From positions 26,413,472 through 26,477,471 of the forward strand of contig CM119265.1 of the NCBI GenBank assembly GCA_051294375.1: a stretch of 64,000 bases of DNA. Reading direction: 5' to 3'. This stretch comes from Paraspadella gotoi. Taxonomy: Eukaryota > Animalia > Chaetognatha. Made by a program: the position numbers and the translations under genes. The notes beneath the pieces were generated by a model. The model had not been told where the DNA came from. It was given only the letters and a program-made list of their open reading frames with translations, and ran no database searches. This document shows, one piece after another, positions 1 through 64,000 of the stretch (position 1 is its first letter; each line of letters begins with the position of its first letter).

Positions 1-29
1 AAGATCTGACCCATTTGAGAGGACAGCGT

Positions 30-245
30 ATCAAGATGGGCCTATGGATGGGGCATGTGATGGGCTTATGAACCTTGAGATGTGCCTTGAGGATGGCTAT
101 TTAGATGGCCTTATGGATGGACCTTGAGATGTGCCTATAGGATGGCTATTTAGATGGCCTATGGATGGACTCCTTGCAGTATGTGCACTATAGATGGCTA
201 TTTAGATGGCCTTATGGATGGACTTTGAGATGGGCCTCTGAATGG
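30..245. repeat. Degenerate ~50-bp minisatellite built from ~10-bp GATGG subunits
   Basis: Recurring accttgagatgtgcct...ggatggctatttagatggccttatggatgg units. Confidence 0.8.
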
Positions 246-1047
246 GAACTGACATAACTATTGATCTGAGGAAAAAAAAGGGAGGGGTGGAAATGAAAAA
301 ATGGCTTCAACGAAAATTATACTCTTTTTTTGTATATTTATTCTTATTTACTTATTTCCCCTCAATTATACAACGTATAAGATGAACGATTCTCTCCCCA
401 GAGATTTCCCCAATCCACACAACGCTTACGACTTCTTCCTCCTCCTCCTCCTCCTCCTCCTCCTCCATTAAATTCTTCTTTTTTTTTCTTTCTTATTTTT
501 GAATCCTTTGTTTTCCGGACGCTCGTTGCCGTCGAACGCGGGACGAAAAGAGCAGCTGAGGGACGAGAGTCCCTTCAAGTTACCGGATGTAATTGGGAGG
601 AAGGGAGAAGAAGGAAGGGATGGATGGGAGGAAAGGAAATAAGAAAGGATCAAAAGGGAAAAAGGAATGATAGGAGGGAGAAATTAAGGAGGGATGGATA
701 AGGAAGGAATAAAGAAGAGCGAAAGAAAAGCAAAGAAGTTAGAAAGGTGGAAGAAGGGAAAAGAGGTAAAATTAGAGAAGAAAACAATAGAATAAGAAAA
801 GGTGGAGAGAGAATTTAAGAGGCCTTTGGAGAATCAAGTAAAACAATTTAAATCGTTTTGAAGACTTAACTTAATACTTCTTTTTTCTACTGTGCTTTTA
901 GAGTAATGGTTAATTTTTGATTCAAGATAAAAATGACGTCAAAGAAAATAAGATAAATTTTAATTAAATTCGTTATAATGGTTATCGTTGTAGTTAATTA
1001 TTACTGAATTATTTTGAATTTATTTCTTAATTTGGTAAGGAAACTTT

Positions 1048-1141
<94 letters not shown>

Positions 1142-3178
1142 CTCTCTATCTGTTTTTCTATCTGACTTCCGTCTACGTTTCCACGCTTGTAAATAGTCTG
1201 GAATCTTATATTTCTCCCAGGCGACGAGGGAAACCAGCGAGCCAACTTTCTAGAGAGAAAACTCGTCCAAACTTGGGATTCGATTTTTTTGTTGGCAAAT
1301 TCTCATTTTTTCGTGTTAAAATTTTATCAAATTTGATTAAATTTCTGTTTTTATAAACAAGCAAACATGGACTGTNNNNNNNNNNNNNNNNNNNNNNNNN
1401 NNNNNNNNNNNNNNNNNNNNNNNNNNNNNNNNNNNNNNNNNNNNNNNNNNNNNNNNNNNNNNNNNNNNNNNNNNNNNNNNNNNNNNNNNNNNNNNNNNNN
1501 NNNNNNNNNNNNNNNNNNNNNNNNNNNNNNNNNNNNNNNNNNNNNNNNNNNNNNNNNNNNNNNNNNNNNNNNNNNNNNNNNNNNNNNNNNNNNNNNNNNN
1601 NNNNNNNNNNNNNNNNNNNNNNNNNNNNNNNNNNNNNNNNNNNNNNNNNNNNNNNNNNNNNNNNNNNNNNNNNNNNNNNNNNNNNNNNNNNNNNNNNNNN
1701 NNNNNNNNNNNNNNNNNNNNNNNNNNNNNNNNNNNNNNNNNNNNNNNNNNNNNNNNNNNNNNNNNNNNNNNNNNNNNNNNNNNNNNNNNNNNNNNNNNNN
1801 NNNNNNNNNNNNNNNNNNNNNNNNNNNNNNNNNNNNNNNNNNNNNNNNNNNNNNNNNNNNNNNNNNNNNNNNNNNNNNNNNNNNNNNNNNNNNNNNNNNN
1901 NNNNNNNNNNNNNNNNNNNNNNNNNNNNNNNNNNNNNNNNNNNNNNNNNNNNNNNNNNGTATTTTTTATCTGAACTTGATCTGGAATGAAACTTATGATT
2001 CAATTTCAGAAAGACGTAAAGATTAAATGATTTAAAGAATTAAATAATTAATGATTTAAAAATTTAAAAAATTATAGATTCGAAATGTAGACTTTTTATA
2101 TTTTTTTGGTTGTAACATTTTAAAAAACTAATTAGAAAAGGGATAAATCAAAGAATGTGAACTGAAAAAAAAAGAAACGGGAAAGGGAATTTAAAGGAAC
2201 GTCGAACAAAAGAGCAACGCGATGAATAAATACAAAGCGGCCTCTTTTGAGAAGAAGGTTGAGAGCCGTGTAATGTGTTGGAAGAAAGGAAAAGAAGAGA
2301 GAAGAAGAAAAGAGAAGAGAAGAGAAGAGAAGAAGAATATAAAGATTTAAGTATGAAAAGAAAAAGAAAGAAAAAAAAACAGGCTAAATCAAATAAATAT
2401 GTATTATTAAGACATTAATATTAATTATGTATAATGGATTAAAACGACAAATTGACGGATATTAAGGAATAAAGAGCTTTTTAAAAAAAATGAATATAAG
2501 AAAACAGCGATGAGAAATAGTGAAGAATATTAATTAAGGTAGGATGATAAACCGAAGGTAAAGGACGGACTGAGGAAGGAAGCGATCTCGCCCGTGGGCA
2601 GAAGAAAGATGATTTGTGGAAACTGAGAGGGAGGGGAAATTGGAATCGAGAGATGGAGTGGGAGTGAGATAGAGAGCGAGATGATGGAGGAAAGAGAAGG
2701 AAGCAAAAATGGCAAAAAGCGCCTCATTTCAGTATTAATTTACGCGATTGGGTTACTTGGGTTTAGATAAGGAATTAGCGTTAGGGATTACGGTTAAGAA
2801 ATATGATTATGGATAAAGATTAAGGATTAAGAATTTCAACGAGGGATTAGAGTTAAGGATTAGATTAGGTTTATCAGCGAATTAGGAACAGAAATGGAGC
2901 TCTTTCGGAATATAGTGCCAAAAAATGAGCATCTTCGAGGAAGGAAGCGTCGTTAATTAAGTTGTTGAGTTTTAATAATGAAAAACAAACGACGAAAGTG
3001 AAGAAGGAGAGAGACAAGGAGGAAAAGAAGAAGACTGGGAGGAGAGAGAGAGGGAGAGGGAGAGAGAGAAATGAAGTGATATACGAGACAGAGAGGGAGA
3101 GAATAAACACATAAATAGAAGATATAAAGATCGAATGGAGATTCAAGGAATATGGAAAATATTCTCTCTCTTTCTCTC

Positions 3179-3273
<95 letters not shown>

Positions 3274-3577
3274 TTCTCTCTCTGGCTTCCATCGGTTTTC
3301 TTCAAGAAGCACCTCAATGTTAGAACCACACAAGTCCCCATAAATTCGTTCTGCTCGGGGCAGCCAGTCTGCCCGCCCCATGGGGCAGCCCGGCTGCCCA
3401 CCCCATGGGGATGCCCTTAACCGCGCCCCGCGGGGAATCAAACATGGGCGTGGCTGGAACTTGGCTGAAAAAGGAGAGAACGAGGGAGAAATACAAAGAG
3501 AGGGAGGCGAGAAAGAGAGGGGTGATACTGATAGAGTGTGAAAAAGAATAAGGGAAAAGGAGAGAGAGAAACAAACC

Positions 3578-3754
<177 letters not shown>

Positions 3755-4166
3755 TTCGTGAGGATGAAAAAAGTGTTCATCATCCGGGACTCGTAAAGAG
3801 ATAGAAATATGGGGTCGGTCGGTCGGTCTGTTTCGGCCGCTGACTAATGAGCGTTGGGCACTTGAGGGACGAAGAGGGAGAAAAGGAGAGAGGAGAAAAA
3901 AAAAGAGCATCGAAAGGAGAGAAGAAGAAAATAAGAAGGAAAAAGAAATAACCAAAAAAAAAAAAGAAATAAAAAGAGTTTGTTCGATCGCTTTGAGTAG
4001 ATATAATGAAAGTGAAAATACGTATTAAAACTTGATAGCGTGTTTTAAAAGGAAACATGTTACACAGTTTATGCGACTCCATCAACGACCTTAGGTACTA
4101 TCTAGGAAAAAAGTTTATGACATTTTTATAGAGAGCAAAGAATTTTGAATTTAACAACGATTTTTT

Positions 4167-4237
4167 TTTATTAGTAGTTGGACATGTTTCGGCTTGCTTA
4201 TTTCAAGCCTTCATCAGCATATGACATCAATAATAAA
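4167..4237 (-). ncRNA. Type I hammerhead ribozyme in the PLE pLTR
   Basis: Minus strand reads UUUAUUA...UG-CUGAUGA-A-GGCUUG(AAAUAAG)CAAGCC-GAAA-CAUG-UC-CA...UAAUAAA. The core is complete, stem II is 6 bp, stem III is the palindrome ACAUGU, and GUC cleavage is predicted between 4181 and 4180. Confidence 0.85.
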
Positions 4238-4253
4238 TTTTGTGCAAAAGAAG

Positions 4254-4291
<38 letters not shown>

Positions 4292-4398
4292 GAAAAGTTT
4301 TTCACCAACAAAGTGGTGAAACAAGAATAGTGGTCAGATGTGAGGACAGGTTGAAGGTGAGGACAGATTGAGTGAGTTGTGAAAAGAAGTGAAACTTG

Positions 4399-4434
<36 letters not shown>

Positions 4435-5079
4435 GAGAGAGAGAAACAAAAACAACAGAGATAAATAAAATAATAAAGATACATTTTTGCAATGTACAAC
4501 AAAGATAAAGGAGTTTGAAAAACTAACATTGGAGAAATTTTAACATTTAACTATTGAATAAATAAGTAATTAGCTAAGGGATAGTTAAGTGAAAATGAAA
4601 TATGAAAGAAAGTAGTTTTTAGTTTTAGTTGATAATTAGGAGATTAAGAAAGTGAAATTCAAGGGAAAGAAAGAGCTCAAAGTGAGCTGGCCCCCTTGTT
4701 TTATGCAAATAAGGACAAGGACGATGATGACGGGTCATTGGCGTGTCAGTGGCTGAGAGGAGAGTATGACCGAACTGATGAATGCCGGATTGGGAAGCGA
4801 TCCTTGCGAAAGATCCCCAGGGCTACTCTTATGTCTCTTTGGGCCTGATACGCCTGCCGGCTGCCCTTTTCTCGCCTGCTGACGAGGTGGGCGGTTGTCC
4901 GTTCTTGCCACTTTTTGTGACAGGAGTGACGGAACTCCTCTCCCTCCTCTGAAGCCGTCGCTTTGGGCGGCGCTCAGTCCGCAGAGGGAGGGGCTGAGTT
5001 GCTGCATAAAGGGAGAGGCATCGTTTGCCCATTGCATGCGCAAGGGTCTCCCCTGTCTCGTTGAGTGGAGATAGGGGAG

Positions 5080-5927
5080 TCATTGTGCGGGCGTGGTGGC
5101 GGGCGGGGCCTCCACCACGCTTTTGATAAGCGAATCATAGCTTGGAGGGAGATCGAATCGTCCTCCATCACGGTTCAAAGAGGGCTCGAGGGCTTTGATG
5201 TAAATTGCCTCTCTAATACCTCTTGAGAACCAGTTCGGGTCATGGGACAGCACGAGACAGTCTGATTCCCTGAACAGATGGCCTGTGTCTGCGAATGTTC
5301 AGCAATTGCGGACAAATAGTGACCTCGGGCGTCACGGTAAGGTTTTTTTGTGTTTGTTGGAATCCGATCTGTCAGAGACTTTCCTGTCTCTCCCGTATGG
5401 CTGCTGCACAGGATTGGTTGCCCACCCCTGCACAGGCCGCCCAGTAGACGGCTCCTGATGTTTTCGGTCTGGGGATTTTATCTTTCGGTTTCACCAATTG
5501 CTCACGTAGGGAGCCGCGGGCCGTCACTGAAGTGGAGATCCCCTGCTTTGCCAGCACCCCGACCAAAGCTTCAGTGATCCCCTGGTGGTAGGGGAGGGAC
5601 AAGTGACCCCACGTTCCTTGGGCGCTTCTGCTTATCTTCCACTTGCGCTGGTGGTGGGCGCGGTCGGCTCTTCAGCAGCAAGCTCCGCGTTCTGCCTCCT
5701 GGGGGGGTGAGGTAGAACCTGCGTCAGCGGTTACTTGGACAGCCCCTGGTTGGCCACTGTCCTCAGCCAGGCGCGGCCGATACCTAGCCTTCTCGAAAGG
5801 CCCACAATGGGTAGCCATTGATCGCCAAGGTCTCTTTTGATGTGCTCGAGCTCGGCGGCCTGAAAGCTCGGGGGTCGACGGAATCCAGTGCAGCTCTCCT
5901 GGTAAGGATCTGACCGGTGGCGAGCTT
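5080..5927 (-). pseudogene. Frameshifted PLE ORF C-terminus (RT thumb, linker, GIY-YIG endonuclease)
   Basis: Pieced across frameshifts: AELEHIKETLAINGYPLWAF (thumb NGYP), LSLPYHQGITEAL...LVKPKDKIP...GAVYWAAC (linker and start of GIY-YIG), NWFSRGIREAIYIKALEPSLNRDGGRFDL (end of GIY-YIG). Confidence 0.88.
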
Positions 5928-6074
5928 GTTTATTATTGAATGTCATATGCTGATGAAGGCTTGAAATAAGCAAGCCGAACAATGTCCAACTACTAATAAA
6001 AAAATCGTTGTTAAATTCAAAATTCTTTGCTCTCTCTAATACCTATGAACAACGAAAGAAAGGATTAACGCATC
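5928..6074 (+). repeat. Inverted pLTR copy with a variant hammerhead core and a ~38-nt 3' extension
   Basis: Reverse complement of 4131-4237, but GAAACATGTC reads GAACAATGTC. The extension 6037-6074 contains acaacgaaagaa. Confidence 0.8.
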
Positions 6075-7328
6075 ATGACATTTTTATAAAAGATATCTAC
6101 TCGAAAACTTATTTAATTTAAAAAAATCAGAACGTTTCCGAATCTATATTAAATTTTCTTTCAGTAGCTTCTTTCTATTTTTTTGTAAGGTCAAATCGTT
6201 TAGAAGTTACAGGCAAAAAATATTGTTACTTCAAATAAAATGGCGATATAAATGTTTTTTAATTTTTACCATTTTTGGTATTTAGTTATTTGTTTTTTAT
6301 TTTAAATAAAGTTAGTTATTTTTTAAATATTTTTTTTTTTTAATTTGGCAAAGCTAAGGCCTTGCACCTTTTTCTGGTTCAAAAAAGCATTATTATAGCT
6401 CTCAGAAAAGAGGGAAAGATGCCCAACATTAATATCGGGGCTGCACAGAATTGTGTTAAAGATGTCAAAAAACATTTCACTTTCATACCTCAATTTGCTG
6501 TATAAAAGCATACCCAGATAAAGGCAGGCAGTAGTTGTCCGAGAAGGGTATACCAAATATTAAGAATGTTATCACTTTTTACCCATGTTTTATAAACTTT
6601 TTATTGAATAAATGAATTAAGTCATATACTTTTTTCCTAGATAGTATTTGACCAAGAGAGAAGATCTCTCCCTCTCTCTCTCTCTCTCTCTCTGGCTGAA
6701 CGATCGTGGAAGTTAGGTGGTGTGAATACTAAATATACCACCACATTATCATCTTTCTTTTTATTAAATTTAAAATTTGAAAATTATGCAACTATTGAAT
6801 AAACTGAAGTGAACAAAAAAATACACCAAAAAAAACGTATCTTTCCGTCCGTTTCCACAAAAAAAAAATTTATATTTAATATTGTTTTTGTTTTAGGCTA
6901 GGCTTACCTTTTTTTTCTTTTTACAGGGGAGTTGTGGGGGAGCACCGAGTTTATCCCGCCTTAAACTTTTGCTCCCTTTTTTAAAACGCCGGTCAAAAAA
7001 AATTTACCTTATACGGAATTATTTTCTTCGAGACCAACAGAGTCCTAACTTTCGGGAGCCTCCTCTTTCTATTTTCCATTAAATCCAAGTTTCTGTTTGT
7101 CTGATTTCCGGGAATATTTTGGTTCCATTTTTTTCTACATCTTCCAGAGAGAGAGAGAGAGAGAGAAAGAGAGAGGGGAGAGAGAGGAGGAGAGACTTCC
7201 AAATATCACTTTCGTTTTCGTCTTCAACAAAGTCACTTTTTCCGTTGAAAAAACCTGATTGCTTCAATTTTCCGGGAGAAAGAGAGAGAGGCCCGCAATG
7301 TTATTTTTGTCGTAAAAACAGTTTGGTT

Positions 7329-7357
7329 TGTTTACGTTTCTTTGTTGTCATGGAAAC
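7329..7357. promoter_or_regulatory. RFX X-box-like site next to a forkhead-type site
   Basis: GTTGTCATGGAAAC at 7344-7357 resembles the X-box GTTNCCATGGNAAC; TGTTTAC lies at 7329-7335. Motif match only. Confidence 0.35.
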
Positions 7358-7454
7358 CGAGAGAGAGACAGTGAAAAAGAAATATGAAGACGATTGATGA
7401 TTGACGATACATTCAACACACTCCCAACAAAATTTCTCATTTCCATCCCCCTTT

Positions 7455-7750
7455 ACCTCCTTTTGATTCCATACAAACCCACCTTTTCCTCAGACTGATT
7501 CCATACAAACCGTTTTCTCTGCTACTGATCCCCTACAATTCCTGCTTTTCCCCTGACTGATCACCAACAATCCCTTCTTTTTCCCCTGACTGATCCCCTA
7601 CAATCCCTTCTTTTTCCCCTAACTAATCCCCTACAATCCCTTCTTTTTCACCTGACTTATCCCTACAATCCCTTCTTTTTCCCCTAATTGATCCCCTGCC
7701 ATCCCTTCTTTTTCCCCTAATTGATAGTTTACAAATCCTCCTTCCCTTCC
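7455..7750. repeat. ~31-bp minisatellite
   Basis: About 8-9 copies of ctgatcccctacaatcccttctttttcccctga and variants. Confidence 0.85.
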
Positions 7751-8025
7751 ATCTCCCCCAATCCCCCACCGACTCGTTCCCCTCTTTCCTCCAACGCATC
7801 GAAATTCCGACCAAAAGATGTTCCTTTGTTCCGCGACCGGCTGGAGACGGCCGCCCGCTAATTCGCGACGCCACCGCTGTTCTTCTTCCTCGCTCGAAAG
7901 AAGAGTTAAAAATGAGGGAAATTTAAATTAAGTGAAGAACATCTAGATGTACAATTTTGTACATCTATGATACTATTAAGTATTGTATTATCTATAGCTA
8001 GGAAAACGACGTAAAAAAGTCATAT

Positions 8026-8073
<48 letters not shown>

Positions 8074-8098
8074 TCTCTCTCTCCTCTCTTCTCTCTCT

Positions 8099-8138
<40 letters not shown>

Positions 8139-8181
8139 ATCTATACCTCTCTTCTCTCTCTCTCTCTCTCTAATCTATCTA

Positions 8182-8338
<157 letters not shown>

Positions 8339-8407
8339 GTCAATGCAGTGAATCGCTTTTCCTTCTGTTTTGGTAGTTGATTGCTTCCGCTGTTTTCTCC
8401 TTCTATT

Positions 8408-8476
<69 letters not shown>

Positions 8477-9700
8477 AGAGAGAAGATCGGAGAGAGAGCT
8501 TTCCTTCTTTTTGTGTTCCCCGGATTTTTCTAAAAAGCTTTTTTTTCCAACGACACAAAACGACGTAACTATTTTAGCCGAGAAAAAAAATGAAAAATTT
8601 GTTGCTCGTAAAAAGTTTACAAAGACATTTATAAATAGAAAAAAGTGAAATATGAGAATTTCGAAAGCAAGGACAAAGCAAAAAAATTAAAGCAAGGCAC
8701 AAAAGCAGGACAAAGCAAGAATTTCGAAAAGCAAGGACCAAGGAAAAAAGAAAGAAAGAAAAAATAGAAGATGAAGATATTTTTATGAAGTTTTTGTTAT
8801 TTTCCAAAAAAATTTAAGTTATTTTTGATAAGATGAGACGGCTTGTTTCAATTCGTTCTATCAACGTTTATGCAATTTCACGCGGCAGCAAAACAAGAAT
8901 CGGCCCAATCATGGCATCAGTAGTGCGGGAAGAGAAACGATTCCAACGATTCACTACGAACTCGGGGGGAAAAAAATTACAAAAAAACTTTCGTCGAAAA
9001 GTTTAGGCAAAATTAAAACTAGAGCTTGTAATTAGCAAAGGGAAATGTCGTCGTCGTCGTCGTCGTCGTTGTTAGAAGCATTATTTCATTCTTGAGTTGT
9101 CATCACAGTGACAATTTTATTTTTCGTTGTCTTTTTATTTTTTTTCTTTCACTAATACTAAGTTATACCATTTTATTGACAGAAATGCCATTTGCTCTGG
9201 AAGTTAAAAACTATATGACTATGAGAAAGAGTCTTGAGTAAAAGTTTGTATATCTTGTAAGAGGGAATAAATACTTAAACCACCATTTGTTGTCAAGATA
9301 TGAAGCTTATTATGAATTGAATGAATATATTTTAAACCTTTTGTACTTATTTCATTGGCGAATTGATTGATTGGGTTCAGACATGGCTTCAGACATGGCT
9401 TCCGACATGGCTTTCCGTTGATTGTTTTCAGACTCTGCCCTCTTCTCGCTGATGAATGTTAGTTATCATTTACTTTGTTAGCGTCATCGTTGTTTACATA
9501 TAGTCGTCGTCGTCGTCTCGTTGTCCAAAAAAAATCCAGAAAGAAATCCATCGAAAGTGAAAATTTAGACGGGGAAAAATCATTTGGAGACGACCAGAGA
9601 GAAAGAAAGAGAGAGAAAAGAGAGAAGAGAGAGAGAGAGAGAGAGAAAGAGAAGAGAAGAGAGAGAGAGAGAGAAAAGAGAGGAGAGAGAGAGAGAGAAG

Positions 9701-9737
<37 letters not shown>

Positions 9738-9758
9738 GATAGAAAGAGAGTAGAGAGT

Positions 9759-9805
<47 letters not shown>

Positions 9806-10619
9806 AGAGAGAGAGAGAGAAAGACTCGGAAAATTATGACCGAAATTCGTGGTGAATTTCGCGGTTGAGAGACGCCAACGATTGTGGGGGAATTCGGGGT
9901 TGAGGGGGGGTGGGTGAATGTGGGGGTGAGGGGGGGTGCAGAGTGGGTGAGAGGGGTTGAGAGGGGGTTGAATGTGCGCGGTGCAGGGGCGGGGGTTGAG
10001 AAGGGGTTGAGCAGGGGTTGAGAGGGGGTTGAATGTGGCGGTGAGGGATGTTTGGAGGAAGAGCGAAAACGACGAGTCCTGACACCGACTCACGAAATTG
10101 TAGAGTTTGGGAAAAAAACCGAAAAAGCGACATGAAAAAACGAATGGAATTTTCGGGGACGATAGACTTGATTGTCAATACGGACAAATTGACGATAAAA
10201 AATGTATTATTTAACAACGAATTTCTTTTTTTAAAAAAGACCTGAAAATGAGTAATTTTTAGTGTTTATACAAAAAGCAACGTCTGATTAACGGTATCGT
10301 CCTGGAGAGATTGTCTACAAAGAAGTACCACAGGTTTGAAGGTCCGGTCCCTCGGACGCAAATGCCAAGACCAAAATCGGGACTTACTCTCTGAAGCCGC
10401 AGAATGTTTCTCATTCGCCATTGGTCTATTTCCTGCGATGTTAGGATACAAAGAAATTTATCTAAATAAATCCACTTTGATTTCATATTGAAATCCCCGT
10501 CGACTTACAAAATTTAAAAAATTTAAAAAATTCGACAGAGGTTGTTCTTTTGTTTCGATCGATGTGCCCAGCGTCAAAGATGGAATTGGCAGTCGTTGAC
10601 ATTTAACCTGACGGACGTA

Positions 10620-10670
10620 GATTCTGATTGGTCAACGGCGGGTATCCTCAAGATGACGTGATTGGACGCC
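10620..10670 (-). promoter_or_regulatory. Promoter-like cluster (two CCAAT boxes and a TGACGT CRE half-site), repeated in each tandem unit
   Basis: ctgattggtc and gatgacgtgattggacg; also present at ~14990-15035 and, degenerate, at ~22378-22425. Confidence 0.35.
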
Positions 10671-12224
10671 CTTCCATTCCGTCCCAAGCTCTACCGCGAA
10701 GGCTAAGATTACAGTGGAGAGCCAACCCCGCCGAGGTTAGAAGGACTTTTTAAATAAGAGAGTCATTAAGTCGATCGGCGTTTTAACTGATTATGTATAA
10801 AGAAAAATAATGTAATATATTATCTATAATTAATTAATTTTATATCTTAATTGTACTGGGTTGCGAAATTCTTTTAATAAAAGAGTTGGTAAAATTGAAT
10901 AATTTAAGGAAAAGTAAAGGAAAATGAGCGACATTAAAGAAGGTGAAGTAAAAAATTCACGCTTGTATTGAATGAAGATTGTGAATTGTGAAAAAAAAAT
11001 TTTCAGTCGTTTTTTCTCCACTATAGACAAACGGACCGACCGTCTGGAAATCGCTTGGTCCCTTTACGGANNNNNNNNNNNNNNNNNNNNNNNNNNNNNN
11101 NNNNNNNNNNNNNNNNNNNNNNNNNNNNNNNNNNNNNNNNNNNNNNNNNNNNNNNNNNNNNNNNNNNNNNNNNNNNNNNNNNNNNNNNNNNNNNNNNNNN
11201 NNNNNNNNNNNNNNNNNNNNNNNNNNNNNNNNNNNNNNNNNNNNNNNNNNNNNNNNNNNNNNNNNNNNNNNNNNNNNNNNNNNNNNNNNNNNNNNNNNNN
11301 NNNNNNNNNNNNNNNNNNNNNNNNNNNNNNNNNNNNNNNNNNNNNNNNNNNNNNNNNNNNNNNNNNNNNNNNNNNNNNNNNNNNNNNNNNNNNNNNNNNN
11401 NNNNNNNNNNNNNNNNNNNNNNNNNNNNNNNNNNNNNNNNNNNNNNNNNNNNNNNNNNNNNNNNNNNNNNNNNNNNNNNNNNNNNNNNNNNNNNNNNNNN
11501 NNNNNNNNNNNNNNNNNNNNNNNNNNNNNNNNNNNNNNNNNNNNNNNNNNNNNNNNNNNNNNNNNNNNNNNNNNNNNNNNNNNNNNNNNNNNNNNNNNNN
11601 NNNNNNNNNNNNNNNNNNNNNNNNNNNNNNNNNNNNNNNNNNNNNNNNNNNNNNNNNNNNNNNNNNNNNNNNNNNNNNNNNNNNNNNNNNNNNNNNNNNN
11701 NNNNNNNNNNNNNNNNNNNNNNNNNNNNNNNNNNNNNNNNNNNNNNNNNNNNNNNNNNNNNNNNNNNNNNNNNNNNNNNNNNNNNNNNNNNNNNNNNNNN
11801 NNNNNNNNNNNNNNNNNNNNNNNNNNNNNNNNNNNNNNNNNNNNNNNNNNNNNNNNNNNNNNNNNNNNNNNNNNNNNNNNNNNNNNNNNNNNNNNNNNNN
11901 NNNNNNNNNNNNNNNNNNNNNTCAAAACTCTAAAACCGAATTGCTAAGACGAATTCATAATCCTAATCTTTAACCAAATCTCTAACTTAATCCAAAACCA
12001 TATCCCAAAACCCATAATCTAATATTGTACCAATTTCATAAAATTCAGCTCCTTGTATTTTGATGCTAGTGCGGAGTACAATAAGTATTCCCCGATCTAA
12101 TACTTAAGGGAGTGGTCTTTTCATACAATTGAAACATTCTTTGAAATATTTTCCACTTCATTGATAGGGAAGCCAGGTACTCTGGGAGTGAATAAACTAG
12201 ACTGTGAAAGAGTCTTGATTGAAA

Positions 12225-12362
12225 GCTTGCAGGGACCTGCTATGTCATTATCTTGTAAGAGTGATGGAGGCCTTAAACCACCAAAGCCTGTCCAAAGTCA
12301 GGGGCAAGATAGCTTATTTATTAAATGAATGGATAATTTTTATATTGGTTGTACCAATTTCA
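12225..12362. repeat. ~130-bp dispersed repeat family
   Basis: Core gacctgctatgtcattatcttgtaagagtgatgg...ggcaagatagcttatttattaaatgaatggataatttttatattggttgtac. Also at ~18940, ~24985 and ~44400; in reverse orientation at ~36778-36900 and ~53134-53255; degenerate at ~9250 and ~13765. Confidence 0.75.
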
Positions 12363-14170
12363 TTAAAAATTAAAAACTTGATTATTTCTGAATTTAAACG
12401 GAAATAAGACACTTTTGGAAAATATGACTCTAAATAATCTATCGAAGTAATGAAATCATTTCCTTCTAGTAAACAAAGGAAAAATATTTTTTTTATGAAA
12501 TATAGTATATTATTTAATTTTATAGAGATTATTGAAAACTACGTAACCTTTAATATTGCGTCGTCATTGACCAGAACTAGCGCACCCTCCGTTATCAATA
12601 CGTCACAAACTCGCATTACTTATGAAGAGTAATAAAAACCGTTAGCTTTGAAGTCAATGAGTCGGCGCCTCGTACCGGAGACGAACCGGAACTTCGTAAT
12701 GACGAGTAAAAAAGAAATAAAAACTCTTGCCTCATTTAGAATCTATGAGAGAAAAAAAGTCGACGGCGCATCTGTCGTTGGATCGAGGGGGTAGAGGATA
12801 GTGAGTGGATAGAGAGAGAATAGAGAGAGGATAGAGAGAGGATAGAGAGAGGATAGAGAGGTTATAAAAGTTAGGGAGGACAGAAAGAAGATAGAGAAAA
12901 CAGACGAACGGACGGACAGACAGAGAGAAATCTATGCTTTTTACATATTTTATCAAAATTCGAAATGATATGATATTTAAGGGATTTACGGACAAAATTG
13001 ATAGGTGATACCGACTGACCGACAANNNNNNNNNNTTGTGTTCCCCGGATTTTTCTAAAAGCTTTTTTTTCCAACGACACAAACGACGTAACTATTTTTA
13101 GCCGAGAAAAAAAATGAAAAATTTGTCGCTCGTAAAAAGTTTACAAAGACATTTATAAATAGAAAAAGTGAAATATGAGAATTTCGAAAGCAAGCACAAA
13201 GCAAAAAAATCTAAAAGCAAGGACAAAGCAAAGAATTTCGAAAGCAAGGACCAAGGAAAGAAAGAAAGAAAGAAAAAATAGAAGATGAAGATATTTTTAT
13301 GAAGTTTTTGTTATTTTCCAAAAAAATTTAAGTTATTTTTGATAAGATGAGACGGCTAGTCTCAATTTCGTCTATCAACGTTTATGCAATTTCACGCGGC
13401 AGAAAACAAGAATCGGCCCAATCTGGCATCAGTAGTGCGGGAAGAGAAACGATTCCAACGATCACTACGAACTCGGGGGGGAAAAAATACAAAAAAACTT
13501 TCGTCGAAAAGTTTAAGCAAAATTAAAACTGGAGCTTGTAATTAGCAAAGGGAAATGTCGTCGTCGTCGTTGTTGTTAGAAGCAACTACATTATTTCATT
13601 CTTGAGTTGTCATCACAGAGACAATTTTATTTTTCTTGTCTTTTTAATTTTTTTTCTTTCACTAATACTAACGTTATACCATTTTATTGACAGAAATGCC
13701 ATTTGCTCTGGAAGTTAAAAAAAACTATATTGACTATTGAGAAAGAGTCTTGAGTAAAAGTTTGTATATCTTGCAAGAGGGAATAATTACTTAAACCACC
13801 ATTGTTAGTCAAGATATGGAGCTTATTTATGAATTGAATGAATAAATTTTATACCTTTTGTACTTATTTCATTGGCGAATTGATTGGGTTCAGACATGGC
13901 TTCAGACATGGCTTCCGACATGGCTTTCCGTTGATTGTTTCAAACTCTGCCCTCTTCTCGCTGATGTAATGTTAGTTATCATTTTACTTCGTCAACGTCA
14001 TCGTTGTTACCTATAGTCGTCGTCGTTGCCAAAAAAAATCCAGGAAAGGATATCCATCGAAAGTGGAAAATTTAGACGGGGAAAAATCATTTGGAGACGA
14101 CCCAGAGAGAGAAAGAAAGAGAGAGAAAGAGAGAGAGAGGAGAGAGAGAGAAAGAAGAGAAAAGAGAGAA

Positions 14171-14203
<33 letters not shown>

Positions 14204-14215
14204 AAGAAGAGAGAG

Positions 14216-14294
<79 letters not shown>

Positions 14295-15122
14295 AGAGCA
14301 GAAAGACTCGGAAAATTATGACCGGAAATTCGGTGTGGGAATTTCGCGGTTGAGAGACGCCAAACGATTGTGGGGGAATTCGGGGTTGAGTGTGGGGGGG
14401 GTGAATGTGGGGGTGAATGTGGGGGTGAGGGGGGTGGGAGGAAGAGGAAAGCGGACGAGTCGTGACACCGACTCACGAAATTGTAGAGTTGGGAAAAAAA
14501 CGAAAAAGCGAATGGAAAAACGAATGGAATTTTCGGGGACGATAGACTTGATTGTCAATACGGACAAATTGACGATAAAAAATGTATTATTTAACAACGA
14601 ATTTCTTTTTAAAAAAAGGCCTGAAAATGAGTAATTATTAGTGTATCGTCTTGGAGAGATTGTCTACAAAGAAGTACCACAGGTTTGAAGGTCCGGTCTC
14701 TCGGTGAAGGTCGCCCTCCGACGCAAATGCCAAGACCGAGATCGGAACTTACTCTCTCAAGCCGCCGAATGTTTCTCATTCGCCATTGGATTTTTTTATT
14801 AAGATACGAAGAAATTTTAACTAAATAAATCCACTTTGATTTCATATTGAAATCCCGTCTACTTACTTAAATGTTACTATGAAAAAATTTTAAAAATTCG
14901 AGAGAGGTTATTCTTTTGTTTGATCGATGTGCCCAGCGTCAAAGATGGAATTGACAGTCGTTGACATTTAAACCTGACGGACGTAGATTCTGATTGGTCA
15001 ACGGCGGGTATCCTCCAGATGACGTGATTGGACGCCCTTCCATTCCGTCCTAGCTCTACGGCGAAGGCTAAGATTACAGTGGAGAGCCAACCCCGCCGAG
15101 GTTAGAAGGACTTTTTAAATAA

Positions 15123-17082
15123 GAGACGTTTTGAGTCTCCACGCTTTGCGGACCTTTTTTGAGGGTGTCGCCCGTCGAGAAAGGGGTTTTGACGAGAGTC
15201 TTGACTATTTCTTCAGAAATTGATTAAGACGAGTTCAAAAAGGGTAAAACGTGTATTTCTTCGTGACAAAAGACGTATCAGACGTAACAAAAGTCGTGGC
15301 AAAAGTCAAAGACTCGTAAAAACAACGTTTAATAACGAGCGACGCTTCTTCAAGTGGTTCACGTAACATTGAAAAGCCGGTCACAAAAATTGATAAAGAA
15401 ACATTCGAATATCGGCCAAAATCACGAAAGAGGGAGAGAGAGAAATGACCACTAAAAAGTTCACGGATCACGAGGGCGAATTTCTCTTCACCCCCATCGT
15501 TAAAAATCAAACATTTTTACACTAACAATAGAATACGCCGAGTGTGGACTAAAAACCTTCATCATATACTAAGTTAACAAGTTATAGTTTAAATCAAATT
15601 TCATGAAATAATAACAGAAATGATGTGTGATATCTATTAGAAAACTAGGACAGATAGTAATCTAACCTTGTGTTGTATAGATGCTCCCTCTATTTCCAGA
15701 AGACAACACTGACTTCCCCTTCCAAATTGTATTATTAGATAAAAAAACATTTTTAAGAAAGAAAGCAATATATATTTGATTAAATAATAAGATTAAATAC
15801 TAAATCCTTCATAAAATATAAAATAAAAAATAGTGAAACAAGTAATTTGCAATTTTTCATAGTAAAAAGGAAATGCACTGAGGATACGTATTATCAATAA
15901 ACTCGTTTTCCAATTAAGACAATCATCTTCTCTTCTTTGGGCTTCACTTAAGACCGGCGGGTAAAAGGTAGACTGTTTCATGTTCATCATCACCGGCATC
16001 GATGTTCTTGTTGTCTTCGTCGTATTTCTTGATCTATCATGAAGCGTGGAATGATGGAAACCGTCGCAGACAGCGCAGCGACGTTTGAGAGTGGCAGTAC
16101 CGGGTCACGTGACCCGGTTCCAAGCAACGAAAACACAATCGGTTTTTGGAAGACAAACATTTTCTTTATGTCGGCATCCATCGAGCGATAGAGATTGCAC
16201 TGAGAAACCGAGTGATTTCTTTCCGCAGAACCGACAAGTCACTGCCTTCGTGAAAGGCGGCGCTGAACTTCCAGATAGGTCGAATTCGGCATCGACGTCG
16301 GTCTTTTTCTCCGCCGAGGAGAAAGGCCGATTCTTCGGAGATGGAGTGGCTAAGGCGGGGAACGAGTCCCCCATCATTCAAAGACGGAGGGCCGAATGTT
16401 TTGGCGAAGAGGGAGAGGAAACTGGTGTCGATTCAAGTTTGAAGTTCTTCTCCGCGATTTTTCGAGTTTCATGATGTTCGAGTCTTAGAGCGTCAAACTC
16501 TTTCTTTAAGAGATTCTTTCATCGTTTCGAGTCGTGCTTCCAGTAAGTTCTTAAAACAATCGTAGATCTTCAGGAGTTTATCATTGACGACAAGGAATAT
16601 ATCTTGTACTAGATCGCGATGTTCTTCTGCGACGGTTGAAAAATCAAACATTTTTCAGTCGGAGTGTTTAATTGCGCGATTAATCCAATTAGCAATTAGT
16701 TGTTTTTTACTGTAGAGACGTTTTGAGTCTCCACGCTTTGCGGACCTTTTTGAGGGTGTCCGCCCGTCGAGAAAGGGGTTTGACGAGAGTCTTGACTATT
16801 TCTTCAGAAATTGATAAGACGAGTTCAAAAAAGCGGTAAAAACGTGTATTTCTTCGTGACAAAAGACGTATCAGACGTAACAAAAGTCGTGGCAAAAGTC
16901 AAAGACTCGTAAAAACAACGTTAATAACGAGCGACGTTTCTTCAAGTGGTTTCACGTACAACTGAAAAGCCGGTCACAAAAATTGATAAAGAAACATTCG
17001 AATATCGGCCAAAATCACGAAAAGAGGAGAGAGAGAAATGACCACTAAAAAGTTCACGGATCACGAGGCGAATTTCTCTTCA
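15123..17082 (-). mobile_element. Non-autonomous gag-only BEL/Pao LTR retroelement (~1.96 kb)
   Basis: Near-identical ~370-bp LTRs at ~15123-15490 and 16711-17082; on the minus strand the right copy reads TGAAGAG...TCTACA. A PPT-like gatggggg abuts the 3' LTR. The empty site (aataagagagtcattaag) is visible in array copy A at ~10753, and with a 1-nt indel in copy C at ~22505. Confidence 0.88.
15793..16651 (-). pseudogene. BEL/Pao-type Gag with three Cys/His knuckles (frameshifted as assembled)
   Basis: ATG at 16651 begins MFDFSTVAEEHRDLVQDIFLVVNDKLLKIYDCFKNLLEARLE (helical). Across single-base shifts it continues CRFCGKNHSVSQC, LCFRCLEPGHVTRYC and CAVCDGFHHSTLH, the BEL/Pao triple-knuckle pattern. 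No protease, RT or integrase. Confidence 0.8.
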
Positions 17083-19997
17083 AGAGTCATTAAGTCGAAC
17101 GGCGTTTTAATTGATTATGTATAAAGAAAAATAATGTTAATTATATCTATAATTAATTAATTTATATCTTAATTGTACTGGGTTGCGAATTCTTTTAAAT
17201 AAAAAAGTTGGTAAAATTGAATAATTTAAGGAAAATATGAAGGAAAATGAGCGACATTAAAGGTGAAGTAAAAAATTACGCTTGTATTGAATGAAGATTG
17301 TGAATTGTGAAAACAAATTTTCAGTCTGTTTTTCTTCCTATAGACAGATCGGACGACCGTCTGGAAATCGCTTGGTCCCTTTACGGAATGAACCTGAGAA
17401 AAATTGGAAAATAGAGGAAGAAATCGAGTTAGAATTTGAGAAAGAAAAAAAAAAGAAAGAAAAAAAGAAAATAAAAAATGGATGAAGTCCAAACTGAAAT
17501 TCGGTCGATCGATTTCAACTCTGTGGAAAGAAGGAGATGAAGGAATTGAGAAAAGGAAAGAAAGGAGGAAAGGAAAGAAAGGAGGAAAGGAAAGAAAGGA
17601 GGAAAGGGGAAGCGATAAAGGGAGAAAAGGTAAGAAAGGAGGAAAAAGGAAAACTAAGGACAGGTGAAAAAAACAGGGAAGAGAGGAAAGGAGAAAAGAA
17701 AAAAGCTGAAAGGAGGAAAGAAAAAGGAGGAATGCAAAAAAGAAAATAAGTAACAAGGAAATTAGGAAAGTAGGAAAGGTAAAGAAAGGATATTTGTATT
17801 CTGAAAAGAAAGAGAGTAAAAAGGAAAAAAAGAGAAAGATCAAAGGAGGGAAGAAACTCTACGTCCTTTTGAAGAATTGATAGAAATTCTACGTTTTCTA
17901 GATTCCTAAATGTTGATTGTAATTTACTCAAAAAATTCGTCAACAGATTCCGTCTGTATTGATAAATTAAGAAAACTCTTTATAGTTTAACATTATAAAA
18001 TACATACCTCTATTCTAAATTGCTTCCTGAAGATCAAATATTTTCCAAAGACTCCATTTTTTTTCTTCTTCTATCATTTCTGAGAATTCCCGATTCTCCC
18101 CTTGAACTTTTTCGATCGACACGACGACGTCGACGACAAAAGAGCAGCGGGAAAATTGGTTTTTCGGCCGACCGACATCTGGCGGGCGAACGAAGAAGCT
18201 CGCAGCCTCGTTATGGCTACGACGACGCGCCTCTGAATAGCAGCATAGCCGTCGCCCCGTAATTGAATCGTACTAGCTGAGGACATGGAGATTATGAAAA
18301 TGGTAATGGTAATGGTAATTGAGACTGCAAGTGATGGCAAAAATACAACCAGCAAGTGAGAATGACATTATATGAAGAAAATAGAGCACTATTTTCCCTA
18401 AGCGCCCGATTCCTTTTCCTAATCCATTAACTTTATTTTAAGCCAAATAATTAACCTTAATGATTTACCAAATATTTAAAATAATCTTAATCTATAATCC
18501 CTAACCCTAATATCTAACCCTAACCTAATCCCTAACCCTACTATCTAATTTTAACCTAATCTCTAACCCAAATCATTATTTTCACCTTAAATACCTAACC
18601 CTTATGCTCAAAAACTCTAAAACCGAATTTTGCAAGACGAATTTCAATAATCCTAATCTTTAAACCAAATCTCTAACTTAATCCAAATACCATATCCCAA
18701 AACCCATAAATCTAATATTGTACTCCAATTTCATAAAATTCAGCTCCTTGTATTATTTGAATGCTATAGTGCGGAGTAGCAATAAGTATTCCCCGATCTA
18801 AGCTATACTTATGGGAGTGGTCTTTTCATACAATTGAAACATTCTGAAATATTTTCCACTTCATTGATAGGAGAAAGCAGGTAACTCTGGAGTGAATAAA
18901 CTAGACTGTGAAAGAGTCTTGATTGAAAGCTTTGCAGGGACCTGCTATGTCATTATCTTGTTAAGAGTGGATTGGAGGCTTAAACACCAAAAAGCCCTGT
19001 CCCAAAAGTCAGGGGCAAGATAGCTTCATTTATTAAATGAATGGATAATTTTTAATATTGGTTTGTACCCAATTTCATAAAAATTAAAAACTTGATTATT
19101 TCTGATTTAAACGGAATAAGACACTTTTGGAAAATATGAACTCAAATGATCTATGAAAGTGAATGAAAATCATTTTCCTTCTAGTAAAACAAAGGAAAAA
19201 ATTTTTTTTATGAAATAATAGTATAATTATATGTAATTTATAGAGATTATTGAGAAACTACGAACCTTAAATTGCGTCGTCATTGACCAGAACTAGCGCA
19301 CCCTCCGTTATCAATACGTCACAAACTCGCATTACTTATGAAAGAGTAATAAAAAACCGTAGCTTTGAAGTCAATGAGTCGGCGCCTCGTACGCGGAGAC
19401 GAACCGGAACTCGTAATGACGAGTAAAAAGAAATAAAAACTCTTGCCTCATTTAGAATCTATGAGAGAAAAAAAGTCGACGGCGCACTGTCGTTGGATCG
19501 AGGGGGTAGAGGATAGTGAGTGGAATAGAGAGAGAATAGAGAGAGGATAGAGAGAGGATAGAGAGAGGATAGAGAGGTTATAAAAGTTAGGGAGGACAGA
19601 AAGAAGATAGAGAAAACAGACGAACGGACGGACAGACAGAGAGAAATCTATGCTTTTTACATTATTTTATCAAAATTCGAAATGATACTGATATTTAAGG
19701 GATTTACGGACAAAATTGATGGGTGAGACCGACTGACCGACAAAGTGAATTATGGAGCCGAAATCTGTTATACGAAGATCTCACTCACTTTCCTGGACAA
19801 AATTACAATATTTTCATTTATAAGGTATTTTATCAATTAGGTATCAATAAGGTTTTTAATGAAATGATATAGTATTTTAAAAAAAGTCCTCTTATTACTC
19901 AAGTTACTGTAAATCTTTGAAAATAAATATAAAACGTAAAATTAAGAAAAATGGTTTTTATGCTTTTGTGACACAGGTCTCGAAACGCAGATACTAA

Positions 19998-20034
<37 letters not shown>

Positions 20035-23000
20035 AGAGGAGAGAGAGAGAACCGAGAGAGAGAGGCAAGCTTTCCTTTCTTTTGTGTTCCCCGGAAATTT
20101 TTCTAAAAGCTTTTTTTTTCCAACGACACAAAACGAACGTAACTATTTTTATTTTTAGCCGAGAAAAAGAGGAAAAAAAAATCTGAAAATTGTCGCTCGT
20201 AAAAAGTACAAAAGACCAATTTATTTAAATAGAAAAATAAAAAGTTGAAAAATTATGAGAATTTCGGAAGCAAGCACCAAAGCAAAAAAATAATCTAAAG
20301 CTAAAAAGGACAAAGCAAAGAATTCGAAAGCAAGACCAAGAAAGAAAGAAAGAAAGAAAAAAAAATTCAGAAGAAAGTATGAAGATATTCTTTATTCGAA
20401 AAAGACAAGTTTTTGTTATTTTCCAAAAAAATTTAAGTTATTTTGATAAGATGAGTGCACGGCTATGTCATACACATTTACGTTCTCTACAACGCTTCTT
20501 ATGCAATTCACACGCGCCCGCCAGGAAAACAAGAATCGTGCACCCACACCCAATTTCGGCACCCAATCTGGGCCATCAGTTAGTGCGGGGAAGAAGAAAA
20601 CGATTCCAAACGATCAACTAACGAAACTCCGGGTGGGGGGAAAAAATACAAAAACTTTCGTCAAAAAAGGTTTTTTTAAGCAAAATTAAACTGGAGCTTG
20701 TAATTAGCAAAGGGAAATGTCGTCGGTCGTCGTTTGTGTTCAGACAGCAAACATTATTTCATTCTTGATTTTGTGTTCATCACAGCAGAGACAATTTTAT
20801 TTTTCTTGGTCTTTTTAATTTTTTTTCTTTCACTGAATACTAACGTTATACCATTTTATTATGACAGAAATGCCATTTGCTCTGGAAAGTTAAAAAAAAC
20901 CCTATAATTGACTTTTGGAGAAAGATCTTTGAAGTAAAAGTTTTGTAGTATCTTGCAGAGGGAAATAATTACTATACTTAAACCACCATGTAGTCAAAGC
21001 ATATGGAGCTTATTTATGAATTGAATTGAAATAAATTTTATACCTTTTTGTACCTTATTTCATTGGGCGAATTGATTGGGTTCAGACATGGCTTCAGACA
21101 TGGCTTCCGACATGGCTTTCCGTTGTTGTTTCAAACTCTGCCCTCTTCTCGCTGATGTAATGTTAGTTATTCATTTTACTTCGTCAAACGTCATCGTTGT
21201 TACCTATGAGTCGTCGGTCCGTTGCCAAAAAAAATCCAGGAAAGGATATCCATCGAAAGTGGAAAATTTAGACGGGAAAATCATTTGGGAGACGACCAGA
21301 GACAGAAAGAGAGAGAAAGAGAGTAGAGAGAGAAAGACAGAGAGAGAGACGATGGAAAGAGCGAGGAGAAGAAGAGAGAGAGAGGAGAAAAAGATGGAGA
21401 GAGAGAAGAGAGAGAGACAAGAGAGAGCGCGACGGAAGAGAGCATCTGCAGAGGTAGAGAGCAGAGACATGAGAGAGAGAGAAGGGAAAAGAGAAGAGAG
21501 AGTAGAGACGAGAGAAGAGATCGAGAGAGAGAAGAGAGACGAGAGAGAGAAAAAGAGAGAAGATGAGAGAGAGAGAGAGCGAGAGAGAGAGAGAGGAAAG
21601 AGAGAGAAGAAGAGATGAGAGAGAGAGGAGGAGAGAGAGAGAGAAAGACTCGGAAAAATTATGACCGGAAATTCACTGTGGGAATTTTCGCGGTTGAGAG
21701 ACCGCCAACGATTGTGGTGGGAATTCGGTTTCGAGTGGGGGCGGCTGAATGTGGGGTCGGAGGGGGGAATGTGGGGTGAGGGGGGTGGAGGAAGAGGAAA
21801 GCGGACGAGTCGTGGACACCGACTCACGAAAATTGTAGAGTTTGGAAAAAACGAAAAAAGCGAATGGAAAAACAATGGAATTTTCTCGGGGACGATAGGA
21901 CTTGGTTGTCAATACGGACAAATTGACGATAAAAAAAATGTTTTATTTAAGCAACGGAATTTCTTTTTTTAAAAAAGGCCTTGAAAATGAGTAATTTTTT
22001 AGTGTTTTTATACAAAAGCAACGTCCGATTAACGGTATCGTCCTGGAGAGATTGTCTACAAAGAAGTACCACAGGTTTGTGAGGTCCGGTCCTCGGACGC
22101 AAATGCCAGGACCAAAATCGGGACTTACTCTCGAAGCCGGGCCAGGAATGTTTCTCATTCGCCATATGTCCATTTCCTGCGATGTTAGGATACAAAGAAA
22201 TTTATCTAATAATAAATCCACTTTGATGTTATTGAAATCCGACGTCGACTTACAAAATTTAACATAAATTTTAAAAAATTCGACAGAGGTTGTTCTTTTG
22301 TTTCGATCGAATGTGCCCAGCGTTCTAAAAGATGGAATTGGCAGTCGTTGACATTTAAACCGACGGACGTTAGATTCTGAGTTGGTCAACGTGCGGGTAA
22401 CTCCTCAAGATGAAGTTGATTGGACGCCTTCCCATTCGTACCCAACTCTACCGCGAAGGCTAATTAACGGGAGAGCCAAACCCTCCGAGGTTAGAAGACT
22501 TTTTAATAAGAGAGTCATTTAAAGTCGATCGGTTTTAACTGATTATGTATAAAGTAAAAATAATGTAATGATATTATCTATAAATTAATTAATTTGTTAT
22601 ATCTTAATTGTACTGGGTTGCGAAAAATTCTTTTAAGTAAAAGAGTTGGTAAAATTGGAATAATTTAAGGAAAAGTAAAGGAAAATGCAGCGACATTAAA
22701 GAAGGTTGGAGTAAAAAAATTCACGCTTTGTATTGAATGAAGATTGTGAATTGTTGGAAAAAAAAATTTTCAGTCGTTTTTTCTCCACTATAGACAAACG
22801 GACCGACCGTCTGGGAAATCGCTGTCCCTTTACGGACAGAACCTGAGAAAGAAAAAATTGGAAAATAGAGGAAGCAAATCGAGTTAGAATTTGAGAAAGA
22901 AAAAAAAAGAAAGAAAAAAAAAGAAATGATAAAAAAAATGGAATGAAGTCCAAACTGAAATTCGGTCGATCGATTTCAACTCTGTGTGGCAAAGAAGGAT

Positions 23001-23981
23001 GATGAAGGAATTGAGAAAAGAAAGACAAGGAGGAAAGGAAAAGAAAGGAGGAAAGGAAGAAAGAGGAAAGTGGGAAGCGCGATAAAGGGAGAAACGGTAA
23101 GAAACGGAGGAAAAAGGAAAACTAAGGGACAGGTGTGAAAAAAAACAGGGAAAGAGAAAGGAGAAAAGAAAAAAGCTGAAAGGAGGAAAGAAAAAGGAGG
23201 AATGCAAAAAAGAAAATAAAGTAACAGGAAATTAGGAAAGTAGGCAAAGGTAAAGAAGGATATTTGTATTCTGAAAAGAAAGAGATTAAAAAGCGAAAAA
23301 AAAAGAGGAAGATCAAAGGACGGGAAGAAACTCTATCCTTTTGAAGAATGATAGAAATTCTACGTTTTTCTAGATTCCTAAATGTTGATTGTAATTTACT
23401 CAAAAAATTCGTCAACAGATTCCGTTGTATATAAATTAAGAAAACTCTTTTATAGTTGAACATTATAAAATACATACCTACTATGTTCTAAATTTGCCTT
23501 CCTGAATGATCAATATTTTCCAAAGACTCCATTTTTTTTCTTCTTCTATCATTTCTGAAGAATCCGTTTTCCCTTGAACTTTTTCGATACGACACGACGA
23601 CGTCGACGAACAAAAGAGCAGCGGGAAAAATGGTTTTCGCACCGACATTTGGCGGACGCGAACGAAGAAGTCTCGCAGCCTCGTTATGGCTACGACGACC
23701 GCGCCTCTGAATAGCAGCATAGCCGTCGCCCCGTAACTTGAATCTACTAGTGCAGGACATGGAGATTATGAAAAATGGTAATGGTAATGCGTAAATGAGA
23801 CTGCAAAGTGATGGCAAGAATACACCAGAAGTGAGAATGACATTATAATGAAGAAAATAGGAGCACTATTTTCCCCTAAGTTCGCCCGATTCCTTTTCCT
23901 AATCCATTACTTTATTTTAAGCCAAATAATTAACCGTTAATGATGTTACCAAATATTAAAATAATTCTAATCTATAATCCC

Positions 23982-24567
23982 TGTTAAATAGTTTATAAAA
24001 ATATTTAATTAGTTTCGAAATTAATTTCGGTTTTATATGGTAAATCCAATAACGTTACTAGCTTAAATTCTCAACTCGTCCTCTATTCTATGATTTCATT
24101 TGGTTAATATTAGTTCTTAAATCTGATTGGACGAGTACCTTTCTGATCCAATTATTGGTAGTATTCTCAAAAGTCGAAAGTCGTTTTTAATTGGTCTATT
24201 TAAAATTTAAAGAAGATAGAAAAGGCAAGTAGTGTTAAACTTTAGGAGATTGCCCAGAAACATTAGGTAACATGATGAAATATTTGTAACTTTTTGAATG
24301 AATTCTAATCATTTGAAATTATTATTTTGTACAGCTTTGAGCTCTCGATTGAGCTCTCTCTCTATCGTATAGCTCGGCCTCTTCTCTCTCTATAACTCAC
24401 TCTTGTTGCTCTGCTCTGATTATTTTTATTAAAATCTTTCGTGATTTTGGATTGATTCTTATTTTTGAGAGTGAAATGGGCTTTCGCCCAGTGCAAATCA
24501 TACAAGGTACAAATTAGCGTTAAGAGCTAAGTGCCTCAAACAATGTTTTTTAAATACAAACTCCACA
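23982..24567. mobile_element. Solo LTR (586 bp) with 5-bp TSD ATCCC
   Basis: TGTTAAAT...CTCCACA termini; ATCCC at 23977-23981 and 24568-24572; internal CCAAT and ATTAAA motifs. The empty site is seen in copy B at ~18497. Confidence 0.88.
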
Positions 24568-26249
24568 ATCCCTAACCCTAATATCTAACCCTAAACTAAT
24601 CCCTAACCTAATATCTAATTTTAACCTAATCTCTAACCAAATTCATTAATTCTTCACTTAAAATACTAACCTTAGTGCTCAAAACTCTAAAACCGAATTG
24701 CTAAGACACGAATTCATAATCCTAATCTTTAACCAAATCTCTAAACTGATCCAAAACCATATCCCAAACCCATATCTAATATTGTACCCAATTTCATAAA
24801 TTCAGCTCTTGTATTTGATGCTAGTGCGGAGTACAATAAAGTATTCTCCGATCTAATACTTAAGGTGGTTCTTTTCATACAAATTGAAACAATTCTTTGA
24901 AATATTTTCACTTCATTGATAGGGAAGCCGGTACTCTGGAGTGAATAAACTAGACTGGACAAGAGTCATTGATTGAAAGCTTGCAGGACCTGCATGTTCA
25001 TTATCTTGTAAGAGATGATTGGAGCCTTAAACCACCAGAAGCCTGTCCAAAAGTCGAGGGGCAAGATAGCTTATTATTAAATGAATGGATAATTTTTATA
25101 TTGGTTGTACCAATTGATTAAAAATTAAAAACTTGATTATTTCTGAATTTAAACGGAAATTAGGGCACTTTTGGAAAATATGACTCTAAATAATCTATCG
25201 AGTAATGAAATCATTTCCTTCTAGTATAACAAAGGAAAAAAATTTTTTCTTATGAATATATAGTATATTATTTAATTTTATAGAGATGTATTGAAACTAC
25301 GCTAACCTTTAATATTGCCTCGTCATTGTACCAGAACTAGGCGCACCCCCGTACAATACGTCACAAAACTCGCTTACTATGAAGAGTAATAAAAACCGTT
25401 AAGCTTTGAAGTCAATTGAGTCGGCGCCTCGTACCGGAGACGAACCGGAAACCTCGTAATGACGGTAAAAAAGAAATAAAAACTCTTGCCTCATTAGAAT
25501 CTATGAGAGAAAAAAAGTCGACGGCGCATCTAGTCGTTTGGATCGAGGGGTTAGAGGATAGTGAGTGGATTAGAGAGAGAATAGAGAGAGGTGGCATAGA
25601 GAGAGGATAGAGAGAGGATAGAGAGTTATAAAAGTTTAGGGAGGACAAAGAAATAGAAAACAGACAGAACGACGGACAGCAGAGAGAAACTATGCTTTTT
25701 ACATTATTTTATCAAAAATTCGAAATGATATGATATTTAAGGGATTTACGACACAAAATTGATGAGGTGATACCGACTGACCGACAAAGTGGATTATGGA
25801 GCCGAAATCTTTTATACGAAAGATCTCACTCACTTTCCTAGGACCAAAATTTACAATATTTTACATTTATAAGGTAATTTATCAATTAGGTATCAATAAG
25901 GTTTTTTAATGAAGATGATTATAGCTATTTAATAAAAAGTCTCTTATTACTTCAATTACTGAAATCTTTGAAAATAAATTAATCAAAACGTAAAATAGGA
26001 AAAAGTGGTTTTTATGCTTTGTGACACAGGTCTCGAAACGCAGATACTAATTTTCTCTCTCTCTCTTCTCTCTCTCTCTCTGCTCTCTCTCTCCTCTCTC
26101 TCCCTCTCTCTCTCTCTCTTATGTCAACGAGGTGTCACCCTTCTCTCCGTCTGCTCCTAACTAATTTTTAACTAATTAAATTCGCGGTCGAAACAAGTCT
26201 TGAGTAACAATGTTCGTGTTCAAGTTCCAAGTATGTATCCTTCAGAATC

Positions 26250-26480
26250 GCTTCCCCCGGGTGCGGTGCTGGGGGCGGCCCGCGGAATGTCTGCTCCCGC
26301 GGGGGCCGCCCCGAGGGGGCAGGCAAATCTTTTACCGCCTGGGGCGGCCCCCTGTAGCCTCTTTTTTTGGCAGGCCCCAATGGGGCCACTCCAGGGAATC
26401 GCCTGGGGCTAGAAAAAACCTTCCCCCGGGGCCATCCCCCAGAGCGGGATGTGGATTTTCCTGCCCCCTGGAACGCTGCT
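26250..26480. repeat. GC-rich, palindrome-rich interspersed repeat fragment (similar island at 27675-27925)
   Basis: Abrupt GC islands in AT-rich DNA with ggggcggcc/ggccgcccc and gggcgccc motifs. No credible ORF. Confidence 0.4.
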
Positions 26481-28419
26481 CTCTCCCTCCATCTCTCTCT
26501 CTCTCTCTCCTCTCTCTCTCTTTCTCTCCCTCTGTTCTCTCTCTCTCTTTCTCTATCTATTTTTTTTTTTTCTCTTGTCATTATAATAAAATATAAATTA
26601 AGTATATTATTTCACTCTTCTATTATATCACATCAATTGCACCATAGCGTTACCCAATTACCGAAACTTGCGATAATTTGGTCCAACGTTACATATTTAT
26701 CAAATGACATATATTTGTCACCTGACATAATTGTGGTCAACTATATAATTTAGTCAACTTTTAGATTTTGGTAAACCTTTATAATTTGGTAAACTTTGAT
26801 AATTTGGTCTAACTTTTAACATGTGTGGTCAACAACGTGAGCTTCATCATAGGCAATCTACAAACTGTATGATTATTTTATCTACAATCCTGAAATGAAA
26901 AAATTTTATTCTCACGAACTGTGACAATTTAAATATTTGATCATTGAATTAAAAAATCCTTTGATGCAAATAGTTTTTATATTTTTTGTGGTGGCTCCAT
27001 AATTCACTAAAAGTAGGTGTGTTTGGTCATTGCCTATAATTAGTTTGGTGATTGATATTTAATTCTATTTGATTAAACATCAAGATTATTGAATATTTAT
27101 TTTAAAAATTATGTCTCTTCTCTATCAGGTCCATCAGTATGTCGATTCCAACAAAACAAAAAGAATGGAAAAAAATTTAAAAATAAGAAAAAAAACAAGA
27201 CAGATGACATGATTAGCTTATTTACACTAAATTTGGCCACGTCCTACATTTGTTTGCTCAACTTGTTCTTGTATTCTTTTAATTAAAAATAAAATAATTG
27301 GTGTGTTTTAAAAATACAAATCACTTATAATTTTAGATAAATACAGATAAAAAATTAACAAAAAATTGAAAAAAAATGTATATTTATTCAGTTTACATGA
27401 AACAAGTCTTGAAAGAAAAAAACAAAATTTAGAGAGAGGAAAAAGATGAGAGAGAAAAAAAAGAGAGAGAATGAGAAAAAGACCAACGCAGGAAAAAGAC
27501 CGGAGAAGACGATCGAGAAAGAGAAAGAGAGAGAAGAGAAAAAAAAAGTAGAGAGAAAGAGTGAGAGAGGATGCTATGAGAGCAGTAACAGATAGGGAGA
27601 TGATATTCGTCCAGATACTAATTATACATAGTCAGGAAGTATATTTTTCTCATCTAAACTTTGCTCTCTCCCTAACTCGCCCCTGGGGGAGCAGTTTTTT
27701 GCTCCCCAAGGGTTACCCCCAGGGCAGACTGTTTTTTGGCCCCAGGGGGCCTAAGCACTTGAGGGGGCGCCCTATAGACCCAAAATGTTGGCCCAGGGGA
27801 TAATCCCCCCTGGGGCGCCCCCTGAGGGCAATCCAGAGGGGCGCCCCCCTCAATGACCATTTTACTGCTCCCCTGCGAATAGCCTCCCCTGGGCCGCCCT
27901 AGAGCCACCCCGGGGGGCGGAGGATTTGGAGATGACCATATCTTCTCGTGCAGTTCACGATCNNNNNNNNNNNNNNNNNNNNNNNNNATTAGAGGTAACA
28001 ATCTGATCAGATGATAAAATAATAAATTAATCAATTTATAATTAAATAATTAAAAACTATAACTAAAACTATAACAATTAAATAATTTACTAATTACTAT
28101 TAATTTAATTAAATAATAATATAATTAAATGATCTAATATTTTACTAATTTAATAATTAAAAAAATTAAATAATTAAATAATTAAGTAGGATGTAACAAC
28201 TATAACTACAACAAATAATTAATTAATCTATTAATTAATTAATTAAGTAACTAATTAGAGTTGTTGCGGATTGCTTTCATATTTAATATAAAAGAAAAAA
28301 GTATAAACAAAGAGTAAAATATATTTTTTTTGGGGGGGGTTTTTCAATTCAAACTCATTTCCACTAAGACGATTCCATCACAATTTAATATCCAGCTCAA
28401 TAACATATTTTCTCACCCA

Positions 28420-28625
28420 CACGCAATAATGGCGTTCAAAGCTAAAGATGGACGGACAGACTGACTGATGGACAGACGGACAGACGGATGGATGTTCATG
28501 TTTTTTTTTATAATTTATTAAAATTTGATGTTTCGAGATCATTTCAGTTATATAGCGATAAGATTTTGGGGTGTAACCGACTGACCGAGAAAATGAAACA
28601 TAGAGCCGAAATCTGCAATAAGTAT
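28420..28625. mobile_element. Short interspersed element with GACR microsatellite (DINE/HINE-like)
   Basis: A gacggacagactgactgatggacagacggacagacgg tract followed by accgactgaccga...gagccgaaatctg. A related block sits in the tandem units at ~12900, ~19615-19770 and ~25660-25810. Confidence 0.45.
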
Positions 28626-28681
28626 AAGCAGATCCGGTTAAAAACTTAAAAATTACTAAATAAACTGTTCTCAAAAAAAAA

Positions 28682-30431
28682 ATGGAGCCGAATATAATCA
28701 AAATAAATGAAAAAGAAAATGAGATAATTGAAGAAGTCGATGATCCAACGGACTTACCCATCCCAATTTTTCACGGTTTCCCTTACCCGCATGTCGTAAG
28801 GGAAAGTCAGGACAAGTTTGATGCTTTTCGAAAACAAGTAAGCAAAACCAAAAAAAAAAAGAAACTCTGAACTAACATATTAAAATAAAGAAGGCTACAA
28901 AATAAGCCTTATCAACTACTGTATGCACTATCTCGACCGTAAGTTCCGGGTTCGAATCCGTTTGTCTCCCGATTCATTGACAAAGTGCAGCAGTAGCAAG
29001 CGCCAACGGGTAAGATGGCCCACGGGTGGGGTGCTATTTCAATGAATATTATTCATCTACTCAGCAGTCGGCAATAAGGCATTACTTTTTGCAATTTCGC
29101 TGGCGGTTACCAGAATCGAATGTCTTGATGTTTGTAAATCGTAATTATTCTTTCTCAGACTTCGAAATTTTTTTTTTCCAGGTGAGGTTCAAAGATGGGG
29201 ACGTCATTCAATTGTCCTACCCGAAAGCGGGCAACCATTGGGCCAATGGGTTTCTCGGAATGCTTATGACGAAATCTAAGGAAATAACTAAGGTTTCTCT
29301 CTTACCAAATTAATCAAATTATTAGTTACGAATTCGTCTTAATATTTTTTTTTCTTAACAAAGGTTCATGGGGGACTCATGGAAATCTATTGCGATTCCG
29401 CAATGATCGAGACTTGTCCGCATCCAAGAATTTTTTTCACTCATATCCCGTATCATCAGTTACCCCGGGACATAATTGAAAATAAGAAAATCAAAATATT
29501 ACTGCTCATCAGGTAAGGTAATACAATGAACATGTTTGATTGTGTTAATATTACAAAATCGTTCAGAAACCCGAAGGATACAGCGGTGTCTTATTATCAC
29601 TTTATGAAGAAATGGATCTGTCGCGGTAAAATATTTACAGGTAGAGAGGTATTTGTACATCGTAGTCGTGAACAAGAATATATATATATATAATTATATT
29701 GTATATACATTTTCTTTTACAAGGAAACTTAACTTCTTTCGTTAAGCCGTGGATTGAGGGTCGTTTAAGCTATGGCTCGTGGTACGTGCATACACCATCT
29801 TTAAATTTTCTTTTAATTTACAGTCTTATACTTAATAAAAGTATTCTTGTTGTTTATTGATAGGTCGTTATTATTACCGCTCAATCTCGAAAAATATTTG
29901 TTGGGCTGGAAAACGTCACGTGGCTTCAATACGAGAAAATGAAGTCAAATTTCGTTCCAAATTTGAGACACATTGCGAAATTTTTGAACGTCGATGTTTC
30001 CGATGACTTTCTCAAGTACGAACATTTATAGTTAATATAAATCAAACAATATGAAATTATGATATGATATTTACGCTCTCTCGATCCCCAATCGCCCCTA
30101 TTGCACATTGCACATTGCACACCACAGCGAATGACTAACAACCCTTATCGTCCAACTACCCAACCCGCCTCAATGGACCTTAAACCAACCCATACCAAAC
30201 CTTACCCTCCCATACAGGATAATAGAGTCGAAGACATCTCTTCCCGAAATGAGCAAATGGGCGACCGGGCAGATGTCCGCCAACGGGCAGACCGCTTTCT
30301 CCGACTATTTCCGGAAGGGCGTGGTCGGAGACTGGAGGACGCAGATGGAAGAAGACGACGCCAGAAAGATCGACGAGATGCTGGAGGAGCTGAAGCCTCT
30401 TCTCAAAGGCTACGAAGATGTTGATCAATGA
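28682..30431 (+). CDS. Cytosolic PAPS-dependent sulfotransferase (Sulfotransfer_1 family), 7 exons, ~300 aa
   Basis: Exons 28682-28837, 29182-29292, 29364-29512, 29567-29640, 29724-29781, 29864-30015, 30218-30431, all GT-AG. Motifs: 5'-PSB SYPKAGNHW, catalytic His in PRIFFTHIP, 3'-PB IRNPKDTAVSYYHF, YGSW, LQYEKMK, C-terminal YFRKGVVGDW. There is a frame inconsistency at the exon 5/6 junction (see findings). Confidence 0.92.
28930..29040 (+). mobile_element. tRNA-derived SINE-like fragment in sulfotransferase intron 1
   Basis: B-box-like ccgggttcgaatccg at ~28946-28960 followed by a GC-richer body. No full cloverleaf. Confidence 0.45.
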
Positions 30432-32039
30432 AGTCAAGGGTGGACGACGATTGGCTTTCGTAATTCTGTGTACTTTTTGTGAAAAAAAAATTTGGGGGGG
30501 ACTGTAAATAAGTTTTAAATAATTGATTTGATTTATTTTAATTTTGTGCGCCCGAGTTGTCAGGTTAACTCAGGCAATTTCTTTTTTCTCTTAATGAGTT
30601 TAAGCGATTCTTGTTATGTGCCTTACTTTTGGAATATTTTTTTTTTCTCATCTTCTCTCTCTTCTCTGCTTCTCTCTCTCTCTCTCTTCCTCTCTTCATC
30701 TCTCTCTCTCCTCCTCTCTCTCTCCTCTCTCTCTCTCTCCTCTCTTCTCTCCCTCTCTCTCATATCTCTCTCTCTCTTCGTTTAATTAGTGGAGGGCGAC
30801 GACATTTTCGTTGACAATGACGACGTGTATACGAAAACAACAACAAACAACAAACGACAAAAGACGACGCCCGCTTCGACAAAAAAAGCCATAATTTTGG
30901 GTGGTCTAACCTTTAGAGGACCCTCATTTTTGGAAAACACATTTCCTCTCGACCATGAACGAACATATACAACACATACGATATACATAATGCGTATTTA
31001 CATGATAGTACCATTACGATATACAATTTCTATCCGACTCAGTACACATTATCAATCGCCGTCCCCTCTTGCGAAGCTGCTGGCCATTTCCAATCAGTGA
31101 TGAACAGATTCGAAAGAACATAAGTGAAGAAAAAATGGGATAGAGAGAGAGAGAGAGAGAGGAGAGAGAGTAGAGAGAGAGAGAGAGGAGAGAGAAAGAA
31201 GGAGAGGAAACCCTGTCCGAGATGATATTATGGAACACAACGAACTAGATGAGCCCAAAAGTGCAAAGTGAAGACAGACCTCGCTGATTAGAAAGCCGGC
31301 GGATCATCAATTCTTGGAGTAAATCTGTAGTATTATCTCTCTTCTTCACTCTTCCCGTCCCTCTCGTCCCTCCTCGTACTCGCGCCTCCCCACTCCCTCA
31401 TCCCCTTCTGCACTCAGAAGTCGCTCTCCTTCTCCTCTCCCTCCCGGGCCACTCCCCATCGTCGTCGCTCTCCTCCTCTCCTCCCCTCCGTCCCTCCTCC
31501 TCTCTTCTCCTCCCAGATCCCCGATCTNNNNNNNNNNNNNNNNNNNNNNNNNNNNNNNNNNNNNNNNNNNNNNNNNNNNNNNNNNNNNNNNNNNNNNNNN
31601 NNNNNNNNNNNNNNNNNNNNNNNNNNNNNNNNNNNNNNNNNNNNNNNNNNNNNNNNNNNNNNNNNNNNNNNNNNNNNNNNNNNNNNNNNNNNNNNNNNNN
31701 NNNNNNNNNNNNNNNNNNNNNNNNNNNNNNNNNNNNNNNNNNNNNNNNNNNNNNNNNNNNNNNNNNNNNNNNNNNNNNNNNNNNNNNNNNNNNNNNNNNN
31801 NNNNNNNNNNNNNNNNNNNNNNNNNNNNNNNNNNNNNNNNNNNNNNNNNNNNNNNNNNNNNNNNNNNNNNNNNNNNNNNNNNNNNNNNNNNNNNNNNNNN
31901 NNNNNNNNNNNNNNNNNNNNNNNNNNNNNNNNNNNNNNNNNNNNNNNNNNNNNNNNNNNNNNNNNNNNNNNNNNNNNNNNNNNNNNNNNNNNNNNNNNNN
32001 NNNNNNNNNNNNNNNNNNNNNNNNNNNNNNNNNNNNNNT

Positions 32040-32249
32040 ATCTGTGTTGACAAAATGATTGAAAAAATGTCGACGGAAAATGTCTGCGACTTTTTACAAG
32101 CTTCACATCTCTATGAATGTATGGACCTTATGTATCAATGCTTGGAATACTTCAAGATGAATGCAAAAAATGTCATAACGACCGATGGGTGGAAAAAACT
32201 GACGCATGTTCCGGAATTAACTTCAGAAGTTGTTTCCTTTATTGTTTAG
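32040..32249 (+). CDS. C-terminal end of a BTB/BACK (SPOP/TDPOZ-like) protein; 5' part lost in the gap
   Basis: ICVDKMIEKMSTENVCDFLQASHLYECMDLMYQCLEYFKMNAKNVITTDGWKKLTHVPELTSEV* follows the SPOP-type pattern C...L.VEN....L..A.....L...C...I.......V..T.GWK.....P.L..E. Confidence 0.75.
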   Translation: MCVDKMIEKMSTENVCDFLQASHLYECMDLMYQCLEYFKMNAKNVITTDGWKKLTHVPELTSEVVSFIV

Positions 32250-32259
32250 NNNNNNNNNN

Positions 32260-32374
32260 ATGATTGAAAAAATGTATCAATGCTTGGAATACTTCAAGAT
32301 GAATGCAAAAAATGTCATAAAGACCGACGCATGTTCCGGAATTAACTTCAGAAGTTGATTCCTTTATTGTTTAG
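32260..32374 (+). pseudogene. Internally deleted tandem copy of the BTB/BACK 3' end
   Basis: Repeats 32055-32249 with two internal deletions, immediately after a 10-N gap. Confidence 0.6.
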
Positions 32375-32637
32375 ATAAAATTGTTATCATTCTCTGATTA
32401 TGGTGTCTTTGTAATTTTTGAATTTTGTTAATCTAACAATTTTAGATGTTGATCAATACAAGAAAAAATCGCTTTTGTACTCGCCGCTCACCTAAAGAGT
32501 AGGAAGGGAATCCGGCGGAATTGAAATTCCGCCCGAGTTTCCGGCGCCGAGACTTTTTTTTCTGCCGGAAAAATCAACCGTCGATTCGAATTTTCGAATC
32601 TCAGAAGAAAACAAAATTTTTTGGGAAAAAAACTTTT

Positions 32638-32675
32638 TAGCCGCCATTTTGGAAATTTTTAGCCGCCATCTTGAA
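32638..32675 (-). promoter_or_regulatory. Two YY1-like motifs
   Basis: gccgccatttt and gccgccatctt in a CpG-containing patch. A similar aaaatggcg with an NRF1-like gcgcgtgcgca occurs at 34944-34977. Confidence 0.35.
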
Positions 32676-32989
32676 AATTGAGAGGAAAGTTGAGGGGAGG
32701 GAAAGATAGAGAGGAGTGAAGGGTGGAGGGGAAGGAAGGAGGGATGAGGTGATTAGGAAGGAAGGAGGAAGTGATTAGGGAAGAGGAGGTGATAAGGAAG
32801 AAAGAGAGAGAGGAAGAGAAAGAGGGAAAGATAGAAAGATAGGAAAACAAAGAGAATGAGGAGGAAGTGATAGTTAGAAGAGAAGAGTAGATGTGACAAG
32901 CTGTGATAGTGATAAATAGCGTTAGAGGAGTAAAGATAAAGTTGTTATATATATATCGTTAAATTTAAGCGGATAGGAAACTTTGACAC

Positions 32990-33130
32990 TTGACCGATAC
33001 GCTCAGCAGCCGATACATGACGCAACCGAAACGCGCAGCAACCACTCCGCGCCGCAACCGATACGCGCCGCGACCCATACGTGCCGCAACCGATACGCGC
33101 AGCAACCAACACGTTCTTCGACCGACGAGC
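32990..33130. repeat. ~20-bp GC-rich minisatellite
   Basis: About 6-7 copies of gcaaccgatacgcgccgc and variants. Confidence 0.75.
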
Positions 33131-33299
33131 ACGAGCGATGATTCTGAATGAAACTCGAATTGAAAAACGTTTTTCTCTTCAGGAGGTGAGAAAAAAAAAT
33201 AGAGCTTTGGGTAAGTTCGGTGGGTGAGTTGAAATTTAACGTTGGTTCGGAGAAAGGAAAGGAATTTTGTGAAATTTTGAAGACGAGAAAAGATGAGGA

Positions 33300-34573
33300 A
33301 GAGATTTTGAAGAGAAAGAAATTAGTGTGAGATTATTATGAGAAAAAAAAGTTTATTAAAAAATCCAATTTACAATTTTGGGAAGGATCTGAAATAATTT
33401 TCTCCGTTTCTTTTTAGGAAAATTGGGGCTTTTATTGTAATTAAACTGCAAATTTAAAACGATTTAGTTTTGATAAATTAAGTTAAATGCAGAAAATTTT
33501 CTTTTTTTTTTCTATAATATATTTTCACTAAAATTTTCATTTTAGGCCAAAAAAAAAATCTTTAAATCGATTGCATTAAAAGGGTATTTGTTTTCTTTTT
33601 ATTGTCTGGTTTTATTTGCTTACGTTTAAAATTAAAAATTTCAGCTAATCATCGTCGCATTCATGAAATCATTTTCATCTCAAAATCGAAACATGTCGAA
33701 TATTGAGTCGTACAAATTCACCGTCAATAAAAACTGTCTACATTTATTGTGATATAAAATCGAACGGGTTGCGCCAAAAAATTGTTTCCTTCTTCACTTT
33801 TCTTTTGTCAACAAAAAATGTGGTTGTGGGAAATTCAGACGTCGGCGGAAAAACGAAGAGGGACTTCGGCGGCGGAAGAGGAAATAAAATATTTACGAGT
33901 CGAGGGGGTTGTGGGGAAGGATGTGGGGATGTGGGGAAAGATGTCGGGAAGGATTTGGGGATGTGGGGAAGGATTTGGGGAAGGATGTTGAGATGTGGGG
34001 AAAGATGTGGGGAAGGATGTGGTTGAGGAATGTGTGGATAAGTGGGGTGAAGAATGCGAAAGTGGGCAGGAATGTAGTAAAGAATTGGATGTGTTGAGGC
34101 TGGCGTATAATGTGGTGAATAATCTAAGAGTGCAAAAAAATCTGATTTCTGTGAGTCTGTGAGGCTGCGAGGTTGAAGGAAAATGTGTTTAATACTGTTT
34201 ATATAGGTTTGCGGTGTGTCTGATAGTGTCACAGAAAGTGGTTTGTGAAATTTAATTAAAGAAGTTTTTGGGAGACAAGCATTCATATTTTAGTACAAAC
34301 ATTGTGCAAATATAGAAGAAATAAATGTTAAGAAAGTTAAGTATAATGAGATGTATAATGTATAATGTACAATGAGAAAAGAAGTTGGAAGAGATAAAAT
34401 GTGAAAGATTTTGTGTTTTTTTGTCCAAACTTAGAGAAGTAAAAGATACAGGGTAGAAAGAAGAAAAGTCTGTTGGGTCAACTGTAACGGAAATCTGAGT
34501 TGCAGACTTTAAGGAGAGACGAATGAAAGTCAAAACAGTCGGCGACGGGAAATGACAGAGAGAGAGTAGGAAC

Positions 34574-34633
<60 letters not shown>

Positions 34634-35535
34634 ATTAAGACTTTTGACTCCGTGGCTAAGCTCATGGGGAGACCAATAATCGTTGTCGTTGTAGCTGTCA
34701 TAGTGGATGGAGTTGTAACAATATTTATTGCTGTTGTTGTTATGATAAAGGCATAGTTTATCTGGTTTATTCTCCTCCCTTAAAATTATTTACTCATAGT
34801 TTTTTTTTTCGAACAAAAGGAACAACAACTAAATCCAAAAGTACAACAACAACAACATCAATAACAAAAAAAACGAAGATTTTTTTATCGCGACTTCGAT
34901 GTTTCATTTTAATAAGAAAAGAAAAAGAAAAAAAAGGCAAAACAAAATGGCGACGAAGAGTGAAACGCGCGTGCGCAGAACGAATATTCATCTTTGATTT
35001 AATTGCATTTCAAAATTATTCTTTTAGTTGCATAACTTTTCGTTTTATTGTGTAAAACGTCTTAAAAATTTTTTGAATTATTTACTCTGCAAAAAATATT
35101 GAAATTATCGTTAGTTTAAAAAAGAAAGTAATTATTTCCTGCCCGATTTTTTTCTAACTCTCGCAGAAACTGCGTCAAGAACTGTAACCCTGTTTGTAAC
35201 AGTTAAACAGCAAATCAACTGTAAATACAATGAAACGTCTTTTGAGTTATTTTTTCCCTTAAGAACCGAGAGAGAAAAAAAAAGAACATCGACCAAACAA
35301 AAGTTAATTCTTTCGCTGATGATTCCGATGCCCTTGCGCCCGGACGGTCCTTCGGTCTTTATTTCTTTCTTTCTTTTCTTTCTTTCTTTCTTTTCAGTCT
35401 TTAATTTTTTATTTTTTTCATTATTAGTTTACTTATCAGTTTATCTGTTTCTTTCTATCTTTTCATCTATCCTTTTTTCATTTCCCTTCCGTCTTTCCTA
35501 CAAGAGCTCCAATCTCTCTCTCTCGTCTCTCCTCT

Positions 35536-35578
<43 letters not shown>

Positions 35579-36622
35579 CTCTCTCCTCTACTCTCTCATC
35601 TTCTCTTCCACCCTCCCTTCTTCATTCCCGCTCTCTTCTCAGCCCGCTCTCACGAACAGCGACAGGTAATTATCATGCTGGCCAACAGAAAGACAACTGG
35701 GTTTGTACAACGTAATACTCAAAAAAAAAAAAAAATCAATGGTTTATTTTGTATTTTAAGGAGATAAAGTAGAGGCCACTAAACTCATATTGATAGTCTG
35801 AAAAGAATTCGCGAGAAATTAAATGAATAAACAGTAGAGTTTTAAAAGATTAAACATCAAAGACAACAAAGTTGACGATCAATGTATTTATCCTATATCG
35901 AATTTAGTCCTTACAGCACAAAAACCGTTTATTACAGAGGAAATTAAGCTAAATTCCTTTCGATCGATATCAAAAAACGTCTGGAAAATCCTACAGCAAT
36001 AACTGTAATTAAAGCTTTTTGCATAACATGCCAAAATTCCTAGCGCCGCTTCCTTACAAAATTTAGGGAAATTTTGGCGAAATTTTGACTTCTGACTTTT
36101 GGCAGATTTTCTGACTGCAATCCCCCTGATTAATGAAAATGTAGGATAGAGAAGCAGAATGTCCCACGCATCCTCTCCAGAACTCTTTACTTTTTGACAG
36201 CAACAATAGTGAGAGAAATAATAGCATTCCCAACGGGCGCTTCTCTGAACCTTTGGAGAAAGTCATGGTTGCCGAATGTATATCTTTTTAATGGATTGCG
36301 TTGTCATTACAATTTTTCACAAGTGTACCAATTTTCATTCGATTATTTTGAAGAAGAAATAAACCTGTATTTTTATTTTTATTTTAGCTTCAACTTTTAG
36401 AATTTCCCACACTGTCGTTTGTCACGTGATCTCGTCCTTTCGTCCAGCTCACGATGGCATCTCAGCGTGAAGGTCACATGTTCACAATATAACCCGGTGA
36501 CGAGTTCACAATGTTGCCGCTTGAACTTTCCATTCACATCGGCCCCTTTCTGATAACCTCGTCGCGTGACTCTGACGGCGTGAACCTTCGAGACCCGCGC
36601 GCGCACCAAAAACGCGATGCGT

Positions 36623-36682
<60 letters not shown>

Positions 36683-37707
36683 GAGAGAGAGAGTCACCAA
36701 GACCCACGCCCACGTTGAATCTGGATTCGCTACTCGACGTGAGTACCACAACAACTCTTTCATTATTATGTATTTGCTACAACCAATATAAAAATTACCA
36801 ATTCATTTAATAAATAAGCTATCCGACCCTTGACTTTGGACAGGCAATAGTGGGTTAATGCCTTCATCGCTCTCACCAGATAATGACGTAGCATGACCTC
36901 GTTTATGAAATAATGTTTCAAAGAATGTTTTATGTATCTTTTTTCTCCCCCTTTCTCTTTTACAACATGCGCCTCTTCATTTATTACTCCCTCCCCTTCC
37001 TTTACATTCTTCAGGTTTGTTGCTTCACCTTTCCTTATTTCTGTCCCTCCCTTCCTCCTTTCCGACCTCTTGTCCTCCAAACGACTTCTCCTTCCCTCCC
37101 TCTCTTCCTTCCTCCCTCCCTCCCTTTTTCCCTTACTTCTTTCTCTTTTTTCCTCCTTTCCTCCCTCTCGTCCTCCCTCCTTCTTCTCCTCTCTTCCTCC
37201 CTCCTTCCCTTCCACCTTTCATTCCTCTCTCTCTTCCTCCATCCCTCCCTCTTTTCCTCTCTCCCTCTTTCATTCCTTCCCACGCTCGTGACCTTCGATC
37301 GAAGGTGAATCGACTTCCGCCGAAGTCGATAACGACAACAACAACCAGAACTACAACGACAACAACCACAACGACGAAAAGAACGAAAACGACGACGACG
37401 ACGACGACGACGACAACATCAATTACTACAAGGAGGAAAACGATGATTACGAAAACCACAACGACAACCACAATGACGACAACGAAGAAAACGATGTCCA
37501 CATCAATTACAACAACAACAATAATAACGACAATGACGACAACGAAGAAACCAATAATGATGACAACAACGACAACGACAACAACCACAATGATGACAGA
37601 GACAGAAACAATAATAACGACGACGACAACAACATTCCAACATTCACAACAACGACGACAATGATTATGCAACGATCAAAACACTTCCCATCATCCACGG
37701 CTCCCTC
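33300..37707 (+). repeat. Left arm of a ~4.5-kb inverted duplication
   Basis: Collinear reverse complement of ~43523-48180 (e.g. 33690-33900 vs 47530-47770, and 36400-36620 vs 44710-44945). Confidence 0.9.
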
Positions 37708-38051
37708 AAAGAGAGAGAGCTAAAAGCGCAGACTCGTTTTTCAAACGTTTACTGGTTCGCTCGGACGAATATTGCCTTTCGCTTCTCTCCTCTTCCGCCC
37801 TGCGGTAGATTCACCTCTCTCTCCTTTTTAAAACGTAGTGGCGCCGATGTTTATTGTTCAATTCTTATCTCTTTTGATAAAAATGTTAACATATCAATGA
37901 GATGTTACTTCTGCTAAATTCTTGTCGAAATTCAATTGACCGAGAAATTTTTCAATTTCATGCAAAGCGAAAACTGGCAGTTTATCGGAAGAGAGAAGAG
38001 AGAGAAGAGAGAAAAGCGAAGAGAGAGATAGAGAGAGAGAGAAGAGGACGA

Positions 38052-38082
<31 letters not shown>

Positions 38083-39860
38083 AAATTAATTNNNNNNNNN
38101 NNNNNNNNNNNNNNNNGAATTGTACATAGATATAGAGCCGAGGCATGACGTTACCAGGGAATTAATATTATTCAATGGCATGACTATTGAATGGGGGAGT
38201 CGGCAGAACATAGCAGAGATTAAGATGGCATGGTTTAGCATGAAAAAAGCATGGCAATAGCATGGCGAGTTCGTCCCACTCGTTTTTTCTCTCTCGTCCT
38301 CGAGATCTCAACCGAAAACTGAGTTTTTTTTTTTTTATTTCGATTCGCGATTTTTTATTTCTTTTTTTTATTTTTCGAGGTCGTTGCTTCGTTATGATTA
38401 TTAAGATGAGCATCGTTCGAACTCGAAGCTCCGGATCAAGATTCCTTTATATTTCACTTCTATTCAAAACTGCATAGTCAAGGCCAAACAAATTATGTCA
38501 ATATCGGGCAGATTCGAAAGCTTGGCGTCTGGGAAGCCAATGAGGTAGAGCGCGATTCGAAATTCCCTTTTATCATGCCCAAAAATGGTATTTAAATGGA
38601 CTGGTCAGGCCGTTTTTTCCCTATTCTAAGAAAACCTCCTGCTTTGAGTAAAAAAGACCAAATCATACATATTAGTACGTTCCGAAACTTATTGTCTTCT
38701 CTACATAATGAAAAAAGCAAAATTTAAAATTCTTAGCAATCTTTAATTGCTTGATAAAGCAATCAAATGAACTGTTTTTTAGGTAAAACTGCATAGTCAA
38801 GCCTTCATTTTTTTCAATTTTGATCACAATTGACAGAAACGTATTGATTTTACTATTCAAATCAGGTAGAGCGCGGCTTAATTCCAAAAGCGTTTTCTCA
38901 ATTATAATGCAAAATTTAAAAAAAGTCCAATAAAAACTATTAAAAACTAAAAATCGTCGACAGTGTTAGCTTTTGAGTTCAAAATGCAGAACATAATTTT
39001 TAAATTTTTTATATTATTATATAATATATAAAAATATTATATAATACTATATTATAGTATTGAAAATAAATTTTTTATTAATCTGAGAAAGGTAGTACTA
39101 TATATTAAAAAGTATATATATATAAAAAAATATATTTACTAATAAAATTAGTTAATTTTTTTAAACTGCGAGTTTTTTTTTATTATGTATGATTAAAATA
39201 TAAGATTAAAAAATTTAAATTTTAAATAAAATATAATAATCATATTAAAAATAATAATAATAAATCAAAAATTTATTTTTTTTTTTTTAATAATAATAAT
39301 AATAATAATATTAATAATAATAAATAAAATATAATATTTTATTTTTTAATTTTATTTTTTTTATTATAATTATTATTTTTATTTTTATTATTATTTTTAT
39401 ATTATTATTATTTTATTATATTATATAAAATCTGATAATAATATATATTTTTTATAAAATAATTTTATTTATTTATTTAAAATTATAAAAATTATGTTTT
39501 AATTTTTTAATATTCAAATAAATTTAAAAAAAAATTTTATAATTAATATATATAATAAAAAAAATATTTTTAACTGAACGGGATTTTTCTGAAAATTCAG
39601 GCCAGGATCTCACTGTGCGCCGGTTCTAAAGCTTAGTACTACGCATAGTACTAATCTTGTTGGATCAAACGAGCTCGATTTTAAAGGAAAGTGATCGTTT
39701 GAAGAGCCGATTTTTGCGATGGTTTTGGCGATTACTTTGAACGATTGTCGGATTATGATGAAATATGCATGTAGATAATGTTTTGTATTGTCTATCGAAC
39801 GCTACCAATTTGATATAAAACAATGAGTTTGTTTAGAAACGATGCTCTCCCCAGATTAAT

Positions 39861-39934
<74 letters not shown>

Positions 39935-39942
39935 CATGGCTA

Positions 39943-42900
39943 TACTCAGAAGCTCGTAATCAAGCGCAGCTCCGGGAGCAGCCGCGCTGCGGCGCGATCG
40001 GCTGTTCTCCCGCTTTCGACCTTTACTTCTCGCTCGGCTCTTCTTACTCTCTTCCTCCTTCCTTCTCCCTGTCTCCCGGACTCCGCGCGACGCAGAGTCG
40101 GATCCCCGATCGGCGACCTCTGCCAGCGGGCAAACTTACTCTTCTTCTCTCTCTCTTACCGCTCGCTCACCGCCGAGTCTTTTCTCTCTGCCTGCCTGAG
40201 CGGAATCGATCATGGGTTCGCGCGGTGCCGGCAGTCTTTTTCTTCAAGAAAATTTTAATTTGATATAGCATTGATTTTTATACGGGTATTTTCAACACAT
40301 GAAATTGGAACTTAAAAACTATTATTTCTTTTTCCCCTACTGAGTAAATATGAAAACACTCTTTATTTATATATATCTTTACCTTCTCCTTCATAACATA
40401 GATCTCACTGGGTGAATTTCATTGTTTTCAAAATACGGTAAGTACATGATTTCTTTTATTGAGCAATCATTCTTATTACGGTATCGCCTAATTAAGATGA
40501 AACTAATATTTTTTCAATGGCAAGAGCAACTTTTAGAGATCAAATGCTCCGTAAAGATCGTTGCTGTTATTTTAGATATTACTACTGCTTTGGCAAAAAA
40601 ATGGCACGCATTATATTATAAAATTTTTTTTCCTTTCTGTTTTCACTCCTTTCTCTTTTCTTTCTTTCTGAACTTTTTTTCAACTCTCTCTTTTTCTCTC
40701 TTTCTCTCGACTTTTTCTCCCTTTCCCAACGTTTCTACCCTCATCTCCTGTGTCATCCCCCCTTTCTTCCTCTACCTTTGTTTCACCTACCGACTCTACT
40801 CTATTAAAGTAGCAAAAATGATATTGATTCTGAGGTAGAAAAGCCAGCAGTGATTTCAATTAATCCGTAGTCCAGCCCACTTTGTTCTTAGAGTAAATTT
40901 TTATCAATTCGTTATAATGATTTTAGCCAATATATTGAAAAAAGGTTGTTTTTTTTTCTAATTCCCCCGATCAAAATCACTTGCCAATGAATATTGTGAT
41001 TGTCATGCTACTGTAAGGAAAGGGTTTGTTATTTTCTTGCCTGCAAGGGTAAATTAAGTGATAAATTTGATTCTTATTGTTAAAGATATCTTGGCCAATT
41101 CATTTTATGCGTCAATTTTTCGGCGCGGCAGCTCGTCTCGCCCTCAGATTTTCAGAGAGATTTTTCCCATCGTAGTTGAGTTTTCGCTTGAAAATCTCAC
41201 AAAAACTTGTTTCGCTCGAGGGAAACTCTGTATTTAGGTAATAATTTCGGTGTTCAATAAAGACTCATTATTTTATTCGCGACTTTTCTCTTGGCAAACT
41301 TAAGATGATCAGTTCGTCCTGGTGACAAACGAACGTTCGTCTCCGCGGCACCCGTGCAAACAAATAAAAGGAAAGATCTTCGCACATATTGAAGTCTAAA
41401 ACTTAAGGGACACCAGTGATAAAAATGGATATCATAAGCTTAAGCGTCTATCATCAAAGGATTTTGAATGGTGATAGTACATTACATTTTTCTTGTACGG
41501 GAAGTGGCCAAAAAAATTCCTATCTCTATCATTGTACGGAAACAAAAAATAATGAATTTATGAAAAAAATTTAGTTGACCCAGCGCTAAATATTTAAAAT
41601 CCATTATTTTTATTTGCGATTAGAAAGAGTCATTTTTACTAAATTCACATATTTTTATTATTTTTTTACATGTACAAAAGCTTATAATTTCTGCGCGTTT
41701 AAGCTCGATGAATCAAAGGCTTATTACAAGACTAATATTTTTATATTTTTATATACTTAATAAGCAGACCTAAATCCAAACCTAAATTCTTATTCTTACA
41801 GAAACAAAAAACTGCTAATAATTATTAAGTTAATATTATATCATCCTTGAAATGCTATAATAACTATATTGTATTCCTAATTTATAACAATTAAAAATTT
41901 AGCAAAAGTACAGAATCTTTCTCTTTCTTAATTTATATTACTCTTCAAGAGTTTTATTGTTCATCCAAATAACAGAATCATTTGAATAGAAAGTGTGTAA
42001 ATAAAATCATCCGAATAAACCTTAAATTTTGATTCATTCCTAGTTTTTTTTCTTTATAATATTTTTTGTGCAAAAAAAGCTGAATAATCTCTTTTTTAAA
42101 ATCTAGATCTTAGCCCTTTTTTGGGAAAAAAAAACTTTGTACCAACTTGAAAAAGATTTTGTTGCTTACCCAACTTTTTTAAAGAAAATTAAGCTCGCCC
42201 TGATTTTATCGAATTGAAAAAAATTTTAACTACTTTCCCAAAGTGACTGTATATAAAGAAAAAAATTATATCGCGTATTGATCAAACAGCTTAAGTTAAA
42301 GGCGTTCAAACGTTAGGTTTTCAGCTTTTTACCCCCCCTGTTCATTGCTCCCCTTTAAGTCGCCCAGATTTTGTACAACATCTTCTTGGGTTTTAGAGTC
42401 AAACGGCCGCTAAATGTTTTCCCAAGGAAAACTTAGGGAATTAACTATAAACTTCAGAATTGTGCCCAAACGCTTTCAAGGTGCAAAATTTCTTTTTTTA
42501 AAAACTGTTTTTAATTGTATTTGCTTTATTGAAGCAACAAACTGATAAAAGGCAAGATGCTAAATTTTTTAAAACGGAAGGTTCATGTTCATCCATTTGT
42601 TACATTAAAAATTCCCAATTGATTGAATATGTGATTTACACAGCGCTAGGGCCCAGTTTGTTTTGCCTTAATCTAGGTGGAGTGAGTGGACAATTAGTTC
42701 TCTAGCGCCTAATTGAGCGCTAAACTGTTCCTCCAAAAAAATGGTGAATCTACTGGTCGACGTCATGTATTTGTGGGAGAGAAGAAGAGACGAGAGAGAG
42801 AGAGAAAGAGACGAGAGAGAGAGAGGGAGAGGAGAAATGTCCGCGAGAAGAGAGAGAGAGAGAGACATTCCGGGCCGATAGTCCGCTCGGGATTTCGACC

Positions 42901-43042
42901 GAAGAAGCCCGACTCACCATCGAGAGAGAAAAAAATATCCCTTGAGCGAGCCGGAAAGAATTCCGAAAGGAGAAGTGAGTCGTCGGCAGCCCGCGCGCCG
43001 CTGCTTCCGGCTGGTACGGCTGCATCCGGCGAGAGCTGAGTA
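39943..43042. mobile_element. Putative ~3.1-kb DNA transposon relic with imperfect GC-rich TIRs
   Basis: Left end tactcagaagctcg...cagctccgggagcagccgcgctgcgg resembles the right end read in reverse complement, tactcagctctcg...cagccggaagcagcggcgcgcgg. TA outermost. No transposase recognised. Confidence 0.35.
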
Positions 43043-43418
43043 TTATGACTCAGAGTGAGAAGAGAGAAAGATGTGAGAGAGAGAGAGAGAAGAGAAGAGA
43101 GGGCGAGAGAGAGTATGAGAGGAGAGAGAGAGAAAAGAGAAAAAGAGAGAGAGGAATTAAAAGCGCGACTCGTTTTTTCAAGATTTACTCGGTTCGCTCG
43201 GACGAATATTGCCTTTCGCTCTCTCCTCTCCCCCTGTCGGTAGATTATCTCTCTCTCCTTTTTAAAACGAGTGGCGCCGATTGTTTAGTTCATTCTATCT
43301 CTTTTGATGAAAATGTTAACATATCAATGGAATGTTACTTCTGCTAAATTCTCTGTCGAAATTCAATTGACCGAGAAATTTTTCAATTCATGCAAAGCAA
43401 AACTGGCATTTATACGGG

Positions 43419-43449
<31 letters not shown>

Positions 43450-43522
43450 GAGAGAGAAGAGAGAGAGAGAGAGAGAGACGAAAAGATGAGAGAGAGAGAG
43501 AGAGAGAGAGAAGGAAATTAAT

Positions 43523-44664
43523 TGGAGGGAGCCGTGGATGATTGGGAAGTGTTTTGATCGTTGAATAATGCATTGTCGTCCGTTGTACACGATTGTGATG
43601 TTGGAATGTTTCGTTCTCTTAAGAGTGTTCTGTCGATGTATCATCTTGGGGTTGTTGTCGTTGTCGTTTTGTCATTCATTATTGGTTTCTTTCGTTGTCG
43701 TCACTTGTCGTATTTAATTGTTGTGTTGTAATCTGATGTGTACATCGTTTTTCTTCTGTCGTCATCATTGGGTTGTCGTTTGTGGTTTTCGTAATCATCG
43801 TTTCCATCCTTGTAGTAATATGATGTTCGGTCGTCCACTCGTCGTCGTCGCGTCGATCACGTCGTTTTCGTTCTCTTTATCGTCGTCTGTGGGTTGTTGC
43901 GTTGTAAAGTTCTGGTTGTTGTTGCTCGTTACGTCGACTTCGGCGGAATGTCGAATTCACCTTGATCTAAGTGTCACGAAGCGTGGGAAGAATGAAAGAG
44001 GGAGAGAGGAAGAAGAGGGAGGGATGGAGGAATAGAGAGAGAGGAATGAAGATTTGTGGAAGGAAGGACGGGAGGAAGAGAGGAGAAGAAGGAGCGGAGC
44101 GAGAGGGAGGGAAAGGAGGAAAAAAGAGAAAGAAGCTAAGGGAAAAAGAGGGAGGGAGGAAGGAAGGAAAGAGGAGGAACGGAACGACCAGTCGGTTTGC
44201 GACCGGACCTGACGCAGGCCCTCGGAAAGAGGAGGAAGGGAGGGACAGAAATAAGAAAAGGTGAAGCAACAAACCATGAAGAATGTAACGGAAGGGGAGG
44301 GATTAAATGAAAGAAGGCGGCATGTTAGTAATAGAAGAGAAAGCGGGAGAAAAAAAGACACATTATTCTTTGAAAGACATTACTTCTAAAGCGAGGTCAA
44401 GTAGTACGTCGCATATGGTGAGAGGATGAAGGCATTAACACCACTATTGTTCCTGTCCAAGACAGTCAAGGGTTCGGATAGCTCCTTTATTTATTAAATG
44501 AATTCGGTAATTTTTATATTGATTTGCTAGCAAATACATCAATATATGAAAGAGTTGTGGTGGTACTCACCGTCGAGTTAGCGAATACCAGGATTCAAAC
44601 GCTGGGCGTGGGGTCTGGGTTGTAACATCTCTCACTTCTCTCGTCTCTCTCTCTCTTCTCGCTC

Positions 44665-44700
<36 letters not shown>

Positions 44701-46755
44701 ATCTCTCACGCATCGCGTTTTTGGTGCGCGTGCGACGGGTCTCGAAGGTTCACGCCGTCAGAGTACGTCGACGAAGGTTTATCTAGAAAGGGGCCGATGT
44801 GAAATGGAAAGTTCATAGCGGCAACATTGTGAACTCGTCACCTGGGTTATATTGTGAACATGTGACCTTCACGCTGAGAGCCATCGTGATGGACGAAAGG
44901 ACGAGATCAGGCGTGACAAACGACAGTGGTGAGAAATGGCTAAAAGTTGAAGCTAAAATAAATAATAAAAATACACGGTTATTTCTTCTTCAAAATAATC
45001 GAAGAAAATGGTAACATCTTGCTGAAAAATTGTAATGACAAACGCAAATCCATTAATGCCAAAGATATACATTCGGCAACCATGACTTTTCCAAAAGTTC
45101 AGAGAAAGCGCCCCGTGGGAATGCTATTATTTCTCTCACCTATTGTTGTTTCAAAAAGTAAAGAGTTTCTGGAGGAGGATGCGTGGCGACATTCTGCCTC
45201 TCTCTAATCCCTACATTTTCATTAATCAGCGGGGATTGCAGTCAGAAAATCTGGCAAAAGTCAGAAGTCAAAATCTTCGCCTAAAATCCCCTAATTTTTA
45301 AAGGAAGCGGACGCTAGGAATTATCGGGATTTATGCAAAAAGCTTAATACAGTTATTGCTGTAGATTTCCAACGTTTTTGATATCGATCGGAAAGGAATT
45401 TACGCTTAATTTCTCTGTAATAAACGGTTTTTGTGCTGTAAGGACTAAATTAACGATATAGTGATACTCAACATATGATCGTCAACTTGCTTGTTGTCTT
45501 TGTATGTTTAATCTTTAAACTCTACTGTTTATTATTTAATTTCTCGATTCTTTTCATCTCAATATGAGTTAGTGGCCTCTACTTTTTCTCCTTAAATAAA
45601 TACTAAACAGTTGCACTTTTTTTTTAGGATTACGTGTACACAACCCCATTCGTCGTTGGTCGTTGGCCCATGACTAATTACTGTCGCCTGTTCGTGATAG
45701 CGCGTAAGAGAAGAGGGGAATGCAAAAGGAGAGGGTAGGAGGAGATTATAGAGAGAGAGAGAGAGAGAGAGACCGAGCAGAGAGAGAGAGAGAGAGACGA
45801 GAGAAGAGAGATGGAGAGACGAGAGAGAGGAGGATTGCGAGCTCTTGTAGAAAGGACGAAGCGGCAAATGAAAAAGGATAGATGAACAGATAGGAAAGAA
45901 ACAGATAAAACTTGATCAAGTAAACTAATAAATGAAAAATAAAAAATCAAAGACTGAAAAAAGAAAGAAGAACAGACCAGAAGAAAGAAAGAAATAAAGA
46001 CCGAAGGCACGTCCGGGGCACACGGGATCCGAATCATTCAGCCGCAAAGATTCAACTTTTGTTTGGTCGATGTTCTTTTTTTTTCTCTCTCGTTCTTAGG
46101 GAAAAAATGAACCAAAAGGACGTTCAGTTGTATTTACAGATTTGATTTGCTGTTTAACTTTTTACAAACAGGGTTACAGTTCTTGACGCAGTTTCTCTGC
46201 GAGATGTTAGAAAAAATCGGGCAGGAAAATAATTACTTTCTTTTTTAAACTAACGATAATTTCACATATTTTTTGCAGAGTAAATAATTCAAAAATTTTT
46301 AAGACGTTTACAACATAAAACGAAAAGTTATGGCAACTAAAAGGAATAAATTTTGAACATGCAATTAAATCAAAGATGAATATTCGTTCTGCGCAGCGCG
46401 CGTTCACTCTTTACGTCCGCCATTTTGTTTGCCTTTTTTTTCTTTTCTCTTTTCTCTTATTAAAATGAAACACTGAAGTCCGTATAAAAAAATCTATCGT
46501 TTTTTGCTTATTGGATGTTGTTGTTGTTTACTTTGGATTTAGTTGTTGTTCCTTTTGTTCGAAAAAAAAAAAAACTATGAGTAAATAATTTTAAGGGAGG
46601 AAGAAATAACGCAGACTAAACTATGCCTTTATCTATACACAACAACCATGCAATAAAATATTTTACAAACTCCATCCACTATGACAGCTAGCAACGACAA
46701 ACGATATTGGTCTCCCCCATGAGCTTGAGCCACGGAGTCAAAAGTTCTTAATAAA

Positions 46756-46812
<57 letters not shown>

Positions 46813-48180
46813 CTCCATCGTTCCCTACTCTCTCTCTGTCATTTCCGTCGCCGACTGTTGTTGACTTTTCATTCGTCTCTCCTTAAAGTCTGCGACACTC
46901 AAATTTCCGTTTACAGTGAACCCAACACGACTTTTCTTCTTTCTACCCTGTATCTTTTTACTTCTCTAAGTTTGGAACAAAAAAAACACAAGAATCTTTC
47001 ACGATTTATATCTCTTGCCAACTTCTTTTTCTTCATTGTACATTATACACATTTTAATTCTCATTATACTTAACTTCTTACATTTAATTTCTTCTGTATA
47101 TTTGCAACAATGTTTGTACTAAAATATGAATGCTTGGCTCTCCCAAACACTCTTTAATTGAAATTTCACACAACCACTTTCTGTGACACTATCAGACACA
47201 CGCGCAAACCTAGTATAGAGAACAGTATTAACGACATTTTTCCGTTTCAAAGCGTCGCAGGCCTCGACAGATCACAGAGAATCAGTTTTTTGCGACTCTT
47301 AGTTATTCATCCCACATATACGCCCAGCCTTCAACACATCCAATTCTTTACTACATTCCTGCCCACTTGTCGCATTCTTGCACCCACTTGATCACACATT
47401 CCCTCAAACACATCCTTCCCCAACATCTTTTCCCCACATCTCAAACACATCCTCCCAAATCCTCCCCACATCCCCAAATCCTTCCCGACATCTTTCCCCA
47501 CATCCCCAACATCCTTCCCCACAACCCCCATCGACTCGTAAGATATTTATTTCCTCTTGCCGCCGCCGAAGTCCTCTTTCGTTTTTTTCCTCGCCGGACG
47601 TCTGAATTTCCCACAACCACTATTTTTTTGTGCACAAAAAAAGTGAAGAAGGAAAGGCAAATGTTTTGGCGGCAACCCGTTTCGAATTTGTATATCACAA
47701 TAAATGTAGACAGTTTTTTATTGACCGTGAATTTGTACGACTCAATATTCGACATGTTGTCGATTTTGTGAGATGAAAATGATTTCATGGAAGGTGGCGA
47801 GCGAGTGATACTGAAAATTTTTAACTTGTTAAAACGTAAGCAAATAAAACCAGACAGATAAAAGAAAACAAATACCGCCTTTTAATGGCCAATCATTTAA
47901 ATTTTTTTTTTTGGCCTTAAAATGAAATTTTAGTGAAAAGGTATATTGATAGAAAAAGAAAAAGGAAAATTTTCGTGCACTTAACTTAATTTGATCAAAA
48001 CTAGAAGCGTTTAAATTTGCAGTGTAATTAGCAAGGTGAAAAGCGGCCCGAACTTTCCTAAAAAGAGAACGGAGGAAGAGAATGTGATTTCAGATCCTCC
48101 AAATTGTTAAATTGGATTTTTGCAATAACTTTTTCTTTCTCATAATAATTCTCACACTCAATTTCTTTCTCTTCAAAATC
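43523..48180 (-). repeat. Right arm of the inverted duplication (indel-rich)
   Basis: Reverse complement of 33300-37707 with many 1-bp indels. Confidence 0.9.
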
Positions 48181-48642
48181 GTTACTAGTTATATAATTGG
48201 CCATACTGAATCTCTTCTGCTATACTTTTCCATACGAGAACGTTTGAACCTGAGTTTATACATTACGTTTATCCATTACGCGGCATGAAATGGCACCGAA
48301 CGGTTCCATGCTTGATTTGTCACCATCTTCTGTAAAAGATAAAGTTCTACGAAAATTGTGTTCGTACAAATAATGAACCATAACCAATTTTTCTACAACC
48401 TAACCATTCCTCTGATATTTATTACTCCTGTATTGTTTACTGTGATAATCGTTGTTATTTTGTATATTTGTATCATTAACTTGTATGAATAAAAACACCT
48501 TTTAACCTACACTCATGTTTAGAGAATATTTCGCATTTTCTTCAAATAACTTGTGTTTGTCATTTCTCCTGACTCCAAATATCTTTTTGTTTTTCGTTTC
48601 TCAAACGATTCTACATTTCGGCGAAATCTCATTCCGGGCGGC

Positions 48643-48780
48643 GAAGTGAGTGTTAAAGTGAGTTGCGAAGTGAGCGGCGGAGTGAGCGGCGGAGTGAGTG
48701 GCGGAGTGAGTGGCGGAGTGAGCGGCGGAGTGAGCGACGAAGTGAGTGACGAAGTGAGTGGCGAAGTGAGTGGCGGAGTT
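48643..48780. repeat. 12-bp minisatellite
   Basis: About 11 copies of gtgagYggcgga / gtgagYgacgaa. Confidence 0.9.
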
Positions 48781-49601
48781 TTTTTTTAACCTTTCTCTTC
48801 TATTTTTTTTCTTTTGTTTCCTCTTCTTCTCCTTTTTGTGTACTCATCTCTTCCTATCTTTTTTTTCCTTTTCCCTCTCTTTCCTCATACCTATTTTCTC
48901 TGTTCTCTCCTCTCCCTTCCTTTCTTCCCCCCTCCAGAATCTTCCTCACTTCATTTTTCTTCATTCTTCATTTTCCAAATTCTCTTCATTTTCACAAAGT
49001 TCACTTCATTTGTTTGACTCATTTTTTCATTTCCTTCTTCCTTCATTTTCGTGTCCGTGAGGTTTGAGTCGTTTATTCCGCTTTCGTCATTCGTCGTCGC
49101 TTCTGACACCACACCCACCACCACCCCTACTCCCACCACCTCTACCCCCTCAACCCCAGTCGCCGCCGCAGCCGCCACCGACGCCGCAGCCCCCGCCGCC
49201 GCCTCTGAAGCCGCCGCCATTTCTAAATCATCTTCGTCCTCGCATTCGTCATCTTCTTTCTCAACATTCGTCTTCGCTCGGTTTCCTTTTCTTTTCTCCC
49301 TTTCCTTTCCTTCCTTTTCCTCGCTTTTCCTTTTCTTTCCTTTCCTTTCCTTTCCTTTCCTTACCTTTTCCTCTTTTTCCGTTTCTTTCCTTTCCTGTCC
49401 TTACCTTTTCCTCTCTTTCCTTTTCCTCCTTTAACTTTTTTTCTTTTCCTCATATTTCCTTTCCTTTTCCTCTCTTTAGTTTTCCTCTCTTCCCCTTTCT
49501 TCCCACTTCTCCTCTCCTCCTCTTCCTCCTCCTCCTCCTCCCCCTCCTCCTTCCTCTCCGCCTTTGATGGAATTTTCGTTGACTGGGTCGACGGCTTTGT
49601 G

Positions 49602-49689
<88 letters not shown>

Positions 49690-50796
49690 TTTACTCTCTT
49701 TTACTCTCTTCAAAATGGCGAGAGGGCCGTCGGCCCCGAACGTAACAACGCATATTAATTTCGTTATAGACGAAAAAAAATGTCGGCCGGTCCTTTGGTC
49801 GGTCTGTCGGTCAGTCTGTCTTTCCTTCAGTTTTACGATCAGTCTGTCGGTCAGTCTGTATATCGATGAGCCCGAAGGAACGAGCTAAGGGAAGAGCCTG
49901 GAGATGGAAACGGAGGAACGAGAACGGGAACGGAATATGAAGAATGTAACGAAGAAGATATGAACGAACGAAACGAAACGAACAAAAAGTCGAATGAACG
50001 AACGAACGAACGAGAAGAACGACGAACCGAACGAAAAACGAACGAAAAGACTGAAAACGAACAGAAGAACGGAACTAGAAAGAACAACGAAAGGAACGAA
50101 GGACGAAATTAACGAAGGAATGAAACCTAACGATTGATGTATTCGGATACCAAAACCAAAAGAACCGGGCGAATAAAGCCAAATGATTCAGAAACAATAT
50201 TGAAAAGAACGACGCCGCTGGATGCGCCGCAGCCGCCGCCAGCCCGCTCGCCCGTCCGCCCGCCGCAGAACCCCTGCGGGCACCAGAGTGCGAATTAATT
50301 GGAAAACAAACAAAACCGATAAAGTATCTGAAGGCGACGTTGATGGCCTTAAAATCCATCAATTCGGAAAAGTTTTTTTTTTAAATTGAAGTAAACTTTT
50401 TATTTTTTAAATTTTTTAAAAATCTATTTGAAGATTGAGTGAATTTTTGTTTTGAAGAGAAAAAAATGCTTTTTTTTTTAAATCCGCATATTGAAAAAAA
50501 AAGAGTTTTTTATGATGTTTTAGAAGGTCAGGTTTAAGTATGAAGCCTTTATTCTTTTATTGGTTTTGAAGTAATTATTTTTATCTTTTAATTTCAAAGT
50601 ATATTTAGAGAAATAGCACTATTAAATGAATCTAAGAACTCTGACAAAATCCTAAATTTCTGTCAAAAAAATTTTTCAAATCTATAATTTCAAACGGATA
50701 TCAACTTAATGATAATATTTTTTTAATATTCTGAACGTCATTCTCATAATATTCTCGTATTTAATTTTAAACAAAAACATGGAAATTCACTGATGC

Positions 50797-50872
50797 ACTA
50801 ATCTATATCACTAATCTATATCACTAATCTATATCACTAATCTATATCACTAATCTATATCACTAATCTATT
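50797..50872. repeat. 13-bp tandem repeat
   Basis: About 6 copies of cactaatctatat. Confidence 0.9.
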
Positions 50873-53341
50873 TCACGATGACCGACTGACTTCTTGTCAG
50901 AAGGAACTAAAAAGGCAGAAGGAACCCTGAGAGGGGATAAAGGAGAAAAGGCGGGGGAGAGGCTGAGATTAGGGTCTGGACTGTCCACATTGAAGGCTGT
51001 GGAATGTGGATTGTGGAAGGGGGTCGGAAAAGAAGAAAAAGTTGAAATGACCCGAGAAGTTTTTTTTCTTTTTTCTTTTTCCTTCTTTTCTTCTTTTGCT
51101 CTCATCTTTTTTGGTTTGACGATGGAGTTGAATGAAAAGAAGATCAAAATGGCCGACCACGATGAGGAGGAGGAGGAGGAGGAGGAAGAGGAGGAGGAAG
51201 ACGATCGAGGAAATGATAAATATGACGACGAGATCTTCAACTTCCAAACTGCATTAATCTTCTTGTGTTTTATTTTTTAGGGCAACAACAACAACAACAA
51301 CAACAAAACAGGAAAACAAAATGACGGACTTTGTTTTCGAAAAAGGGATTTGTTGGGATGAAAAAAAAAGAAGGAAAAAAAACGAAGAATAATAAATTGT
51401 ATGAATGGGTGACTGAGCAGTTTGATAGTGAGAGGGTTAGTCAATGAATACGTGTGTGGTGTAGAGATTGGGTGAGTGAATTGGAGAGTGAATGGGAAAG
51501 TGAATGGGAAAGTTAATGGGAAAGTGAATGGGAGAAGGACTGGAAGATTGAATGGGAAAGTGAATGGGAAAGTAAATGGGAAAGTGAATAAGTAAGAAAG
51601 ATATTCTGGAAACTTGGCCCGAGTATGGATTCTCTTTTTCTTATTGGAATAAGAGTCTTTTGTTTGTTGACATCAAAACGAAGAAAGGATGAAATTGTTC
51701 GTTGGTCAGAAGAATTGGAAAATAAGGCTAGAAAGACGACGACGACGACGACGACGACGACGACTACCACGACGAGAATGATTAAGATTAATCCCTGTTT
51801 GCAGACGTAAGTCAACCTTTTCCTTTCCGGTCAATTTTTAAAGGAAACACTATCAACAATATAATTAATATTAATAAACAATATTATTAATAATAATTAA
51901 TAATTATAATTATAATTATAATAATTATAATTAATCATAAAAAAAGTAATCATAAAGGTCGTTCTCGTTGTCGTTGTCATTATCATCATCAATCATCATC
52001 ATCAACATCAACATCATCATCATCACAATCATCATCATCATCAATAATCATCATCATCACCATCATCATCATCAACATCATCAATCATCATCATCATCAT
52101 CATCAATAATCATTAACATTATCATTATCANNNNNNNNNNNNNNNNNNNNNNNNNNNNNNNNNNNNNNNNNNNNNNNNNNNNNNNNNNNNNNNNNNNNNN
52201 NNNNNNNNNNNNNNNNNNNNNNNNNNNNNNNNNNNNNNNNNNNNNNNNNNNNNNNNNNNNNNNNNNNNNNNNNNNNNNNNNNNNNNNNNNNNNNNNNNNN
52301 NNNNNNNNNNNNNNNNNNNNNNNNNNNNNNNNNNNNNNNNNNNNNNNNNNNNNNNNNNNNNNNNNNNNNNNNNNNNNNNNNNNNNNNNNNNNNNNNNNNN
52401 NNNNNNNNNNNNNNNNNNNNNNNNNNNNNNNNNNNNNNNNNNNNNNNNNNNNNNNNNNNNNNNNNNNNNNNNNNNNNNNNNNNNNNNNNNNNNNNNNNNN
52501 NNNNNNNNNNNNNNNNNNNNNNNNNNNNNNNNNNNNNNNNNNNNNNNNNNNNNNNNNNNNNNNNNNNNNNNNNNNNNNNNNNNNNNNNNNNNNNNNNNNN
52601 NNNNNNNNNNNNNNNNNNNNNNNNNNNNNNNGAATGGTCGGGTGTGGAAATATGAAGCGGTTCGGTGATTTCGCTGTTCATATTTTTTTGATGGGAATCC
52701 ATGAGACGCAACGAAGCGACGAGTTAAGGCTCTCTTTTTCAAAAGAGCCCCGTTTTCGTTTCTTAATCCATGGACTTGATTTTAATACAAATGTTTGATA
52801 CTAATCTACTAACAAACACATATCCCAATCCCTAACCCGAATTCTTAACCAGAATCTTTAACCGTAACTTAATCCTTCATTCTCATCAATCACTTAATCC
52901 CTAAAATTTATTTCATTTCGAAATTTAAGATGAAAAGGGCCGTTTCGGAAAAATAAGGCCCAAGTAAGGAGGGAACGAAATTTAAAATTTGTGGTGAGAG
53001 AAAATTTTCAAGTTCAGAGGAAATTAAAAAAATATTAATGCGAAATTGAGAAAAGGACGGGAAGGCAAAGAGCGTTACTATTTTAAGAGTCAACTTTAGT
53101 TTAGCCTATTACCATTTCTTCTATGAAATTCGTACAACCAATATAAAAATTATCCATTCATGTAATAAATAAACTATGTTGCCCCTGACTTTGGACAGGC
53201 TTTGGTGGTTCAAGGCTTTCATCACTCTTACGAGATCATGACATAGCAGGTCCAAGCTTTCAATTATTTTAAAATTTTAAAGTTTAGACGTTACTACCGT
53301 ACTACCGAAGGATGTTGATAACTAAAAACAATTCTGATCTA

Positions 53342-53419
53342 TTTTTATCGAGCCTTGACCGGCGAAGCCGGGTCAGGCTGCTAATAAAATGTATTTAGGG
53401 TTGCTATCTTTGTGACGTA

Positions 53420-53452
<33 letters not shown>

Positions 53453-54075
53453 ACGCTGTTTTCATATATAAAAAACTACTACGCTTTTATAGGTTTGGCT
53501 GTGACTTACCGTTTTTTTTTAAATAAAAATTATTATGAATTATGATAAAGTTTACAAAAGTGTGCGATCATAGTAAGGTTAAAAATTTAGATATGGCTTT
53601 TTATCTTGAAATAGCTGTGATATTTTCATATTACATTGGATTAAGTATTTTTTGTTTGAATTTCCACTATTCATTATGAATTTACTGCAATATAGCAAAT
53701 GAGATTAAAGTACTATTATAATATCCAAATTAGTATATAGAAATGCTTTAATCTAAATTACATATTGCAGTATAATAATATTATGAAGATGAAATTCAAA
53801 AAATTTAGTATAAATTTTTAATAAAAAATGGGAACTCAAAGGATTTTTTTAATGAGAAGCTATATCTTAATTTTAATACCAATATAAATTCAATCTTTTA
53901 CAAAGCTTGGCGATTGGAAAAAAAATTGGAAAAAATTTCACAATTGTAAACAATTGTAACATATTTTTGCCTTTCTTTTATTTCTTAAAATTATTTTCTC
54001 TTTTAGAAAAAAAACGAGTTCAGTCTCTGCAGATACTGTACAGCGGCCCTTCCAGCAGCTGTCCAGCTTTGTTTC
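53342..54075 (+). mobile_element. Helentron-associated (HINE/DINE-like) non-autonomous element; right end uncertain
   Basis: T-run start, hairpin agccttgaccgg-cgaag-ccgggtcaggct, then a (gtc)n microsatellite and AT-rich body, matching HINE-type architecture. Confidence 0.45.
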
Positions 54076-55029
54076 TCTTTTCCTGTTAGTCTCTCTCTGT
54101 GACTCTCTCTGTCTTTCTCTCCTCTCTCTTCTCCTCTCTCTCTCTGTGTACGATTTCTTGCGTGATCGTTCGTTTTTTTAAAAATTTATGATTATTTTTT
54201 CGCTTCTAAAAACATTTATTATCACCATTTATCCTATTTTAACATCCAAGATTTTCGGGAATTTATTTTAGAAAAAAGTGAAGAATAACTCATATGTCCA
54301 AGAAATTTTACGCTTCTCTCCATCTCTCTCACGTCGCTAACATGATTGTTATTAAAGAAAAAAATATATAATAAGCAAATAGAATATTTAATACAGATTT
54401 ACATTGCCAGAGGAAATCTTTTTATACTAGGTCCAATGTTGTTGTTTGTTGATCTCTATCTCTCTTTCTGTCTCTTTCTCTCTTTACGATCTCTTGCGTG
54501 ATCGTTCGTTTTTTGATAAATTCTGATTATTTTTTTCCTTCTAAAACTTTTTATTATCGCCATTTATTCCGCGCTTTTTTCTCTTTACCTGGATTTCTGG
54601 CCGTTGCGAGGCACCGAGTAACAATGTCAAGGAACATGACCTAGTAACGCTAACTGAGTATTTTTCAACTATTATATTATTGTTAATAGGGATATAATTT
54701 TTCAACGTACAAACAATTTCTTATATGGCTTCTTTTTCTCTCCTCTCTCTCTTTTCTCCCCTCTCTCTCTCTCTCTCTCTTCTCTCTTTTTTTTTTTTTC
54801 CCTTCTAAAACATTTTATTATCGCCATTTATCCCCGCTTTTTTCTCAATACAATATATAAAAATTACTGATTATTCTTTATATAAAACGAGAGAGACCTA
54901 ATAATGCGTTTCGTTGGCGGGAAAACTGTCCAGCCTCTCTCTTCTCTCTCTCTCTCTCTTCTCTGCTCTCTCAATCTCTCTCTCCTCTCTCTCTCTCTTC
55001 ACTCATACACACAGCATTTGTTTGTTTAA

Positions 55030-55260
55030 TTTACGATGAATGATTCATACGCGTCAATGAATTACTATCAATCGCATCAATGAAATGAACTATCATCGTA
55101 TCAATGAATGATTATCATACATATCAATAAATGACATATCATAGCATCAATCATTTGATTATCATCACATCAAGTCATTTTGTTATCATCGCATCAATAT
55201 ATTGGTTTATCATCGCGTCAATATTTGGTTATCATCGCATCAATATTTGGTTACTATCGA
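55030..55260. repeat. ~20-21-bp minisatellite
   Basis: About 10 copies of atcatcgcatcaat(gaatgatt/atttggtt). Confidence 0.8.
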
Positions 55261-55539
55261 AAGCGGTCGATCTTTATTCTTTTAAGATTTTTATTTAATG
55301 TAATGTAGTAGTAAGAGTCATAATTGCTCTTAAAAAGACACATTTTCTCTTCATCCCTAAAAATCCTGTCATTAGTTTACAAATAAAACATCATTAAAAA
55401 ATGTCTGCACTCAAGAGCCAAGACTCCTTTCGCCAACAATGTTAATTAAATAGTGAATTTCCCTTTCTTGATTTTAAAGCGGTCGACGTATTGCTCGACT
55501 TAAGTCTTATTACACCTGTTATCACTCAGCAAATGGAAT

Positions 55540-55607
<68 letters not shown>

Positions 55608-55851
55608 AGAGAGCAAGAGGATAAACAGCTGGGTTCACCTTCCTGGGATCCGTTCCAATTAACCTTTTCCATTGGCCGCTCCTTCCTCCAAATAACGCTC
55701 CCCCCCCCTCGATCCGCCCCCTCGTTCCCCCCCCCTCTCTCCCTCCATCTCTCCCCCTTCTCATCTCTTTTTCTTCTTCTTTTCGATCCAACTTTATCTA
55801 AATCAACTCACTTTGCCTTTAATCTCCTTATTCCTTTTCATTATATCTCAT

Positions 55852-56035
55852 TGTGATTAAACTTCTTTCGTTGTGTTTTAGATAATTGAAACTAAAGACA
55901 AAGTCTTGATACAGCAACGATTTATATTTATTGTACAGACAAGTTTCGGCTTTCATTCAGCCTTCAATCATTGTCTGTACAATAAAAAATAAAAAATGTT
56001 GCTGTATCAAGACTTTGTCTTTAGTTTCAATTATC
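55852..56035 (-). mobile_element. Minimal Penelope-like insertion: pLTR tail plus inverted copy, with hammerhead remnant
   Basis: Inverted arms 55881-55942 and 55971-56035. The loop on the minus strand reads TGATTGA-AGGCTGAATGAAAGCC-GAAAC-TTGTC. The direct repeat tcattatatctcat lies at 55838-55851 and 56034-56047. Confidence 0.72.
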
Positions 56036-56534
56036 ATTATATCTCATAAATTAATCTCTCTATTTCATTCTGCACTTATTCTATTCAGTCTTCTTCTAGT
56101 TCTAATTGTCGTCTTAATCATCAATTTTGTTAATAGCTTCGTTTTAGGAATATATACATGATAGTCTAACTCACTGACTGATGACTCATGACTTCTACTC
56201 ACCGAGCGTCCATCCAAATATTTTAGCTAAGTTTTTCTTCATCATTTAATTCATTCTTCCTTTCTGAAATCGTCCACCACCTCAAACCACCTTCACCCCT
56301 TTCCCCCCCCCTAGTTTCCCCCGAAGATCGTTGAAACCAAAGAGCGATGCTTTTGAGTAAAGTTCCTTCACCACACCGGGCCAACACTGAAGCCGCCGCC
56401 TGCCGCTGCCGCCTGCCGCTGCCGCCTGCCGTAGCCGACGCCGCCGCAGCCGCCGACGCCATTAGAGCCTCAAAAGAAAGTCTCTCGCAGCGGGAGAAGT
56501 TTCTGCCGATTTTTGCTCAGGCTCTCTCTCTCTG

Positions 56535-56669
<135 letters not shown>

Positions 56670-57179
56670 CTCTTTATCTCTCTCTCTCTGTATATATCTT
56701 TATATATATATCTTTATCTCTCTCTCTCTCGCTGTTTTGTTTTTCTGCTTCTTTTTTCTCTTCCTTTCCTTATATTCTCCTTCCTATCTTCTTTTATTTT
56801 TCTATAACTCTTTCATTTAATATTTTCCTTATCCTTTTATCTTTTGTCTCTTTTTCTTTCCTCCTTTTTTTTCTCTCCACATTTTATTTTATCTTCCTCT
56901 TCCTCTTCTTCCCTCTTTCTTTTCTTTCCTTTTCCTTCATTTCTTTTCGCTTCTTCCAACTCACGATTCCATCTTCTCTATTTATCCATTTTCTCCCTTT
57001 TTTTCTTTTTTTTTCCCATTTTCTCCATTTTCTCCCTGTTTTCTCCATTTCCATTTCTGCATCCGGTCGAATTTCCGCCCGCATTTTTCTTCTTCCGGTA
57101 AAAGCGTCCGGTTCATTCGGCCATTTTTTTCCTCCGACGGAAAAACGGATTTTCTTTTCTCGATTTCGAGAGCGAATGA

Positions 57180-57376
57180 AATGAGGAGATATGAACTGAG
57201 GGGATATGAACTGAGGGGATATGAACTGAGGGGATATGAACTGAGGGGATATGAAATGAGGAGATATGAACTGAGGGGATATGAACTGAGGGGATATAAA
57301 ATGAGGAGATATGACCTGAGGAGATATGAAATGAAGAGATATAAAATGAGGAGATATGAACTGAGGAGATATGAAG
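57180..57376. repeat. 15-bp minisatellite
   Basis: About 13 copies of atgaactgaggggat / atgaaatgaggagat. Confidence 0.92.
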
Positions 57377-58223
57377 GAAAGTGATCCCGAGTTTATTAGA
57401 CGGGATAAGGGATGGGGAAAAAGATTTTGTAACTTGTATGGAGCACGTGACTTCTTGTTTTATATCGGTTTATTTTATTTTTTTATTTTTGAATAAAATA
57501 AAAATATTTTAACGAAATTTAAATTTTTTTTTCTTATTTCAGAACAAAGAAATAAAGAAACGAAAGGAAAATCTCTCCATTATCCAAGTACGATTTAAGT
57601 TGAAGGTCTTCAAGGTAGAGGAATCGAGAAAAATAAAAAAAGCCTCGTGAAATTAAGGGTCATGAAATGAAAGACGTGTCACAAGGCGACGAATATGAGA
57701 ATATGGGGCATATGAGACACTATTGGCCACAAGGATATGTGGAGCAAGAGAACAAGAGGCAAAAAAAAAAGAAAATTGGAAGATCAGGTGGAAAAAGATT
57801 TCGAGTTTGACATCGAATTCAATTTAATGGTTTCTGGAGGAATTTGGTGCAAATATGGTGCAAATATGGTGAAAATATGGTGCAAATATGTGCATACGTC
57901 AGAGGCAGTAGGTCGACTGAGAAAAAAAGGGTTTGGTCGGTTATTGGGGCAAAGATTCCTCTGGAAAAAAAATTAATTAATTAATTAATTAACTAATTAA
58001 TTAATTTTTGAAAAAAGTTTGACGTAAATTCAAGTTTTTAACTTTTTGAGAATAAATGATTAAATGTGCGAATTAATCTTTTCAAACTCTTTTACAATTT
58101 AGATTTTACATTAAGAGAATCACGAATTTGGTAAAGAAACTTTTTTTGTATTGGAAAGAGAATTATTCACTCGAGTTGATAAATCGTTTTTGTGTCGAAG
58201 AATCCATTCAATTTATTTGTTGC

Positions 58224-58345
<122 letters not shown>

Positions 58346-58887
58346 ATATCCATGTTCTTTTCATATTCGGCTTTTTTTGATTGATGACTTCAAAAAGGCT
58401 ACGCGTTCAACCATTAAGTTCATGAGCTCATGTTTTTCCTCTTTTAATCTTCCTCATTTTTTAAGGACTCAACTTTCAACAACGAATTGGGGACCAGTTT
58501 AGTTTTAATCATTTACCAATATTACAATCTCTGAGTCCATATGCAAAATATTTATAAAAAAAAGCCACCTGAGTAAAAACACTAAAGTCCACTAAAATTA
58601 TTAAATTTTTTTTAGAACTATAAATGACATGAGTAATTTCATTTCGTCGGTATAAAAAATAAAAAGACATGATTTCAACTTTCGCCTTTCCCTCATGACA
58701 TGACATGATTTCAATGACATGACTTGACATGATTTCAACTTTCGCTTTTCGCTCATTTATTTTCTTTTCAATAGTTAAAAAAACGAATAAACATCAATCC
58801 TTTATTCTTCAATTAAAATTTCGAATAAAAAAACAATTCATGATAAAAAGCATCTAAAAAAAAAGGAAATCCACATTTTTTTCATAT

Positions 58888-59591
58888 TCAGCAAATATTT
58901 TCGTTCATGCATTTGGTTCTCCATTCGGCCATCGTGAAACTTGGACTCATTCTGTGATTCGATCTCACCTTTGGAGAAAAACAATTGTGAAATGAGATCG
59001 ATCGTCGTAGGAGATGATTATTAAATGAGAAGAATTTTTTCAATCTCATTTACATATTGTAGTATTTAACCTAAATGAGTTCATATTCATTTTATGGTTT
59101 AACTGTATTTGTTGAACACATTGGTATTTAGGCACTTCTATATCGTTTTCGAAAAAAACAACATCACTTTCTTATTAAACAACTAATTTAGACAAACTTG
59201 ACTAAAAATTAAGATTTTTTTTATCATTTCGTCAAAATAAATCAATAAAGCAAACTCGTTCCAAATTTCACTCACGTGTCTCAACGCTTCCCCAGTCTCT
59301 CGTCCAATCGTCTTCCCGAATTTGCAAATGATCTCCCCTGGGACGTGACCGCCGTAGCTGCCCGGGGTAATTGCAAGGGTAAGTGCAAAGGTAAGTGCAA
59401 AGGGAAAAATAGGATTTGGTCAAGTCTTTGTGGGTTCGAATGTCAAATTTTTCATGAAGAAAAAAAGGTAATCTCACAACGAGGTTATCACCTCCCAGAA
59501 TCAGTGATCACTATACGACTTATCAAAGTAAGTTACTCCATCGACTTACCCGAATTACTCACCTCCCGAGGCCCAACAGTACCGACCCAGT

Positions 59592-59679
<88 letters not shown>

Positions 59680-61039
59680 CCTCAAACTAACTCGATTCTC
59701 TCTGGCACGAAACTTTTCCGGACGCGGAACTACTTCCTCACTTTTCTTTTCTCTCTTTTTTCCTCTCTTTAACTCTCTTTTCCTCTAAATTTCTCTCTTT
59801 TTATTTCTTTTCTTTTCCCTTCTTCCTTTTTGTTCCTTTCTTTTTTTCGCTCTTTGCTTTTCTTATTTTTTCTTTTCCTCTCTGTTACTTCTTTTTCTTT
59901 TCTTTTCCTTTCCCTCTTCCTTTCTGTTCCTTTCTTTCCCTCTCTTTTCTTATCTTTTCTTATCTTTTTTTCTCATTTTTCTTATGTTACTCTCTTTTCC
60001 TTTTTTATCTTTCTTTCCCTCTCTTTTCTTATCTTTTCCTCTTATTCTTTCTCATTTCCTCTCTTTTACTTTCCTTTCTAATCTTTTCCTCTCTTTATTT
60101 ATTATTTTCTCCATTTTTCTGTCTTTCCATCTATTTTCCTCTCTACTTTTCATTTCTTTCCTTCTTTTCTTTTTTCCTCTCTTTTCTTCTCTTTCTTCTT
60201 TTTCAAATGTTTTTACCTTTTCGCACTTTCTCTCTCTCTCTCGGTTTCTCCAGGGAGAAAAACGCTTTTAGTTTTTGATCATAATAAAGTGGAACTCAAA
60301 AAAGCGAGGAAATAAGGAAAGAATTAAGGGAGGAAAATAAAAGGAAAAAGAAGGTGCTGTGTGGAAAGGAAGGTAAATAAGAAAAATGGGTAAAGAAAAA
60401 AAAATAGTTACATAAAGAAACAAACAAACTGAAATTGATTAGTTAATATTTGAAAGTAAAATATCTTAAATATGCGTATATAGATTTTAATAGTACCTAA
60501 AAAAGAAAACTAATCTTGTTAATATCATAACTATCATAAGTAAAATAGTCTTGTAATTTTTAATAACTTTTTCTAGAAAATAATACAGTCGTCTNNNNNN
60601 NNNNNNNNNNNNNNNNNNNNNNNNNNNNNNNNTGCTTCGATTCCCGATCTCGATGATGGCCGTCGGACAATCGGGCGGACAGTGCGGACGATGCCTGTCC
60701 GTCCGTCCGTACTTTTGTCCCTCCGGCCCGAACTGATAGTGGGCGGCCCAGTGTCCCTCGGAGGTGCCGTCTCTGTACTGGACCCATTTGCAACACGGGT
60801 CGTAGGTTCGATCGACGGCCGATCCGGGTTTCTCCGGTTGGTAGCCGCATTTGACTCTGTCCCGCAAAAATAGGTCAAATTAATATTTACTAATTACTAT
60901 GACCACTACTATTATTAATTATACGTAAAATGTCAATTATCAATAAAGCACTTTTGGATGAATACATATTATGCTCACAAATTATTTAAAGCGGACGTGA
61001 CGAGCTCTCTCTCTCTCAATCTCTCTCTCTTCTCTCCTC

Positions 61040-61079
<40 letters not shown>

Positions 61080-61160
61080 CTCTCTCTTCTCTCATTCTTC
61101 TTTCTCTTTCCCCTAAAGACGAAAAAAAGCGAATTTTCGCCTAAAGAGATGATCTCTCCT

Positions 61161-61239
<79 letters not shown>

Positions 61240-62133
61240 CTCTCTCTTTCTCTCTCCGACTCAACGATGAAAAACGACTTCGATAAAGACGCGTCCTTGG
61301 CGAATCACAACAACAACAACAACAACAAAACGACAACCACCGTCCCTCCCCCCCCCCAACACCGCGTCGTCGCCACCAGAGATGAAGAAGCTAATGTATA
61401 ACCTGACAAGGAAAATGGCCGAAAAATGATGACCGACATAAAATATGTTATTTCCACTTCTCTTTTAAGGCCGCTTTGAGGATTAGGCAACGTCGATGCC
61501 ACGCAATGTACCTTTTTTCGAGGCTGTTTTTTTTGGTTTTGTTTTGTTATGTTTTGGTGTTTGTTTTTGGGCTGGTTTAATAAATATTTACATTTATTCT
61601 ATTTTTTATTTTTTTAAATTTAAATTTTTTAAATTTGTAAATTTTAATTCTTAATTTTTTAATTTTTATTAATTTGTAAATTTTTAATTTTTAAATAATT
61701 AATTTTTAAAATTTTTAACTCTAAAATTGTAATTTTTAATTTTTAATTTTTAAATAATTAATTTTTAAAATTTTTAACTCTAAAATTGTAAGTTTTTTAT
61801 TTTTAATTTTTAAATAATTAATTTTTAAAATTTTTAACTCTAAAATTGTAAGTTTTTTTAATTTTTAAATTTTTATTTTTTAAAATTTTTAATTTTCAAA
61901 ATTTTAAAATTTAATTTTTTTTTAATTTTAAAATTTTTTATTTTTTTAATTTTTTTTATTTTTAGAATTTTTAATTTTTTAATTTTTTTTAATCTTTTAA
62001 TTTTTATAATGAGAACGCTTGTTATCAGAATCGACAAGAATAACGAAGTGGACCAATTCCCACCTGTAATCTTCTCCTTGGCAATAAGGGTCGATGGCTC
62101 CCATTCCTTTCGGGAGGCAGAAACTGCGTCTCT
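58888..62133 (-). CDS. Spliced gene with a FAM166/CIMIP2-like (PYG-type) ciliary/sperm microtubule-inner-protein motif
   Basis: Phase-compatible GT-AG exons 62133-62064, 60856-60713, 59357-59276 and 58968-58888 encode ...RRSFCLPKGMGAIDPYCQGEDYR/VKCGYQPEKPGSAVDRTYDPCCKWVQYRDGTSEGHWAAHYQFGPEGQN/YGGHVPGEIICKFGKTIGRETGEALRH/VRSNHRMSPSFTMAEWRTKCMNENIC*. YGGHVPG...FGKTIG..T resembles the FAM166-type GY.G..P.....FG.TYG..T repeat. Confidence 0.65.
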
Positions 62134-62429
62134 CTGTGAGAATAGGAGAAAAAAATGATCTCTCTCTCTCCCCCTGTCTCCCTCTCTCTCCCTCCTCTCA
62201 CTCTCTTTCTCTCTCTCTCTCCCTTCTCTTTCTCTCTCTCTTTTCTCTCCTCTCTCTCTCTCTCCCCCCCTCTCTCTCTCTCCCCTTCTCTCTCTCCATC
62301 TCTCTTTCTCCTCTTTCTTTCTCTCTCTCTTTTCTCTCTATTCTCTCTTTCTCTCTCTCCTCCCTCTCTCTCTCCCTCTCCCTCTATCTCTCTCTCTCTC
62401 TCTCCCTCTCCCTTCTATATATCTCTCTC

Positions 62430-62480
<51 letters not shown>

Positions 62481-62704
62481 TTTTTTTCTCCTCTCTCTCT
62501 CTCTCCCTCTCCCTCTCTCTCTCCCTCTCTCTCCCACAACCTCTATGATGCCCCTTCTTTCCTAATTGGCGCATTACGTCTTCAGGCAAGAAAATGACGT
62601 TGTAACAGGCGTTCGAAGGTTTGGACGGGCATGCGGGCTGCTGTAAGAGGGACGTTGATGTTGTAAGAGGTGTGAGCGATGTAGTTGGAGAAGTGAGTGA
62701 GAGA

Positions 62705-62852
62705 GGAGAAGAGATAGGAGGTGATAGGGCACAGAGAGAGGAGGTGATAAGGCGTTGTGTTGAGATAGGAGGTGATAGGGGACAGAGAGAGGAGGTGATA
62801 AGGCGTTGTGTTGAGATAGGAGGTGATAGGGCACAGAGAGAGGAGGTGATAA
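62705..62852. repeat. 54-bp tandem repeat (about 2.7 copies)
   Basis: gagataggaggtgatagggcacagagagaggaggtgataaggcgttgtgtt repeated. Confidence 0.85.
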
Positions 62853-63349
62853 AGCGGTCGTTAAGATAAGGACGCTAGTGATTTTATCAGATGGAGAGTA
62901 ATTTTGTGAAAGAGTGAGAATCAAGGAGAAAGAAAGAAAAGAAATAAAAGGGAAGGGAGAGATTTTAAAGACTTTGTCACTAGTTCTATCATTTACGTTA
63001 CAAATACTACTTTTGTTAAAACTTCAAAAGAAAACTTTGTCTTTTTTGAATGCTCAGTGTAATAGCACCAATCTCGTTGACGTCTATCGGTTCAAGTTAT
63101 TCTCAAAATGGTGTCACCAAGCCAAAGCTTGTCCCCCCATTTCTAATCTCATCCCTTTTCTTTCAATTTAATCCTCCCTTCCCCACCCCTTTCCTATTTC
63201 CTCACCCCTTCCCTCACCTTTCTCCCCCCTTCCTTTCCCCTCTCCCTTCCCCACCCACCCCTTCCTCCTTCTCTCCCCCCTTCCCTTCCCCCTTCTTTGC
63301 CCCTTCCTTGCCCCCCCCCCTCCCCCCTTCCCACCCTCAGACTCTCTAC

Positions 63350-64000
63350 CTTCTCTTTTTCTTCCCCCGCCGCAACCAATCTCCGCCCTTTGGTCACAAG
63401 AGTTTTTTCCAGAATCACAGGTCGACGTTTTGTGTCCATCGCCGCAACCCGTCTTGGAAGACTCTTTGCAACAGGAGAGTTTGACAACCTCCTTGCCGCA
63501 ACTTCTTTTGGCAGGCTCCTCTCCGCAACTCGGCTTGACGGCCTCCTTGCAGCACGACAGTTTCGCAACCTCCTTGCCGCAACTTCTTTTGGCAGGCTCC
63601 TCTCCGCAACCCGTCTTGGATGTCTCTTTGCAGCAAGAGAGTTTCACAGCCTCCTTGCCGCAACTTCTTTTGACAGGCTCTTCGCCGCAACTCGGCTTGA
63701 CGGCCTCCTTGCAGCACGACATTTTAACAACCTCCTTGCCGCAGTTTTTCCTGGCGGCATCGTCGCCGCAACCTTTCTTGGCTGCAGCTACACAGCACGA
63801 CAGTTTGGCAAAGTCCTTGCCGCAACCTTGTTGACCGGCGTCCTGACCGCACTGTCTTCTGGCGGCCTCCTTGCAGCACGAAAGTTTCGCCAAGTCTTTG
63901 CCGCAATCTTTTTCTCCGACGTCTCTGCCGCAACCTGAGTTTGCGGTAGCCTTGCAGCATTTTCTCTCTGCGGCCAAAGCTTCGACGTCGGAACGTAGGA
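63350..64000 (-). CDS. Exon encoding a Cys/Lys/Gly-rich repeat domain (CC-x7-C-x8-C-x8), open to the window edge
   Basis: Six full 27-aa units plus a partial seventh, e.g. CCKEAVKPSCGEEPAKRSCGKEVVKLS. The frame is kept despite nucleotide divergence. Donor AAG|GTAGAG at 63350/63349. The frame stays open upstream (LRSDVEALAAERKCC). Confidence 0.75.

What the first reader, a model, noticed from the sequence alone, without database searches (positions are those of the whole stretch)
58888..64000. Possible new ciliary/sperm-tail protein: periodic Cys-rich repeat fused to a FAM166-like microtubule-binding motif
Seen: the Cys-rich exon ends in phase 1 (63350) and the 62133-62064 exon starts in phase 1. 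The chain 63350>62133-62064>60856-60713>59357-59276>58968-58888 is therefore one open frame to a stop, and none of the four small exons is evident as such in the ORF track. Established: GY.G..P...FG.TYG-type (PYG) repeats occur in FAM166/CIMIP2 axonemal inner proteins, and Cys-rich repeats occur in disulfide-crosslinked sperm-tail proteins (ODF1, SMCP, Drosophila Mst84D/Mst87F). Inference: a lineage-specific protein that docks on axonemal microtubules and crosslinks, or binds zinc, through ~30 regularly spaced Cys. I do not recognise this architecture. Alternative: two genes, with the small one starting at MGAIDPYC (~115 aa).
Basis: partly seen in the sequence, partly recalled or inferred. Interest (0 to 1): 0.8.

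Follow-up and report, generated by a model that had tools for sequence, protein, structure and literature searches.

The report
Orphan cysteine-repeat gene beside FAM166-like gene
An animal genome carries a cysteine-repeat exon with no known relatives, likely encoding a disulfide-cross-linked structural protein, and downstream a small exon weakly resembling a ciliary tubulin-binding repeat; they are probably two genes, because the claimed join rests on an error-ridden patch of the assembly and no read shows it.

Summary
The Cys exon has seven 27-aa units, CC-x7-C-x8-C-x8, and no true relative was found. Exon 59357-59276 hits only FAM166B/CIMIP2B in the PDB (6 of 6, best E 0.029) and PF10629 below its cut-off.

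The fusion is not shown. Contigs from two studies match the Cys exon at 95-100% but leave the window at 63388, 38 nt before the claimed donor, with several indels. The window holds unpolished long-read-like patches, so the phase-1 argument is void. Exons 2 and 3 are open in all three frames. Both contigs stop 232-237 nt further on, short of the PYG-like exon (243 nt or more), a weak hint of a nearby 3' end. A strong unclaimed acceptor at 62133 and even intron lengths keep one gene possible.

Odds: two genes 0.55, fused 0.3, other 0.15. The junction was not read, and the N-terminus lies outside the window.

The parts
63388..64000 (-). Cys-repeat coding exon, part matched by public contigs; seven 27-aa units CC-x7-C-x8-C-x8 from 63959; open beyond the window end
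   Evidence: X1 contigs 19 of 22 at 99%+ identity, and one contig runs 383 nt beyond 64000
63350..63387 (-). claimed last 38 nt of the Cys exon and donor; window letters differ by indels from X1 and X2 contigs, so frame and phase here are unreliable
   Evidence: table 7, compared by eye; donor 6 of 9
63171..63349 (-). G-rich purine tract (62% G, 31% A) with two G4-type motifs; intron start or 3' UTR; holds an 8-of-9 donor-like site after 63218
   Evidence: not a degraded Cys repeat
63167..63172 (-). ATTAAA, candidate poly(A) signal of the Cys gene if the transcript runs on without splicing
   Evidence: projected contig ends at 63151 and 63156; background chance 0.059
62064..62133 (-). small exon 2; strong acceptor; holds the Met at which a 115-aa small protein would start
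   Evidence: 18 of 20 pyrimidines, 34 of 1069 YAG sites reach 17; donor 7 of 9 and open in 3 frames; 115 aa
   Evidence: the same score is reached by many other window segments; no hit
59276..59357 (-). small exon 4; one degenerate PYG/CMI2B-like unit
   Evidence: 6 of 6 PDB hits FAM166B/CIMIP2B, E 0.029-1.2; PF10629 11.9-13.2 bits vs cut-off 21.6; donor 8 of 9
58888..58968 (-). candidate last exon with stop; AATAAA at 58806 and 58761 downstream
   Evidence: no independent support

Best explanation
The region likely holds two neighbouring genes: a Cys-repeat exon of seven 27-aa units, likely encoding a structural protein whose evenly spaced cysteines would form disulfide cross-links, and a small multi-exon gene with one weak PYG-like unit that would bind tubulin as CIMIP2/FAM166 proteins do. 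Shown: the repeat, its invariant Cys, Lys-rich basic make-up (16% Lys, net +12, one aromatic residue in 203), the match to public contigs down to 63388, and the weak FAM166B match. Inferred: that the contigs are RNA, that the Cys transcript is about 1.2 kb and ends about 235 nt after 63388, the cross-linking role, and tubulin binding. The apparent fusion would then come from indel errors in the assembly plus exons that are open in every frame.
For: X1 record 1 (364 nt) and X2 record 9 (359 nt) leave the window at 63388 with the same loose end, 237 and 232 nt long. Ends 5 nt apart in two libraries fit a poly(A) or simple-repeat end (inference). Projected without splicing they fall 16 and 11 nt below an ATTAAA, where background is 0.059. 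X2 holds only the 3' part of the exon (share 0.28), which fits 3' bias near an end. The window has duplicated segments with 424 gap openings against 124 mismatches, insertion-biased 373 vs 122. Composition differs: 1 aromatic in 203 aa against 14 in 124 aa.
Against: Contigs cannot show an RNA end, and both runs are only guessed to be RNA. Only 30 letters of the loose end were visible, and by eye they keep the frame open and fit either continuation. The acceptor at 62133 is strong and no comparable one lies between 63340 and 62134; it needs an upstream donor. Introns would be 1216, 1207 and 1355 nt, strikingly even. A depth-4 contig passing 180 nt of G-rich G4-type sequence is not expected (inference). 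The projected ends also land near features in three other models, so one coincidence weighs little. The downstream exons are Cys-rich too (8 of 124). Record 1 shows no lower depth than internal contigs (2479 vs 2413).
Confidence: 0.55

Rival explanations
1. One gene: the Cys exon splices near 63350 (or after 63218) to exon 2, 3 and 4 in at least one isoform. The protein would anchor on axonemal tubulin through a C-terminal PYG-like unit and cross-link or stiffen through the Cys array.
Against: No joint seen; both contigs stop before exon 4 could be reached, at 60719-60733 in this model, where there is no poly(A) signal or simple repeat; phase unreadable; open frames are cheap; no fused relative among 43 hits in 1.84 billion representatives.
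Confidence: 0.3
2. The Cys exon splices to exon 2 or another exon that serves as its last exon (for instance exon 2 read through to a stop at about 62000 and the A-rich tract), with no in-frame isoform reaching the PYG-like exon.
For: The contig ends project to 61926-61940, amid many AATAAA/ATTAAA sites; an open frame runs to 61997.
Against: Signals are so dense in that A/T tract that the fit is near-certain by chance; the exon 2 donor is decent (7 of 9) and phase-compatible with exon 3.
Confidence: 0.1
3. For the Cys protein alone: a long modular metallothionein-like metal store rather than a cross-linker.
For: Lys-rich, almost no aromatic residues, CC pairs; long modular metallothioneins exist (PMC8476144 passages).
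Against: 14.3% Cys, 4 per 27 aa, no CxC, against 20-30% and 8-12 Cys per about 30 aa (PMC13168519 passages); no Pfam metallothionein hit.
Confidence: 0.15

Closest known systems
FAM166/CIMIP2 microtubule inner proteins (PYG repeat; Pfam PF10629 CMI2B-like)
   Same: Exon 4 aligns with the last PYG unit of FAM166B, keeping Tyr, Gly, the following Pro and the FG.T.G part; no other PDB family was hit.
   Different: One unit only, 13.2 bits at best against 21.6; the Pro-Gly before the Tyr is missing in the spliced chain; FAM166A/B carry several units (PMC10973386); no Cys array is mentioned in the passages read.
Cys-rich cross-linking repeat proteins: avian EDCRP and mammalian KRTAPs
   Same: Short tandem units with CC pairs and Lys, central repeat array; convergent origin is common (PMC4423139 passages).
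   Different: EDCRP has 36% Cys and a CCDPCQ core; here 14% Cys, 2.5% Pro, a 9/27 period, and no sequence match. An analogy only.
Sperm-tail Cys-rich proteins ODF1, SMCP, Drosophila Mst84D/Mst87F (recalled; searches gave no paper describing them)
   Same: Periodic Cys in a low-complexity protein.
   Different: Those repeats are Cys-Pro-rich (recalled); this one is Pro-poor. No hit to them. Tissue unknown.
Multimodular metallothioneins (Botryllus BscMT1, Oikopleura MT2)
   Same: Tandem Cys modules, Lys-rich, few aromatics.
   Different: About half the Cys density and no CxC motifs.

Membership tests
FAM166/CIMIP2 (PYG repeat) | PF10629 match at or above the gathering score (21.6 bits) | tested here: not met
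   11.9 bits and 13.2 bits for exon 4 alone, 26 of 67 profile positions; the spliced product was not scanned
FAM166/CIMIP2 (PYG repeat) | best sequence relatives are FAM166/CIMIP2 chains | tested here: met
   6 of 6 PDB hits up to E 10, best E 0.029; weak
FAM166/CIMIP2 (PYG repeat) | conserved Pro, Tyr, Gly signature | tested here: inconclusive
   Tyr, Gly and the downstream Pro align; the residues before Tyr come from exon 3 and lack Pro-Gly
FAM166/CIMIP2 (PYG repeat) | several PYG units (FAM166A, FAM166B, C10ORF82) | tested here: inconclusive
   no second unit detected in exon 3 or its extension; an N gap at 60595-60632 may hide sequence
FAM166/CIMIP2 (PYG repeat) | helix-plus-loop fold on the tubulin lattice; axonemal location | not testable with these tools
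   needs cryo-EM, proteomics or localisation
Metallothionein | 20-30% Cys in CC/CxC/CCC motifs, 8-12 Cys per about 30-aa domain | tested here: not met
   14.3% Cys, 4 per 27 aa, no CxC; criteria from PMC13168519 passages
Metallothionein | few aromatic residues | tested here: met
   1 Phe in 203 aa
Metallothionein | metal-thiolate clusters | not testable with these tools
   needs recombinant protein and mass spectrometry
EDCRP/KRTAP | CCDPCQ-type core and about 36% Cys | tested here: not met
ODF1/SMCP/Mst87F-type sperm-tail proteins | Cys-Pro-rich repeats (recalled) | tested here: not met
   Pro 2.5%; no family hit
ODF1/SMCP/Mst87F-type sperm-tail proteins | spermatid-specific expression | not testable with these tools
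   runs are coded and carry no library or tissue record
   one search covered only 63320-64000; no joint listed; contigs end before exon 4 could be reached; no reads were laid on the small exons

The most novel reading that the evidence does not exclude
One abundant transcript encodes a lineage-specific axonemal protein in which at least seven basic 27-aa Cys units are tethered to the doublet by a C-terminal PYG-like unit. An extended 27-aa unit would span about one 8-nm tubulin dimer, so the array could lay a ladder of cysteines along a protofilament and lock it by disulfides: a microtubule inner protein that is also a cross-linker, a combination not met in the searches run here.
Probability: 0.25. 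Interest if true: 0.6.

Novelty: new member of a known kind. Interest (0 to 1): 0.3.

Why it matters
If two genes: an orphan Cys-repeat protein and a divergent PYG-like gene, both common kinds of lineage-specific novelty, and a caution that phase arguments fail in unpolished long-read patches. If fused: it would join a tubulin-lumen anchor to a disulfide array, and so make testable how invertebrate sperm tails or cilia are chemically stiffened from inside the doublet.

Tried and rejected
No whole genome is held, so the N-terminus and paralogues could not be read. No RNA holder listed on record; X3 and X4 had nothing on the stretch.

Homologue searches. Cys exon: 0 of 4933 candidates, lengths 118-378 aa only. 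Exon 3 among longer proteins: 0 of 1 candidate. The 43 representative hits are period-9/18/27/28 register matches, such as bovine PEG3 and zinc-finger arrays; 42 of 43 lack the CC-x7-C-x8-C-x8-C pattern and one has it twice in an unrelated repeat (names looked up for 10 of 43). ESM Atlas: nothing usable. PDB for the Cys exon: 3 hits, E 0.07 or worse. Metagenome scans: 0 of 126 and 3 of 131, all with in-frame stops and rejected as chance. A search with the sulfotransferase exon to place the taxon failed on length limits, so the phylum is not determined.

AlphaFold2 on three repeat units: pLDDT 42, pTM 0.22; not used for a fold search.

Ideas dropped. The G-rich tract as a degraded Cys repeat: 91 and 232 of 300 controls scored as high. 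Exon 3 running on to the N gap to complete a second PYG unit: GC stays at 0.62, but codon score is at chance (1502 of 2000) and there is no hit. Codon preference as proof of exons: 36 window segments reach the scan threshold, training segments included, and exon 4 itself scores at chance. Earlier findings: none.
Full report
Observation. The chain 63998-63350, 62133-62064, 60856-60713, 59357-59276, 58968-58888 on the minus strand has GT-AG at all four junctions and is open for 341 codons to a stop. The first exon is open beyond the window end. From residue 14 it holds seven 27-aa units with Cys at positions 1, 2, 10 and 19 in each; identity peaks at lags 27 and 54; it is 15.8% Lys, 14.3% Cys, net +12, with one aromatic residue in 203. 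Differences among six units fall mainly at third codon positions (167 vs 93 and 97), as expected of a real coding repeat. TRF sees the same 27/54/81-nt array. The host is an animal-type genome rich in AG microsatellites; the phylum was not determined (one search failed; no genome held).

How much the open chain is worth. Little. Exons 2 and 3 have no stop in any frame and exon 4 is open in two of three. The donors after 63350 and 60713 match 6 of 9 consensus positions, as do 13% of 2633 GT sites (consensus recalled). The small exons themselves look real: GC 0.51-0.60 against 0.25 in two of the three adjacent flanks measured (0.43 in the third), an 18-of-20 pyrimidine acceptor at 62133 and an 8-of-9 donor after 59276. 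That score is permissive: 36 window segments reach the threshold.

Public contigs. Two of four listed runs hold the Cys exon (shares 0.77 and 0.28, two studies; both only guessed to be RNA). On 63320-64000, X1 gave 22 contigs, 19 at 99% or better, main ones at depth 2090-2479; X2 gave 2 at depth 4-6. Depth is a poor measure of expression, but it suggests an abundant transcript. One X1 contig runs 383 nt beyond 64000. One contig of each run leaves the window at 63388 with the same loose end, 237 and 232 nt long; no joint was listed. By eye, the 30 letters shown resemble 63387-63354 but with one base missing from the window and about five extra in it. They keep the frame open and continue the Gly-Cys-Gly pattern. 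So the 38 nt on which the phase-1 claim rests are unreliable. This fits the window at large: near-duplicate segments show far more gaps than mismatches (424 openings vs 124; extra letters 373 vs 122), the mark of unpolished long reads (inference). The only tract with 55% or more G starts at that very place (63151-63390).

Where the loose end goes was not read; no reads were laid on the small exons. Without splicing the ends project to 63151 and 63156, 16 and 11 nt below ATTAAA at 63172-63167 (background 0.059). Through exon 2 read-through they project to 61926-61940 among many signals. Through exons 2 and 3 they project to 60719-60733, near a GC-rich hairpin (no control) but no signal. A donor after 63218 plus exon 2 gives 240 nt. 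Several models thus find some coincidence, and contigs cannot prove an end. Two libraries stopping 5 nt apart is most simply a poly(A) or simple-repeat end, which favours a short Cys transcript of about 1.2 kb (383 + 613 + 237). Against this stand the unclaimed strong acceptor, intron lengths of 1216, 1207 and 1355 nt, and the G4-type tract, more at home in an intron. My weighing: two genes 0.55, fused in at least one isoform 0.3, other 0.15. These are judgements, not computed values.

The PYG-like exon. Its 27 residues hit 6 PDB sequences up to E 10, all FAM166B/CIMIP2B, best E 0.029. PF10629 scores 11.9-13.2 bits against a cut-off of 21.6, ranking second of two and first of two families. PMC10973386 (passages and section 10) defines the PYG unit as a helix and loop touching two tubulins through Tyr and Pro, and reports it fused to kinase/EF-hand or Mn repeats in Chlamydomonas. 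Its supplementary alignments were not read and may bear on the signature. The exon likely works like a PYG unit; it is not filed as a FAM166 member, since the profile cut-off was not met.

The Cys protein. No relative was found. All 43 representative hits are register matches of other repeats by period and Cys pattern. The model was unusable (pLDDT 42). Metallothionein criteria (PMC8476144 and PMC13168519, passages) are not met for Cys density or CxC motifs. The closest working analogy is convergent Cys-repeat cross-linkers such as EDCRP and KRTAPs (PMC4423139, passages). Invariant, evenly spaced Cys in otherwise variable polar units would suit inter-chain disulfides (inference). Whether it is secreted or cytoplasmic depends on up to about 127 unseen N-terminal codons. 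ODF1, SMCP and Mst84D/Mst87F features are recalled; two searches returned 0 and 1 papers (listing only).

Print. Searches (listings only, apart from the four papers above) showed no paper on this repeat or on a Cys-repeat/PYG fusion; the library lacks most subscription journals. Earlier scan findings: none.

Verdict. Both parts are real; the join is unproven and slightly disfavoured. New member of a known kind, interest 0.3. If fused and axonemal (0.25), interest 0.6. One contig read in full would settle it.

Noticed in passing
window 33303-37710 vs 48180-43522; several 1-1.6 kb pairs within 8453-26086: Near-duplicate segments with far more gaps than mismatches (424 openings vs 124 in the largest; insertion-biased), likely the same DNA assembled twice from unpolished long reads. 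Frames and phases in this assembly need read support.
   Followed up: partly
window 30135-30428 +: Last exon of a sulfotransferase (PF00685, E 1.8e-5, above cut-off). Its other exons were not sought.
   Followed up: partly
window about 4650-6040 -: Broken frames that look like a GIY-YIG endonuclease of a Penelope-like retroelement (label recalled, not tested).
   Followed up: no
window 61267-61401 +: A 44-codon ATG-started frame with Asn, Thr and Pro runs on the opposite strand inside the intron between exons 2 and 3; may be chance in simple repeats.
   Followed up: no
window 60745-60660 -: GC-rich stretch across the exon 3 donor folds at -35.6 kcal/mol (no shuffle control); GC stays at 0.62 up to the N gap at 60632.
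   Followed up: partly
   Followed up: partly
window 62711-62856: 51-bp unit, 2.9 copies at 96%, between the Cys exon and exon 2.
   Followed up: no
window about 57176-57375: 15-bp tandem array giving pentapeptide-repeat frames on both strands; probably non-coding.
   Followed up: no
runs X1 and X2: Two runs filed under different coded organisms hold near-identical Cys-exon sequence at depths of about 2400 and 5; contamination, diet or a symbiont/host mix could explain X2.
   Followed up: no
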